Of a DNA stretch of 64,000 nucleotides, positions 1 to 64,000 are shown in pieces; the first letter of the stretch is position 1, and every line of letters begins with the position of its first letter. This DNA is from Dehalococcoidia bacterium. Its GTDB lineage: Bacteria > Chloroflexota > Dehalococcoidia > UBA2979. The notes beneath the pieces were generated by a model that saw only the letters and a program-made list of their open reading frames with translations, had not been told where the DNA came from and did not search any database. The stretch lies in NCBI GenBank assembly GCA_965261685.1, contig CBDHDI010000012.1, forward strand, positions 2,426-66,425, given 5' to 3'. The position numbers and the translations under genes are program-made.

Positions 1-1883
1 ATGAAGGCCTGCAGCAGCGAGGTCTGCACGTGCTGCCCGAGCCCGCTGCGCTCGCGCCAGAGCAGCGCCGTCAGCACGCCGTGCACCCCGGCGATGCCCG
101 CACCCACCGAGGCGAGGTCGTAGCCGTAGCGCAGCGGCGGCTCGGCGGCGCGGCCGAGGTGCCGGTTGGAACCGACGACGGCCTGCACGTCCAGCTCGCT
201 CGCGGGCGCTTCCGCCAGCGGCCCCTCGGCGCCCTGCCCGCTGATCGAGAGGTAGACGAGCCGCGGATAGCGCGCCGAGAGCTCCTCGTAGCCGAGGCCG
301 AGGCGCTCCATCACGCCCGGCCGGTAGCCCTCGATCAGCACGTCGGCGCCGGCGAGCAGCCGTTCGAGGACGGCCTTGCCCTCGGCGGTCTTGAGGTCGA
401 GCGCAATGCCGCGCTTGTTGCGGTTGAGCTGCAGGTAGAGCGCGCTCTCCGGCTCGCCGTCCTCGGGCGTGTGGAAGGGGCCAATCTCCCGGATCCAGTC
501 GCCGCCGGGCGGCTCGATCTTGATCACGTCCGCCCCGAGGTCGCCCAGCTGCATCGCGCAAATCGGCCCGGAGACGCCCTGCGAGAGATCGAGTACGCGC
601 AGTCCCGCGAGGGCGGGCGCGGGCGTCGCGTCGCTGTCGACCTCTCCCCGGTTGCTCTGTGCGCCGTTGCTGCGCGCGCCGTTGGTCGCGGTGGGGGCCG
701 GCGCCTGCGCGGCCGCGAGGTCGCCCTCGAGCGCGCCGAGCACCTCCTCGGTGTGCTGACCCTGCGCGGGCGAGGGGCCGGTGATGCGCGCGCGGGTCTT
801 GTCGAAGCGCCACTGCGGCTCCGCCGTGCCCATGTCGCCCCAGGGCGTGTCCATGACGCTGAGGAAGCGCTGCCCGCTCGCCTGCGGATGCGCCAGCAGG
901 CCCTCGATCAGCGGCAGGCCCGTCCGCACCTCGGATGCGGGGACGCGGGCGGCGCGCAGCCGCTCGACCCACTCGGCGGCGGGCCGCTCGGCGAATGCCG
1001 CCTCGATCAGCGGGATCAGCGCCTCGCGGTTCCCGACGCGCAGCGCGTTGCTCGCGAAGCGCGGATCGGCCGCCAGCTCCGGGCGCTCGAGGACCTCGCA
1101 GAGCCGCGTCCAGAGCCGCTGGTTGAGCGCGCTGACGGCCACGTAGCCCTCGGCGGTCGCGAACGACTGGTCCGGCACGATGTTGCTGCGCGCGCTGCCG
1201 AGCCGCGGCGGCGGCTCGCCGCTCGCGAGGTACTCGGCGATGCGCGTGGTCGCGCCGAACATCGTCGACTGCAGCTGCGAGTTCTGGATGCGCAGCCCGC
1301 GCCCGGTGCGCTCGCGCACCCACAGCCCGACGAGCACGCCCTCGAGGTTCACGGCCGCGCCGTTCCAGTCGATCGAGGGCGTCCCGCGCGAGAACTCGGG
1401 CGGTCCGCCGGGCTGGCCGTTGAGGCTGGTCGCGCCGCCCGCGGCCTGCGAGAACCATTCGTTGCTGGTCATGCCGACCATCGGCCCGACCGGGCCGAAG
1501 GCGGAGCTCTGCAGGTAGACGAGGCGCGGGTTGAGTTCGCGCAGGCGATCCCAGCCGAGGCCGAGCCGCTCCATCACGGTGGGCGAGCGGAAGTTCTCGA
1601 CCAGCACGTCGGCCGTGCGGATCAGGTCCTCGGCGCGCGCGAATTCCTCGGGCTGCTTGAGGTCGAGCACGATGCCGCGCTTGCCGAGGTTGTTACCGAG
1701 GAAGGTGTGGCCCATGCCGCGCAGCTCGGGCCGGGTGCGGCGCACCATGTCGCCATCGGGCGACTCCACCTTGATCACGTCGGCGCCGAGCCACGCGAGG
1801 TACTCGGCGGCGACCGGCCCGACGGCGGCCTGCCCGAGATCGAGCACGCGGATGCCGGTCAGCGGCGCTTCGAGTTCGTCCAT
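1..1883 (-). CDS. Family III (CaiB/BaiF-type) CoA-transferase, tandem two-domain fusion; 3' end runs off the window
   Basis: Not in the ORF track because it is open at the window edge. My own translation from ATG (1883-1881) reads MDELEAPLTGIRVLDLGQAAVGPVAAEYLAWLGADVIKVESPDGDMVR. The same frame continues without a stop through the linker AAAQAPAPTATNGARSNGAQSNRGEVDSDATPAPA (about 640-760). It then enters a second CoA-transferase N-terminus, LAGLRVLDLSQGVSGPICAMQLGD. The + ORF 30..2297 is its antisense shadow. Confidence 0.8.
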   Translation of the reverse strand, partial: MDELEAPLTGIRVLDLGQAAVGPVAAEYLAWLGADVIKVESPDGDMVRRTRPELRGMGHTFLGNNLGKRGIVLDLKQPEEFARAEDLIRTADVLVENFRSPTVMERLGLGWDRLRELNPRLVYLQSSAFGPVGPMVGMTSNEWFSQAAGGATSLNGQPGGPPEFSRGTPSIDWNGAAVNLEGVLVGLWVRERTGRGLRIQNSQLQSTMFGATTRIAEYLASGEPPPRLGSARSNIVPDQSFATAEGYVAVSALNQRLWTRLCEVLERPELAADPRFASNALRVGNREALIPLIEAAFAERPAAEWVERLRAARVPASEVRTGLPLIEGLLAHPQASGQRFLSVMDTPWGDMGTAEPQWRFDKTRARITGPSPAQGQHTEEVLGALEGDLAAAQAPAPTATNGARSNGAQSNRGEVDSDATPAPALAGLRVLDLSQGVSGPICAMQLGDLGADVIKIEPPGGDWIREIGPFHTPEDGEPESALYLQLNRNKRGIALDLKTAEGKAVLERLLAGADVLIEGYRPGVMERLGLGYEELSARYPRLVYLSISGQGAEGPLAEAPASELDVQAVVGSNRHLGRAAEPPLRYGYDLASVGAGIAGVHGVLTALLWRERSGLGQHVQTSLLQAF

Positions 1884-2009
1884 GACGCCTCCGGCCGGCC
1901 GGGGAGCCCTCGTGTGCGGCGAGTATACGGCGAGGGGCGCTGGACTCGCAGCGGCGGGGCGCGGCAGCCGCTAGGCTGCCCGTGCGTGGGCGGCGCGGAG
2001 GAGGACGGG

Positions 2010-2446
2010 ATGATCACCTACGTCGACCACATCGGGATCGTGTCGCACAGCCTCGAGCAGGCGGGCGACGTGCTCGTCGAGAAGCTCGGCCTCGCCTGGG
2101 ACATCGAGAGCGCGCCGATGCCCGAGGGCAACTACTTCGCCCCGGAGCGCACGCGCATCTTCTTCGTGCGGGTCGGCCTCGGCGAGACGAAGATCGAGAT
2201 CCTGCTGCCCGACGACGCCGAGAGCGGCATCGGCCGCTACCTCGAGCGCCGCGGGCCCCGGGGCTGCACCACATCGGCTACGGCAGCGACAACGTGATCG
2301 CCGACACGAAGCAGTTCATCGACAACGGCCTGCGCTACATGGACTTCGGCGAGCCGATCGAGGACATCACGGCCTCGTTATTCCACCCCAACTCGGCCAA
2401 CGGCATCCTCACCGAGATCGTCCGCGACCTCCGCCCGGTCCGCTGA
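2010..2446 (+). pseudogene. VOC-family / methylmalonyl-CoA epimerase-like gene, frameshifted copy 1 of a tandem duplication
   Basis: MITYVDHIGIVSHSLEQAGDVLVEKLGLAWDIE...RYLERRGP is read in the frame of ORF 30..2297. The homologous C-terminus (GLHHIGYGSDNVIADTKQFIDNGLRYMDFGEPIEDITASLFHP...) sits in the frame of ORF 1982..2446. Copy 1 reads gggccccggggctg where copy 2 reads gggcccgggctg, a +2 nt difference near 2256-2263. Confidence 0.8.
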
Positions 2447-2478
2447 TCGAGGGCGGGTGCGCGCAGTAGACTCCGCCC

Positions 2479-2562
2479 ATGCCCGACCGCTCGAACCTCG
2501 GAGCCTCGATCGCGCGCCTCGCGACGATTGATCGCTCGCGAGGAGTCGAGCCGGCGGAGTAG
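2479..2562 (+). other. 27-codon relic ORF (MPDRSNLGASIARLATIDRSRGVEPAE) resembling the fused start of the 3145 gene and end of the 5714..6295 gene
   Basis: The preceding gtagactccgc.catgcc.gac matches the context of the ATG at 3145. The ending gcggagtag plus the following 30 nt match 6287..6318. Probably a deletion scar rather than a functional gene. Confidence 0.35.
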
Positions 2563-2661
2563 CGAGGCGGGGCGGTGGACTGGGTGCGCGGTGTGCGAGG
2601 TGGGCGGCAACCCGTAGTCTTCGCATGCGCCCCGTCGGCGAGGAGCGCGGAGGAAGACGGG

Positions 2662-3096
2662 ATGATCACCTACGTCGATCACATCGGGATCGTGTCGCAC
2701 AGCCTCGAGCAGGCCGGCGACGTGCTCGTCGAGAAGCTCGGCCTCGCCTGGGACATCGAGCGCGCCCGGATGCCCGAGGGCAACTACTTCGCCCCGGAGC
2801 GCACGCGCATCTTCTTCGTGCGGGTCGGCCTCGGCGAGACGAAGATCGAGATCCTGCTGCCCGACGACGCCGAGAGCGGCATCGGCCGCTACCTCGAGCG
2901 CCGCGGGCCCGGGCTGCACCACATCGGCTACGGCAGCGACAACGTGATCGCCGACACGAAGCAGTTCATCGACAACGGCCTGCGCTACATCGACTTCGGT
3001 GAGCCGATCGAGGACATCACCGCCTCGTTCTTCCACCCCAGCTCGGCCAACGGCATCCTCACCGAGATCGTCCGCGACCGGCGGCCGGTCCCCTGA
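2662..3096 (+). CDS. VOC-family protein, methylmalonyl-CoA epimerase-like (intact copy 2)
   Basis: Internal ATG of ORF 2575..3096, preceded by ggaggaagacggg. The 144-aa product has the VOC pattern VDHIGIV...ETKIEILLP...GPGLHHIGYGSDNV... Confidence 0.85.
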   Translation: MITYVDHIGIVSHSLEQAGDVLVEKLGLAWDIERARMPEGNYFAPERTRIFFVRVGLGETKIEILLPDDAESGIGRYLERRGPGLHHIGYGSDNVIADTKQFIDNGLRYIDFGEPIEDITASFFHPSSANGILTEIVRDRRPVP

Positions 3097-3144
3097 TCGA
3101 GGTGCGCGCCCGCCGAGCGGCGCATAGGCGGTAGACTCCGCGCC

Positions 3145-3830
3145 ATGCCGGACTTGGTGGACCACATTGCGCGTATCGCGGAGGACGAAGCGCTTCCGCA
3201 GCGCGTTGAGGAGGCCGCCCGCCAGACAGCGGTCCTTCCCGTCCTCGACGCGCTCGGGTGGGACTGCTGGGATGGCAACCGAGGTAACGCCGGAGTTCGA
3301 GATGCGCGGCGGTCGCGTGGACTACTGCCTTCAGGTTCCTGGCCAGCGCCTCGTCCTGATCGAGGTGAAGCGCACCGGCACGGACCTGACCGGACACCAG
3401 GAGCAACTCCTGCGCTACGCCTTCGACGAGGGCGTGCCGCTCGCCGCCCTCACCGACGGCCGTGTCTGGTGGCTCTACCTGTCCACGGCAGCCGGCAACT
3501 GGGAGCAGCGCCGGTTCTTCAGCATCGACTTCCGCCAGCAGGGGGCCGCCGCCGCCCTCGAACGCTTCCTGAGCCGCGAAGGCGTGGCGAGCGGTACCGC
3601 GCTGCGAGAGGCGCAGCGGGAGTTCGAGAGCCAGGAACGCGATCGGCGCGTACGCGCGGCGTTGCAGGATGCGTGGAAGCAAGTGCTCGGCGGCCCCGAC
3701 GGGCTGCTGCGCGATCTGCTCGCCGAGACGGTGAAGGAGATATCCGGCCACCAACCCGACCCGGAAACGGTCGCTGGGTTTCTACAGGGGATATCGGGCC
3801 GCTCCGCCCCCGGCGCCAGCACCGTCACGT
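3145..3830 (+). pseudogene. HsdR_N-like PD-(D/E)xK nuclease-fold protein, apparent frameshift; 3' end uncertain
   Basis: Frame 1 from ATG 3145 gives MPDLVDHIARIAEDEALPQRVEEAARQTAVLPVLDALGWDCWDG. Homology continues in frame 2 (ORF 3167..4096): EVTPEFEMRGGRVDYCLQVPGQRLVLIEVKRTGTDLTGHQEQLLRYAFDEGVPLAALTDGRVWWLY. The frame switch lies near 3275-3285. Alternatively the gene is shorter and starts at ATG 3272. Confidence 0.55.
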
Positions 3831-3914
3831 GGATCGCCCGCGCGTGTGCATCCATCCCTGCATATGTGGGAGTCATCTTCCTGACCGGCTCCTTTCGCAT
3901 GCGGCTCTGCATGC

Positions 3915-3938
3915 CTCGCGTCTGTAACGCGCGAGTTT
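3915..3938 (+). terminator. Candidate hairpin terminator between convergent genes
   Basis: ctcgcg (3915-3920) pairs with cgcgag (3930-3935) and is followed by ttt. It is preceded by the gcatgc...gcatgc palindromic pair. The local GC dip is consistent with intergenic DNA. Confidence 0.35.
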
Positions 3939-3968
3939 GCGAACTCGGAGCCGGTCACTCCATACGGT

Positions 3969-4664
3969 CTAGAGACGGTTCGGGTTGGTCCAGTGGGCCT
4001 CGTCGTGGATGGCGAGGAGGTCTTCGCGTGGAGTGTTCGCGAGGGTGGGGATGGGCCAGGCGGGGTCGGGGCGCCAGTCGCGTATGTCGTCGGTGAAGGG
4101 CCAGGCGCCACGCTCGATGTCGGCGATGGCGGCTTCACCGTCGGCGCGGGCGCGCTCGGCGACGGCCTCGGAGATCAGGCCGTGCTCGAGCACTCGCTCC
4201 AGTTCGTCCTCGTCCTTCCAGCGCCAGTGGCGATCGGCGTCCGCGACGACGTCGAGCCAGAGGTCGCGCACATCGAAGCCGAGGGGTGTGCGGCGGAAGG
4301 GCTCCTCAAGGTTCACGTACCAGCCGAGGAACTCCCAGTTGGGTGTCCACCAGACCCAGGTCGCGCGCCACTGGCCCGGGACCATGAGCATGAGCATGTT
4401 CCAGCGTTCCCAGACGCTATCGACCAGCTTGTATTCGCCTTCGAGCAAGGGGCGCGGCTGTCCCGGGACGATCGGCAGCGAGAGTACTGTGGGCGTGCCT
4501 GCCGGTAGCCAGAGCGAAACGAACTCGGCGGTGTCCTGGACGACGACCATCGGCTTCACGTCGCAGATGACGGGTGCGTATTCGCCACTCTCGACGACGA
4601 AGGGGCTGCGGTGGAGGATCGGCTGACCGCGCTGAAAGCGGGCTGGCTCGCCGGACTTGGCCAT
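3969..4664 (-). CDS. DUF402 domain protein (FomD / nucleoside-diphosphatase-like fold)
   Basis: 231-aa ORF with the pattern GWYVNLEEPFRRTPLGFDVRDLWLDVVADADRHWRWKDEDELE typical of DUF402. Confidence 0.75.
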   Translation of the reverse strand: MAKSGEPARFQRGQPILHRSPFVVESGEYAPVICDVKPMVVVQDTAEFVSLWLPAGTPTVLSLPIVPGQPRPLLEGEYKLVDSVWERWNMLMLMVPGQWRATWVWWTPNWEFLGWYVNLEEPFRRTPLGFDVRDLWLDVVADADRHWRWKDEDELERVLEHGLISEAVAERARADGEAAIADIERGAWPFTDDIRDWRPDPAWPIPTLANTPREDLLAIHDEAHWTNPNRL

Positions 4665-4721
4665 GGGGGCATGGTAGCAGTCGGAGGGGCTTGCCTGCTA
4701 GAATTTCCGGCCCATGAAACC

Positions 4722-4944
4722 ATGACGACCGAAGCAGGAGAGCGCCACTTCCGCTACCTGATGCCCGTGGCCGTGATCTTCGCGGGGGCGCTGATCGTCT
4801 CCAACATCATCGCGATCAAGGTGGTGGATATTTCGGGAATGGTGGGGGGCTGGTTCGACTAATTCCAGCCCGCTTCGATCATCGTCTTCCCGATCTCCTA
4901 CATCATCGGCGACATCCTGACGGAGGTGTACGGCTACGCCACGG
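4722..4944 (+). pseudogene. yhhQ: Queuosine-precursor transporter (YhhQ / VUT, DUF165) 5' fragment with in-frame TAA, truncated
   Basis: MTTEAGERHFRYLMPVAVIFAGALIVSNIIAIKVVDISGMVGGWFD is followed by TAA (4860-4862). The same frame then reads FQPASIIVFPISYIIGDILTEVYGYATAR. Homology ends where the recombinase fragment begins. Confidence 0.7.
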
Positions 4945-5488
4945 CGCGCTCCTCGTCGACTGCGGGCGTGCCGTCGTCGCGCACGCAGTAGCCGTCGGGG
5001 ACGTTGCTCACCGGGATGCGTCCCTGCTTGGCGGCGCCGCGCTTGCCCATGGAGGCGCGCTCGCGGAAGTTGTCGAGTTCGATCTTACCGATCGCGGCCA
5101 TCAGGCCGAACGTCTTCATGTCGATCGCGTCCATGACCGCCTCGAGACCGATGCGGTGCGCCTCGACGACCTCCATGAGGGCGGCGGCTGGGTACATGCC
5201 GCGGCTGAGGCGGTCCGACTTCCAGCAGACGACGGTGTCGAAACGCCCCGCGGCGGCGTCGGCGAGCATGCGCTGGAACTCGGGGCGCTTCTTCGACCAG
5301 CCGCGGCCGACCTCCTGGTAGCGGGCGGTGATGGTGAGCCCGCGCTGCTCGCAGTAGGCCTCCATGTCGCTGAGTTGCTCGGCGATCGAGGTCTTGTCGT
5401 CTTCGGCCTGGCTCTTGTCGGAAACGCGCGCGTAGATGGCGGCGCGGCGGCCCTTGGGCCGCTGGAGTGGTGTTCTGGTTCCCGGCAT
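4934..5488 (-). pseudogene. Large serine recombinase, N-terminal resolvase domain only (C-terminally truncated)
   Basis: Start is ATG 5488, preceded by gaggaggcagcc. The sequence reads MPGTRTPLQRPKGRRAAIYARVSDKSQAEDDKTSIAEQ...CWKSDRLSRG...ELDNFRERASMGKRGAAKQGRIPVSNVPDGYCVRDDGTPAVDEERAVA then stop. It ends inside the conserved P.GY...vdeeEA motif. Full-length relatives are about 450-550 aa. Confidence 0.75.
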
Positions 5489-5499
5489 GGCTGCCTCCT

Positions 5500-5537
5500 C
5501 TGAATACAAACAGACCCGCCTCCTGCGGGGGCGGGTC
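5500..5537 (-). terminator. Rho-independent-type terminator immediately upstream of the recombinase RBS
   Basis: gacccgcc (5513-5520) and ggcgggtc (5530-5537) form an 8-bp GC stem. On the minus strand this is followed by tgtttgtattc. Confidence 0.45.
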
Positions 5538-5713
5538 CGCGAGCGGTAGCATGCGGCTCGCATCACCTATCCCGCAGGTGGCGCCACGGCCCGGGGTGTT
5601 GACGCACCGCCGGACCGCCTTCTCCTCCGGCGACCCCCGCACCCGCGCGGCAGGAGCAGACAGAAGAGGAGAGAGGCTCATCCCGCCAATCGGCGGCTGA
5701 TCTCGCAGTCGCA

Positions 5714-6295
5714 TTGCTCGAAGAGGTAGGCGCACCGCTCCACTACCGCGAAATCGAGCGACAACTGCGCGAGCGTGGTGAGTTGGAGTCGGGTGCCACG
5801 AATCCGGCTAGTTCACTGCTTGCGAGCTTCAGCCGAGATCCGCGGCTACAGCGGACCGGACGGGGTATCTACGATCTCCTTGCGAGGAGCGAACCCGCAG
5901 CGGATTCAAGGAGTCGGGAACGCCCCGCTGAGACATCCAACACTGAGAGCCACGGCGGACAGCGGGACTACAAAGGCAAGCAGGTGGCGGCGTTCTGGCT
6001 CGATGGCGAACGCTACGAGGTCAGAAGTTGGCCGCAGCTGGTCCAGGCGCTCAGCGATCGGCTGGTGAACGAGACAGGGGCGGCGTTCTCCGAACGCGTC
6101 GCCAACGTACGAGGCCGGACCCGCGCGTACTTCAGCGAGCAGCCCGACGATTTAACTCATCCCCGGAAACTCACGAACTCCAACCTCTATGTTGAGGGAA
6201 ATCTTGGCCCCGACCGGGCGGCGCGCCTCGCTCGCCGCGTGTTGACGGCAGTCCGCGGCACCGACGACGGCTTCCGGGTCGAACTCGCGGAGTAG
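5714..6295 (+). CDS. Hypothetical protein, N-terminal HARE-HTH-like winged helix (possibly 5'-truncated; TTG start)
   Basis: LEEVGAPLHYREIERQLRERGELESGATNPASSLLASFSRDPRLQRTGRGIYDLL resembles HARE-HTH. I did not recognise the C-terminal half. GC is lower than the core genes. Confidence 0.4.
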   Translation: MLEEVGAPLHYREIERQLRERGELESGATNPASSLLASFSRDPRLQRTGRGIYDLLARSEPAADSRSRERPAETSNTESHGGQRDYKGKQVAAFWLDGERYEVRSWPQLVQALSDRLVNETGAAFSERVANVRGRTRAYFSEQPDDLTHPRKLTNSNLYVEGNLGPDRAARLARRVLTAVRGTDDGFRVELAE

Positions 6296-6308
6296 CGAAG
6301 GCGCGGCG

Positions 6309-6475
6309 GTGGACTGGGGCGATACGGCGGAGCAGGCCGCGTTCCGCGCCGAGGTGCGTGCGTTCGTCGAGGCGCGGCTGCCCGAGCGCTACAAGCACGA
6401 CCCCTTCGACAGCGGCGAGCACGGAGCTGGGGCAACGCAGATGCGCGGCAGAACGCCGCGCTTGGCCCGCCCGCG
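6309..6475 (+). pseudogene. Acyl-CoA dehydrogenase 5' fragment
   Basis: VDWGDTAEQAAFRAEVRAFVEARLPERY parallels the N-terminus of the intact ACAD at 30682..31908 (MDWEDTEQQAAFRAEVRTLIEERLPEWY). It degenerates and stops at the 3' end of the MFS gene. Confidence 0.7.
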
Positions 6476-7744
6476 CTACTGCATGTCGCGCAGGCGCGGG
6501 ACGAAGGCGTAGACGACGAGCGCTACCACCACGAGCAGCAGGGAGAAGCTGCCGAGGCCGACCTGCGGGCCCACGAACTCGGCGATCAGGCCGACGGCGA
6601 AGGCGCCGAGGGCCATCGTCCCGACCTGCATCATGAAGACGCTCGCGACGCGGCCGCGGTAGGCGTTCTCCACGTGCGTGTGAAGCAGCACGTTGTTGAG
6701 CGCCTGCCTCCCCGCCTCGCCGACCCCGACGACGACCATGATGGCGAGCGACAGGAGGTACGTCGAAGAGGCGGAGAACGCCGTCAGCCCCAGGCCGGCC
6801 ACCACCACGCTCAGCAGCAGCAGCTTTCCGCGCCGCCTCGGCGCCAGCGAGGCGAGGGCGAGCGCTCCGATCAAAGACCCGAGACCTGCCACGCTCATCA
6901 CCAGGCCGAGTTGCGCCGCACCCCCGTCGAGCACGTCGGCTACGAACCCCGGCATGAGGCGGATGTAGGGCATTCCGAGGAACGAGGTCGCGAAGCTCAG
7001 GGACAGCAGCAGGAACATCGTGGGTGTCCGGAGGATGTAGGCCACGCCCTCCCGAAGCTCCTCGATGGAGCTCGGGGCGCCCTGCGGTCTCGCAGCCGGC
7101 TCGCGCTTCGGCACGCGGGCGAGCAGGACGACGGAGAGCAGGAACAGCGCGGTCATCAGTGTGTAGACCCACTCCGCGCCGACGATCGCGAGCATGACCC
7201 CGGCGAGCGTCGGTCCGAACAGCCGCATGCTGTTCATGCCCGCCATGTTCAGCGAGACGGCGTTCTGCAATCGGGCGATGCCCACCAGCTCCGCGGGCAT
7301 CGACTGCAAGGCCGGGAACATCACCCCGCTGGTTGCTCCGTGCGCGACTGCCGCGACCAGCAGGTGCTCGTAGCGCAGCATGTCCGCAAAGAGCAGCGCC
7401 GCCACTGCGGCCGTGGTCACCGAGGCCGTGGCCTGTGCCGTCTGCAGCAGCACTCGCTTGGAGCGCCGGTCGGCCAGCACGCCTCCGTAGAGGGAGAATC
7501 CGAGCATCGTCACGGCCTGGAACAGCGCCATCGTGCCGAGCGCCGCGTACGACCCGGTCAGCTCGTAGACGAGGTAGCCGCGCGCGAGCATCTGCATGTT
7601 CATCGTCGCGTTCAGACTGAGCGCCGCGATGAAGAACCAGCGGAAATCGCGGTCGTGCAGCGAGTCGAAGGTGCGCGCCGAAGTCAGGCCGCCGATCAGG
7701 CGCGAGGTCGCCGTGGGCCGTTCGGCGCGCGCGTGCAGGCGCAC
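6476..7744 (-). CDS. MFS transporter (EntS/MFS_3-like), tandem paralogue 1
   Basis: 422 aa and multi-TM. N-terminus reads ...TSARTFDSLHDRDFRWFFIAALS...GGVLADRRSKR. Confidence 0.85.
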   Translation of the reverse strand: MRLHARAERPTATSRLIGGLTSARTFDSLHDRDFRWFFIAALSLNATMNMQMLARGYLVYELTGSYAALGTMALFQAVTMLGFSLYGGVLADRRSKRVLLQTAQATASVTTAAVAALLFADMLRYEHLLVAAVAHGATSGVMFPALQSMPAELVGIARLQNAVSLNMAGMNSMRLFGPTLAGVMLAIVGAEWVYTLMTALFLLSVVLLARVPKREPAARPQGAPSSIEELREGVAYILRTPTMFLLLSLSFATSFLGMPYIRLMPGFVADVLDGGAAQLGLVMSVAGLGSLIGALALASLAPRRRGKLLLLSVVVAGLGLTAFSASSTYLLSLAIMVVVGVGEAGRQALNNVLLHTHVENAYRGRVASVFMMQVGTMALGAFAVGLIAEFVGPQVGLGSFSLLLVVVALVVYAFVPRLRDMQ

Positions 7745-7922
7745 GCCCCCTCGCGAGGGCGCATCCTCACGGTCGTCATCGCGGCGCGGTGTAGTCGTCG
7801 GCGTGTTCCCTCGCGGGCGGCGGGCGACCGGGTTCCGCCATCGCCACCCCCGTCGTCCTCGAGGATTCGAAGCGGCCTCTAGCCTAGCGCAGCCGCACCC
7901 CCGGCGAAGCGGGACGGGTGTG

Positions 7923-9191
7923 CTACTGGAGGTCGCGCACCCTCGGCAGGAGGACGTGTGCGGCGAGCCCCAGCGCGACGAGCAGCAGGGCGAAGCTGCC
8001 GAGTCCCACCTGCGGTCCCATCACCTCGGCGAGCAGGCCGACGACGAAGGCGCCGAGCGCCATCGTCCCGACCTGCATCATCAGCACGCTCATCACGCGG
8101 CCCCGGTATGCGTCCTCGGCGTGCTGGTGAATCAGCACCACGTTGAGCGCCTGCCGCCCGGCCTCGCCCACCCCGACGATGAACATCAGGCCGAACGACA
8201 GCACGAAGATCGAGGAGGCCGAGAACGCCGTCAGCCCGAGGCCCATCACCACCATGCTTGCGAGCAGCAGCCTCCCGCGATGCCGCGGCGGCAGCGAGGC
8301 GAGCGCGAGTGCGCCGGTCAGCGAGCCGAAGCCCGCGAGGCTCATCAGGATGCCGAGTTGCGCCGCACCGCCATCGAGCACGTCGGCCACGAACCCCGGC
8401 ATGAGGCGGATGTAGGGCATCCCCAGCAGCGAGGTGATGAAGCCGATGCCGAGCAGCGAGAAGACCGTGGGCGTGCGGAGGATGTAGGCGAAGCCCTCGC
8501 GGAGCTCCTTGATGACATTCTTCGCGCTCATCGAGCGCGGGCGCGGCGCCCGCTTCGGCACGCGGGTGAGCAGCACGATCGAGAGCGTGAGCAGGACGGT
8601 CATGAGCGCGTAGACCCATTCCGGATCGGTGATCGCCAGCATGATCCCGGCGAAGGCGGGTCCGAAGAGCCGCATGACGTTCATGCTCGCCGTGTTCAGC
8701 GAGACGGCGTTCTGCAACTGGGCCGTGGGGACGATCTCGGGTGGCATCGATTGGCGGGCCGGCATCATCAGCCCGCTGGTCACGCCCTGCGCGAAGGCGG
8801 CGATCAGCAGGTACTCGTAGCGCAGCAGACCCGCGAAGAGCAGCAGCGCGATCGCGGCGGCGTTGAGGGCGGCTGCGACCTGCCCGATCTGGAGGATCAT
8901 GCGCTTGGAGCGGCCGTCGGCGAGCACGCCCCCGTAGAGCGAGAAGATCAGCATCGAGAGTGCGTGGACGAGCGCCATGGTGCCGAGGGCGGCGTAGGAC
9001 CCGGTCAGCAGGTAGACGAGGAAGCCGCGCGAGAGCATCTGCATGTTCATCGCGGCGTTCTGGCTGAGCGAGGCGAGGAAGAACCAGCGGAAGTCGCGGT
9101 CGTGCAGCGAGTCGAAGGTGCGCGCCGAGGTGACGCCGCTGATCAGCCGCGCGGACGCCGTCGGCCGTTCCGCGTCCGCGTCGACGCCCAC
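7923..9191 (-). CDS. MFS transporter (EntS/MFS_3-like), tandem paralogue 2
   Basis: 422 aa and colinear with 6476..7744 (TSARTFDSLHDRDFRWFFLASLS...GGVLADGRSKR). The offset is 1447 bp and the upstream leaders are also similar. Confidence 0.85.
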   Translation of the reverse strand: MGVDADAERPTASARLISGVTSARTFDSLHDRDFRWFFLASLSQNAAMNMQMLSRGFLVYLLTGSYAALGTMALVHALSMLIFSLYGGVLADGRSKRMILQIGQVAAALNAAAIALLLFAGLLRYEYLLIAAFAQGVTSGLMMPARQSMPPEIVPTAQLQNAVSLNTASMNVMRLFGPAFAGIMLAITDPEWVYALMTVLLTLSIVLLTRVPKRAPRPRSMSAKNVIKELREGFAYILRTPTVFSLLGIGFITSLLGMPYIRLMPGFVADVLDGGAAQLGILMSLAGFGSLTGALALASLPPRHRGRLLLASMVVMGLGLTAFSASSIFVLSFGLMFIVGVGEAGRQALNVVLIHQHAEDAYRGRVMSVLMMQVGTMALGAFVVGLLAEVMGPQVGLGSFALLLVALGLAAHVLLPRVRDLQ

Positions 9192-9469
9192 GCCGCCTCT
9201 CGAGGGCGCATCCGGGCGGTCGTCGTCGCGGCGGTTGGCAGTCGTCGGCGCGTTCCCTCGCGAGCGGCCGGCGGGAAGCGGCGGCGCTCATCGTCACGGG
9301 AGGATGCGAAGCGAACTCCAGCCTACCGCAGGGTCACGTCAGGCGAACCCGCGTCCGGCGGGTGTGGGGGCGGGGACGGGCTTGCCCCTCGCCCACACAC
9401 CAGGGGGGAGGGGATGGGCTTGCCTCTCGCGTTCACCCACTCGTCGCGGGACGGGGCTCCGGCGATCGG

Positions 9470-9796
9470 CTACAGGCCCCCGAAGCCTCCACCGGGGATG
9501 TGGGACGACATGTCCCTGTGCGCTTCGCCGATCGCTTCGTCCCTCTGCTGCCGGAGCTTCGCTCCCTCGGCCTGCGCGCGGTGCCATGAGTCGGGGTCCA
9601 TCCCTTCGGGGAGGCCGAGGCCGCTCGCAACTCGCCCGCGCTTCCCCGGCAGGAGGGCGACGCTGATGAGGGCGGCGATGGTGAAGAGGGCGCCCAACAG
9701 GGCCCACAGCCACAGCCGGCGGCCCTTCCTGCTGGCGACGGCGCCCGTCACAGCAGCGAACACTGCCATCAGCACGAGAAGCGGGATCAACTCCAT
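9470..9796 (-). CDS. Small membrane protein (two predicted TM helices), hypothetical
   Basis: Internal ATG 9796 preceded by aagggag. The sequence reads MELIPLLVLMAVFAAVTGAVASRKGRRLWLWALLGALFTIAALISVALLPGKR... Confidence 0.5.
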   Translation of the reverse strand: MELIPLLVLMAVFAAVTGAVASRKGRRLWLWALLGALFTIAALISVALLPGKRGRVASGLGLPEGMDPDSWHRAQAEGAKLRQQRDEAIGEAHRDMSSHIPGGGFGGL

Positions 9797-10008
9797 GCGA
9801 GGACTCCCTTCGCCCCGGCGCACAACGGCTCACTGAGGCTTGTGAGCAGCCGCGGCCAGCATACTCGGACGGACCACCCGACTCGCAGGGCGCCCTCGTA
9901 ACCCGGGAGCTGCGGCCCCAGCGTGGCGGGAGCATTGATCCACCCGCTGGCCGCCCCGATGCTCCGGCGGCGGCAGACGGCGCAGCGAGCGGCGGGGACG
10001 GGGCGCAC

Positions 10009-11256
10009 GTGGCTACGAACGAACCCGCAACGCTCTCGACCCGCGATCGTGCGCGCGCCGAGTCACGGTGGGCGGTCGCGATGCTGGTCGGCCTCTCGAT
10101 GACTGCGCCGCTCGCCATCGACATGTTCCTGCCCTCAATGCCGAACATGGCCGAGGAGTTCGAGGCCTCGACCTCCACGATCCAGCTCGCGGTGACGCTC
10201 TTCCTGCTCGCCTTCGCGGCGTCGCAGCTCGTCTACGGGCCGCTCTCGGACCGCTTCGGGCGGCGGCCCGCGCTCATCGCCGGCCTCGTGCTGTTCGTCG
10301 TGGGCGGTGTGTTGTCGCTGTTCGCCTGGTCGGCGGAGACGCTGATCGCCGGGCGCGTGATCCAGGGCTTCGGCGCCGGGGCGGGCCCCGCGATCGGGCG
10401 CGCGATGGTGCTCGACGTGTTCGGGCGGCAGCGCGCCGCGCGGGTCATGGCCTACATGACGATCGCGACGCCGCTCGCGCCGACGATCGCGCCGATCATC
10501 GGCGGCATCCTGCAGGATCTCTTCGACTGGCGCGCCGTCTTCGTGACGCTGATTGGTATCGGCCTGTTCCTGCTTGTCGCCTACCGGCTGGTGCTGCCGG
10601 AGACGAACGTGCGCCGCGACCGCAGCGCGCTCGGCGTCGTGCAGATGAGCCGCAACTACCGGGAGCTGTTCTCGAGCCGCACGTTCCTCGCCTACGCGCT
10701 GACGATGGGGCTGATGTTCAGCGGGCAGCTGGTCTTCATCTCCGGCTCGTCGTTCGTGCTGATCGACGAACTCGGGCTCTCGCCCGGCCAGTTCGGACTC
10801 GCCTTCGGATTCGCGGCCGTGGGGATCATGAGCGGGGCGTGGCTGTCGAGCCGCCTGGTGGTGCGCTGGGCGAATTCGCGGGTGGTGCTGCTCGGCGCCG
10901 TCTTCGCCGCGAGCGCCGGGGGCGTGATGGCGGCGCTCGCCTGGGGCGGCGTCGCCAGTCCGTGGGCGGTACTGCTGCCGATGTTCGTCTTCGCCGCGGG
11001 GCACGGCATCGCCCGCCCGCCGGCGATGGCCGGCGCCATGATTCCCTTCGAGCGCATGGCGGGTCTCGCCTCGGCGGTGCTCGGCTTCGCCCAGATGGCC
11101 ATCGCCACGGTCTACAACATCAGCTTCAGCATGCTGATCGAGCTGGACCAGGTCGCGCTCGCGAGCGGCATCGCCGCCGCCGCGGTCTGCAACCTCGTCC
11201 TGCTGCTGCTGCTCCGTCCGCCCGCCACGAGGGAGCGCACTCCCGCGGCGTCGTGA
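10009..11256 (+). CDS. MFS drug-efflux transporter, Bcr/CflA subfamily-like
   Basis: 415 aa with LPSMPNMAEEFEASTSTIQLAVTLFLLAFAASQLVYGPLSDRFGRRP. Confidence 0.85.
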   Translation: MATNEPATLSTRDRARAESRWAVAMLVGLSMTAPLAIDMFLPSMPNMAEEFEASTSTIQLAVTLFLLAFAASQLVYGPLSDRFGRRPALIAGLVLFVVGGVLSLFAWSAETLIAGRVIQGFGAGAGPAIGRAMVLDVFGRQRAARVMAYMTIATPLAPTIAPIIGGILQDLFDWRAVFVTLIGIGLFLLVAYRLVLPETNVRRDRSALGVVQMSRNYRELFSSRTFLAYALTMGLMFSGQLVFISGSSFVLIDELGLSPGQFGLAFGFAAVGIMSGAWLSSRLVVRWANSRVVLLGAVFAASAGGVMAALAWGGVASPWAVLLPMFVFAAGHGIARPPAMAGAMIPFERMAGLASAVLGFAQMAIATVYNISFSMLIELDQVALASGIAAAAVCNLVLLLLLRPPATRERTPAAS

Positions 11257-11324
11257 TCGGGGCGCGCGCGATCCAGGGCAGCGTGGCTGCCACGGAGATA
11301 CGAGTCTCGTGCTACACTGACGCC

Positions 11325-11564
11325 GTGAGAAATGTGACTATCGCCCTGGACGACGAGACTGCTCGCTGGGCCCGCATCGAGGCGGCCCGGCAAGACACCA
11401 GCATGTCGAAGCTTGTCGGTGGCCTGCTGCGCGAGCAGATGGCCGGTGCCGGCCGCGAGGCCGATCGCTACGAGCAGGCGCGCCGCTCCTACCTCGCGCG
11501 GCGGCCGAGCTTCCTGAGCGGCGGGAAGGCGTACCCCTCCCGTGACGAAGTGCATCAGCGGTGA
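11325..11564 (+). CDS. vapB: Type II antitoxin (ribbon-helix-helix / VapB-like)
   Basis: VRNVTIALDDETARWARIEAARQDTSMSKLVGGLLREQM... is the tail of ORF 10068..11564. Its stop overlaps the VapC start (GTGA). The start could instead be GTG 11334. Confidence 0.7.
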   Translation: MRNVTIALDDETARWARIEAARQDTSMSKLVGGLLREQMAGAGREADRYEQARRSYLARRPSFLSGGKAYPSRDEVHQR

Positions 11565-11992
11565 GCGTCTTCGTCGACACCAACGTCCTCGTGTACGCGC
11601 GGGACAGCGACCACCCCGCCAAACAGGAGCGCGCTCAGGCGTGGCTGGAACACCTCTGGTCGTCGGCTGAAGGGCGGATCAGCGCGCAGGTGCTGAACGA
11701 GTACTACGTCACTGTCACCCGTCGGCTCGAAGCCCGGCTGTCGCCGGTGGAGGCCCGCGCCGATATCGAGGACCTCCTGGCCTGGAGCCCGCAGCCGATT
11801 GACACCGATCTGGTTCTGCGCGCCCTTGAGATCGGGGAGGCTGCGCAGCTTTCCCACTGGGACGCGCTGATCGTCGCCGCCGCCCAGCGCAGTGGCTGTA
11901 CGCATCTGCTGACGGAAGACCTCAATGACGGGCAGCAGATCGACACCGTCGCCGTGATCAACCCGTTCGCGCACGAGCCGCCTATTCGCTGA
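11561..11992 (+). CDS. vapC: PIN-domain ribonuclease toxin VapC
   Basis: MSVFVDTNVLVYARD...QVLNEYY...HWDALIVAAAQRSGCTHLLTEDLNDG. Confidence 0.9.
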   Translation: MSVFVDTNVLVYARDSDHPAKQERAQAWLEHLWSSAEGRISAQVLNEYYVTVTRRLEARLSPVEARADIEDLLAWSPQPIDTDLVLRALEIGEAAQLSHWDALIVAAAQRSGCTHLLTEDLNDGQQIDTVAVINPFAHEPPIR

Positions 11993-12132
11993 GTTGCACC
12001 AGCGAACGCATCGCCCGCACCGTCCCGTTCGCGTCGGCTGCCGCGTGTTCGACGCACCCTGCCCGCCCCGCCTCACCCCGACCCTCTAGAATCGTCCGGC
12101 TGCCGAACGAGCGCCCGAATCGACCGGGAAGG

Positions 12133-13095
12133 ATGCACCCGATGCCGCCAGCGACCGGAACGCCCGCCTTCGAGGATCTGCCGACCATGGACGAGGGCAG
12201 CGAGGAGCGCCACGCCTGGGATGTCTGGGGGCGCGACGACCAGGTCGGGGCGTTCAACCGTTTGACCCCGGAGCACGTGGTCGCCGCCGCGCGGCTGGTC
12301 CGCACGGGCAAGGTGATCAACCTTGATCTGCCGCTCAACGAGCCGGACCCGCCGCTCAGCGATCGCACCCGCTTCGTCCACCACATCGAGACCGGCCGCC
12401 AGACGCGCGACGACTGGCTCGATGGCTTCTACCTGCAGGGCTCCAGCCAGTGGGACGCCCTCTCACACGTGCGCTACCGCCAGTACGGCTACTGGGGCGG
12501 CCGCCAGGACGAGGACGTCAACGAGGGCCGCGAGTGCGGCATCGACCAGTGGGCGGAGCGCGGCATCGTCGGGCGCGGCGTGCTGATCGACGCCAAGCGC
12601 CACTACGACTGCGCGCCCGACGAGCGCTTCGCGATCACCGGCCCGATGATCGAGGAAGTCGCGGAGGCGCAGGGCGTCGCGATCGAGCCCGGCGACACGC
12701 TGCTGCTGAACACCGGCTGGCTCGAATGGCTGCTCTCGCTCGACCTCGACACGCGTCTGGGCATGCAGGGGTCGGTCGCGCCGAACCCGGACGGGATGCA
12801 GGCGCCCGGCCTCGACGGCGCCCGGGAGACGGCGGCGTGGCTGTGGAACCGCGGCATCAGCGCCGTGGCCGCCGACACGCACGCGATGGAGGCGCTGCAC
12901 GTGAAGCCCGAGGAGGGCTTCCAGCACCGCCGCCTGCTGCCGATGCTCGGCATCGCCATCGGCGAGTACTTCAGCCTTGCCCCGCTCGCGGCGGACTGCG
13001 CGGAGGACGGCGTCTACGAGTTCATGCTCGTCTCCTCGCCGCTCAACGTCCCCGGCGGCGTCGGCTCTCCGCCGAACGCCTACGCGATCAAGTAG
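12133..13095 (+). CDS. Putative cyclase family protein (kynurenine-formamidase-like fold)
   Basis: 320 aa with GSSQWDALSHV...GRGVLIDAKRHY...GDTLLLNTGW...ISAVAADTHAMEA. First gene of a + strand operon with three CoA-transferases. Confidence 0.75.
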   Translation: MHPMPPATGTPAFEDLPTMDEGSEERHAWDVWGRDDQVGAFNRLTPEHVVAAARLVRTGKVINLDLPLNEPDPPLSDRTRFVHHIETGRQTRDDWLDGFYLQGSSQWDALSHVRYRQYGYWGGRQDEDVNEGRECGIDQWAERGIVGRGVLIDAKRHYDCAPDERFAITGPMIEEVAEAQGVAIEPGDTLLLNTGWLEWLLSLDLDTRLGMQGSVAPNPDGMQAPGLDGARETAAWLWNRGISAVAADTHAMEALHVKPEEGFQHRRLLPMLGIAIGEYFSLAPLAADCAEDGVYEFMLVSSPLNVPGGVGSPPNAYAIK

Positions 13096-13122
13096 CGGCG
13101 CGGCGCGGGAGGCGTTCCGGAC

Positions 13123-14406
13123 ATGACCGAGCCGCTGCTCGACGCGGGCGCCCTCGATGGCGTGCGCGTGCTCGAGGTGGGGACGGCCATCGTCGGGCCC
13201 TACTGCGCGCAGAACCTCGCCGACCTCGGGGCGGAGGTGGTGAAGATCGAGCCGCCGGGCGGCGATCCGGTGCGGCTGCTTGCCGGCTTCGCGCCGAACG
13301 AGAGCAAGCTCTTCCACACGCTCAACCGCGGCAAGCGCAGCGTGGTCCTCGATCTGCGTGGGGAAGCCGGGCGTGAGGCGGTGCGCCGCCTGATTCCCGG
13401 CTTCGACGTGTTCGTGATCAACACGCGCCCCGGCGTACCGCAGCGGCTGGGCATCGACTACGAGACGCTGCGAGGGCTGCGCGAGGACCTGATCTACGTC
13501 GAGCACACGAGCTACGGCACGCGCGGCCCGGACGCCCAGCGCCCCGGCGGCGACGTGGTGATCCAGGCCTACAGCGGGCTGATGGCCGCCGAGAGCAAGA
13601 TCGACGAATTCGGCGCGCCGCAGCGCATGAGCAGCACGGTGCTCTCCGACTATGCCGGCGGCATCGCCGGCGCGATGGGGGTCTGCGCGGCGCTCTATCG
13701 CCGCGAGCGCACCGGCCGCGGGCAGTACATCAGCGCGCCGCTGGTGGCGGCCGCCGTCTCCTTCCTCTCCTACTACGTCTCCCGCCTGCCCGCCGTCGAC
13801 GCCGTGACCAGCGACCCGATGCTGGAGCGCGTGCGCGCCGTGCGCGAGGGCGGCGGCGGCTACCGCGAGGTCCTCGAGGCGCGCGGGCTGCAGGTGCTGA
13901 CCCAGAACGCGGCGGGTCTGCTCTACACGAACGGCTACTCCGTCCGCGACGGCGCGATCGTGCTCGGCGCGGTCAGCCCGGAGAACCGCGACCAGATCCG
14001 CGCCGCGCTCGGCATCGAGGACGACCCGACCGCCGATCCGGACTTCAACGCGCTCGACCCCGACAACGGGCCGGTGATCGAGGCGGTCCGCGAGCGCATC
14101 CGCTCCGTCATGCGCGAGCGCACGATGGACGAGTGGATGGAGGCGCTCGACGCCGCCGGCGCGCCCGCCTCGCGCGTCAACCTGCCCGAGGAGGTCGCCG
14201 ACGAGCCGCAGCTCGAGGCGCTGGGGCTGCTGCTCGACCTCGAGCATGAGCTGACCGGGCCGGAGCGCATGGTCGGCGCGCTCGTCGAGATGTCGGAGAG
14301 CGCGACCGGCGCGCGCCGGGCCGCGCCGACCCTCGGCCGCGACACCGTCGAGGTGCTGACGGAGGCCGGCTTCAGCGCCGCGGAGATCGAGGCGCTGACG
14401 GCGTAG
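13123..14406 (+). CDS. Family III CoA-transferase (CaiB/BaiF)
   Basis: GVRVLEVGTAIVGPYCAQNLADLGAEVVKIEPPGGDP...NRGKRSVVLDLR. Confidence 0.9.
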   Translation: MTEPLLDAGALDGVRVLEVGTAIVGPYCAQNLADLGAEVVKIEPPGGDPVRLLAGFAPNESKLFHTLNRGKRSVVLDLRGEAGREAVRRLIPGFDVFVINTRPGVPQRLGIDYETLRGLREDLIYVEHTSYGTRGPDAQRPGGDVVIQAYSGLMAAESKIDEFGAPQRMSSTVLSDYAGGIAGAMGVCAALYRRERTGRGQYISAPLVAAAVSFLSYYVSRLPAVDAVTSDPMLERVRAVREGGGGYREVLEARGLQVLTQNAAGLLYTNGYSVRDGAIVLGAVSPENRDQIRAALGIEDDPTADPDFNALDPDNGPVIEAVRERIRSVMRERTMDEWMEALDAAGAPASRVNLPEEVADEPQLEALGLLLDLEHELTGPERMVGALVEMSESATGARRAAPTLGRDTVEVLTEAGFSAAEIEALTA

Positions 14407-14490
14407 GCCGCTCGCTCCGCGCCCCGAGGCGGCGGGCCGCGGCTTGCGACCGCCTGCGGTATAAGGTGAGCGCCGCCGGAAGGATGGGCA

Positions 14491-15726
14491 ATGGCAGAGC
14501 CGCACGACAGCGCGCCCGTGGACACCGCGCCCCTCGACGACGTGCGCGTCCTCGATCTCTCCGAGGGCATCGCCGGGCCGTTCTGCACCAAGCTGCTGGC
14601 CGCCCTCGGCGCCGACGTGATCAGCGTCGAGGCGCCGGGGCGCGGCGACCGCGCGCGCTCGTACGCGCCGTTCCCGGACGACGACCCGCACCCGGAGCTG
14701 AGCGGGCTCTTCCTCTACCTCAACACCGGCAAGCGCAGCGTCACGCTCGACCTCGCGCAGGCTTCCGGGCGCGCGCTCGGCAGGCGGCTAGCAGGCTGGG
14801 CCGACATCGTGATCGAGGACTTCGCGCCCGGCCGCCTCGACGCCTGGGGTCTCGGCTACGAGGCGCTCGATGCGGCGCACGAGGCGGCGGGGGATGTGGG
14901 GCGGCCGGGAGTGATCGTGGTCTCGGTCGCGGACTTCGGGCAGAGCGGCCCGTACCGCGACTGGCAGGCGACGGACCTGACGGCGCTCGCCCTCGGCGGC
15001 TCGCTCTACATCGCCGGCGACGACGACCGCGAGCCGCTCAAGATCGGGGGGCGGCCGGCGCAGTTCTTCGCCGGGCTCTCCGCCTTCAGCAGCGCGCTGG
15101 TCGCGCTCCACTACCGCGACGCGAGCGGCGGCGAGGGCCAGCACGTCGATGTCTCGATGCACGAGGGCATCGCGACCGCACAGGAGTACCCGGGCGCGGC
15201 GTGGGCCTACAAGCGCGAGATTCGACCTCGGGGCAACAGCCACGCGCCGATGTTCGAGGTGGACGACGGCTGGATCGGGCTGATGTTCCCGCAGGCCCGC
15301 TGGTCACGCTTCTGCGAGCTGATCGGACGGCCGGATATCGAGCACGATCCGCGCTTCAGCGGCGCGCGGCAGCGCCGCGACCACATGGACGAGCTGCGCG
15401 CGGTCGTCGCCGAGTGGACCGCGGGCAAGCGCAAGGCGGACCTCTACCACGCGGTGCAGGCGGTGCAGGCGCCGGCCGGCTACGTTTGCACCGCGCCCGA
15501 CCTGATCGAGTCGCCGCAGTTCATCGAGCGCGAGTTCTTCAGCGAGCTCGATCACCCGGCGGCGGGGCCGCTGCTCTACCCCGGCCTGCCGCTGCGCTTC
15601 GGCACGGTGCGCCCGCCGTTGCGCCGCGCGCCGCTGCTCGGCGAACACAACGCCGAGGTCTACGGCGAGCTGCTGGGCTGCAGCGCCGCCGACCTCGCGC
15701 GGATGCGCGGCGCGGGGGTGATCTAG
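14491..15726 (+). CDS. Family III CoA-transferase (CaiB/BaiF)
   Basis: VRVLDLSEGIAGPFCTKLLAALGADVISVEAPGRGD...NTGKRSVTLDL...WQATDLTALALGGSLY. Confidence 0.9.
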   Translation: MAEPHDSAPVDTAPLDDVRVLDLSEGIAGPFCTKLLAALGADVISVEAPGRGDRARSYAPFPDDDPHPELSGLFLYLNTGKRSVTLDLAQASGRALGRRLAGWADIVIEDFAPGRLDAWGLGYEALDAAHEAAGDVGRPGVIVVSVADFGQSGPYRDWQATDLTALALGGSLYIAGDDDREPLKIGGRPAQFFAGLSAFSSALVALHYRDASGGEGQHVDVSMHEGIATAQEYPGAAWAYKREIRPRGNSHAPMFEVDDGWIGLMFPQARWSRFCELIGRPDIEHDPRFSGARQRRDHMDELRAVVAEWTAGKRKADLYHAVQAVQAPAGYVCTAPDLIESPQFIEREFFSELDHPAAGPLLYPGLPLRFGTVRPPLRRAPLLGEHNAEVYGELLGCSAADLARMRGAGVI

Positions 15727-17012
15727 TGACGGCCGAGCCGCGCGGACCGGGCGCCCTCGCGGGGCTGCGCATCGTCGACCTCTCGCAGGTCTGGGCGGGG
15801 CCGCTGGCGCTGAAGCTGCTCGGCGACATGGGCGCGGACGTGATCAAGGTCGAGTCCGGCCGCCGCACGGACACCGCGCGAGGCGACCCCAACCCGCAGG
15901 GCAGCACCGCGATCTACCCCGACGACGAGCCCGGCCCCGAGCCGTGGAACCGCGCGGGGCTGTTCAACGACCGCAACCGCAGCAAGCGCGGCATCTGCCT
16001 GGACCTCACCATGCCCGAGGGCATCGCGACGCTGAAGCGCGTCGTCGCCGCCTCGGACGTGGTCGCCGAGAGCTACCGCTTCGGCGTGCTCGAACGCCTC
16101 GGCGCGGGCTACGAGGCGTTGCGCGCCGTGAAGCCGGACATCGTCTACGTCTCCTTCTCCAGCCAGGGCGCGACCGGACCGGAGCGCGAGTACGGCTCCT
16201 ACGGCGCGATTCTCGAGCAGACCGCGGGCATCGCCTCGATCACCGGCTACCGCGACGGCCCGCCGACCAGCTCCGGCACCTTCTTCCCCGACCCGGTCGT
16301 CGCGATGCTCGGTGTCGGCGTGATCCTCGCCGCCGTGCGCGGCCGCGACCGCACGGGCGAGGGCTCGTTCGTCGATCTCTCGCAGCGCGAGGTCACGACC
16401 TCGATCGTGCCGGAGATGCTGATGGACTACGCGATGAACAGCCGCACGCGCGGGCCGCAGGGCAACCGCCACGAGGTCCATGCCCCGCAGGGCGTCTACC
16501 CGGCGGCGGGCGAGGACGCCTGGATCGCGATCACCGTGCGCTCGGACGCCGAGTGGCGCGCCCTCGCGGAGCTGATCGGCGGCACGGAACTCGCCTCGGA
16601 CGCGCGCTTCGCGACGCTGCTGGGGCGGCGCCGCCACCACGACGAGGCGGACGCGCTGATCGCCGCCTGGACGCGCGAGCGCGAGCCGCGCGCGACGATG
16701 GAGCAGCTACAGGCGCTCGGCGTGCCTGCCGGCATGGTGCATCGTGGCGACACGCTGATCGAGGACCCGCAACTGGTGGAGCGCGGCTTCTGGGAGCCGG
16801 TGACCCACCCGGCGGCGGGCCGCATCCCGCACCTCAGCCGCCCCTTCAAGCTGAGCCGCACCCCCGGCTGGACCCCGCGCCACGCCCCGATGCTCGGCGA
16901 GCACACCACCGAGGTGCTGCGCGACGTCGCCGGCCTCTCCGAGTCCGAGATCGCCGACCTCGACGCCCTCGGCGTCACGCGCAACGTGCCGGATGCTGCT
17001 GCGGGGGGTTGA
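15726..17012 (+). CDS. Family III CoA-transferase (CaiB/BaiF)
   Basis: GTG 15726 overlaps the preceding TAG by 1 nt. VTAEPRGPGALAGLRIVDLSQVWAGPLALKLLGDMGADVIKVES is the second half of ORF 14466..17012. Confidence 0.85.
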   Translation: MTAEPRGPGALAGLRIVDLSQVWAGPLALKLLGDMGADVIKVESGRRTDTARGDPNPQGSTAIYPDDEPGPEPWNRAGLFNDRNRSKRGICLDLTMPEGIATLKRVVAASDVVAESYRFGVLERLGAGYEALRAVKPDIVYVSFSSQGATGPEREYGSYGAILEQTAGIASITGYRDGPPTSSGTFFPDPVVAMLGVGVILAAVRGRDRTGEGSFVDLSQREVTTSIVPEMLMDYAMNSRTRGPQGNRHEVHAPQGVYPAAGEDAWIAITVRSDAEWRALAELIGGTELASDARFATLLGRRRHHDEADALIAAWTREREPRATMEQLQALGVPAGMVHRGDTLIEDPQLVERGFWEPVTHPAAGRIPHLSRPFKLSRTPGWTPRHAPMLGEHTTEVLRDVAGLSESEIADLDALGVTRNVPDAAAGG

Positions 17013-17062
17013 GGGGGAGGGGGAGGCGTCGTCGGAGGTAGCGGGTGCCGATGATCTGAGTC

Positions 17063-18328
17063 CTAGAGAGCAATTCCTTCGCAGTCCACAGGGACAGTCG
17101 CCGGACCCCGGATACTCACTGCTCCGGCGGGAAGCAGGAGGTACAGTTCGTCATCCTCGAGGCTTGTCTCACCGTCTAGGCAGTGCTCGTTGTCGACGAA
17201 CAAGACGTAGCACACGCGACCACGCTTCCGACTCGACTGATACATGATTCCATCGATCGGCATCATCCCTTCCTCAGCGCTGAACACGCGGCGGAAGTAC
17301 TCGGTAACGATTTGTGTTGGCACATACTCAATGTGCTCCTGGCCATCCTTCCGAATCGGTTCAGCAATGGCTCTGCCGAACTCTTCGAGGAGGCGGACCT
17401 TCTCCCGCAACGGCCTGACTGATTCATCAAAGAGGCTCGGGAGAGGGTTCTGGCCAGTGAGGTCGATGAGGCGAAGAGGCCGCGATGGCTTGAACGCGGC
17501 AACGCTTGCTTTCGCGGTCCCGGAGGGATCCCGCGATTCCTCGTAGACTTCGGCAATAGCCGTGCTCTCATTATCCGACGCATAGAACATCGGGATTCCA
17601 GCCGGACTCATCCGGTTCGCTGCAGTTGCGTGCTCGAGTGGTGCTGTCCCAATCTCCTGAGCGCTCCCAAACGTGTTGCCGTGAAGGGAGAGGCGGGCTC
17701 GGTAGAACGTCTGGTCCGTTCCAATCTCCCGAATGAGTCCCAGCGTGCGAACCGCCTCGCCCACATATGCGGGCGTCTCACTGACGCTCATCCCATTGCC
17801 AGACACGGGTCCACCGCCAGTCTCGTCGGCAGGTTCAGTTGGGAAGTAGTAGCGGCTCTGGTGTTTCACATGGGCTACGAAGTGTCGCCACCCGGAGATG
17901 AACTCCTGACTCTCTGACAATCCGTAGGGATCGCGGGGGCAAAACATGCGACCATCAAATGAATCGGCGAATTCGAAGTAGAGCTTCTCGCTATTGAATA
18001 ATGCTAGGTCTTCAACCAATTCGTAGCTGTCAGACCAGATCCCAACTAGCGTCTTGTCTTCACTGTCGTAGGGGTACCAGTTGTTGGCTTCGTCGTACTC
18101 GGCCGACAACCCCTCGTTCATGAAGGCGAACAGGTCGTTAACGGGGACGGCCAGCGGTACCTCTCGTGAGGAGCGGTCACAGTAGGTGCAGGCGTGCTCG
18201 CTGGCGCTACATTGAATCCATTCCTTCAAAAAGGGCTCCTCGACACACTCATCGCAAGCGAAAGCGTCGTCTACGAATGTCCAGCCCTGCAGTTCCTGTC
18301 GGGTCAAGCGATCCTTGGCGAAACCCAC
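17063..18328 (-). CDS. RES-domain protein with Cys-rich N-terminal module (HEPN/RES-NTD1-like), low-GC islet
   Basis: GTG 18328 preceded by gggaggctagct; 421 aa. RES signature: FYRAR...NRMSPAGIPMFYASDNESTAIAEV...YVPTQIV...DGIMYQSSR. The N-terminus carries CDEC-x11-C-x6-CTYC. The upstream part of track ORF 17063..18985 is a shadow of the CoA-transferase. Confidence 0.8.
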   Translation of the reverse strand: MGFAKDRLTRQELQGWTFVDDAFACDECVEEPFLKEWIQCSASEHACTYCDRSSREVPLAVPVNDLFAFMNEGLSAEYDEANNWYPYDSEDKTLVGIWSDSYELVEDLALFNSEKLYFEFADSFDGRMFCPRDPYGLSESQEFISGWRHFVAHVKHQSRYYFPTEPADETGGGPVSGNGMSVSETPAYVGEAVRTLGLIREIGTDQTFYRARLSLHGNTFGSAQEIGTAPLEHATAANRMSPAGIPMFYASDNESTAIAEVYEESRDPSGTAKASVAAFKPSRPLRLIDLTGQNPLPSLFDESVRPLREKVRLLEEFGRAIAEPIRKDGQEHIEYVPTQIVTEYFRRVFSAEEGMMPIDGIMYQSSRKRGRVCYVLFVDNEHCLDGETSLEDDELYLLLPAGAVSIRGPATVPVDCEGIAL

Positions 18329-18360
18329 AGCTAGCCTCCCGGCAGCATCAGCCAGGCCGC

Positions 18361-19725
18361 CTACGTAGCGTCGTCGAGGTAGCGGTCGCCGATAATGTCG
18401 GTGTCGAGGAGTTGGGCGTAGCGCTCGTCGCTGACGCCGAGGAGGTCCTGCAGCACCTCGCGGTTGTGCTGGCCGAGCAGCGGGGCGTGGCTGCGGATGC
18501 GCAGCGGGCGCTCGCGGAAGCGCGCGACCGGGGCCGGGTAGCTGTGCGTGCCCGCCGCCGGGTGGTCGACTTCCTGCCAGAAGCCGCGCTCCCGCAGGTG
18601 CTCGTTCTCGCGCAGCTCCTCCTGACGCAGCAGCTCGGCGGCAGGCACGCCCGCGGCCTGCAGCCGCTCCATCAGCTTGCGCGCTACGTGCTGCGAGGTC
18701 CACGCCTCGATCAGCGGCTCGAGCTCGTCCTGATGCTCGTAGCGCACCTCGAGGGTGGCGAAGCGCGGGTCGCCGGCCAGTTCCGGCTCGCCCATCTCGG
18801 CGGCGAGCGCGGCGAACTGCTCGTCGCTGGCGACGGCGATCGCGATCCAGCGGCGGCGGCTCGACTCGGTCTGCTCGCCCGGCGCGTCCGCGCAGCGGAA
18901 TACGCCGCTCGGCGCCTTCGAGGGGTGGCGGTTGCCGAAGGTGCTCCGCACGCGCCCGTTGAACGAGTAGTCCATCAGCGCCCACGAGATGTGGTGCAGC
19001 CCGGCCTCGACGTGCGAGAGGTCGATCATCTGCCCTCGACCCGTCCGCTCGCGCGCGAACAGCGCCGCCTGGACGGCGAAGGCGACGTGGATGCCGGCGT
19101 TGGGGTCGCCGTGCGCGAGGCCGGGGGTGAAGGAGGGATCGCTGTCGCGATAGCCTCGCAGGTAGGTGTGGCCGCCGAGCGCGTCCATGGTGGGCGCGAA
19201 GCCCTTGAACCTGCGGTAGGGGCCGGTCGTCCCGAAGCCGGGGAAGCGAGCCTGGATGATGCGCGGATTGAGCTCGGCGAGCCGCGGGTAGTCCAGCCCG
19301 AACTTCTCGACGACGCCCACTGCGTTGTTCTCGATGTAGACGTCGGAGACGCGCACCAGATCGCGCAGCAGCCCGATGCCGTCGGGCCGCTCGATGTCCA
19401 GCGTGATGCTCTTGTGGTTGCGCTTGGAGTAGTTGAAGTGGGCGTTGCGGTTCCAGAAGCCCTCGCTCGGGTCGCGGTCCCTGTAGAGCGCGCCGAAGGG
19501 GCCCTGCAGGTAGAGCTCGGGCAGGTTGCGATAGTTCGAGCGCGTCGGGTTGACGTGCTGGATCGACTCGATCTCGATCACCTCGGCTCCGAGGTCGGCG
19601 AGGATCAGGCTGGCCGCCGGCCCCGCCCAGACGATCGCCTGCGAGAGCACGCGCACGCCCTCGAGGGGCAGCCTCGCCCCGGAGCGGGGTGCGGGCGCGG
19701 CGCCGGATGCTCCGTCAGACGACAT
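18361..19725 (-). CDS. Family III CoA-transferase (CaiB/BaiF)
   Basis: 454 aa with LEGVRVLSQAIVWAGPAASLILADLGAEVIEIES. Confidence 0.85.
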   Translation of the reverse strand: MSSDGASGAAPAPRSGARLPLEGVRVLSQAIVWAGPAASLILADLGAEVIEIESIQHVNPTRSNYRNLPELYLQGPFGALYRDRDPSEGFWNRNAHFNYSKRNHKSITLDIERPDGIGLLRDLVRVSDVYIENNAVGVVEKFGLDYPRLAELNPRIIQARFPGFGTTGPYRRFKGFAPTMDALGGHTYLRGYRDSDPSFTPGLAHGDPNAGIHVAFAVQAALFARERTGRGQMIDLSHVEAGLHHISWALMDYSFNGRVRSTFGNRHPSKAPSGVFRCADAPGEQTESSRRRWIAIAVASDEQFAALAAEMGEPELAGDPRFATLEVRYEHQDELEPLIEAWTSQHVARKLMERLQAAGVPAAELLRQEELRENEHLRERGFWQEVDHPAAGTHSYPAPVARFRERPLRIRSHAPLLGQHNREVLQDLLGVSDERYAQLLDTDIIGDRYLDDAT

Positions 19726-20938
19726 TGCGCTGCCTCAGGATCGAGACGTCCTCGGGGCTGTAGCCGAGCTGCTCTGTGAGCACCTGCGTGGTGTGCTCGC
19801 CGAGCAGCGGCGCGCGGCGGATCGAGGCGGGCGTCTCGCTCATCTTGAACTGCGCGCCGGGGTACTCGCGCGGGCCGGTCTCCGGGTGGTCGAGCTCGAC
19901 GAAGTAGCCGCGCGCGCGCAGCTGCCGGTCGGCAAAGAGATCGGCGGTGGTGTTGAGCGCGGCGACGGGCACGCCCTGCGCCTGCGCGGCGTCCATCACC
20001 TCGATCTTGGTGCGCTCCAGCAGCCAGGGGTAGATCAGCGCGTCGATCTGCGGTCCGAACGCCGGGTCGAGCAGGTTGTCCGAGTAGCTGCTGTCGTCGA
20101 TCAGATCCTCGCGGCCGACCATGCGGCAGAAGCGGTCCCACCAGTAGGGGTAGCAGAGGAAGTTGACGTAGCCGTCCTTGCAGGGCAGCTGGCCGCCGTA
20201 GACGCCGATGGGGAAGGCGCTGGCGCGCAGGTTGCAGTTCTCGGTGACGAACAGCTCGCCGCCGTAGGAGTAGGCCATCAGGTTCTGCGAGGCGCGGTCG
20301 AGCGAGCTGGCGAGGATCTCCTGGATCGAGAGGTCGACGCGCTCGCCCTCGCCGAAGCGCACGCTCGAGGTGATCGCGCCGAGGCTGTAGGAGGCGGACA
20401 TCGCTCCGGCGAGGAAGAGCGGGGCGTAGAGCCAGGGGCGGGTCGGCTCGCGGCCGGGGTAGGCGGTGATGGCGAGCCCGCCGCCCATCGCGTAGAGCAG
20501 CATGTCGTCCGCCTCGAAGTCGCGGTACGGCCCGTGCTGCCCGAAGTTCGAGATCGAGACGAGCGCGGCGGCGGGGTTCAGCTCGGCGAGCTGCTCCTCG
20601 CTCAGGCCGAGGCGGGCGAGCGTGCCGGGCCGGAAGTTCTCGACGACGGCGTCGCTGTCGGCGGCGAGGCGGCGCAGGATCCGCTGTCCGCTCTCGGTCT
20701 TGAGGTTGAGCGTGAGGCTGCGCTTGCCGGTGTTGAGGTCGAGGAAAAGGCCGCTGCGCTCGGGGTGCGGCTCGTCGTCGGGGAAGGGGCCGGCGCGCCG
20801 CGCCGGGTCGCCGCCCTCGGGGCGCTCGATCTTGAGCACGTCGGCGCCGTAGTCGCTGAGCAGCTTGGTGCAGTAGGGGCCGGCGACCCCCTGCGTGAGG
20901 TCGAGGATCCGCAGTCCCTCGAGGGCGCCCTCGCTCAT
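19715..20938 (-). CDS. Family III CoA-transferase (CaiB/BaiF)
   Basis: Internal ATG 20938 preceded by gggaggagcagcg. The sequence reads MSEGALEGLRILDLTQGVAGPYCTKLLSDYGADVLKIERPEGGDP. Confidence 0.85.
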   Translation of the reverse strand: MSEGALEGLRILDLTQGVAGPYCTKLLSDYGADVLKIERPEGGDPARRAGPFPDDEPHPERSGLFLDLNTGKRSLTLNLKTESGQRILRRLAADSDAVVENFRPGTLARLGLSEEQLAELNPAAALVSISNFGQHGPYRDFEADDMLLYAMGGGLAITAYPGREPTRPWLYAPLFLAGAMSASYSLGAITSSVRFGEGERVDLSIQEILASSLDRASQNLMAYSYGGELFVTENCNLRASAFPIGVYGGQLPCKDGYVNFLCYPYWWDRFCRMVGREDLIDDSSYSDNLLDPAFGPQIDALIYPWLLERTKIEVMDAAQAQGVPVAALNTTADLFADRQLRARGYFVELDHPETGPREYPGAQFKMSETPASIRRAPLLGEHTTQVLTEQLGYSPEDVSILRQRNVV

Positions 20939-21113
20939 CGCTGCTCCTCCCGGACCGCGGCCGCGGCGGTTCCGCGCCCGGACTCGTGAGTCCGGATCGT
21001 GCGCTGGACTATAGATGCAGCGGCGCTTCACGATGAAGCGCGAGGCGGGGACGAGGGGCCGGTGCCCGCCCTCGCGCCCTCGCGGCCCGCCAGCCGGGAT
21101 ACACCCTGTACTC

Positions 21114-21935
21114 ATGGCATACGACCTGGAGATCACCTCACGGGAGTGCGATGGCGAGTCTGACCGCCCGCCGTTGCTGTTCGTGCATGGCGCGGGCCAC
21201 GGCGCGTGGTGCTGGGACGAGCACTTCCTCGACTTCTTCGCCGAGCACGGCTTCGACTCGTACGCGCTGAGCCTGCGCGGCCACGGGGAGAGCGGAGGCC
21301 GCGAGCGGCTGCGCTGGACCTCGATCGCCGACTACGTGCGCGATGTCGAGCAGGTGGCGGCCGGCCTGCCGCGTGAGCCGGTGCTCGTCGGGCACTCGAT
21401 GGGCGGCCTGGTGGTGCAGAAGTACCTCGAGGCGCGCGAGGCGCCCGCCGCCGTGCTGCTCGCGCCGCCGTCGGTGCGCGGACTGCTCGGCTCGGCCCTG
21501 CGGACATTGCGCGAGCATCCGTGGCTCTCGCTGCAGGCGCTCCTCAGCGGGACGGCGCGCAGGCTGTTCGCAACGCCGGAACTCGTCAGCAAGTTCTTCT
21601 TCTCGCCGGAGCTGGGCGAGGAGCAGGTGCGTGAGTACGCGGCCCGCATGGGCAGCGAGTCCCTGCTCGCGCTCCTGCAGCTGATCTACACCCGGCCGGA
21701 CCGCGCACGGTTCCGAGGCACCTCGCTGCTGGTGCTCGGAGCAGCCCGTGACTACTTCATCGGGCCGCCCGCGATTCGGCGCACGGCCGAGGCGTACGAC
21801 GCCGAGGCCTTGATCCTCCCAGGCGTCGCGCACGACTTGATGCTGGATGCTGGCTGGCGTCAGGCCGCCGAGGCGATGCTGGAGTGGCTGCAGCGGACGC
21901 TGGAGCCGGAAGCGCGGGCCGGCGCCGATCAGTAG
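21114..21935 (+). CDS. Alpha/beta hydrolase
   Basis: MAYDLEITSRE...PPLLFVHGAGHGAWCW...LVGHSMGGLVVQ (GxSxG nucleophile elbow). Confidence 0.85.
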   Translation: MAYDLEITSRECDGESDRPPLLFVHGAGHGAWCWDEHFLDFFAEHGFDSYALSLRGHGESGGRERLRWTSIADYVRDVEQVAAGLPREPVLVGHSMGGLVVQKYLEAREAPAAVLLAPPSVRGLLGSALRTLREHPWLSLQALLSGTARRLFATPELVSKFFFSPELGEEQVREYAARMGSESLLALLQLIYTRPDRARFRGTSLLVLGAARDYFIGPPAIRRTAEAYDAEALILPGVAHDLMLDAGWRQAAEAMLEWLQRTLEPEARAGADQ

Positions 21936-22003
21936 GCGCCCTGCGCCTCGAAGATGCGGCGCGGGTTGGCGACGGTCATCGCCTCGATCTGCTCCTCGCC
22001 GAC
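21828..22003. repeat. Direct repeat copy 1: convergent 3' ends of the hydrolase and phosphotriesterase genes
   Basis: ...ctgcagcggacgctggagccggaagcgcgggcc...cagtaggcgccctgcgcctcgaagatgcggcgcgggtt...catcgcctcgatctgctcctcgccgac recurs at 22641..22781. This copy includes a phosphotriesterase C-terminal relic (EEQIEAMTVANPRRIFEAQGAY, ORF 21929..22171). Confidence 0.85.
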
Positions 22004-22019
22004 ACGCTGCTGGTACCAG

Positions 22020-22500
22020 CTATGCCTCTCGCGTGATGCCTGCCAGCCACGCCAGGCTGCTGGCGCCGGTGAGGAAGGCCGCCAGAGGCACGAGCATCGC
22101 AATCTCGTTCCGGATGATGACGTCCGTCCCGCTGTCGCTCCCGCCCGCCTCGGCGTACACGTCCACAGCAAGGAACGCGAGGGTGAGGCCGATGGCCACC
22201 GCCAGCATGGGCAGCGCCGAGAGTCGCCACTGCCGGAACGCCGCCATCACACCGAAAGCGGGCAGTGTCAGGAAGGCGAAGTACACGACCCATTTCCCAT
22301 CCGACACCGGGTAGTTGTCGCGAGTGTCGATGCCTGTGACGTCGGAGAAATAGGATGGATAGTCGACTTGGATGGGGACGGGGATGTGATAGTACGGCAC
22401 CTCGGCGAGGGGGGCGAACACGCCCAGGAGCGCGGCCACCACGCCGAGGGCGGCCAGCCCCAGACACCATCGCTGCGTCGTGGTCAGGGTGGCGATGCCG
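22020..22500 (-). CDS. Hypothetical polytopic membrane protein inside the duplicated junction (start codon unresolved)
   Basis: This is the part of ORF 22020..22646 reading WCLGLAALGVVAALLGVFAPLAEVPYYHIPVPIQVDYPSYFSDVTGIDTRDNYPVSDGKWVVYFAFLTLPAFGVMAAF...LAVAIGLTLAFLAV. The N-terminal 50 codons of the track ORF overlap a phosphotriesterase gene fragment and are probably not coding. Confidence 0.45.
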
Positions 22501-22555
22501 CTCGGGATGGATGGCCCCCTTCGAGGGTGCAGAGTACACAGGTCCCCTCGAGCAC

Positions 22556-22598
22556 GTGCGGCGAGGTGTCGTGACTGAGCGCGATGCGGTCGGCATAG
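22556..22598. repeat. 43-bp internal phosphotriesterase gene fragment
   Basis: gtgcggcgaggtgtcgtgactgagcgcgatgcggtcggcatag compared with 22881..22923 of the intact gene has 3 mismatches. Confidence 0.7.
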
Positions 22599-22640
22599 AG
22601 GCGCGCTGCTGACGCCGAGGCGATGGTGCTTCCGGGCCTC

Positions 22641-22781
22641 GCGCACAACATGATGCTGGAGTGACTGCAGCGGACGCTGGAGCCGGAAGCGCGGGCCGCG
22701 GCCGACTCAGTAGGCGCCCTGCGCCTCGAAGATGCGGCGCGGGTTGCCGGTGGTCATCGCCTCGATCTGCTCCTCGCCGAC
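22641..22781. repeat. Direct repeat copy 2 of the hydrolase/phosphotriesterase 3' junction
   Basis: Matches 21828..22003 but lacks 36 nt lying between two atgctgga motifs in copy 1. Confidence 0.85.
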
Positions 22782-23648
22782 GCCGAGGCGGCGCAGGGCG
22801 GGGACTACGACGTTGGGGACGGTGAGGAAGTTCGCCTCCGGCAGCGCGCGGTCGAGGATCTCGCGAGGCACGCCCTGCATGTGCGGCGAGGTGTCGTGGC
22901 TGAGCACGATGCGGTCGGCGTAGCCGCGCGCACAGAGCTTCGCGATGGTGTCGATCCGCTCCTCGGTGGTCGCGCCGAGGCCGGATCCGAAGCGGTCCAT
23001 CCCGATCGCGCTGCCGCGCTCCATCAGCCCGCTCAGGTAGTCGAGGTCCGTCGAGTCGCCGGAGTGGCCGATCACGACGCGCGTGAGGTCGACGCCCTCG
23101 GCGGCGAAGACGCGCTGCTGGTCGGCCCCGGAGCCGGCGAACGGGTTGCTGTGCGTCATGATCGGGACGCCGCTCGCGCGGTGCGCGAGCGCGATGGCGC
23201 GCAGTTGCAGCTCGTCGTCCGGTTCGTACTCCTCGGTGGCGATCTTGAGCGTGCCCGCCCGGATGCTCGTGCCGGCGATGCCGACCTTGATGTCGTGCAG
23301 GTAGAGCTCCACGACGGGGTCCGGCGTCCTGCGGCGGAAGTAGTTCGGCACCCTGAGGTGCACGCCCGTGGCGGCGATCACGTGCAGCTCCGTCCGCTCC
23401 GCCACCTCGGCCATCAGCCGGATATCGCGCGCGAGGTCCACGGTCGTCACGTCGACGATCGTGTCGACGCCGGCCGCGCGCGCCTGCTCGCAGAAGGCGG
23501 CGGCGGCGGCGACCTCGGCCTCGCGGTCGAAGAGCTGCGGGTAGTTGGCGTAGAGCGCGGGTGTCTGGAGGAAGAGATGCTCGTGCATGAGCGTGAAGCC
23601 GAGCGCGCTCGTCTCCAGCTCGCCGCGCAGTGTGGGAACCGTCGCCAT
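22707..23648 (-). CDS. Phosphotriesterase-family (PTE/PHP) metal-dependent hydrolase
   Basis: ATG 23648 after gggagg. The sequence reads MATVPTLRGELETSALGFTLMHEHLF...VDTIVDVTT...ELHVIAATG...IGHSGDS... Confidence 0.85.
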   Translation of the reverse strand: MATVPTLRGELETSALGFTLMHEHLFLQTPALYANYPQLFDREAEVAAAAAFCEQARAAGVDTIVDVTTVDLARDIRLMAEVAERTELHVIAATGVHLRVPNYFRRRTPDPVVELYLHDIKVGIAGTSIRAGTLKIATEEYEPDDELQLRAIALAHRASGVPIMTHSNPFAGSGADQQRVFAAEGVDLTRVVIGHSGDSTDLDYLSGLMERGSAIGMDRFGSGLGATTEERIDTIAKLCARGYADRIVLSHDTSPHMQGVPREILDRALPEANFLTVPNVVVPALRRLGVGEEQIEAMTTGNPRRIFEAQGAY

Positions 23649-23755
23649 GCCGCGCACCTCCCGTTGCGCCGCGCATGGTAGCCCCGCGCCGCCCCCTGCG
23701 GCGGCGGGCCGTATGATTCCAGCGACTTCGGAAGAGGGTTCGGAGAGGGGCTGAC

Positions 23756-24139
23756 ATGCCGATTGACGGGTTCGAGGCTGGGCTCAAGGTGCGGCGCGAG
23801 GTGCTGGGCGACGAGTACGTCGATCGGGCGTTCGAGGGCGTCACGGACTTCGATCGCGGGTTCCAGGAGTTCGTGACCGCGGTCGCCTGGGGCCAGATCT
23901 GGACGAGCGAGACGTTGAGCCGCCGCGACCGTAGCCTGCTGAATCTCGGGATGCTCGCGGCCGTCGGTCGCTCGACCGAGCTGGCGACGCACGTGCGCGC
24001 GGGACTCGGCAACGGCCTCACACCGGCGGAGATCGCCGAGGTGTTCCGGCAGGTCGCGGTCTACTGCGGCGCCCCCGCCGCGCTCGAGGCGATGCGCATC
24101 GCCAAGCAGGTGCTGCGCGACCAGGGCCTGGACGCGTGA
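23756..24139 (+). CDS. Carboxymuconolactone decarboxylase family protein (PcaC-like)
   Basis: 127 aa with FQEFVTAVAWGQIWTSETLSRRDRSLLNLGMLAAVGRSTELATHVRAGLGNGLTPAEIAEVFRQVAVYCGAPAA. Confidence 0.9.
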   Translation: MPIDGFEAGLKVRREVLGDEYVDRAFEGVTDFDRGFQEFVTAVAWGQIWTSETLSRRDRSLLNLGMLAAVGRSTELATHVRAGLGNGLTPAEIAEVFRQVAVYCGAPAALEAMRIAKQVLRDQGLDA

Positions 24140-25389
24140 CCGCGCCAGCCACCGGCATGGTCGCCATCACCGGCGTCACGCTGATCGACGGCACGGGCGC
24201 CGACCCCGTGCCGGGCGCGAGCCTGGTGATCGAGGACGGGCGCATCGCGAGCGTCGGCAGCCTCGACCGGTTGCCGCAGGACGCCGAGGTGATCGACGCC
24301 TCGGGGATGACGCTGCTGCCGGGGCTGATCGACTCGCACGTGCACTTCTACAGCTCGTGGAAGTCGATGCAGCAGCGCGCGCTGACGCCGCCGACGCTCG
24401 CGACCTTCGAGGCCGCGCAGAACGCGCTCGCCACCCTCGACGCCGGGTTCACCGCCGTGCGCGAGGCGTCCGGATCGCCGGCCGGCTTCAAGCTCGCGGT
24501 CGAGCGCGGGCTGATTCCGGGGCCGCGCATGCGCATCGCCGTCGGGGCGCTCTCGCAGACGGGCGGCCACGGCGACGGCGTGCTGCCGAGCGGCGTGCGC
24601 TTCTGGCGGCACTGGGGCCCGGAGTGGATCGAGACGATCTGCGACGGCCCGGACGAGGTGCGCAAGACCGTACGCGCCCTGCTCCGCGTCGGCGCGGACT
24701 TCATCAAGCTGCACGCCACCGGCGGCGTGATGTCGCCCTCGGACGAGCCCGGCTCGCCGCAGTTCACCGAGGAAGAGATCGCCGTGATGGTCTACGAGGC
24801 GCGCATGGTCGGGAAGACCTGCATGGCGCACGCGCAGGCCACCGCGGGCATCAAGAACGCCGTGCGCGCGGGCGTCGAGTCGATCGAGCACGGCTTCTAC
24901 CTCGACGACGAGGCGATCGCGATGATGAAGGAGCGCGGCGCCTTCCTGGTGCCGACGATCCACGCGCCTCGCAGCATCGTGCTGCGCGAGGAGGCCACGC
25001 CGGAGTCGGTGCTGCCGCAGTCGCTGCGCAAGGCCTACGAGGTGATCGACGCGAACGCGGAGAGCTTCCGCGCGGCGCACGAGGCGGGCGTGCGGATCGC
25101 GATGGGCACGGACGCGGGCGTCGGCGTGCACGGCACGAACGCCTGGGAGCTGGAGCTGATGGCGCAGCACGGCATGACGCCGCTGGAGGCGATCGTCGCG
25201 ACCACGAAGACCGCCTCCGAGTGCATCCACATGGCGGACGAGATCGGCACCCTCGAGCCGGGCAAGCTCGCCGACCTGATCCTCGTCGACGGCGACCCGC
25301 TCGAGGACATCACGCTGCTGCAGGACCAGGAGCGGCTGCGGCTGATCATGCAGGGCGGCCGCGCGCACAAGGACACGCTCGCGGCCTGA
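24136..25389 (+). CDS. Amidohydrolase family protein
   Basis: The GTG start overlaps the upstream stop. Sequence includes LIDGTGADP...LPGLIDSHVHF...HAQA...GTDAG. Confidence 0.85.
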   Translation: MTAPATGMVAITGVTLIDGTGADPVPGASLVIEDGRIASVGSLDRLPQDAEVIDASGMTLLPGLIDSHVHFYSSWKSMQQRALTPPTLATFEAAQNALATLDAGFTAVREASGSPAGFKLAVERGLIPGPRMRIAVGALSQTGGHGDGVLPSGVRFWRHWGPEWIETICDGPDEVRKTVRALLRVGADFIKLHATGGVMSPSDEPGSPQFTEEEIAVMVYEARMVGKTCMAHAQATAGIKNAVRAGVESIEHGFYLDDEAIAMMKERGAFLVPTIHAPRSIVLREEATPESVLPQSLRKAYEVIDANAESFRAAHEAGVRIAMGTDAGVGVHGTNAWELELMAQHGMTPLEAIVATTKTASECIHMADEIGTLEPGKLADLILVDGDPLEDITLLQDQERLRLIMQGGRAHKDTLAA

Positions 25390-25419
25390 CGCGGGCGGGC
25401 GTCGCGAGGGGAGTGCCCG

Positions 25420-26100
25420 GTGGCTGTGTCCTCGGCGGATCTGGTGCTGCTCTTCGACGTCGATCACACGCTGATCGACGGCGCGGCGGTGAAGGCAGGG
25501 CTGGACGCGGCGATCGCGGCGGCCGCCGGCCCCGAGGGCGTCCGGCGCTTCTGGCAGGCGTACGAGGCGGTCCGCGGCGAGCTCGGCCTCGTTGATCTCC
25601 CCGAGACCCTTGAGCGCTTCGCGCGCGAGGCCGGCGACGCTTCCCTCGGCGACGCGGTCCGGAAGGCGGTCTGGAACCTCGACTTCGCGGGCTGCCTCTT
25701 CCCGGGCGCGCTCGACGCCGTGGAGCACGCGCGCGGCCTCGGCCTGCCGGTGATTGCCTCGGACGGCGACGAGCGCTTCCAGCGCCACAAGATCCGCGCA
25801 TCCGGCCTCGATGCGGCGTTCGAGGGCCGCGTGCTGATCTTCGAGCACAAGGAGCAGGAGACCGAGGCGATCCGCGCGCGCTACCCGGCCCGCCGCTACG
25901 TGCTGATCGAAGACAAGCCGCGCATCCTTGCAGCCGTGAAGTCCGCCCTCGGCGACCTCGTCACGACGGTGCTGGTGGAGCAGGGCCCGTACGCTGGCGC
26001 GGGCGTCGCCGAAGGCGAGCCGCCGCCGGACGTTCGCCTGCCCTCGATCGCTGCGTTCAGCCGGTTGGATGCGGCGGCGCTGCGTGCGGGGGCGAGCTAG
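25420..26100 (+). CDS. HAD-superfamily hydrolase
   Basis: LLFDVDHTLIDG (DxDxT motif); 226 aa. Confidence 0.65.
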   Translation: MAVSSADLVLLFDVDHTLIDGAAVKAGLDAAIAAAAGPEGVRRFWQAYEAVRGELGLVDLPETLERFAREAGDASLGDAVRKAVWNLDFAGCLFPGALDAVEHARGLGLPVIASDGDERFQRHKIRASGLDAAFEGRVLIFEHKEQETEAIRARYPARRYVLIEDKPRILAAVKSALGDLVTTVLVEQGPYAGAGVAEGEPPPDVRLPSIAAFSRLDAAALRAGAS

Positions 26101-26155
26101 AGGTCAACCCGCCGGCAGCGGCGGGCGAGGAGCGCGACAAGGCCGGGAGGCTCAC

Positions 26156-26779
26156 ATGGATCCGAGCGAACGATTCCCGATCACCCTCGGCGAGGCGATC
26201 TTCTCGCTGCGGGCGATCCGCCGCGTCAAGCCCGACCCGATTCCCGAGGACGACCTGCGCGACATCCTGACGGCGACGATCCAGGCCCCCAACGGCGGCA
26301 ATGCCCAGCCCTGGCACTTCCTCGCCGTGCGTGACCCGGAGCTGCGGCGGCAGCTCGGCGAGCTCTACCGCGAGGCGTGGTGGGCGAAGCGCGCCGATCA
26401 GGGCATCCACGGCCCCGAGGACATCGACCAATCGAATGGGACGATGGTCTCGGCGATGAGGCTGGCCGACGAGTTCGGCGCGGCGCCGCTGATCGTGCTG
26501 CTCTGCGCGACCGACCAGGGAGCGAACGCCATGGCATCGGTCATTCCGTCGGTGCAGAACCTGCTGCTCGCCGCCCGCGCGCTCGGCATCGGCGGCACGA
26601 TCACGACCCTGCACGCCGTGGTCGATGAGCGCGCAAAGGAGCTGCTGGGAATCCCCGGGGAGATCCAGATCGTCTACGCAGTGCCGCTCGGCTACCCGCG
26701 GGGCAGCTTCGGACCGGTCACCCGCAAACCGCTCAGCGAGGTCGCCTCAATCGACCGCTGGGACAACGCGATCGGGTAG
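26156..26779 (+). CDS. Nitroreductase family protein
   Basis: ATG 26156 after gggaggctcac. Sequence includes RAIRRVKPDPIPEDDLRDILTATIQAPNGGNAQPWHFLAV. Confidence 0.85.
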   Translation: MDPSERFPITLGEAIFSLRAIRRVKPDPIPEDDLRDILTATIQAPNGGNAQPWHFLAVRDPELRRQLGELYREAWWAKRADQGIHGPEDIDQSNGTMVSAMRLADEFGAAPLIVLLCATDQGANAMASVIPSVQNLLLAARALGIGGTITTLHAVVDERAKELLGIPGEIQIVYAVPLGYPRGSFGPVTRKPLSEVASIDRWDNAIG

Positions 26780-26831
26780 CGGCCGCCGGTGGGGCAGATG
26801 ATGCGGCTCGCCTAACCCTCGGGGACAACCC

Positions 26832-27464
26832 TCACCTGGTCGGCGATGAAGTCGCTGGTCCCCCAGCCAGTATCCGGATGGCATCGAGGGCCCGACACAA
26901 GTGTTCGCTGAATCCCGGGCCGGCCTGACCCTCTGGCAAGTACCTCCATAACTCGAACATCTTTGCATGGATGCGGAAAACCTCCCTGACATGCGATAGC
27001 TCGGGCATGGAAAGGTCGGCTCCGATCGATCTCACGGATCGCGAAGAGGAGACGAGACGCATGTAGACTCGGTTCAACTGACCCTGCGTATCTTCTGAGA
27101 GCTTGTCGAACAGCTCCGAAAGGTCGTGAGTATTGGCAGCCAATTCGTTTGGGTTCTCGATCTCATGGAGCAACTTCAGGCCTGTTTCTACGGCCAGTGG
27201 TAGCAGGATACTGGCGGCCAGCAGATTGCCTGTAGATTTGTACCTTGCGTCACTCCTGTCTGGCCTGACGAGTTCTTGAGGGAATTCTGACGTGCGATGC
27301 ATTAGCCCATCGATAACTTCGCTCAAGTCCTCCATTACCAGCATGGCTGTCTCATCGTTCAGCCGAGTCTGCTTCTTCGTGCTACGCAGAGGTTGCCCGA
27401 CCCCTTGCTCGAATTTCACTATCGTGATCTCGCTGCGGCTGTCCCGGCCCGCTTCTCTAGGCAT
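26832..27464 (-). CDS. Hypothetical protein with HEPN-like features, low-GC
   Basis: 210 aa. AVETGLKLLHEIENPNELAANTHDLSELFDKL resembles classical HEPN helices. A possible Rx5H is present (REVFRIH). 27091..27190 is 49% G+C by hand count. Confidence 0.5.
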   Translation of the reverse strand: MPREAGRDSRSEITIVKFEQGVGQPLRSTKKQTRLNDETAMLVMEDLSEVIDGLMHRTSEFPQELVRPDRSDARYKSTGNLLAASILLPLAVETGLKLLHEIENPNELAANTHDLSELFDKLSEDTQGQLNRVYMRLVSSSRSVRSIGADLSMPELSHVREVFRIHAKMFELWRYLPEGQAGPGFSEHLCRALDAIRILAGGPATSSPTR

Positions 27465-27597
27465 GAGCTAGGGTGCCCCCTCTCCTGGGTGCCCCCGTGG
27501 GTGCCACCCTCGAATACAACGGATGGTGCCGACACACTCTCTGGGGCCGGCTGTCCCATCGTTCTCTGCTGCTACGCTCGTTCCACGTCGCCTCTCG

Positions 27598-27930
27598 CTA
27601 CGCGCGCTTATCCTCTCCCACCTCCGAGAAGTTGGTGATGGCGACCTCGCCCTCGGGGAACTCGGCGACGATCTTCAGCCGGCCGCCGACCGCCTCAATG
27701 TAGGAGCGGAGGCTGGAGACGTAGATGTCGGCGCGCTGTTCCAGCTTGGCCACGGCGGGCTGGGTCACCTGCAGCGTCTCCGCCAGGTCCTGCTGGGTCA
27801 GCGCCCGTGCCCGGCGCAACTCGTTCAGCGGCATCTCGGCGAGCAACTCGCGCTTCATCGCGTCGATGCGCCGACGGCGTTCAGGCGTGATGTCCTTCGT
27901 CAGTTCCCGGAATGGGTGGCGTCCGCTCAT
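27598..27930 (-). CDS. higA: XRE-family HTH antitoxin (HigA-like)
   Basis: ATG 27930. The sequence reads MSGRHPFRELTKDITPERRRRIDAMKRELLAEMPLNELRRARALTQQDLAETLQVTQPAVAKLEQRAD. It overlaps the higB stop by 4 nt. Confidence 0.85.
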   Translation of the reverse strand: MSGRHPFRELTKDITPERRRRIDAMKRELLAEMPLNELRRARALTQQDLAETLQVTQPAVAKLEQRADIYVSSLRSYIEAVGGRLKIVAEFPEGEVAITNFSEVGEDKRA

Positions 27931-28289
27931 TCGATCACTCCCTCCCGTCGCAGCTCGCGCAGGTGCTCGTCGTAGAGGTCGTCGGCCCGTGGCACGTACT
28001 CCTCGTAGAAGCGGTCGTTGCCGGTCTTGTCGCCGCCGATGAGGAGGATGGAGGTCCGCCTCGGGTCGAAGGCGTACAGGACCCGCAGGGGCTGGCCGGC
28101 ACTCTGCGCTCGCAACTCGCGCATCACGCCATGGCGCGAGCCCCGGATGTCGGAGGAGTAGGGGTACGGCAGGTTCGGTCCGTATTCCATCAGCAGCTCG
28201 ACCCTCGCGGTCACGGCATCCTGGTCGCGCTCCGCGATCTCCTGCCACCAGTCACCGAACTGGTCTGTGTACTCCACCTCCCACGGCAT
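27927..28289 (-). CDS. higB: RelE/ParE-superfamily toxin (HigB / Gp49-like)
   Basis: 120 aa with MPWEVEYTDQFGDWWQEI...MRELRAQSAGQPLRVLYAFDPRRTSILLIGGDKTGNDRFY. Confidence 0.85.
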   Translation of the reverse strand: MPWEVEYTDQFGDWWQEIAERDQDAVTARVELLMEYGPNLPYPYSSDIRGSRHGVMRELRAQSAGQPLRVLYAFDPRRTSILLIGGDKTGNDRFYEEYVPRADDLYDEHLRELRREGVIE

Positions 28290-28291
28290 AG

Positions 28292-28330
28292 AGTCAGTAT
28301 ATGACTATTAGGGAATGTTTGGGAATGCTG
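28292..28330 (-). promoter_or_regulatory. Candidate higBA operator/promoter
   Basis: Inverted repeat agtca-gtata-tgact at 28292..28306, directly upstream of the higB ATG. Tandem gggaatg motifs at 28311 and 28321. Confidence 0.4.
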
Positions 28331-28396
28331 CTCTCCAAGCGTGAGCTGCAATAGCCGAGGAGCCCAGCACCAGTATGTCGCTAGGTCGAAACCGAA

Positions 28397-28462
28397 GGCA
28401 CTACGAGTGCGTGCGCAGGAAGGCGCGGATCTCCTCGAGGGTGGCGGCAGCCGGGTTGGCCG
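28397..28462. repeat. Relic copy of the 3' end of the alpha/beta hydrolase gene 29807..30667
   Basis: ggcactacgagtgc..gcgcaggaaggcgcggatctcctcgag.gtggc matches 29803..29868. It encodes ...TLEEIRAFLRTHS-stop, against ...TLEEIRAFLREHS-stop in the intact gene. Confidence 0.8.
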
Positions 28463-28507
28463 TCGCCGCTGGCGGCGCCGGGTAGCGATGGCGCTCGCGA
28501 TCCGCCC

Positions 28508-29752
28508 TCAGCGGGCTCGGCGCAGCTCGGGCGAGAAGGCCGTGATGGCGATCGTCAAGACAGCGAGCAGCAGGCCCGAGGCCGCCGTTGTCGTCACTAC
28601 GCCCAGCGACGACGCGACGGCGCCGTGCACGAGCATCGCACCCGGCAAGACGCCGATCGAAATCATGAGCACGCCGAGCACGCGCCCGCGCGCCTCAGGC
28701 GGCGCGAGCAGCATCGTCAACGTGCTCTGCATCACGCCAAACCCCGAACCCCCTATGCCGGCGATGAAGACCAGCAGTAGCGCGAGTGCGAACCCGCCGC
28801 TCAGCGCGAACGCGGCGAGTGCCACCCCGAACAGCACTGTCGCCACCAGGTAGAGCATTCCCTTCCAGCGGAAGTCGCCTCGCGAGGCGATCCCGAGGGC
28901 GCCGAGCAGCGCCCCCAGCCCGTTGACGCCGACGATCAGCCCCAGTCCCGCGGCGCCGACGTTGAAGACCTCCTCGGCGAAGACGGGCAGGAATCCGATG
29001 ATCACCGGCCACGCGAAGATGTTCGCCAGCACCGTGACCAGCAGCAGGGCGCGCAGCGCGGGGCTTGCGAGGGCGTAGCGGAACCCGTGCGCGACCTCGG
29101 CCGGCGCCGCCCTCACGGCAGAGCGAGGACCCCGGCGAGCGTCCTCGAGGCGGAGCAGGGGCCACGATGCGGGCAGGTACCAGGCGGCGCAGAACCACAG
29201 AGCGACGTCCGCCCCGAACGTCGCGATCAGCACACCCGCTGCCGCTGGAACGACCATGCGGCTGCCCAGCATCCCCGCCGCGGTGAGCGCGTTCGCGCTC
29301 GAGACGCGTCGCTCGCCCACGAGGTCGATTGTGAGCGTGAACCGTGTCGGCATCAGCGGCTGCATGGTGAGGCCGACGAGCGCCGCGGCCACAACGACGT
29401 GCCAGTACTCGGCTCTATCCAGCGTCACGAGCAGCGCGATACCCGCCCCGCTGGCGAGCGCGAGCGACTGTGCGCCGATCAGCAACCGCGGACGGTGGAT
29501 GCGGTCCGCGAGCAGGCCGCCGAGCGGCCCCAGCAGCATCGGCGCCAATCCGGCCGCCGCCGCCGCGGAGACCGCGAGCTCCGAGCCCGTGATGTCGAAC
29601 GCCAGCCAGGCGAGCACGACTAGCTGCCCCCACCACGCGCTCGATGCGAACAGCGTGCTCCACCACAGCGCGCGGAAGTCCGGGTAGGCGAGCAGCGGCG
29701 TCAGCGTGTTCGCAACCAGCGAGAGGCGGCCGGGAGCGATCCCTACGCGCAT
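28508..29752 (-). CDS. MFS transporter (MFS_3-like)
   Basis: 414 aa with YPDFRALWWSTLFASSAWWGQLVVLAWLAFDITGS...LGGLLADRIHRPR. Confidence 0.85.
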   Translation of the reverse strand: MRVGIAPGRLSLVANTLTPLLAYPDFRALWWSTLFASSAWWGQLVVLAWLAFDITGSELAVSAAAAAGLAPMLLGPLGGLLADRIHRPRLLIGAQSLALASGAGIALLVTLDRAEYWHVVVAAALVGLTMQPLMPTRFTLTIDLVGERRVSSANALTAAGMLGSRMVVPAAAGVLIATFGADVALWFCAAWYLPASWPLLRLEDARRGPRSAVRAAPAEVAHGFRYALASPALRALLLVTVLANIFAWPVIIGFLPVFAEEVFNVGAAGLGLIVGVNGLGALLGALGIASRGDFRWKGMLYLVATVLFGVALAAFALSGGFALALLLVFIAGIGGSGFGVMQSTLTMLLAPPEARGRVLGVLMISIGVLPGAMLVHGAVASSLGVVTTTAASGLLLAVLTIAITAFSPELRRAR

Positions 29753-29802
29753 GCGCTGCGCCCACGACGCGGGCGTTGCGTCGCCGCCTCGATGGAGGTC
29801 AC

Positions 29803-29868
29803 GGCACTACGAGTGCTCGCGCAGGAAGGCGCGGATCTCCTCGAGCGTGGCCGGGAGGTTGGCGGCGG
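29803..29868. repeat. Partner of the 28397..28462 repeat (true 3' end of the hydrolase gene)
   Basis: See 28397..28462. Confidence 0.8.
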
Positions 29869-30667
29869 AGCGGCAGTCGACGGCGAGGCAGCGGGCGTGC
29901 GGGGCCTCGGCGCAGATGCGCTCGGCGATCGAGGTGGGGTGGAACTCGTCGCTGCCGGGCAGGATCAGCAGCGGCGCCGGGCAGCCGCGCAGCCACTCCT
30001 CGCCGACCGTCATGTAGGGCGGGTCGTCCGGCCAGTAGGCGTCGCCGAGGCGCTCGACGATCGCGACGTAATCCGCGGGCGCCATCGCGGTCAGCTCTTC
30101 GCGGAAGGCCGGGTCGACCTCGATCCGCCGCGAGAACGGCCCGCCCGCGTTGTTGGTGACGAACTGCGGATTCTCGAGGGCGCTCGCGACGACGGCCGCC
30201 ATGCCCTCGGCGCGTGCGAGCTCGACCGTCGGGCGGAACATCTCCATGAATGTGCCGAGCGAGTTCGTGTGGTCGATCCCCACGGGGCTCTGCCCCACCG
30301 CCGAGGCGACGCGATCGGGCGGCTCGCGGATCATGCGCAGTTCGTAGGCGACGCCGATGCAACCGCCCATGAGGTGCGCGCGCTCCACGCCGAGCGCGTC
30401 GAGGACGGCGAGCTGGTCGCCGAGCGCGAGGTCGTAGGAGAACTCGAGCGGGGCGTCCCAGCTCTCGCCGGCGTGGCGCTGGTCCATGCCGATCACGAGC
30501 CGCTCGTCCGCGAACTCGCGCGTCGGGTCTATGTCGCTGCGATGCCAGAAGTCGATCTCGGAGCGGACGCCGCCGGGCGCGATTAGCAGCAGCGGCGTCG
30601 CGCCGTTGTCCGGCCCCCAGGTGTCGTAGTGGATCCGTGCGCCGTCGGGTCGCTCGATGAACGGCAT
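29807..30667 (-). CDS. Alpha/beta hydrolase
   Basis: ATG 30667 after tgaggaggagccg. The sequence reads MPFIERPDGARIHYDTWGPDNGATPLLLIAPGG...HLMGGCIGVAY. This is the C-terminal part of track ORF 29807..31954. Confidence 0.8.
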   Translation of the reverse strand: MPFIERPDGARIHYDTWGPDNGATPLLLIAPGGVRSEIDFWHRSDIDPTREFADERLVIGMDQRHAGESWDAPLEFSYDLALGDQLAVLDALGVERAHLMGGCIGVAYELRMIREPPDRVASAVGQSPVGIDHTNSLGTFMEMFRPTVELARAEGMAAVVASALENPQFVTNNAGGPFSRRIEVDPAFREELTAMAPADYVAIVERLGDAYWPDDPPYMTVGEEWLRGCPAPLLILPGSDEFHPTSIAERICAEAPHARCLAVDCRSAANLPATLEEIRAFLREHS

Positions 30668-30681
30668 CGGCTCCTCCTCAG

Positions 30682-31908
<1,227 letters not shown>

Positions 31909-32250
31909 CGTGCCTCCAGCGGTTGCGTCGGGTAGCGAGGGCGTTCCGCGGCATGGGGCGCGGCGCGCCGGTATCTTAGCGCCTCGTGGCCTCCCGACGC
32001 GGGCGGCCCGTCCGGGAGGTGCGCGCCGAGCAGCGCTCGATCGGCGACTACACCGCGCGCATCAAGGTCAGCGAGCGCCCGGCCCCACGTCGGCCAGCTC
32101 ATGGACAACACCCTGATCCGCGAGGAGCCGGGCTTCGCCCCCTGCTATACCATCGAAACAGACCTCGCCGACTACATCGAGCGCATCCGCAGCGCTCTGG
32201 ATGTGACGGGGCGCTGACAGACCGGCACCTGCAGCAAGAGGGAGGCCAGT

Positions 32251-33906
32251 ATGCCACAGCTCAACTGCTACAAGCTCAAGTCTGAGCCAGTTGACGGCGG
32301 AACGGATAACTTCGATCGATGGATCGATCTCAAGGCGACCGACGTGACATATGGGCCGATTACACGCCGGGGATTCCGCGCGAACTTGTACGTGCGGAGT
32401 GGTGCCCCCATGGTTCCGGCATGGACCAAATTCGTCGGCGCACCGTTCGACAATCCGGACTGGGTGCCCGGCAGGTACACCTCTGCAGCCCTTGTGGTAG
32501 AGACAGAAGATGGGGACTGCTTCGCGTTTGCCTTTGGTCCTGGCGGCCGGTTTATGATTCGCCCTGACGGGTACGACCGAGCGTTCGGACTTCGTACGGC
32601 GCTCAACCTGCTTTCGGAAGGGGACGGAGGACCCGTCGCGGAAGCGCCAGAGCTTCGTGCGGTCAATCTCAGCAGAATGGGCACCAACACACGGCGATCA
32701 CAGCAGCAGCTTTCAAAGAGCTCATCCATCAGTGAGTTCGAACTCGACACGCTGCAGGACATCTTTGTTGCTGCGACCGGACGTCCACAAGAGGTTAGCA
32801 AATGGGGAACAACGGTGACGGGGCGAGAGTCGCTCCACATAAGTCTGGACTTGTCTTTCGACGAGCTAGGCGATCTTTGTAAGGATCTGAGTGCCGCAAG
32901 CGTACGGGAAGACTATCAAGCGCACTTTCGATGGGTTGACTACTTCCAGCCTGTGTCCGACCAGACGACCCAGCAAGAATTGGTGGACTCAGTCCTCCGA
33001 GCATTCAAGGACCAAGACTGGGAGAGTCTCGATCTTGCACCGCCTGATCTCTTGGACTGGAGTCAGGTCGCGGGGTTCCACTATCACTTTGACCGAAAGC
33101 CGAGAGGTGGTTCTGTTGTCCTTCATCCGGAACTGAGAATTCAGGACTACTTTCGTGGTGTCCAAAGGGAAATCGACAGGGTTGATTGGGCGTATCTTAA
33201 GACACATGACATCACAATCCGCGATGGTGATCATCGGAAGTTGCATGGGTGGCCGGTTTGGCGTTGGCTCAATGGCACGTTCACCCTAGAGGAAGGCACG
33301 TTCGTACTTGACTCGGGAAACTTCTTCTCTGTTGACCAAGCATATCTTGAAAGCCTGAACGCAGAGATCGATGAGATCCCGATTACGAGCTTACTGTTCC
33401 CTCATGCACTGAGTGGAGAGCAAGAGGGAACCTACACCGAGCGGATCGCTGCGGATCTCGCACCGTGTCTTGTCCTCGATGGAGACCTGGTGCGTAGGGG
33501 TGCGGGCGAGTCGCCGGTCGAGCTGTGCGACTTGATGACCGCTGATCGACGTCTCATTCATATCAAGAGACACTTCGCTTCACGTGGCATTAGTCATCTG
33601 TTGGCGCAGGCGACTGGTTCAGCTGAGATGCTACAAATGGACCGTGAGTTCCGTGAGCGAGCGGCGACATTGATTTCGAAGCACGATTCCGAAGCCCTGT
33701 TCGAGGGGTGGTTCTCTGATGCACCGTTCGAAACTCGGGCGTTCGAAGTCGTCCTAGCCATAATCGGGAGGTGGAATGGGCGTTCCGCATCCAAGGCGTT
33801 ACCGTTCCTGAGCAAGGTGAATCTCCGGAACGCAGTCCGTCGCTTTCAGAGTAGCAACTACGGATATTCGCTTGCGCCGATCGGGGTCGGTGAACTTGGC
33901 GGGTAG
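32251..33906 (+). CDS. DUF6119 / TIGR04141-like sporadically distributed protein (function unknown), low-GC islet
   Basis: 551 aa. N-terminus is MPQLNCYKLKSEPVDGGTDNFDRWI. The C-terminal core is ESPVELCDLMTADRRLIHIKRHFASRGISHLLAQATGSAEML. Family assignment is from memory of the family pattern, not a search. 32251..32350 is 53% G+C against 72% for 33912..34011 (hand counts). Confidence 0.7.
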   Translation: MPQLNCYKLKSEPVDGGTDNFDRWIDLKATDVTYGPITRRGFRANLYVRSGAPMVPAWTKFVGAPFDNPDWVPGRYTSAALVVETEDGDCFAFAFGPGGRFMIRPDGYDRAFGLRTALNLLSEGDGGPVAEAPELRAVNLSRMGTNTRRSQQQLSKSSSISEFELDTLQDIFVAATGRPQEVSKWGTTVTGRESLHISLDLSFDELGDLCKDLSAASVREDYQAHFRWVDYFQPVSDQTTQQELVDSVLRAFKDQDWESLDLAPPDLLDWSQVAGFHYHFDRKPRGGSVVLHPELRIQDYFRGVQREIDRVDWAYLKTHDITIRDGDHRKLHGWPVWRWLNGTFTLEEGTFVLDSGNFFSVDQAYLESLNAEIDEIPITSLLFPHALSGEQEGTYTERIAADLAPCLVLDGDLVRRGAGESPVELCDLMTADRRLIHIKRHFASRGISHLLAQATGSAEMLQMDREFRERAATLISKHDSEALFEGWFSDAPFETRAFEVVLAIIGRWNGRSASKALPFLSKVNLRNAVRRFQSSNYGYSLAPIGVGELGG

Positions 33907-33911
33907 GAAGT

Positions 33912-36407
33912 CTAGTACGCCACTCCGGCGTCGGCGAGGGCGGCGTGCTCCTCGGGGCTGAGGCCCAGGATCTCGCGGTAGACGTAGTCGTTGTGCTGGC
34001 CGAGCGCCGGGGCGGGGTGCATCTCCGGGCGGGCGCCGTTGACCAGCCAGGGCATGGAGAGCACCTCGAGCGTGCCGAGGCGGGCGTGGTCGACGGTCGT
34101 CCACATGCCGCGCTGGCGGACGTGGGCGTCCTCGTAGAGGTCGCGCACGTTCATGCTCGGCGACGCGGGCACGCCCAGCGACTGCAGCTCGGCGACCAGC
34201 TCGTCGCGATTGCGGCCGCGCGCCCAGTCGGCGATCGCCGCGTCGATCGAGGGCTCCTGCGCCTTGCGCGCCTGGCGGTCCCAGGCGGGGTCGAGCCGCC
34301 AGTCGCCGATGTGTTCGGCGAGACGGCGCCACTGCTCGTCGCGCTCGACGGCGAGCACGACCCAGCCCGGGCGGTCGCTGTCCTCGCACTCGTACGAGTT
34401 GTGCGGGGCGAGCACCGGGTGGCGGTTGCCCATCGGCTCGTCGACGGCGCCGCGCAGCTGCCATTCGATCAACTGGTCGCCGACCAGCGTGGTCCCCACC
34501 TCGGAGGCGGCGAAGTCGATGAACACTGCACTGTCCGAATGGTCGCGCGCCATCAGCCCGACGATCGCGGCGAGGGCGACCGAGGTGCCGACGCGCTGGT
34601 CGAGCGGGCCGCGGTACTCGCTGGGGGTGCCGACGTCGTAGCCGCTCAGCGCGGACATGCCGGAGGTCGCGCCGAAGACGGCGGCGTAGCCGGGCATGTG
34701 GCCGTCCGGCCCGGTCTCGCCGTTGGCCGAAAGCGAGACCATTACGATGCGCGGATTGACCTCGATCAGCCGGTCGAAGCCGAGGCCGAGCCGCTTCACG
34801 GCGCCCGTCCGGAAGCTCTCGATGATCACGTCGGCGCCGGCGACCAGCTCGCGCACGATCTCGCGCCCGCGCTCGTGCGCGAGGTCCACCTGGACGCTCT
34901 GCTTGCCCATGTTGACCTCGTTGAAGCGGTAGCCGGTGTCGACCCAGTCGCCGTACTTCAACTCGTCGAGCATCACGGTCTTGAGGCGGCGCGCCTTGCG
35001 GAACGGGTCGGTGCGATTGAGGCTCTCGACCTTCACGACCTCGGCGCCCAGCGAGGCGAGGATCATGTTTCCGTAGGGCCCCGCCTGGTACCAGGTGAGG
35101 TCGACGATGCGCTTGCCCGCGAGCCAGCCGATCGGCCGCGCCGGCGGCACCGCCAGCTGCGGCTTTGGGGCGCCGGAACGGATCGCGGGCGCGCGATCGC
35201 CGTCGAGGGCGGCGAGCGTCGCCTCGGTGTCCGCGCCGAGCCGCGGCGGCGCGGCCCCGGCCGGTCCCGGCCGCCAGGCGCGGTCGCCGCTCGCGCCGCC
35301 CCCGGCCGCGCCGTGCGCCTCGCGCACGATGTAGGGGTGGGCCGGCACGTCCTGCGGCTCGCCGTCCGGGTAGCTGACGGTGTCGAAGAAGTCGCGGAAG
35401 CGCATCTGCTCGCAGTGGAAGATGTCTTCCATCGTGCGAACCGGCCCGCCGGGGACGCCGTGCTTGCGCAGGGCCTGGTAGATCTCGTGCTTGCTGCGCT
35501 CCTTGAGCCAGACGGCGAAGAGGTCGTTGAGCTCGCCGGTGTGCTTGATGCGGTCCTCGGCGGTGGAGCCGAGGGTGTGCGCCCACTCCGGGCTGTCGAC
35601 GGCCAGCACGAGGCGTTCCCACATGTGCTGCTCGGAGGGGTAGATCTCCACCCAGCCGTCGAGGCACTCGACGAGGCCGAGCACCGGGATCTGGCGCGTG
35701 GCGCGCGTATCGATGAAGCCGTCGTTGGGCCACTTCACGATGTCCTGGCGGCTCAGCGCCATCGCCGCTTCCTGCCAGCTCAGCTCGACGACTGCCGGCT
35801 CGCGATCACCGGCGAGCCAGCCGAGCATCGTGAGGCCGGCCGCCGTGCCCGCGTCCAGCTCGGCGACGCGGCTGGGGACGCGGACCGGCTCGCGGTCCGG
35901 GTAACGCAGCCAGCTGAGGCCGCCGGGGAAGGCGTACGCCTCGCCGCCGGTGTGGTGGGCGGTGAGGTGCGTGGCCTCCCAGCCGGCGTGATCGCCGAAG
36001 CGCCCGAAGGGCGTGAGCGAGACCGCCAGGCGGCAGCGCCCGCTGCCCGGCAGCGCATCGAAGTCCAGCCCGATCTCGTCCCAATGGCTCGCCTCGTGCC
36101 CGTCGAGCACGATCTCCGCGCTCGCCAGCAGCCGTGCGAGGTCGTCCCGCCCCTCGGGCGTGGTGTCGTCGATGACGACGCTGCGCTTGCCGGCGTTGGC
36201 GTAGGCGAAGAGGGCGGAGCAGTCGGCGCCGGGGGCGGTGAAGCCCTCGAAGCGCGTGCGGTCGCCCTCGGGCGGCTCGATCTTGGTGACCGTGACGCCG
36301 AGGTCGGCGAGCAGCCGTCCGGCGAAGCCGATCGCGGCGCTCTGGCCGTACTCGACGGCGCTCACGCCCTCGAGCAGAGCGGGCGCGGGGACGAGCTGCT
36401 CGCTCAC
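33912..36407 (-). CDS. Tandem two-domain family III CoA-transferase (831 aa)
   Basis: Domain 1: GVSAVEYGQSAAIGFAGRLLADLGVTVTKIEPPEGD...NAGKRSVVID. Domain 2: LAGKRIVDLTWYQAGPYGNMILASLGAEVVKVESLNRTDP...NMGKQSVQVDL. Confidence 0.85.
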   Translation of the reverse strand: MSEQLVPAPALLEGVSAVEYGQSAAIGFAGRLLADLGVTVTKIEPPEGDRTRFEGFTAPGADCSALFAYANAGKRSVVIDDTTPEGRDDLARLLASAEIVLDGHEASHWDEIGLDFDALPGSGRCRLAVSLTPFGRFGDHAGWEATHLTAHHTGGEAYAFPGGLSWLRYPDREPVRVPSRVAELDAGTAAGLTMLGWLAGDREPAVVELSWQEAAMALSRQDIVKWPNDGFIDTRATRQIPVLGLVECLDGWVEIYPSEQHMWERLVLAVDSPEWAHTLGSTAEDRIKHTGELNDLFAVWLKERSKHEIYQALRKHGVPGGPVRTMEDIFHCEQMRFRDFFDTVSYPDGEPQDVPAHPYIVREAHGAAGGGASGDRAWRPGPAGAAPPRLGADTEATLAALDGDRAPAIRSGAPKPQLAVPPARPIGWLAGKRIVDLTWYQAGPYGNMILASLGAEVVKVESLNRTDPFRKARRLKTVMLDELKYGDWVDTGYRFNEVNMGKQSVQVDLAHERGREIVRELVAGADVIIESFRTGAVKRLGLGFDRLIEVNPRIVMVSLSANGETGPDGHMPGYAAVFGATSGMSALSGYDVGTPSEYRGPLDQRVGTSVALAAIVGLMARDHSDSAVFIDFAASEVGTTLVGDQLIEWQLRGAVDEPMGNRHPVLAPHNSYECEDSDRPGWVVLAVERDEQWRRLAEHIGDWRLDPAWDRQARKAQEPSIDAAIADWARGRNRDELVAELQSLGVPASPSMNVRDLYEDAHVRQRGMWTTVDHARLGTLEVLSMPWLVNGARPEMHPAPALGQHNDYVYREILGLSPEEHAALADAGVAY

Positions 36408-36414
36408 GTCGGGG

Positions 36415-37710
36415 CTAGTCCTGCAGTCCGACCATGCGGAAACCGTGCGTCGACGACACCGGCTCGAAGGGCGACGGCCCCACGGGCACGACCTTCTTGT
36501 CGCCCTCCCAGGTTGGGTACGGCGGCTGGTTGCCGGTCGGCAGTTGCGGGTTCCCGGCCGCGCGCGAGGGCAGCAGGATGATCGCCTGGCCCGGCGCGGT
36601 GATCTCGTTGAGCTGGTTGATCGCCTGGAAGTCGCAGACGACCTGGTACTCGCCGTCCTCGATGCGCTTCTCGATCACCTCGCCGGTGAAGGTCTGGAGG
36701 TCGCCGAGGATGTTGAACTTGCGGATCTGGACCCAGATGCGCTTCAGCCAGGCGTCGTCGCCCATCCAGTTGGTGAGGAAGTTGCAGGTCCAGCCGACGC
36801 GCTGCGCGCCGTAGTCGTAGGCGGCGGGCACGCCGATCTCTCGCGCGAAGTCGTCGTCCCAGTGGACGCGCTCGACGACGTCCCAGACGCGGCGCGGATC
36901 CTGCGTGTAGGCGCCGGGGTGGCGCATGCGGAACTCGTGGTCGGACTTGCCGGTGCGCGCGTAGGGGCCGCCCCAGCCCATCTCCCAGGCGACGCCGTCG
37001 GTGACGCGGAAGGGGCCGCGCACCATCTCGCCGAGGTCGTCGCCGACGTTCACATCCTCCCAGTAGCGGGGCTCCGGGCCGCGCCAGGTCTCGCGCGCGT
37101 AGGCCTCGTCGATCTCGGCCAACTCCTCGTCGCTCCAGACGCGCGAGTCGCGGAAGACGGACTTGCGCTCGCGCGCCGCGTCGCGCTCGGTGCGCATGCG
37201 CCAGCCGAGCATCTTGGCGACCACCTCGTGGCGCTGGTTGCGGAACAGCGTCTCGACCATCTGGAGGATCTGGCGGCTGCCGGTGAACTTGCCGTCCTTC
37301 TCGTAGAAGCCGGCCTCGTAGGCGACCTTGTAGATGGTGTCGCCGGCGAGCATCGGCTGATACCACTCGAAATCGCGGCCGGCGAACATGCCGTGGACGC
37401 CGGGCAGGGCGCCGCCGCGCCCGGCGTCGCGCTCCTCGGCGGTGATGTCGCGGCCCTCGGGCTCGCCGGTGGCGAGCAGGATGCCGGGAGGCGCGACGGT
37501 GTCGCCCCAGCGGCTGGCGCGCGCGTGGCCGGCGTCGACGTAGAGCGGGTTGAGGTCGCCGGTGGCGATCGAGTAGCCGCGTGCTGCGTCGGCGTTGATC
37601 TGGGTGTACTTGCCGCGGTCGTCGCGCTTGGCGGGGATGCCGACGCGCGCGCGCATCGCCGCGACGCCCTCGTCAGTGATCTTCGGGTAGCGCCGTTCGG
37701 TCGTCGTCAT
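36415..37710 (-). CDS. Double hot-dog fold acyl dehydratase / enoyl-CoA hydratase (MaoC-like)
   Basis: 431 aa. It lies 7 nt upstream of the CoA-transferase start, so probably in the same operon. INADAARGYSIATGDLNPLYVD...VAPPGILL. The call is pattern-based and of moderate certainty. Confidence 0.6.
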   Translation of the reverse strand: MTTTERRYPKITDEGVAAMRARVGIPAKRDDRGKYTQINADAARGYSIATGDLNPLYVDAGHARASRWGDTVAPPGILLATGEPEGRDITAEERDAGRGGALPGVHGMFAGRDFEWYQPMLAGDTIYKVAYEAGFYEKDGKFTGSRQILQMVETLFRNQRHEVVAKMLGWRMRTERDAARERKSVFRDSRVWSDEELAEIDEAYARETWRGPEPRYWEDVNVGDDLGEMVRGPFRVTDGVAWEMGWGGPYARTGKSDHEFRMRHPGAYTQDPRRVWDVVERVHWDDDFAREIGVPAAYDYGAQRVGWTCNFLTNWMGDDAWLKRIWVQIRKFNILGDLQTFTGEVIEKRIEDGEYQVVCDFQAINQLNEITAPGQAIILLPSRAAGNPQLPTGNQPPYPTWEGDKKVVPVGPSPFEPVSSTHGFRMVGLQD

Positions 37711-37833
37711 GGATTGCCCTCTCCACTCGTCATGTTGCCCGGCGTCGCGGGGCGCGCTCCGGCGACCGCTGCGCGGGACGCCAGACTACCAGAGCGCCCG
37801 TTGCAGGCGAGGGCTGGCGGGGCGCCGGGCACG

Positions 37834-38256
37834 TCATGCGCTTGCCCACGGATCGATCACGTCGATGCCGCAGCCGTGGAAGCCGCCGCTGTCCCTTGTG
37901 GCGACGGATGCCCCGAGCGAGCGGGCGATCGCGGCGATCTGGCAGTCCAGCTGGCTGATGGGATGCCCGGCGGCTCGGCGGGCGGCCGCTATCTCGGCGT
38001 AGGCGCGTGCGGCGGCGCGGTTGAACGGAAGAATGCGCCCCGCGAAATCCTCCCGCAGCACTCCCTCGATCCCGGCGAGCAGGCTGTTGCGGCGTCGCCC
38101 TTCGGGCAGGATCTCGACGCCGTAGCGCAGCTCGGCCTCGCTGATCGTCGAGAGGAACAGGTCGGGGGCTACCTGGCGAGCAATCCAGTCGGTCACGCTG
38201 GTGTTCGGGGCAGGCAGCATCAGCTCCGACACGACGTTGGTATCGAGGACGATCAT
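37834..38256 (-). CDS. vapC: PIN-domain toxin VapC
   Basis: ATG 38256. The sequence reads MIVLDTNVVSELM...STISEAELRYG...QLDCQIAAIARSLGASVATRD. Confidence 0.9.
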   Translation of the reverse strand: MIVLDTNVVSELMLPAPNTSVTDWIARQVAPDLFLSTISEAELRYGVEILPEGRRRNSLLAGIEGVLREDFAGRILPFNRAAARAYAEIAAARRAAGHPISQLDCQIAAIARSLGASVATRDSGGFHGCGIDVIDPWASA

Positions 38257-38266
38257 CGCCCGTGCC

Positions 38267-38512
38267 TCAGTCGAATCGGGGCGGCTCGCGCATCGGCTCA
38301 CGGGGTGGCAGTTCCAGTTCGACGCCGCCGAGGGGTGCGAACCGGGCGCGAATGGCGCTCGCCAGATCCTTGCCTGTCGGAGAGTCCTCGTCCAGCGCCG
38401 CGCGCAGAATGTCCCGCGCCTCCTGCTCCATGGAGCGGCCGTTCTCAGCTGCGCGGATGCGCAGCCGCCGCTTCAGTCCATCGTCCAGGTTGCGCACCGT
38501 GATGCTGGCCAT
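38267..38512 (-). CDS. vapB: VapB-type antitoxin (FitA/Arc-like RHH)
   Basis: MASITVRNLDDGLKRRLRIRAAENGRSMEQEARDILRAAL. Confidence 0.9.
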   Translation of the reverse strand: MASITVRNLDDGLKRRLRIRAAENGRSMEQEARDILRAALDEDSPTGKDLASAIRARFAPLGGVELELPPREPMREPPRFD

Positions 38513-38538
38513 CGTGAGTCTCCGTCAGCATTGCTGCA

Positions 38539-38555
38539 CAATCATAACATGATTG
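38539..38555 (-). promoter_or_regulatory. Candidate vapBC operator palindrome
   Basis: caatcat-aac-atgattg, about 30 nt upstream of the vapB ATG. Confidence 0.4.
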
Positions 38556-38686
38556 CGTTGCGAGCACTGCATCATTCTGTAGCGCTCCTGGGCCTCGCAG
38601 GAACGTACCGTCGCCCGGTCAGCGTCTACACACCGACGAGGACGAAGCAAGGCCAGGCCCTCCCCCTGTACTCAGGGATAGCGCAC

Positions 38687-38719
38687 AACCTTGAATGCGA
38701 GCGAGGCTCGTTCAAGGTT
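38687..38719 (-). terminator. Long hairpin downstream of the ADH stop (candidate terminator, no U-tract)
   Basis: aaccttgaa..cgagc-gag-gctcg-ttcaaggtt, a 14-bp stem with a 2-nt bulge. Confidence 0.4.
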
Positions 38720-38742
38720 CGCCGGGCTCGCGAAGCCGTCGC

Positions 38743-39837
38743 CTACCCGTTGGGGTGGATGATGTTGCGGACGCCCTCGCCGCGCTCCATCACCTCCACC
38801 GCGCGGTTGAAGTCGCTCAGCGGGAAGCGGCCCGTCACCAGCTCGTCGAAGCGCAGCTTGCCCGCCATGTAGAGGTCCACGTAAAGCGGGATGTCGGCGT
38901 TCGGCCGCGCGGCGCTGAAGCCGCTGCGGCGCAGCGGGCCGCGCAGCGTGCTCATCCAGGGGATCGAGACCACGGCGTCGCCGGAGAGCGCGCCGATCAC
39001 GATCGTCTCGCCGCCCGGCCGCACCATCTGGATCGCCTGCATGACCGTCTCCGGGAGGCCGATCACCTCGAAGGCGTAGTCCACGCCTCCGCCGCTGATG
39101 CGACGCACCTCGGCGATCGGGTCCTGCTCCGCGGCGTTGATCGCGTGCGTCGCGCCGAACTCGCGTGCCTGGTCGAGGCGGTGGTCGAGCAGGTCGATGG
39201 CGATGATCGTGAGCGCGCCCGAGAGCGCCGAGGCCTGCACCGTGTTCAGCCCGAGGCCGCCGACGCCGATCACGGCGACGCTGCTGCCGGCCTCGACCTG
39301 CGCGTCGTTGAAGACCGGCGCGAGGCCGGAGGTGGCGCCGCAGCCGAGCAGCGCGATCGTCTCCAGCGGCGCGTCCTCGCGCACCTTCACCGCGCTCGAC
39401 TCGTGGACCACGGCCTCCTGCGCGAAGGAGGAGACCGAGGACTGGTGGCTGATCCGCTGCCCGTCGAGGCTGAGCCGGCTGGTGCCGTCCAGCAGGTTGC
39501 CGCGCTGGGCGTTGGCGAGCTTGCGCTCGCAGTTGCTGAAGCGCCCGGCGCTGCATGCGCCGCAGCCGCCGCAGTAGGGCCCGAAGCTGATCACGACGTG
39601 GTCGCCGGGCGCGAGGTCCGTGACGGCCTCGCCGATCTCCTCGACGATGCCGGCGCCCTCGTGGCCCATCACCATCGGCGTCGCCGAGGGCAGGTGGCCG
39701 TGCAGGCGGTGGATGTCGGAGTGGCAGAGCCCGCTGGCGACCACCCGTACGCGCACCTCGCGCGCCTTCGGCGGCGCGAGATCGACTTCCTCGATGGCCG
39801 GTTTCTGGCCCAGCTCATGGAACACGACGGCCTGCAC
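38743..39837 (-). CDS. Zinc-dependent alcohol dehydrogenase (MDR family)
   Basis: GTG 39837 after agggag. The sequence reads (M)QAVVFHELGQKP...GLCHSDIH...MGHEGAGIVEEIG...VIGVGGLGL. The remainder of track ORF 38743..40242 is upstream read-through. Confidence 0.85.
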   Translation of the reverse strand: MQAVVFHELGQKPAIEEVDLAPPKAREVRVRVVASGLCHSDIHRLHGHLPSATPMVMGHEGAGIVEEIGEAVTDLAPGDHVVISFGPYCGGCGACSAGRFSNCERKLANAQRGNLLDGTSRLSLDGQRISHQSSVSSFAQEAVVHESSAVKVREDAPLETIALLGCGATSGLAPVFNDAQVEAGSSVAVIGVGGLGLNTVQASALSGALTIIAIDLLDHRLDQAREFGATHAINAAEQDPIAEVRRISGGGVDYAFEVIGLPETVMQAIQMVRPGGETIVIGALSGDAVVSIPWMSTLRGPLRRSGFSAARPNADIPLYVDLYMAGKLRFDELVTGRFPLSDFNRAVEVMERGEGVRNIIHPNG

Positions 39838-39914
39838 GGTGGTCTCCCTTCGCTCGCGCCCCGGCTGCGAGGCGCACCGCGCGCAGTCTAGCGTCGCGCG
39901 CGCGGCGGCGGGCG

Positions 39915-40643
39915 TCAGAGGGGGAGCGTGCGTGAGATCTCCCGCAGGCGCTTGCGCCGTTGCTGTGCATCGGGCATCGCGCTGTTGACCAGCTTCCAGA
40001 AGTCCGGCGAGTGGTTCTTCACCGTCAGATGAGCCAGCTCGTGAACGACGATGTATTCGATCAGTGCGGGCTCCAGCATCATCCCGCGCCAGCTGAAGCG
40101 CAGCGTGCCATCGGAGGCGCAGCTTCCCCAGCGCCGGCGCTGATCGCGGATCAGCACCGGCGATCGCGCTCCGGAACCCAGCCGCGGCCACCAGCGATCG
40201 ACGCCGGCCGGGTAGCGCTCGGCCGCCCGAGCCGCGTACCACGCGATGACGGCGTGCTGGATCTGCTCGTCGCGTTCACCGTCCTCGATGTCCCCGGGCA
40301 CGGCGATGCGGAAGGTCCGGCGATCGAGCCGGACCTGCGGCCAGCGCACGTCCGCGCGCTCGATGACCATCGGGACGTGCTGGCCCAGGTACGGCAGCGT
40401 CTCGCCACTGACGAATCGCTTCGTCGCGGGTTCCGGGACTGCCTCGGACATGCGCTTGAGGATCCAGGCCGCCCGCTCGCGAACGATCGCCCGCAGTTCG
40501 CCGTCCGGCGTTGCCGAGGGTGCGGCGACCTGCACCACGCCGCCGTCGATCTTGATCTGGACGGTCTTCCTGCGCCGGGCGCTTCGGCGAATCTCGTACT
40601 CGATGACCGTATCGCCGATGCGGACGCTATCCCGTTCCTTCAC
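39915..40643 (-). CDS. YgjP-like M48-family zinc metallopeptidase (DUF45)
   Basis: 242 aa with RRRWGSCASDGTLRFSWRGMMLEPALIEYIVVHELAHLTVKNHSPDFW (HExxH). Confidence 0.85.
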   Translation of the reverse strand: MKERDSVRIGDTVIEYEIRRSARRRKTVQIKIDGGVVQVAAPSATPDGELRAIVRERAAWILKRMSEAVPEPATKRFVSGETLPYLGQHVPMVIERADVRWPQVRLDRRTFRIAVPGDIEDGERDEQIQHAVIAWYAARAAERYPAGVDRWWPRLGSGARSPVLIRDQRRRWGSCASDGTLRFSWRGMMLEPALIEYIVVHELAHLTVKNHSPDFWKLVNSAMPDAQQRRKRLREISRTLPL

Positions 40644-40688
40644 CGGCCACGCCTCCCCGGCAGTCTCGCCTCGCTCGCTCGGCGGTGG

Positions 40689-41840
40689 CTAAGTTGTGAA
40701 CTGGTTCATCAGCCCGATGTTGGCGTGCAGCGTGCCTTCCTCAATGCGTACGAGGTTCTGCTCCCGCAAATAGTTGATGTCGCGCGTCAGGGTCTTGTTC
40801 GTGGTGCTGGCATAGAGCGAGGCAGCGGGGTGCTCCCGAGCGCGAAGCCTGGTCAGGGGGATCGGGCCGCCGATCGTCCAGCGCACGAGCTCGAGCCGCC
40901 GTTCGCCGACCCTGGAGCTTAGTCCTACATCCTCGAGTAACGTCTGCCGAGCGTAGTCAGTGAACGCGAGCCCCCGCAGGAATCCCAGCGTCTCGGCGTG
41001 TACCTGCTCCAGTTCCTCGCGCAGACCGCGGAGCGCGAATGTCACGAACTCAGTGAGGTCCACGAACTCCGATCCCTCCTTGCCGTGCACGAACCGCGTT
41101 CGGTCGAGCAACTCCATATATTCCGGGCGGTGCTGGTAGTAGAAGTTGGCGAGCGAGTAGAAGCCGAACGAGTTGATGCCACTGCGGTACAGGACGAAGC
41201 TCTCCACAGCCCGCGATGTGCGGCCGTTGCCGTCGCCGAAGGGGTGAACGCTGATCAGGTAGAAGTGCGCCGCGACCGCGCGAACGCACTCCGGCCAGCT
41301 ATCGCGATCGCGGGTCTCAGGGAACCACTCGAAGAAGCGATCCATGAGGTCGCACACCTCTTCCGGAGGCGGGGCCACGTAGTCGCCCGCGACGACCGGG
41401 TGTTCGCGGTAGACGCCCGGAGCGTTGCGCCCGTAGTCGATGTCGGCCGTCGTGAGTCGGTGAATCTCACGCACATGCTGTTCGGTGAGATCCTGGTCCG
41501 GCGCGTCGTTCACGGCGCGCCGGATGTAGTCCATGGCCCGCGCTGCGTTGCGGGCCTCGGCCTCCTCGCGGGCGCGGGCCGTGCCGAGCACGGGCCCGTC
41601 GTCCGGGTCGGCGGCCAGAATCTCCTCCACCTCGCCTTCAGTGAGGTTGGCGCCTTCGATGCCCGTGGTGCCCCGCACCGCGCGCATGATGTTCAGCCGG
41701 TCGACTCTACCGCGGAGCGCCGGAGGCATGGGAATGCTGCCAACCAGCCCGGCGAGCGCCTCGACGCGAGCCACCAGTTGAAGCAACTCGCGGTCTCGCA
41801 GATCGACCGAGGCGTGGAAACGGATGTCCCAGCGAGGCAT
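40689..41840 (-). CDS. Fic-family protein (canonical AMPylation motif, N-terminal inhibitory motif, C-terminal wHTH-like region)
   Basis: ATG 41840 after ggagcgaac. Contains HPFGDGNGRTSR (the HxFx[D/E]GNGRxxR motif) and TTGIEG matching (S/T)xxxE(G/N). 41101..41200 is 57% G+C. Confidence 0.85.
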   Translation of the reverse strand: MPRWDIRFHASVDLRDRELLQLVARVEALAGLVGSIPMPPALRGRVDRLNIMRAVRGTTGIEGANLTEGEVEEILAADPDDGPVLGTARAREEAEARNAARAMDYIRRAVNDAPDQDLTEQHVREIHRLTTADIDYGRNAPGVYREHPVVAGDYVAPPPEEVCDLMDRFFEWFPETRDRDSWPECVRAVAAHFYLISVHPFGDGNGRTSRAVESFVLYRSGINSFGFYSLANFYYQHRPEYMELLDRTRFVHGKEGSEFVDLTEFVTFALRGLREELEQVHAETLGFLRGLAFTDYARQTLLEDVGLSSRVGERRLELVRWTIGGPIPLTRLRAREHPAASLYASTTNKTLTRDINYLREQNLVRIEEGTLHANIGLMNQFTT

Positions 41841-41952
41841 GTTCGCTCCACTCTGACCGGCGTTTGCCCCGCCGGTGTCCTGCATCCTGTCCAGTCAATT
41901 GTCCACCAAATTATCAACGGGTACAAGTGAAATATAGCTATACGCGCTTTCC

Positions 41953-41993
41953 GATGTCCACCATGATGTCCCGTACGATGTCCCAAGATGTCC
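41953..41993. repeat. Four direct GATGTCC heptamers with 12/12/10-nt phasing
   Basis: cGATGTCCaccatGATGTCCcgtacGATGTCCcaaGATGTCCtg. Copies start at 41953, 41965, 41977 and 41987, in the AT-richer spacer upstream of fic. Confidence 0.8.
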
Positions 41994-42222
41994 TGCGACG
42001 GATCGTTCGGTGACCCGTCTCTCGCCTTCACGCTGCGCTAGCCGTTAGGGGCGTCACCGGGCGGCGTACCGACCAGCCCCGAGCCGACCGGGCGCTTCTC
42101 CGGGCTGCGGTTTCCTGAGGACTGGATGGGGGCCTGCCCGGCTGGCAGGTGTCCTGGCCAGTCGCTGGCGTGGGCGCGGGAAGCCCTCGATCGATGGCGT
42201 CAGGCGCCCCGGCCAGCGTCCG

Positions 42223-44157
42223 TCAGGCCGGCCCTACGAGGGCTTCGAGCTCGTGCGCGGCCGTCTCCCAGCCGCGCATCGCGGAGTCGAGCCGCGTCTG
42301 CAGATCGCGCTGGAGGCCCTCGTCCGCGCGGATCTCGTCGAGCGTGACGCGCGAGTAGTAGTCGTTGTCGGCGAAGCGGGCGGCGATCGGCGCGAGCTGC
42401 GCCTCGACCTCGGCGATCTCGCGCTCCAGCTTCTCGACGCGGCGCGTGAGCCGCTCGTGGCGGCGGCGCTGCTCCTTGCCCGCGGCGTAGCCGCGCGCGC
42501 CGTTGCCGCCGCCGGACGCCGCGCGGCGAGCCTGGCGCGGCGCCGCGATGGCGCCGGACAGGAAGTCGTCGCCGCGCCGCTCGAGGTACTGCTCGTAGCT
42601 GCCGGCGACGTCCTCGAAGCCGTCGGGGCGCAGCACCAGCACGCGCGTCCCGACGCCGGCGACGAAGTGGCGGTCGTGGCTGACGAAGACGAGCGTGCCC
42701 GGGTAGTCGCGGAGCGCGCGCATCAGCGCCTCGCGACCCTCGAGGTCAAGGTGGTTGGTTGGCTCGTCGAGCACGAGCAGGTTGGGCTGGCGCAGCATCA
42801 GCGCGGCCAGCAGGAGCCGGGCGGACTCGCCGCCGCTGAGGCTGCCGATCCGCTTGTGCACGTCGTCGCCGCTGAACAGCATTCGGCCGAGCACCGCGCG
42901 GAGCTTGCCGTGCTCCGCCTCGCCGGTGGCGCTGCCCAGCCAGGCGAAGGCGCTCTGCGCGCCGCGCAGCTCGGAGTCGACATCCTGCGCGAAGTAGCCG
43001 AGCTGCGCCTCGTAGCCGAGCTCGGCCGTGCCCTCGTCGGTCTCGATGATGCCGCTGATGATCTTGATCAGCGTCGACTTGCCGACGCCGTTGGGTCCGA
43101 CCACGGCCAGCCGGTCCCCGCGCTGCAACTCGAAGGAGATGTCACGCAGCACGGTCTGCTCGCCGTAGCTCTTGGTGAGGCCGCTTACGCGCAGCGGCGT
43201 GCGGCCGGAGGGGCGGCGCTGCCCGAATTCGAAGCCGGGCGTGCGCCGCGAGCTGCGGCGGATCTCGGGCAGTTCCATCTTCTCGACCTGCTTCTTGCGG
43301 GCGCTGGCCTGGCGGGCCTTCGTGGCCTTCGCGCGGAAGCGGTCGATGAACTGCTGCATCTCCTCGATGCGCCCCTCGGTGCGGGCGATCTCGGCGTCCT
43401 TCTGGGTGACCGCGAGCTCCTTGGCGCGCTCGAAGGCGTCGTAGTCGCCGCTGTAGAGCCGCAGCTCGGAGTAGTCGAGGTCGGCGATCGTGTCGCAGAC
43501 GGCGTTGAGGAAGTGGCGGTCGTGCGAGACGACGACGAACGCCCCCGGGAACTCCCGCAGGTAGCCCTCGAGCCACTGGATCGAGGCGATGTCGAGGTGG
43601 TTCGTGGGCTCGTCGAGCAGCAGCAGGTCGGGCTGTGCGAAGAGCGCCTGGGCGAGCAGCACGCGCAGCCGGAAGCCGCCCGAGAGCTCGCTCATCGGTC
43701 GATCGTGGCGCGCGTGCTCGATGCCGAGGCCGCTGAGCAGGGCGGCGGCCTGCGGCTCCGCCTCGTAGCCCTGCAGCCCGGCGATCGTGACTTCGAGGTC
43801 GGCGAGGCGCTCACCGGCCTCCGGGGTGATCGCGTCCCCGCTCTCGCCGAGCAGGTTCCTTTGCTCCTCGAGCGCGGCCCAGAGCTGCGGGCGGCCCATG
43901 AGCACGACATCGAGCAGCCGCATCTCGTCGAAGCGGAACTGATCCTGGCCGAGTGTGCCAACGCGGAGCGCCGCCGGGCGAGCGACGGACCCGGCATCCG
44001 CGCTGAGTTCGCCGGTCATGAGGCGGATCAGCGTGGACTTGCCGGAGCCGTTCGCCCCGACGAGGCCGTAATGGCCGCCGGGATTCAGTTGCCAGTTGAC
44101 GCCCTCGTAGAGGAGCTGGCCGCCGAAGCGCATGGTGAGGTCGCTGAGCGTGATCAT
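42223..44157 (-). CDS. ABC-F family ATPase (two ABC domains, no TM domain)
   Basis: ATG 44157. Sequence includes MITLSDLTMRFGGQLLYEGVNWQLNPGGHYGLVGANGSGKSTL...LSGGFRLRVLLAQ...VGPNGVGKSTL...LSGGESARLLLA, and a C-terminal coiled-coil tail. Confidence 0.9.
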   Translation of the reverse strand: MITLSDLTMRFGGQLLYEGVNWQLNPGGHYGLVGANGSGKSTLIRLMTGELSADAGSVARPAALRVGTLGQDQFRFDEMRLLDVVLMGRPQLWAALEEQRNLLGESGDAITPEAGERLADLEVTIAGLQGYEAEPQAAALLSGLGIEHARHDRPMSELSGGFRLRVLLAQALFAQPDLLLLDEPTNHLDIASIQWLEGYLREFPGAFVVVSHDRHFLNAVCDTIADLDYSELRLYSGDYDAFERAKELAVTQKDAEIARTEGRIEEMQQFIDRFRAKATKARQASARKKQVEKMELPEIRRSSRRTPGFEFGQRRPSGRTPLRVSGLTKSYGEQTVLRDISFELQRGDRLAVVGPNGVGKSTLIKIISGIIETDEGTAELGYEAQLGYFAQDVDSELRGAQSAFAWLGSATGEAEHGKLRAVLGRMLFSGDDVHKRIGSLSGGESARLLLAALMLRQPNLLVLDEPTNHLDLEGREALMRALRDYPGTLVFVSHDRHFVAGVGTRVLVLRPDGFEDVAGSYEQYLERRGDDFLSGAIAAPRQARRAASGGGNGARGYAAGKEQRRRHERLTRRVEKLEREIAEVEAQLAPIAARFADNDYYSRVTLDEIRADEGLQRDLQTRLDSAMRGWETAAHELEALVGPA

Positions 44158-44311
44158 CGTGCCGCCATCTTTGCCCCTTCGGCCGCCTCGCGCGAGCAGG
44201 CCCGGATACCGACGGCCGCGCGGGCGCCGCGAGGTACCCTGAACGTGGTAGCGGCAGGTGCACGTTGCTTGCAGGCCGTCAACAGCCGGATCGGTCGCGG
44301 ACGGGAGCCCG

Positions 44312-44503
44312 GTGAGCACGAACGGCACCTACGACGTGATCGTGATCGGCGTCGGGGGCATGGGCTCCGCGACGGTCTACGAGCTCGCGAGTCGCGGGCT
44401 GCGCGTGCTTGGTCTCGAGCGCTACGACGTGCCGCACGACCTCGGCTCCTCGCACGGGGTGAACCGCATCATCCGCCTCGCCTACTTCGAGCACCCCTCT
44501 TAC
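44312..44503 (+). pseudogene. Monomeric sarcosine / N-methyltryptophan oxidase-like gene, 5' part (split by IS1380)
   Basis: GTG 44312. The sequence reads [36 protein letters not shown]...[12 protein letters not shown] and then enters the IS. Confidence 0.8.
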
Positions 44504-53088: not shown

Positions 53089-53354
53089 GCTGCCGGTGGA
53101 CGTTCAGGCACAGCTGCGGGCCCTCGAGGCGCTCCCGGACGACCAGATCGACACGACCGGCATCCCGGAGATACTCGACTGGTCCGACGCCAGGCGTGGC
53201 GTCTTCTACCGGCCCGTCAAGAAGCAGATCACGTTGAGGCTCGACGCGGTTCAAGGCCCGTGCTCGTAACGGTCGCGGCTACCAGACGGACATCAACCGG
53301 ACGCTCCGCGAGTACGTCCGCGGGGTAGACCGTTCTTCCCGGGGCGGGGACTGA
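53054..53354 (+). pseudogene. brnA: BrnA-family antitoxin, frameshifted
   Basis: ...IPEILDWSDARRGVFYRPVKKQITLRLDA is followed by out-of-frame sequence. The conserved tail FKARARNGRGYQTDINRTLREYV continues in another frame from 53250 to the stop at 53352-53354. Confidence 0.65.
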
Positions 53355-53570
53355 GTCCGCCCGGTACTGCGCTTCCCGCAGCAGCCGAACACCAACCGCT
53401 TGCTCTGCGGCAGACGCCGGACCGCGCGTCATCGCCCGGCCAGCCAACTCAACGGACGCTGCGGGCACCCCCAGCGTGATGCACGCAGTCCACACTCTGT
53501 ACGATCCTGATGATGCGATCCGCCCCCTTGCCCGCGGTGCGATACTTCGGCCAAGGCGAGGGGGTGCGGC

Positions 53571-54533
53571 ATGGTCTCAGCAGGCGCGGTCGAACTTGGG
53601 AGCGGGGCGTTCCGGTACGAGGCGCTCGCCACGTGGGAGCAGCTGCCCGACGGCATGGCCCTCCACGAGTGCGCCGGCGTCGCCGTCGACGCCGAGGATC
53701 TGGTCTACCTGCTCACGAGGAATGTCGATAACCCGGTCATCGTGCTCGAGCCGGACGGTGGTGTCCTGCGCAGCTTCGGGGAGGGCGTGTTCACGAACCG
53801 CACGCACGCGATCAGCGTCGGGCCGGACGGGTTCCTCTACTGCGCCGACGACGGCTCGCACACGATCACGAAGTGGACCCGCGAGGGCGAACTCGTGCTC
53901 ACCATCGGCGAGCCGGGTGTGTCCTCGGAGCGGCATAGCGGCGAACCGTTCAACCGCCCGACGGACGCCGCCGTCTCCTCGAACGACGGCTCGATCTTTA
54001 TCAGCGACGGCTACGGCAACGCGCGCATCCACCGCTACTCGGCGGAGGGCGAACTGGAGCTGTCCTGGGGCGGGCCCGGCATCGACGTGGGGCAGTTCAT
54101 GGTGCCGCACAACCTCGCGATCGACGAAGAGGATCGGATCTACGTCGCGGACCGCGAGAGCCATCGGGTGCAGATCTTCGACCGCGATGGCGGGCCGCTC
54201 GCGATGTGGAACAACATCCACCGCCCCTGCGGCATGACGATGGGCGGGGACGGCCTCCTCTACGTCGGCGAGTTGAACGGGGTCGCGCTCATGGAGGGCG
54301 CCCTCGGCATCGGACACCGCGTGAGCATCTACAGCCGCGAGGGCGAGTTGCTGGCGCGGCTCGGCGATCCCGAGGAGGGCGAGGAGGCGGGACGCTTCAT
54401 CGCGCCGCACGGGATGGCGGTGGACTCGCGCGGCGACATCTACGTCGCCGAGGTCGCGCACACGATCCGCGGCCGCCACCTCGACCCGCCTCGCGAGCTG
54501 CGCAGCATCAAGAAGCTGCGGCGGCTGGGGTAG
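53571..54533 (+). CDS. NHL-repeat beta-propeller protein (peptidylglycine-amidating-lyase-like)
   Basis: 320 aa with repeated ...DG.LYVAD.. blocks: FLYCADDGSH, IFISDGYGNARIHRY, IYVADRESHRVQIFD, IYVAEVAH. Confidence 0.75.
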   Translation: MVSAGAVELGSGAFRYEALATWEQLPDGMALHECAGVAVDAEDLVYLLTRNVDNPVIVLEPDGGVLRSFGEGVFTNRTHAISVGPDGFLYCADDGSHTITKWTREGELVLTIGEPGVSSERHSGEPFNRPTDAAVSSNDGSIFISDGYGNARIHRYSAEGELELSWGGPGIDVGQFMVPHNLAIDEEDRIYVADRESHRVQIFDRDGGPLAMWNNIHRPCGMTMGGDGLLYVGELNGVALMEGALGIGHRVSIYSREGELLARLGDPEEGEEAGRFIAPHGMAVDSRGDIYVAEVAHTIRGRHLDPPRELRSIKKLRRLG

Positions 54534-55248
54534 CGGGCCCTTCGCTGTCTCTCGGGCGTGACTCGATCACATCGATCAGGATCCGGCAGTGATCGCTCGG
54601 CCCCCAGTCGCCGGGGGCGTTAATCGCATCGACGCTCACGCGATGGGCGATGGAGCGGGAGACGAACACGTAGTCGAGCTGCAAGCGCGCGTCGGCTGGA
54701 CTCTGCCCATGGAGCGGGCTGTAGAAGGTGGGGGCGTGCGGTCCGACCAGGGGCAGTCCGATCCGCAGCATGTCGGCGAACACCGTCGATTCACCGTCCG
54801 GCCACGTTGTCAGATCGCCGCCTACGATGTAGGGGAGATCTGCGCCGCAATACTCGCGAACTTCGCTAATCATCCTCGGTACCCGCACGGCCGCCTCGCT
54901 TCCCGTCTCGACTGACACGAGGCCCAGCCGTTCGCCATCCGGCAGCGTGCAGATTGCGACGCCCAGTCGGGCCGGGGTGTCGATCGCCGAACGCGGCGTC
55001 GCCGCGGCGATGATGTCTGCGACCGGCACACGTTCGATGCCGATCTCGTCGGAGAGACGAACGACCGCCCGGGCTCCCTTCCAGCCCCTGTGGGTCCAGG
55101 GACCGGGACCTACATCCAGCGCGGTGGCGACTTCGGGCGGGGGCGTGCAGGCTTCCTGCAGGAGTGCGACATCGGCGTAAGCGTGGCGCTCGCGCAGGAA
55201 GCGCCAACTCGCCCGCTTGTGCTGCATGTTCCAGCAGACGATGCGCAT
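54508..55248 (-). CDS. Endonuclease/exonuclease/phosphatase (EEP) family protein
   Basis: MRIVCWNMQH...ALLQEA...VGGDLTTW...LDYVFVS...WGPSDHCRILIDV. Confidence 0.75.
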   Translation of the reverse strand: MRIVCWNMQHKRASWRFLRERHAYADVALLQEACTPPPEVATALDVGPGPWTHRGWKGARAVVRLSDEIGIERVPVADIIAAATPRSAIDTPARLGVAICTLPDGERLGLVSVETGSEAAVRVPRMISEVREYCGADLPYIVGGDLTTWPDGESTVFADMLRIGLPLVGPHAPTFYSPLHGQSPADARLQLDYVFVSRSIAHRVSVDAINAPGDWGPSDHCRILIDVIESRPRDSEGPATPAAAAS

Positions 55249-55404
55249 CAGAGTCCCTCACGTCGGCGCGGATCAACTCGACCGGGTTGCTGAGAGTACG
55301 GCGTCGCCGAAGATCTCACCGTCGCCCCGATCGAGGTGCAAGGGTGCGCCCGGTAGAGGCCCGCGCGCACCTCCGGCATGCAGGTTGCCGTTCGGCGCGG
55401 AGTC

Positions 55405-55443
55405 CCTTACCGTGAAGTAAGGACACGTAATCCTTACGTAAGG
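55405..55443 (+). promoter_or_regulatory. Two CCTTAC/GTAAGG inverted repeats: candidate operator of the AbrB-type antitoxin
   Basis: ccttac-cgtgaa-gtaagg at 55405-55422 and the perfect palindrome ccttacgtaagg at 55432-55443, ending 6 nt before the ATG. Confidence 0.55.
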
Positions 55444-55448
55444 CAGCC

Positions 55449-55676
55449 ATGACAACGGCCAAAGTAACGAGCAAGGGTCAAATCACGATCCCGAAGCCGG
55501 TGCGGGATCGGCTCGGGCTGCGCTCGGGCGATAAGGTGGACTTCATCGAAGAAGGAGGCGTCTGGCGCATCCGAAAGGAAGAGGCCGAGTCTCCGTTCGA
55601 GAAGTACCGCGGCTACCTGCGACACCTTGAAGGCCGCGACCCCGACGAGCTCGTCGAGGAGATGCGCGGGCCGTGA
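55449..55676 (+). CDS. vapB: AbrB/SpoVT-fold antitoxin (VapB-type)
   Basis: MTTAKVTSKGQITIPKPVRDRLGLRSGDKVDFIEEGG. Confidence 0.9.
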   Translation: MTTAKVTSKGQITIPKPVRDRLGLRSGDKVDFIEEGGVWRIRKEEAESPFEKYRGYLRHLEGRDPDELVEEMRGP

Positions 55677-56140
55677 TCTCGGCCCTCGACACGAACGTCC
55701 TGCTCGATCTCCTCATCCCCGGCGCGTCGCACGCCGAAGAGTCCGCGCAGCGGTTGGCCACGGCCGCGAGGTCCGGCGCCGTCGTGATCTCCGAAGCGGT
55801 CTATGCCGAACTGGCGGGGCGCTTTGAGGCCTCCGCCGACATTGAGCGCTTCGTCGACGATGCGGGCATCCGCCTGGCGCCATCGAGTCCGGCGACGTTG
55901 CAGCGCGCCGGCAGCGCCTGGCGCAGCTACGCGCGGCGGCGCCAGCGTTCGCTGACCTGCCCGAGCTGCGGTGCGGCTCATCCGGATCGCTGCGGGGCAT
56001 GCGGTGCGGGCATTCAGGTGCGGCAGCACATCGTGGCCGACTTCATGATCGGTGCGCACGCTGCACTGCAGGCCGACCGGCTGATCACTCGCGATCGGGG
56101 GTACTACGGACGGTACTTCCCCGATCTCGAACTCGGCTGA
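55673..56140 (+). CDS. vapC: PIN-domain toxin VapC with inserted CxxC...CxxC zinc-ribbon-like segment
   Basis: The GTG start overlaps the antitoxin stop. MISALDTNVLLDLL...SEAVYAEL...LTCPSCGAAHPDRCGACGAGIQVRQHIVADFMIGAHA...LITRDRG. Confidence 0.85.
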   Translation: MISALDTNVLLDLLIPGASHAEESAQRLATAARSGAVVISEAVYAELAGRFEASADIERFVDDAGIRLAPSSPATLQRAGSAWRSYARRRQRSLTCPSCGAAHPDRCGACGAGIQVRQHIVADFMIGAHAALQADRLITRDRGYYGRYFPDLELG

Positions 56141-56149
56141 TTCGCGCGG

Positions 56150-57133
56150 CTATGCGAGTTCGTAGAGCGGCGGCTTCGACCACTGCTCACTCGGCGGATT
56201 CTCCTGACGGCGGATTTCATCACGACGCCGAGCCGTCTCGAGGCGTTTGGCCTCGCGGAGGATGCGGTCACGCTCGCGCTCGTGTTCATGCTCGTGCTCG
56301 ATCGCCCGCTTGCTGCGGGCGCGCTTCGGTGTGCCCTCGTACTCGGTGATGCGGCCCTCGTCGCGGAGCTGATCGAGGTGGCTGCGCACGTTGCCGTCGG
56401 CGGCGCGGCGGAGGCGAGTGTCGATCTCGTCGCCGTAGACGCGCAGCATGATGTCCCAGCTGCTGAGCTGTCCCTCGCCCTGCAACACCTCGATGATCTG
56501 CCGCTCGCGCAGGTTTCGGTGATCGACGTACATCTGGAGACGCTCGCGCGGGTCGTTCACGATCTTGCCGTGGCCGGGGCAGATCACCTGCAGGTTCGGC
56601 AGCTCCAGCAGCCGCGCGAGGCTGCGCCGGTACGCCCCGAGGTCCCCGACCGTCGTCGTCGAGGAGCCGAGCAGCGTGTCGCCGGTGAACAGCACGCCCT
56701 CGTCCTCCAGGTAGTAGCAGAGCGAATCGACGCTGTGGCCCGGCGTCGTGAGCACCTGCAAGCGGACGCCGCCGCCCATGTCCAGGATGTCGCCGTCGGC
56801 CAGCTGATTGACCTGGCGGGGGATGCGGCCCTTGAGCAGACGCCGCCCCCCCTTGGGGATCGAGATCTCGGCGTCCAGGAACTCCTTCGCCCACTTGAGG
56901 TTGCCGGAGTGATCGGCGTGATGGTGGGTGATGGTGGCGACGCCGATCTCGGCGTGCTCGGTCGCCGCCAGGTAGCCCCGCAGGAACCACTGGTAGCGCT
57001 CGATCGCCTCGCCCGAATCGATCGTCAGCGACTGGCCGCCCGGCGAACCGACGAGGTAGATCGAGGTGAAGTCCGGGTGCATCACATTCTCGTCCGGCAC
57101 CATTGCGGCGCGCACGGATGGGCTGATCTGCAT
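56150..57133 (-). CDS. MBL-fold metallo-hydrolase with charged C-terminal extension
   Basis: ITHHHADHSGN...TTPGHSVDS...CPGHG. The C-terminal tail is rich in E/R/H. Confidence 0.85.
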   Translation of the reverse strand: MQISPSVRAAMVPDENVMHPDFTSIYLVGSPGGQSLTIDSGEAIERYQWFLRGYLAATEHAEIGVATITHHHADHSGNLKWAKEFLDAEISIPKGGRRLLKGRIPRQVNQLADGDILDMGGGVRLQVLTTPGHSVDSLCYYLEDEGVLFTGDTLLGSSTTTVGDLGAYRRSLARLLELPNLQVICPGHGKIVNDPRERLQMYVDHRNLRERQIIEVLQGEGQLSSWDIMLRVYGDEIDTRLRRAADGNVRSHLDQLRDEGRITEYEGTPKRARSKRAIEHEHEHERERDRILREAKRLETARRRDEIRRQENPPSEQWSKPPLYELA

Positions 57134-57368
57134 CGGTTCCTCGCCTCACGTTCCGGGTGCCCGTCCGGGCGCCGATCGCCCGGAGCATAACGGAAAACGC
57201 GACCGCCGACGCCGCCTGCGCCTGCGCGTCGCCGCGGGCGCTGGTTGGCGGGACCGCGAGGAGGGCGGCCGTGAGGCCGCACTCCTCCTTCGCGCTGTTC
57301 CTATACTGGAACGGCTGCCTGCGCGGCCTGCGGCCTCCCGCCGCGGAGCAGGCGGATGCGAGCGGGGG

Positions 57369-58130
57369 ATGCGCATGACCCTCCCGGCAACGGCCCGGCA
57401 GACGGACGAAGAACGCCTCGAGGGCGTCGTGCGGCTGTGGCGTGCCGGCCTCGTCGAGTACGCGCGCGCGCTGGAGTGGCAGCACGCGCGCGCCGCGGCG
57501 CTCGCCGCCGGGAGCGAGGGCGAGGCGCTCGCACTGCTGGAGCATCCCCCCGTCTACACCCTCGGCGCGCGCGGCGACGACAGCCATCTGCTCGCGACGC
57601 CGCAGGTGCTGGCCGCGTTCGGAGCCGAGGTCGTGCGCACGGACCGAGGCGGCAACGTCACCTTCCACGGCCCCGGGCAGCTCGTCGCCTATCCGATCCT
57701 CGACCTGCGCGGCCGCGGCGTCGGGGCCGCCAGCTACGTCCGCTCGCTCGAGGCGATCATGATCGAGGCGGTCGCGCGCTTTGGCGTGAGGGGGGAGTGC
57801 GTGCGAGGGCGGCCCGGCGTCTGGGTCGACGGCGCGAAGCTCGCCGCCGTCGGCGTGCGCGTCAGCCGCGGCATCAGCCGCCACGGTCTCGCGCTCAACG
57901 TCTCGACCGACCTCGAGTGGTTCGCGCGGATCGTGCCCTGCGGTATCCCGGACATCGAGGCGACCTCGCTGGAGCGGCTGCTCGGCGCGGCGCCCGCGAT
58001 GCGCGAGGTCGAGGACGCGCTCGCCGAGGCCTTCGAGCGCGAGTTCGGCTGCCGGCTCGTCGCCGGCTCGTGGGACGACAGCGTGGCCGCGCCGGCCGGA
58101 CGGGCCGCGCCGGCCGGGGCTGCGTCGTGA
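57369..58130 (+). CDS. lipB: Octanoyltransferase (lipoyl(octanoyl) transferase)
   Basis: LEHPPVYTLGARGD...VVRTDRGGNVTFHGPGQLVAYPILDL...GVWVDGAKLAAVGVRVSRGISRHGLALNV. Confidence 0.9.
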   Translation: MRMTLPATARQTDEERLEGVVRLWRAGLVEYARALEWQHARAAALAAGSEGEALALLEHPPVYTLGARGDDSHLLATPQVLAAFGAEVVRTDRGGNVTFHGPGQLVAYPILDLRGRGVGAASYVRSLEAIMIEAVARFGVRGECVRGRPGVWVDGAKLAAVGVRVSRGISRHGLALNVSTDLEWFARIVPCGIPDIEATSLERLLGAAPAMREVEDALAEAFEREFGCRLVAGSWDDSVAAPAGRAAPAGAAS

Positions 58131-59059
58131 GCGCCCGCGGCGCCTCGGGCGGCGTCGTGGCGCCGCTCATGGAGCGGCCATTCCCGCGCAAGCCGTCCTG
58201 GCTGAAGGCGCGCTTCCCGGCGGGCGAGCGCTTCTCCGGCATCAAGTCGCTGCTGCGCGAGCACGATCTGCACACCGTCTGCGAGGAGGCGCGCTGCCCG
58301 AACATCGGCGAGTGCTTCAACGCCGGCACGGCCACGTTCATGATCCTCGGCGACATCTGCACGCGCGCCTGCGGCTTCTGCGACGTGACCTCCGGCCGGC
58401 CCGAGGGCCTCGATCTGCTGGAGCCGTTCCGGCTGGCGCAGGCCGTCGAGCGGCTGGGCCTCGACTACGTCGTGATCACCTCGGTCAACCGCGACGATCT
58501 GGAGGACGGCGGCGCGGAAGTCTTCGCGGCCTGCATCCGCGCGATCCGGCGGCGCCTGCCGGAGACGCAGGTGGAGGTGCTGATCCCGGACTTCGAGGGC
58601 AACTGGGACGCCCTCGCAACCGTGATCGAGGCGCGGCCGGTGGTGCTCAACCACAACACGGAGACGGTGCCGCGGCTCTACCGGCGGGTGCGCCCGAAGG
58701 CGCGCTACCAGCGCTCGCTCGAGCTGATCCGCCGCGTCAAGGAGCTCGACCCGGAGATGACGACCAAGTCCGGCATCATGCTCGGCCTCGGCGAGACGAT
58801 GGACGAGGTGCGCCAGGTGCTCGACGACCTGCGCGAGCACGACTGCGAGCTGCTGACCGTGGGGCAGTACCTGCGGCCCTCGCTGAAGCACCTGCCGATC
58901 GAGCGCTTCTGGCACCCGGACGAGTTCGCCGAGATCGCCGACTACGCGCACGCGATCGGCTTCCGCCACGCCGAGTGCGGGCCGCTGGTGCGCAGCTCCT
59001 ACCACGCCGCCGACCAGGCCAGCGCGGCCGCGCCGGCCGGGCAGGGAGGGACGCCATGA
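58127..59059 (+). CDS. lipA: Lipoyl synthase (radical SAM)
   Basis: GTG 58127 overlaps the lipB stop; ATG 58169 is an alternative start. CEEARCPNIGECFNAGTATFMILGDICTRACGFCDV... Confidence 0.9.
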   Translation: MSARGASGGVVAPLMERPFPRKPSWLKARFPAGERFSGIKSLLREHDLHTVCEEARCPNIGECFNAGTATFMILGDICTRACGFCDVTSGRPEGLDLLEPFRLAQAVERLGLDYVVITSVNRDDLEDGGAEVFAACIRAIRRRLPETQVEVLIPDFEGNWDALATVIEARPVVLNHNTETVPRLYRRVRPKARYQRSLELIRRVKELDPEMTTKSGIMLGLGETMDEVRQVLDDLREHDCELLTVGQYLRPSLKHLPIERFWHPDEFAEIADYAHAIGFRHAECGPLVRSSYHAADQASAAAPAGQGGTP

Positions 59060-61797
59060 CCATCGACGCCATCGAAGCCGCCCAGACCGACGGCCAGCTG
59101 GCAGCGGGCGACAACGGCGCCGACCTCGAGGCCGCGCGCGCGGCGCTCAGCGCCGAACTCGACGCGATCGAGAGCGAGGAGTGGCGGCGGTCGCTGCACG
59201 AGGTCTTCTTCCGGCGCGGGCCGGAGCGCGTCGCCGAGCTGCTGCAGGATCTGCAGCTGGAGGCGCAGAAGGCGATGGCGCCGCTGCCGGTGACCTCGCG
59301 CACGCCCTACGTGAACACGATCCCGCCCGGCCGCGAGCCGCCCTACCCGGGCAACCGCGTGATCGAGCAGCGCATCAAGAGCTTCGTGCGCTGGAATGCG
59401 ATGGCGATGGTGGTCGAGGCCAACAACCGCGCCGAGGGCATCGGCGGCCACATCTCCACCTACGCCTCGGCGGCCACGCTCTACGAGGTCGGCTTCCATC
59501 ACTTCTTCCGCGGCGCGGACGACCCGAGCGGCGGCGATCTGGTCTACATCCAGGGCCACGCCTCGCCGGGCATCTACGCCCGCGCCTACCTCGAGGGGCG
59601 GCTCAGCGACGAGCAGCTGCTCAATTTCCGCCGCGAGTTCCACGAAAGCGGCGGGCTGCCCTCGTACCCCCACCCCTGGCTGATGGAGGACTTCTGGAAG
59701 TTCCCGACCGTCTCGATGGGTCTCGCGCCGCTGATGGGGATCTACCAGGCGCGCTTCATGCGCTATCTGGTCGATCGCGGGCTCAAGGAGCCGTCGGATG
59801 CGAAGGTCTGGGTCTTCCTCGGCGACGGCGAGACCGACGAGCCCGAGGCGCTGGGTGCGATCTCGCTGGCCGCTCGCGAGCGGCTCGACAACCTGATCTT
59901 CGTGATCAACTGCAACCTGCAGCGCCTCGACGGCCCCGTCCGCGGCAACGGCCAGATCATCCCCGAGCTCGAAGCGGTCTTCCGCGGCGCGGGCTGGAAC
60001 GTGATCAAGGTGCTGTGGGGCGCCGAGTGGGATGCGCTGCTGGCGCAGGACCACGACGGCCTGCTGGCGAAGCGCATGGGCGAGGTCGTCGACGGCGAGT
60101 ACCAGAAGTACACGGTCGCCGGCGGCGCCTACGTCCGCGAGCACTTCTACGGCGTGGACCCGCGCCTGCTGCGCATGGTCGAGCACATGAGCGACGACGA
60201 GCTGTGGTCGATGCGCCTCGGCGGCCACGACCCGGCCAAGGTCCACGCCGCCTACCACGCCGCCGTGCGCCAGCGCGGCGCCCCGACCGTCGTGCTCGCG
60301 CGCACGATCAAGGGCTACGGTCTCGGCGAGGCGGGCGAGGGCAAGAACATCACCCACCAGCAGAAGCGGCTCAACGAAAGCGAGTTGATGCTCTTCCGCG
60401 ACCGCTTCGGCATTCCGCTGAGTGACGAGGAAGTCGTCAGCGCGCCGCTCTACCGCCCCGACGACGACAGCCCGGAGGCGCGCTACCTGCAGCAGCGCCG
60501 CCGTGCCCTTGGCGGCTTCCTGCCGCTGCGCCGCACTATCTCCTGCGCCGGCATGTCGCCCGCCGAAGCGGTCTTCGAGGAGTTCCTCGGGGGCTCCGAG
60601 GGGCGTGACGTCTCGACGACGCTCGCCTTCGTGCGGCTGCTCTCGCGGCTGTTGCGCGACGAGACGGTGGGCGATCTGATCGTGCCGATCGTCCCCGACG
60701 AGGCGCGCACCTTCGGCATGGAGACGCTGTTCCGCCAGGCCGGCATCTACTCGCACGTGGGCCAGCTCTACGAGCCCGTCGATGCCGACAGCCTGATCTA
60801 CTACAAGGAGACGACCGACGGGCAGATCCTTGAGGAGGGCATCACCGAGGCGGGGTCGCTGGCCTCGTTCATCGCCGCCGGCACGGCGTCGGCGGTGCAC
60901 GGCGCCTGCACGCTGCCGTTCTTCATCTTCTACTCGATGTTCGGCTTCCAGCGCGTGGGCGATCTGATCTGGGCGGCGGCGGACTCGCGCACGCGCGGCT
61001 TCCTGGTGGGCGCGACGGCGGGCCGCACGACGCTGCAGGGCGAGGGCCTCCAGCACCAGGACGGGCATAGCCACGTGCTGGCCTCGGTGGTTCCCAACCT
61101 GCTCAGCTACGACCCGGCCTATGCCTACGAGGTGGCGCTGATCGTGCGCGAGGGCATCCGCCGCATGCACGAGCTGCAGGACCCCGTCTTCTACTACCTG
61201 ACCGTCACCAACGAGGCCTACCCGCAGCCGGCGCTGCCGCCGGACGCCACCGAGGGCGTGATCCGCGGCATCTACCGGCTGCGCACTGCCGAGGGGCGCG
61301 GCCCGCGCGTCCAGCTCTTCGGCAGCGGCGCGATCCTTAATGAGGTCGTCGCCGCGCAGGAGTTGCTCGACGAGTGCTACGGCGTGGCCGCCGATGTCTG
61401 GTCCGTGACCAGCTACAGCGAGCTGCGCCGCGACGCGATGGACGCCGATCGCTGGAACATGCTGCACCCCGCCGAGCCGCCGCGCCGCTCCTACCTTTCC
61501 GAGGTGACCGCCGACGCGGCCGGCCCGTTCGTCGCGGCGACGGACTACCTCAAGTCGCTGCCGGACGCCGTTGCCAAGTGGCTGCCGGGACGCCTCGTCT
61601 CGCTCGGCACGGACGGCTTCGGGCGCAGCGAGACGCGCGAGGCGCTGCGCGACTTCTTCGAGGTGGACGCGAAGCACATCGCGCTCGCCGCGCTGCACGC
61701 GCTCGCCCTCGACGGCGAGATTCCCGCGGGCGTGCCGAAGCAGGCGATCGAGGAACTCGGCATCAATCCGGAGAAGGTCAACCCGCGGCTCGTCTGA
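59056..61797 (+). CDS. aceE: Pyruvate dehydrogenase E1 component, homodimeric type
   Basis: ATG 59056 overlaps the lipA stop (ATGA); 913 aa. IKSFVRWNAMAMVVEANNRAEGIGGHISTYASAATLYEVGFHHFFRG... Confidence 0.95.
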   Translation: MTIDAIEAAQTDGQLAAGDNGADLEAARAALSAELDAIESEEWRRSLHEVFFRRGPERVAELLQDLQLEAQKAMAPLPVTSRTPYVNTIPPGREPPYPGNRVIEQRIKSFVRWNAMAMVVEANNRAEGIGGHISTYASAATLYEVGFHHFFRGADDPSGGDLVYIQGHASPGIYARAYLEGRLSDEQLLNFRREFHESGGLPSYPHPWLMEDFWKFPTVSMGLAPLMGIYQARFMRYLVDRGLKEPSDAKVWVFLGDGETDEPEALGAISLAARERLDNLIFVINCNLQRLDGPVRGNGQIIPELEAVFRGAGWNVIKVLWGAEWDALLAQDHDGLLAKRMGEVVDGEYQKYTVAGGAYVREHFYGVDPRLLRMVEHMSDDELWSMRLGGHDPAKVHAAYHAAVRQRGAPTVVLARTIKGYGLGEAGEGKNITHQQKRLNESELMLFRDRFGIPLSDEEVVSAPLYRPDDDSPEARYLQQRRRALGGFLPLRRTISCAGMSPAEAVFEEFLGGSEGRDVSTTLAFVRLLSRLLRDETVGDLIVPIVPDEARTFGMETLFRQAGIYSHVGQLYEPVDADSLIYYKETTDGQILEEGITEAGSLASFIAAGTASAVHGACTLPFFIFYSMFGFQRVGDLIWAAADSRTRGFLVGATAGRTTLQGEGLQHQDGHSHVLASVVPNLLSYDPAYAYEVALIVREGIRRMHELQDPVFYYLTVTNEAYPQPALPPDATEGVIRGIYRLRTAEGRGPRVQLFGSGAILNEVVAAQELLDECYGVAADVWSVTSYSELRRDAMDADRWNMLHPAEPPRRSYLSEVTADAAGPFVAATDYLKSLPDAVAKWLPGRLVSLGTDGFGRSETREALRDFFEVDAKHIALAALHALALDGEIPAGVPKQAIEELGINPEKVNPRLV

Positions 61798-61832
61798 GCG
61801 AGCGCGCCGCCCGACGGGCTGCAGGAGGACGC

Positions 61833-63179
61833 ATGGCCACGGACTACCTGCTGCCCGACCTCGGCGAGGACATCGAAGAGGCCGAGGTGATCGCGGTGCA
61901 CGTGCGCGCGGGCGACCGCGTCGAGCCCGAGCAGGCCGTGATCGAGGTCGAGACGGAGAAGGCGAATCTCGACGTGCCCGCGCCCTACGCGGGCGCGATC
62001 ACCGCCGTCCACGTCAGCGTCGGCGACATGGTCAAGCCCGGCCAGGCGATCGTCACGATCGAGGGCGAGGACGGCGCGGAGCCGGCCGCCCCGGCCGCCG
62101 CGGCTGCGCCCGCAGCGACAGCGCCTCCGCCCGGCGCCGCACAGCCCCCGCCCTCCGCTGCAGCCCCGGCCCGCCCGCCGGCCGCCTCCGCGCGGCCGTC
62201 CGCCGTGGCGACGCCCGTGCTTCCGTCCGATGGCGGACAGGTCCCCGCCTCGCCCTCGGTGCGGATGTTCGCGCGCGAGATCGGGGTGGCGATCGGCGAG
62301 GTCCCGGGGACGGGCCCCGGCAGGCGCATCTCGATCGACGACGTGAAGGTCCACGCACGGCTGATGCGCAGCCGGGCGGCTCCTGCCGAGGAGCCACCGC
62401 GCGTACCCGCGCCGACCTCGTCGCTGCCGGACCTCTCGCAGTTCGGCGAGATCGAGCGCGAGCGGATGAGCGGGGTGCGCCGCACGACCGCGCGCACGCT
62501 CAGCCAGTCCTGGTCGCAGAGCCCGCACGTGATGCTGCAGCGCAAGGCCGACGTCACGGACCTCGAGGCCCTGCGCCGCGCGAACCGCGAGCGCGTGACG
62601 GCGGCCGGTGGCGCACTCACGATGATGCCGATCCTGATGAAGGTCGTCGCCGGGGCGCTGCGCGAGTTCCCGCGGCTCAACGCGTCCATCGACGTGGAGA
62701 GCGAGGAGATCGTGTACCGCCGTTACGTCCACGTCGGCGTCGCGACGGACACCGACCACGGGCTGATCGTTCCCGTGGTGCGCAACGCCGACCAGAAGAG
62801 CATGACCGAGCTGGCCATCGAGATAGGCAAGGTGGTCGGGCGCGCGCGCGATCGCAAGAGCACGCTCGATGACCTGCGAGGCGGCACCTTCACGATCTCG
62901 AACCTCGGGGGCATGGGGATCGGCTTCTTCAACGCGGTCCTGCTGCCCCCGCAGGTGGGCATCCTCGCCGTCGGGCGCGCCGAGCTGGAGCCGGTCTGGA
63001 TCGACGGCGAGTTCCAGCCCCGGCTGCGCATGCCGCTGGCGATCAACTTCGACCACCGGCTGATCGACGGCGCCGACGGCGCGCGCGCCCTCGCCTGGAT
63101 CGCCGAGGCGCTGGAGCAGCCGCAGCCGTACATGCTCGAGGAGTTCCCGGAGACGGCGGCGGAGGAGGAACCGGAGTGA
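61833..63179 (+). CDS. Dihydrolipoamide acyltransferase E2 (one lipoyl domain, Ala/Pro linker, catalytic domain)
   Basis: MATDYLLPDLGEDIEEAEVIAVHV...EVETEKANLDVPAP...NFDHRLIDGADGARAL. Confidence 0.95.
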   Translation: MATDYLLPDLGEDIEEAEVIAVHVRAGDRVEPEQAVIEVETEKANLDVPAPYAGAITAVHVSVGDMVKPGQAIVTIEGEDGAEPAAPAAAAAPAATAPPPGAAQPPPSAAAPARPPAASARPSAVATPVLPSDGGQVPASPSVRMFAREIGVAIGEVPGTGPGRRISIDDVKVHARLMRSRAAPAEEPPRVPAPTSSLPDLSQFGEIERERMSGVRRTTARTLSQSWSQSPHVMLQRKADVTDLEALRRANRERVTAAGGALTMMPILMKVVAGALREFPRLNASIDVESEEIVYRRYVHVGVATDTDHGLIVPVVRNADQKSMTELAIEIGKVVGRARDRKSTLDDLRGGTFTISNLGGMGIGFFNAVLLPPQVGILAVGRAELEPVWIDGEFQPRLRMPLAINFDHRLIDGADGARALAWIAEALEQPQPYMLEEFPETAAEEEPE

Positions 63180-64000
63180 GCGACGCTGGCAGCGACCTCG
63201 TCGTGATCGGCGGGGGGCCGGGCGGGTACCCCGCGGCCTTCCTCGCCGCCGACATGGGCATGAAGGTCACCCTGATCGACGACGCGCCGAACCCCGGCGG
63301 CGTCTGCCTCTACCGCGGCTGCATCCCCTCCAAGGCGCTGCTGCACGTCGCCGCGCAGCTCGAGGAGGCGCAACAGGCCGCCGAGTGGGGCGTCAGCTAT
63401 GGGCCGCCCTCGATCAACCTCGACAAGCTGCGCCAGTGGAAGCAGGGCGTGGTCAACCGCCTGACCGGCGGGCTCGGCCAGCTGACGAAGCAGCACGGCG
63501 TCGAGTTCGTGAGCGGGCGCGCCCGCTTCGACGGCCCGCGCTCCGTCGTGGTCACGCCGGCCGAGGGCGAGCCGCGCACGATCGGCTTCGAGTACGCGAT
63601 CGTCGCGACCGGCTCGCTGCCGGCCACCGTCCCCGGCCTCGCGCTGGACTCGCCGCTGGTGCTGGACTCCACCTCGGCGCTGGAGCTGGAGCGCGTCCCG
63701 GAGACGCTGCTGGTCGTCGGCGGCGGCTACATCGGCCTCGAGCTGGGCAGCGTCTACGCGGCGCTCGGCTCGCGCGTCACGGTCGTCGAGATGACGGCGG
63801 GCCTGCTGCCGGGCGTCGATCGCGACCTCGTGCGCACGCTGCAGCGCCGCCTGCGGAGCAGCTTCGAGGCGATCCGGCTGGAGACGACGGTGCTCGCGAT
63901 GGAGGAGGCCGAGGGCGGCGTGATGGCCCGTCTCGCCGGCACGGACGGCGCGCCCGCGGACGAGCTGTTCGCCCAGGTGCTGGTCGCCGTGGGCCGCCGT
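63176..64000 (+). CDS. lpdA: Dihydrolipoyl dehydrogenase E3 (partial, runs off the window)
   Basis: GTG 63176 overlaps the E2 stop. DLVVIGGGPGGYPAAFLAAD...GGVCLYRGCIPSKALL...LLVVGGGYIGLELGS. Confidence 0.95.
   Translation, partial: MSDAGSDLVVIGGGPGGYPAAFLAADMGMKVTLIDDAPNPGGVCLYRGCIPSKALLHVAAQLEEAQQAAEWGVSYGPPSINLDKLRQWKQGVVNRLTGGLGQLTKQHGVEFVSGRARFDGPRSVVVTPAEGEPRTIGFEYAIVATGSLPATVPGLALDSPLVLDSTSALELERVPETLLVVGGGYIGLELGSVYAALGSRVTVVEMTAGLLPGVDRDLVRTLQRRLRSSFEAIRLETTVLAMEEAEGGVMARLAGTDGAPADELFAQVLVAVGRR

Follow-up and report, generated by a model that had tools for sequence, protein, structure and literature searches.

A recently acquired DUF6119 gene in a strain-variable cargo slot of a Dehalococcoidia bacterium, and the plausible defence role of its family

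A gene of the DUF6119/TIGR04141 family has been found in the window, the 64,000-nucleotide stretch of Dehalococcoidia DNA analysed in this work. The gene has been acquired horizontally and recently, as a solitary copy, and resides where the ends of a CoA-transferase gene and of a decaying epimerase gene converge, in a slot which is a strain-variable cargo site. Judging from the genomic context of its homologues, a role in defence is the most likely one for the family, and the window gene is a plausible new single-gene defence effector. The explanation which best accounts for the data is that a solitary, recently acquired copy sits in a cargo slot, and that members of the family are self-contained, single-polypeptide proteins which counteract phages or plasmids by means of a hydrolase domain, most plausibly a divergent nuclease of the PD-(D/E)xK type. 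The chances that this explanation holds in all its parts are about even.

A foreign gene between two convergent stop codons

The inserted segment is 1,694 nt long, spans positions 32218 to 33911 on the plus strand, and is made of a 33-nt leader, the ORF and a 5-nt trailer, as determined by blastn breakpoints against the relatives L084 and L085 and by base-level alignments of the junctions. The insert takes the place of a spacer of about 31 nt between two convergent stop codons. The left-hand boundary is the stop codon of an epimerase remnant, the right-hand boundary the stop codon of the CoA-transferase gene, where homology with relatives ends. The first-pass annotation had described a foreign gene precisely inserted between metabolic genes, and this description stands, as homology with relatives breaks exactly at the two stop codons, and other strains hold other cargo. 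The short distance between the facing genes had also been read correctly: the DUF6119 TAG ends at 33906, the convergent CoA-transferase ORF at 33912, and 5 nt lie in between.

Both flanking host genes are on the minus strand, and their Pfam domains agree with the identities previously given to them. The acyl-CoA dehydrogenase gene (ACAD; positions 30682 to 31908), which is syntenic in L085 and L087, encodes three ACAD domains (Acyl-CoA_dh_N, _M and _1). The two-domain family III CoA-transferase (positions 33912 to 36407) matches CoA_transf_3 at 4e-139, and has orthologues at 99, 97, 89 and 77% identity. The 342 nt upstream of the DUF6119 gene are not plain intergenic DNA. Positions 32020 to 32217 (plus strand) contain what is left of an NAD-dependent epimerase gene, now a pseudogene: its C-terminal ~74 codons, frameshifted and terminated by a TGA at 32215-32217. 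The remnant matches positions 8517-8736 of L085 at 78% in blastn, and is recognized by blastx at E 1e-22 (76% identity over 55 aa), a second HSP lying in another frame; the full epimerase gene in L085 has Pfam Epimerase/3Beta_HSD matches. The junction of the epimerase deletion is identical in the window and in L084, and reads GGCGCGCA immediately followed by CCTCCCGG. Next to it, a region common to the relatives L084 and L085 (positions 31909 to 32019, plus strand), divergent from the ACAD gene, may represent the former epimerase promoter region.

The leader (positions 32218 to 32250, plus strand) carries the Shine-Dalgarno-like motif GGGAGG, some 6 nt ahead of the start codon, and the insert is too short to host a promoter of its own. 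The gene probably owes its transcription to the former epimerase promoter; against this, no sigma-70-like site was detected in the stretch from the ACAD gene to the start of DUF6119. As initially reported, neither IS nor tRNA genes accompany the insert: tRNA genes are absent from the window, and repeats flanking the insert, direct or inverted, are no more than expected by chance. A 23-nt direct repeat (32041/32165) is a coincidence within the epimerase remnant. A small upstream ORF (32101-32217) first considered as an antitoxin-like partner is the epimerase C-terminus.

Base composition sets the gene apart. The G+C content of the DUF6119 ORF is 56.0%, dropping to 51.7% in the lowest 300-nt window, and the 53% previously obtained by hand count was near the computed value; the flanks are at 70.6% and 72.6%. 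The G+C of the insert (0.562) is the lowest of all 1,694-nt windows in the 64 kb (mean 69.6 +/- 3.0%), and GC3 is 0.61 in the ORF versus 0.96-0.98 in both adjoining genes.

The slot in related strains and the surroundings of the gene

The same slot is occupied in different ways in related strains. An intact epimerase gene is found in L085, only the epimerase tail in L087. L084 and L086, the flanks of which are 96% identical, hold in it MazE-PemK plus an AAA_16 protein, and because of this the slot can be regarded as a cargo hotspot. The locus documents, at single-base resolution, a convergent-stop spacer used as an exchangeable cargo slot, where cargo is swapped (DUF6119 versus MazEF plus AAA_16) in the absence of integrase, IS or tRNA. 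Loci of this kind are informative on the turnover of accessory genes in high-GC uncultured bacteria.

The gene had been placed in a neighbourhood dense in TA, RES, HEPN and Fic genes. The genes are real, since HEPN/RES, Fic, FitA-PIN, MazE-PIN and Gp49/HigB-like sequences have been identified, but they occur one at a time, dispersed among metabolic genes over ~40 kb, and not in a contiguous island. From the DUF6119 gene to the nearest toxin- or defence-like genes, which are separate insertions, the distance is 4-15 kb; none lies directly beside it, the neighbours being the ACAD gene, the CoA-transferase gene and the epimerase remnant. The surroundings are core metabolism interspersed with isolated small insertions, not a defence island.

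The DUF6119 protein and its family

The gene (positions 32251 to 33906, plus strand) is intact, starts with ATG, ends with TAG, and encodes a protein of 551 aa, within the length class of the family (530-560 aa). The assignment to DUF6119/TIGR04141 made in the first-pass annotation was confirmed by HMM searches. The match to Pfam DUF6119 (PF19614) is full-length (E 1e-108, 364.7 bits, cut-off 27), and extends over residues 39-543 of the protein and positions 37-522 of the 524 of the model; the match to NCBIfam TIGR04141 (E 1e-106, 357.5 bits, cut-off 35) covers model positions 2-516 of 516. TIGR04141 is indeed annotated as 'sporadically distributed protein', and no function is assigned to the family; under the family names, no functional study of DUF6119/TIGR04141 was found in the searchable literature. 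The family is large, including at least 4,700 clusters at 50% identity, and has a patchy distribution over many bacterial phyla plus an archaeon.

The window protein is a divergent member, as the best match among 5.8 billion proteins does not exceed 39-41% identity. Repeating the word-indexed homologue search with the alignment made the set of homologues no larger. Conservation was evaluated in 210 family sequences, 25-41% identical to the window protein. Residues W58, G96, G99, G113 and G191 are invariant in the family (at least 99% of the 210 members), E392, E424, C426, D427, H437, K439, S448, H449 and Q453 are conserved to the same extent, and all of them are kept in the window protein; D410 is conserved at 93%. 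Departures from the family involve near-invariant, non-catalytic positions (N396T, F451L, G454A, F520L).

A putative C-terminal catalytic core

Ten conserved residues fall in a C-terminal core (codons 392-454, positions 33424 to 33612, plus strand), namely E392, D410, E424-x-C426-D427, H437-x-K439, S448-H449 and Q453, which may form a catalytic or metal-binding site. The motif which the first-pass annotation had noticed here is present (ESPVELCDLMTADRRLIHIKRHFASRGISHLLAQ, residues 420-453). The predicted order of elements is helix 392-403, strand 406-408, strand 428-430, strand 434-440, helix 447-463 and strand 499-505, and the ten conserved residues map to a unit for which the order alpha-beta-beta-beta-alpha-beta is predicted, the spacing being D-x(11)-K. 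In this prediction, D427 and K439 take the places expected of the PD-(D/E)xK core, which has Asp at the start of strand 2 and (D/E)xK on strand 3. The (D/E) position is taken by the invariant His437, a point against the assignment.

The likeness to PD-(D/E)xK nucleases suggested by the motif did not find significant support, at the level of the fold, in structure or profile comparisons (Foldseek, hhalign, Pfam). No match at E <= 0.001 was obtained with Foldseek, either by comparing the full-length model to the PDB, or the C-terminal domain model (pLDDT 84.8) to the PDB and BFVD. Searching PDB sequences, whether with the protein alone or with the profile of the family, produced no meaningful match (best E 0.86-0.97), a Pfam scan of three sub-regions at E <= 10 returned DUF6119 only, and no PDDEXK family, and the alignment by hhalign of the C-terminal profile to six HsdR N-terminal nuclease domains had a probability below 1%. 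Weak Foldseek matches were observed to three PD-(D/E)xK proteins, two of CdiA-CT (4g6u and 4zqu, E 0.09-0.31) and one of XPF (2bhn, E 0.19), with TM <= 0.35. The top Foldseek matches, Mglu glutaminase, Rho and esterases, reach TM values of 0.1-0.2 and were regarded as noise. The HKD motif of phospholipase D was also considered for H-x-K, and discarded: the distance to the following Asp does not match, and this Asp is missing from the window protein.

These data bear on the hypothesis that the C-terminal domain is not a nuclease, and that the E/C/D/H/K/S/H/Q set denotes another site, such as that of a Zn- or thiol-dependent hydrolase, of a nucleotide- or NAD-processing enzyme, or a ligand-binding site. 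Even so, the protein could be an effector in defence or stress. The lack of significant likeness to any nuclease by fold or profile fits this hypothesis, the presence of an invariant Cys and of two invariant His is not usual in PD-(D/E)xK sites, and CD38, a NAD glycohydrolase, is found among the weak Foldseek matches beside the nucleases. The hypothesis is nevertheless unlikely: the order of secondary-structure elements and the D...xK spacing agree with a PD-(D/E)xK core, PD-(D/E)xK nucleases are the sole recurring recognisable enzymes among the weak matches, and the association of homologues with restriction-modification (R-M) genes favours nucleic acids as targets.

According to the nuclease model, residues 1-318, the N-terminal and middle parts of the protein, would sense or bind a signal. 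Residues ~320-551 would constitute a hydrolase dependent on metal, the most plausible candidate being a divergent nuclease of the PD-(D/E)xK type, with E392, D427 (with E424 and C426), H437-x-K439 and S448-H449/Q453 as the proposed site. The core order, the invariant acidic residues and the Lys of type IV/PD-(D/E)xK endonucleases (Mrr, GmrSD-like TgvAB, CdiA-CT-type DNases) are predicted in DUF6119 as well. The motif is E-x-C-D...H-x-K, in contrast to the D...(D/E)xK of PD-(D/E)xK nucleases, and, unlike type IV/PD-(D/E)xK restriction endonucleases, DUF6119 proteins have no recognisable reader or NTPase domain. TgvAB of V. cholerae is reportedly situated inside hsd loci, a location likened to that of DUF6119 genes. 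No structural homologue could be detected for the conserved E/C/D/H/K/S/H/Q core, which could therefore be a new catalytic solution. Along these lines, DUF6119 may tentatively be viewed as a widespread, undescribed family of defence effectors, featuring a catalytic domain without recognisable structural relatives (E...E-x-C-D...H-x-K...S-H...Q), and sharing with PrrC the strategy, not the enzymology.

Neighbourhoods of DUF6119 homologues

The window gene had been described as stand-alone, with no partner, and the homologues behave accordingly, the largest neighbour cluster being present in only 8 of 80 genome loci; this and the following figures are raw co-location counts in 80 loci, with no genome-wide null behind them. 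On the same raw basis, R-M clusters are found within 6 kb of the gene at about 16 of the 80 loci, type I in about 10, type III plus SNF2 in 4-6. In at least 6 loci the gene is part of a type I R-M operon, and located between hsdS and hsdR. The hsdM-hsdS-DUF6119-hsdR order has been identified in L020, L025 (an archaeon), L058 and L062, and also in Mameliella pKUB257 and Actibacterium pNS6001, where genes overlap by 4 nt; in L093 the gene is hsdS-linked. A different arrangement is found in L064 and L023, in which DUF6119 lies between an SNF2/DrmD-like gene (2.6e-201) and the genes for type III Mod (1.1e-225) and Res (1.5e-219). The same SNF2-DUF6119-mod-res clusters occur in L022 and L035 (4 loci altogether), the DUF6119 gene being 0-16 nt upstream of mod.

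Among the 126 nearest neighbours, the families most often encountered are ResIII, HsdR, HsdS, SNF2, integrase, N6_N4 MTase, Eco57I, Mrr and BrxL. Plasmid copies adjoin AbiE and PIN pairs, a NACHT protein, or a TIR plus deaminase plus ATPase set, some copies are at prophage ends next to integrases, and one lies behind a serine recombinase. A further plasmid match, from Vibrio, carries no annotation. Recurrent co-location with defence genes thus crosses phylum borders. A recognisable defence neighbour is absent in most of the 80 loci, and the closest homologue (39% identity) resides alone among housekeeping genes, as do some others. Whether homologues sit in variable defence regions or in housekeeping surroundings had been indicated as a check, and the outcome is mixed: R-M operons do recur, but part of the family, closest homologue included, is embedded in housekeeping DNA. 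Similarly, the idea of a single-gene effector of abortive infection is backed by the homologue context as far as defence in general is concerned, but abortive infection is only one of several compatible modes of defence.

R-M accessory role and known systems

The operons described above could also mean that DUF6119 proteins are R-M accessories, subunits or regulators which act solely with an ATP-dependent R-M complex, as PrrC-like guardians, set free upon inhibition of HsdMS or Mod-Res, or as modulators of restriction; the window copy would be an inert orphan, or depend on R-M genes residing elsewhere in the genome. Translational coupling of the hsdS/hsdR position, with 4-nt overlaps, and the 0-16 nt preceding type III mod, are in line with such a role, and so is the correspondence to the slot of prrC in the EcoprrI locus (PMC12707154). 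Precedents are provided by Ronin and EcoR22I. An exclusive accessory role seems rather improbable, however, as R-M clusters are near only about 16 of the 80 genome loci, and many copies are solitary, the closest homologue among them, or reside in plasmids by NACHT and TIR genes, or in prophages. Moreover, the window copy retains all the invariant residues and an intact ORF despite recent transfer, which argues for an autonomous function.

PrrC is an anticodon nuclease encoded within the type Ic hsd locus EcoprrI, and is a latent effector held in check by HsdMS (PMC12707154). Many DUF6119 genes share the operon slot of prrC between hsdS and hsdR, and are translationally coupled, but have no sequence or domain relation to PrrC (or RloC), lack the ABC-ATPase head, and give no cross-match in PADLOC or Pfam. 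DUF6119 genes, in addition, reside in type III R-M operons and are very often alone, the window copy having no R-M neighbour. In Ronin (RonA plus HsdMS) the effector is similarly kept in check by HsdMS, and cell death upon exposure to anti-restriction proteins has been described both for Ronin and for EcoR22I, a type III R-M system with an SNF2 helicase (bioRxiv 10.1101/2023.04.06.535777). The SNF2 plus type III Mod/Res architecture of EcoR22I is that of the DUF6119 loci L022, L023, L035 and L064. The notion that R-M subunits guard a cell-death effector is in common with Ronin, but RonA is a 61-aa membrane peptide (bioRxiv 10.1101/2023.04.06.535777), DUF6119 a 550-aa soluble multi-domain protein; RonA was for this reason discarded as the identity of DUF6119.

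The preferred reading, a self-contained defence protein, accommodates both types of context. Within type I (hsdS-X-hsdR) or type III plus SNF2 operons, DUF6119 proteins would probably add a second layer to the R-M complex to which they are coupled, acting in the manner of PrrC or through an independent restriction activity. Copies of the window type are solitary, and would therefore have to work autonomously. Should DUF6119 proteins prove to be defence effectors, the anti-phage repertoire would gain a large single-gene family which extends across phyla. Current catalogues miss it, as an HMM scan of the window protein with PADLOC v2.0.0 (PADLOC-DB) matched no family at E <= 1. The wiring of effectors to restriction complexes has been addressed so far mainly with PrrC, PARIS and Ronin. 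The translationally coupled insertion of DUF6119 genes, between hsdS and hsdR or upstream of type III mod, makes them a tractable system to analyze how second-line effectors are wired to such complexes.

Mobility of the gene

The structure of the insert, almost exactly one ORF plus its RBS without IS, tRNA or repeats, is reminiscent of a selfish mobile gene, and DUF6119 could be a free-standing element, similar to homing endonucleases or addiction genes, with no host-protective role. The sporadic distribution over many phyla, including an archaeon, the integrases and recombinases adjoining the gene in several loci, the putative nuclease core, and the wording 'commonly associated to mobilomes' used in one paper, all point in the same direction. 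Yet, a purely selfish nature is very unlikely. The best match is at 39%, and near-identical copies are missing, hence there is no sign of recent self-propagation. Unrelated cargo occupies the same slot in sister strains, an indication that what is hot is the site, not the gene. The family is rare on viral contigs, with 2 loci detected in IMG/VR and 1 among GenBank phages, and the operon-embedded arrangement with overlapping stops is kept across distant taxa.

Results

The DUF6119 gene is real, intact and foreign. The 551-aa protein encoded at 32251..33906 (+ strand) aligns with the Pfam DUF6119 model from one end to the other (E 1e-108, 364.7 bits) and is also matched by NCBIfam TIGR04141 (E 1e-106), which confirms the membership proposed in the first-pass annotation. 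The neighbours named in the same annotation, an acyl-CoA dehydrogenase (ACAD; 30682..31908, - strand) and a two-domain family III CoA-transferase (33912..36407, - strand), were both identified by Pfam; the stop codons of the DUF6119 and CoA-transferase genes converge 5 nt apart, and the C-terminal peptide singled out earlier is found in the protein. The ORF has 56.0% G+C against 70.6% and 72.6% in the flanks, and a GC3 of 0.61 against 0.96-0.98. In a scan of the 64 kb by 1,694-nt segments (mean 69.6 +/- 3.0% G+C), the DUF6119 segment is the minimum, none falling below it. As had been claimed, no tRNA accompanies the gene, none being found within the 64 kb, and flanking repeats do not exceed the chance level for GC-rich sequence.

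Orthologues of the CoA-transferase were found in metagenome assemblies at 99, 97, 89 and 77% identity, and the slot separating this gene from the ACAD gene occurs in four states. In contig L085 (89%) the slot is filled by an intact gene for an NAD-dependent epimerase of 320 aa, which runs towards the CoA-transferase gene in convergent orientation. In L087 (77%) the epimerase has been independently truncated to a 74-aa tail, still an ORF. L084 and L086 (99% and 97%), whose flanking DNA is ~96% identical to that of the window, carry a MazE antitoxin, a PemK toxin and a 741-882-aa AAA_16 protein, possibly STAND-like (8497-12100 and 8497-11930, respectively, corresponding to window 32033-33913). 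The fourth state is DUF6119. Like the latter, the L084 cargo is G+C-poor (0.614), while the L085 epimerase is host-like (0.708).

The window retains at 32020-32217 the frameshifted C-terminal ~74 codons of the epimerase (blastx E 1e-22, 76% identity). An internal epimerase deletion junction, GGCGCGCA|CCTCCCGG, is common to the window and L084, which indicates that decay of the epimerase preceded the acquisition of differing cargo. By blastn and alignments, homology to the relatives stops at the CoA-transferase stop codon and restarts at the epimerase stop codon. These breakpoints bound a foreign segment of 1,694 nt (32218..33911), in which the ORF is preceded by a 33-nt leader containing a GGGAGG ribosome-binding site and followed by 5 nt; the segment stands in place of a ~31-nt spacer separating the two convergent stops. 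The precise insertion postulated earlier is thus mapped to the single base. Since sister strains with nearly identical flanks host different cargo, the convergent-stop spacer is a hotspot for accessory genes, an exchangeable slot within a decaying gene, devoid of integrase, IS or tRNA. No promoter-like site was found in the insert or directly upstream; the simplest inference is that DUF6119 is transcribed from the former epimerase promoter, divergent from the ACAD gene.

AlphaFold2 gave a usable model of the full-length protein (pLDDT 76.9, pTM 0.72), and a good one of the C-terminal domain, residues 318-551 (pLDDT 84.8, pTM 0.81). Among 210 members 25-41% identical to the window protein, E392, E424, C426, D427, H437, K439, S448, H449 and Q453 are at least 99% conserved, and D410 is conserved in 93%; the window protein retains them all. 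Predicted elements (helix 392-403, strands 406-408, 428-430 and 434-440, helix 447-463, strand 499-505) follow the order of the PD-(D/E)xK core, D427 opening strand 2 and K439 lying on strand 3. DUF6119 differs in having an invariant His where the usual acidic residue stands. The nuclease fold suspected at first reading found no significant match. Foldseek returned no hit at E <= 0.001 against PDB for either model, or against BFVD for the C-terminal domain, the PD-(D/E)xK proteins CdiA-CT (4g6u, 4zqu) and XPF (2bhn) being matched only at E 0.09-0.3. PDB sequence and profile searches, Pfam scans of sub-domains, and hhalign comparison to HsdR nuclease domains were likewise negative. A divergent metal-dependent nuclease is the likeliest chemistry predicted for the domain, to which we would give slightly less than an even chance; a different hydrolase, or a ligand site, formed with the conserved Cys and His is a serious contender.

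No relatives were detected for the N-terminal beta-rich domain (1-122), the segment 125-165 or the helical middle region. Residues 125-165 (window 32623-32745) are modelled with very low confidence (pLDDT 34-51), and conservation in and just after the segment is strong (Q153 97%, F163 94%, D170 95%). The segment may gain order only on binding a ligand or a partner.

The family is large. An exhaustive profile search yielded 4,729 clusters at 50% identity (E <= 0.001), 2,322 of which at E <= 1e-30; the best 150 of the listed matches are nearly all full-length (about 530-560 aa). The window protein is an outlier, its closest relatives being no more than 39-41% identical. When one genome was scanned for each species, at least 577 loci were identified, in Actinomycetota, Chloroflexota, Planctomycetota, Pseudomonadota, Bacillota, Bacteroidota, Spirochaetia, Saccharibacteria and the archaeon Methanosaeta. 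The gene occurs in 25 of 72,556 plasmids, 1 of 50,697 phage records and 2 IMG/VR contigs; the copies in phages and prophages are found next to integrases, at the ends of the elements. By these counts the family is sporadic, mainly chromosomal or plasmid-borne, and horizontally mobile, in keeping with the scattered distribution anticipated in the annotation.

In the best 80 of these genome loci, ORFs were called and neighbours within 6 kb clustered. No partner gene is conserved (the largest cluster spans 8 loci), and no antitoxin-like neighbour was found. All recurrent clusters are restriction-modification (R-M) genes. HsdM-, HsdR- and HsdS-like genes of type I systems lie near DUF6119 in 8, 7 and 6 loci, respectively, as identified by PADLOC and Pfam (REase_I E = 0, Specificity_I 1.7e-91, T1RH-like_C 3.9e-140). 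The order hsdM-hsdS-DUF6119-hsdR is found in L020, L025 (an archaeon), L058 and L062, and, with 4-nt gene overlaps, on two annotated conjugative plasmids, Mameliella pKUB257 and Actibacterium pNS6001. Downstream of both plasmid operons resides a SprT/YgjP-like protease, typical of hsd operons; the Mameliella operon is flanked by AbiE and PIN pairs. One more metagenomic relative follows an hsdS gene. In four type III loci (L022, L023, L035, L064) DUF6119 lies between a SNF2/DrmD-like helicase (2.6e-201) and Mod (1.1e-225), 0-16 nt from mod, with a type III Res (1.5e-219) downstream. Other neighbours include a 2,146-aa NACHT protein, a TIR protein accompanied by a deaminase and an ATPase, an ATPase and S8 peptidase pair, Mrr, Eco57I-type and N6_N4 methylases, BrxL, a large serine recombinase, integrases and transposases. 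R-M modules lie within 6 kb of about 16 of the 80 loci, a lower bound since many contigs are short; given the usual density of R-M systems, roughly 1% would be expected for a random gene, an estimate that the observed rate well exceeds. As a counter-example, the nearest homologue (39%) is solitary among housekeeping genes, like the window copy.

Two loci deserve mention. In Neisseria sp. 83E34 (L064, 4610-20427) the block SNF2-DUF6119-type III Mod-PDC-S02-type III Res, PDC-S02 being a PD-DExK-like candidate, interrupts a type I-C CRISPR-Cas locus, with cas3 on one side of it and cas8c/cas7c on the other, one defence system nested in another. On Paracoccus aminophilus pAMI8 (L083, 2913-9512) a gene for a 446-aa hypothetical protein precedes DUF6119 and shares a 4-nt overlap with it; an ATP-binding protein and S8 peptidase are encoded upstream, GIY-YIG and TrlF-like ATPase genes close by. 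This may be a distinct multi-gene context for the family.

Discussion

Embedding across phyla in two classes of R-M operons, along with other defence neighbours, supports DUF6119 as a candidate defence gene. This part of the earlier proposal stands. The window as a whole does not constitute a defence island. Both an abortive-infection mode and a nuclease identity may be hypothesized. Judged by sequence, the window protein is a divergent representative of a family already in the databases, without assigned function. PADLOC has no match for it, and no functional assignment of DUF6119/TIGR04141 was found in the searchable literature.

By analogy, the nearest functional concept is that of an effector linked to an R-M system. 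The prrC gene lies within the EcoprrI type Ic locus, and its product is activated on inhibition of the R-M complex (PMC12707154); in Ronin, RonA is held back by HsdMS, and EcoR22I, a type III R-M system with a SNF2 helicase, triggers cell death (bioRxiv 10.1101/2023.04.06.535777). DUF6119 occupies the same genomic slot as these, without resembling them in sequence, domains or size; the SNF2 and Mod/Res architecture of EcoR22I is the same as in the four type III loci. Since neither a conserved partner nor an antitoxin-like neighbour accompanies the family, the protein would have to be self-regulated, consistent with a single-chain sensor-effector, in which the N-terminal and middle regions could serve sensing or nucleic-acid binding. 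DUF6119 is a candidate defence effector, R-M-linked or stand-alone, built on an uncharacterised family.

Elsewhere in the window, a 398-aa Fic/DOC protein (40692-41885, - strand) resides in a ~1.5-kb segment (~40681-42172) missing from L084 and L085, in both of which its flanks are nearly contiguous; here too a single gene has been precisely inserted among core genes. A ~1.6-kb segment (~26781-28400), missing from L085, includes a Gp49/HigB-like toxin (27930-28289, - strand) and a low-GC 210-aa ORF (26835-27464, - strand; GC3 0.65) with no Pfam match. A second GC dip (0.585-0.645) corresponds to a 640-aa protein (17066-18985, - strand) with HEPN_RES_NTD1 (5.6e-25) and RES (4.4e-17) domains, whose gene is probably foreign as well and of toxin or defence type. 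Two type II toxin-antitoxin pairs are present, a MazE-like antitoxin with PIN (55449-56137, + strand) and a FitA-like RHH protein with PIN (37837-38512, - strand); the latter is common to the window, L084 and L086, whereas L085 has a 58-aa ORF in its place.
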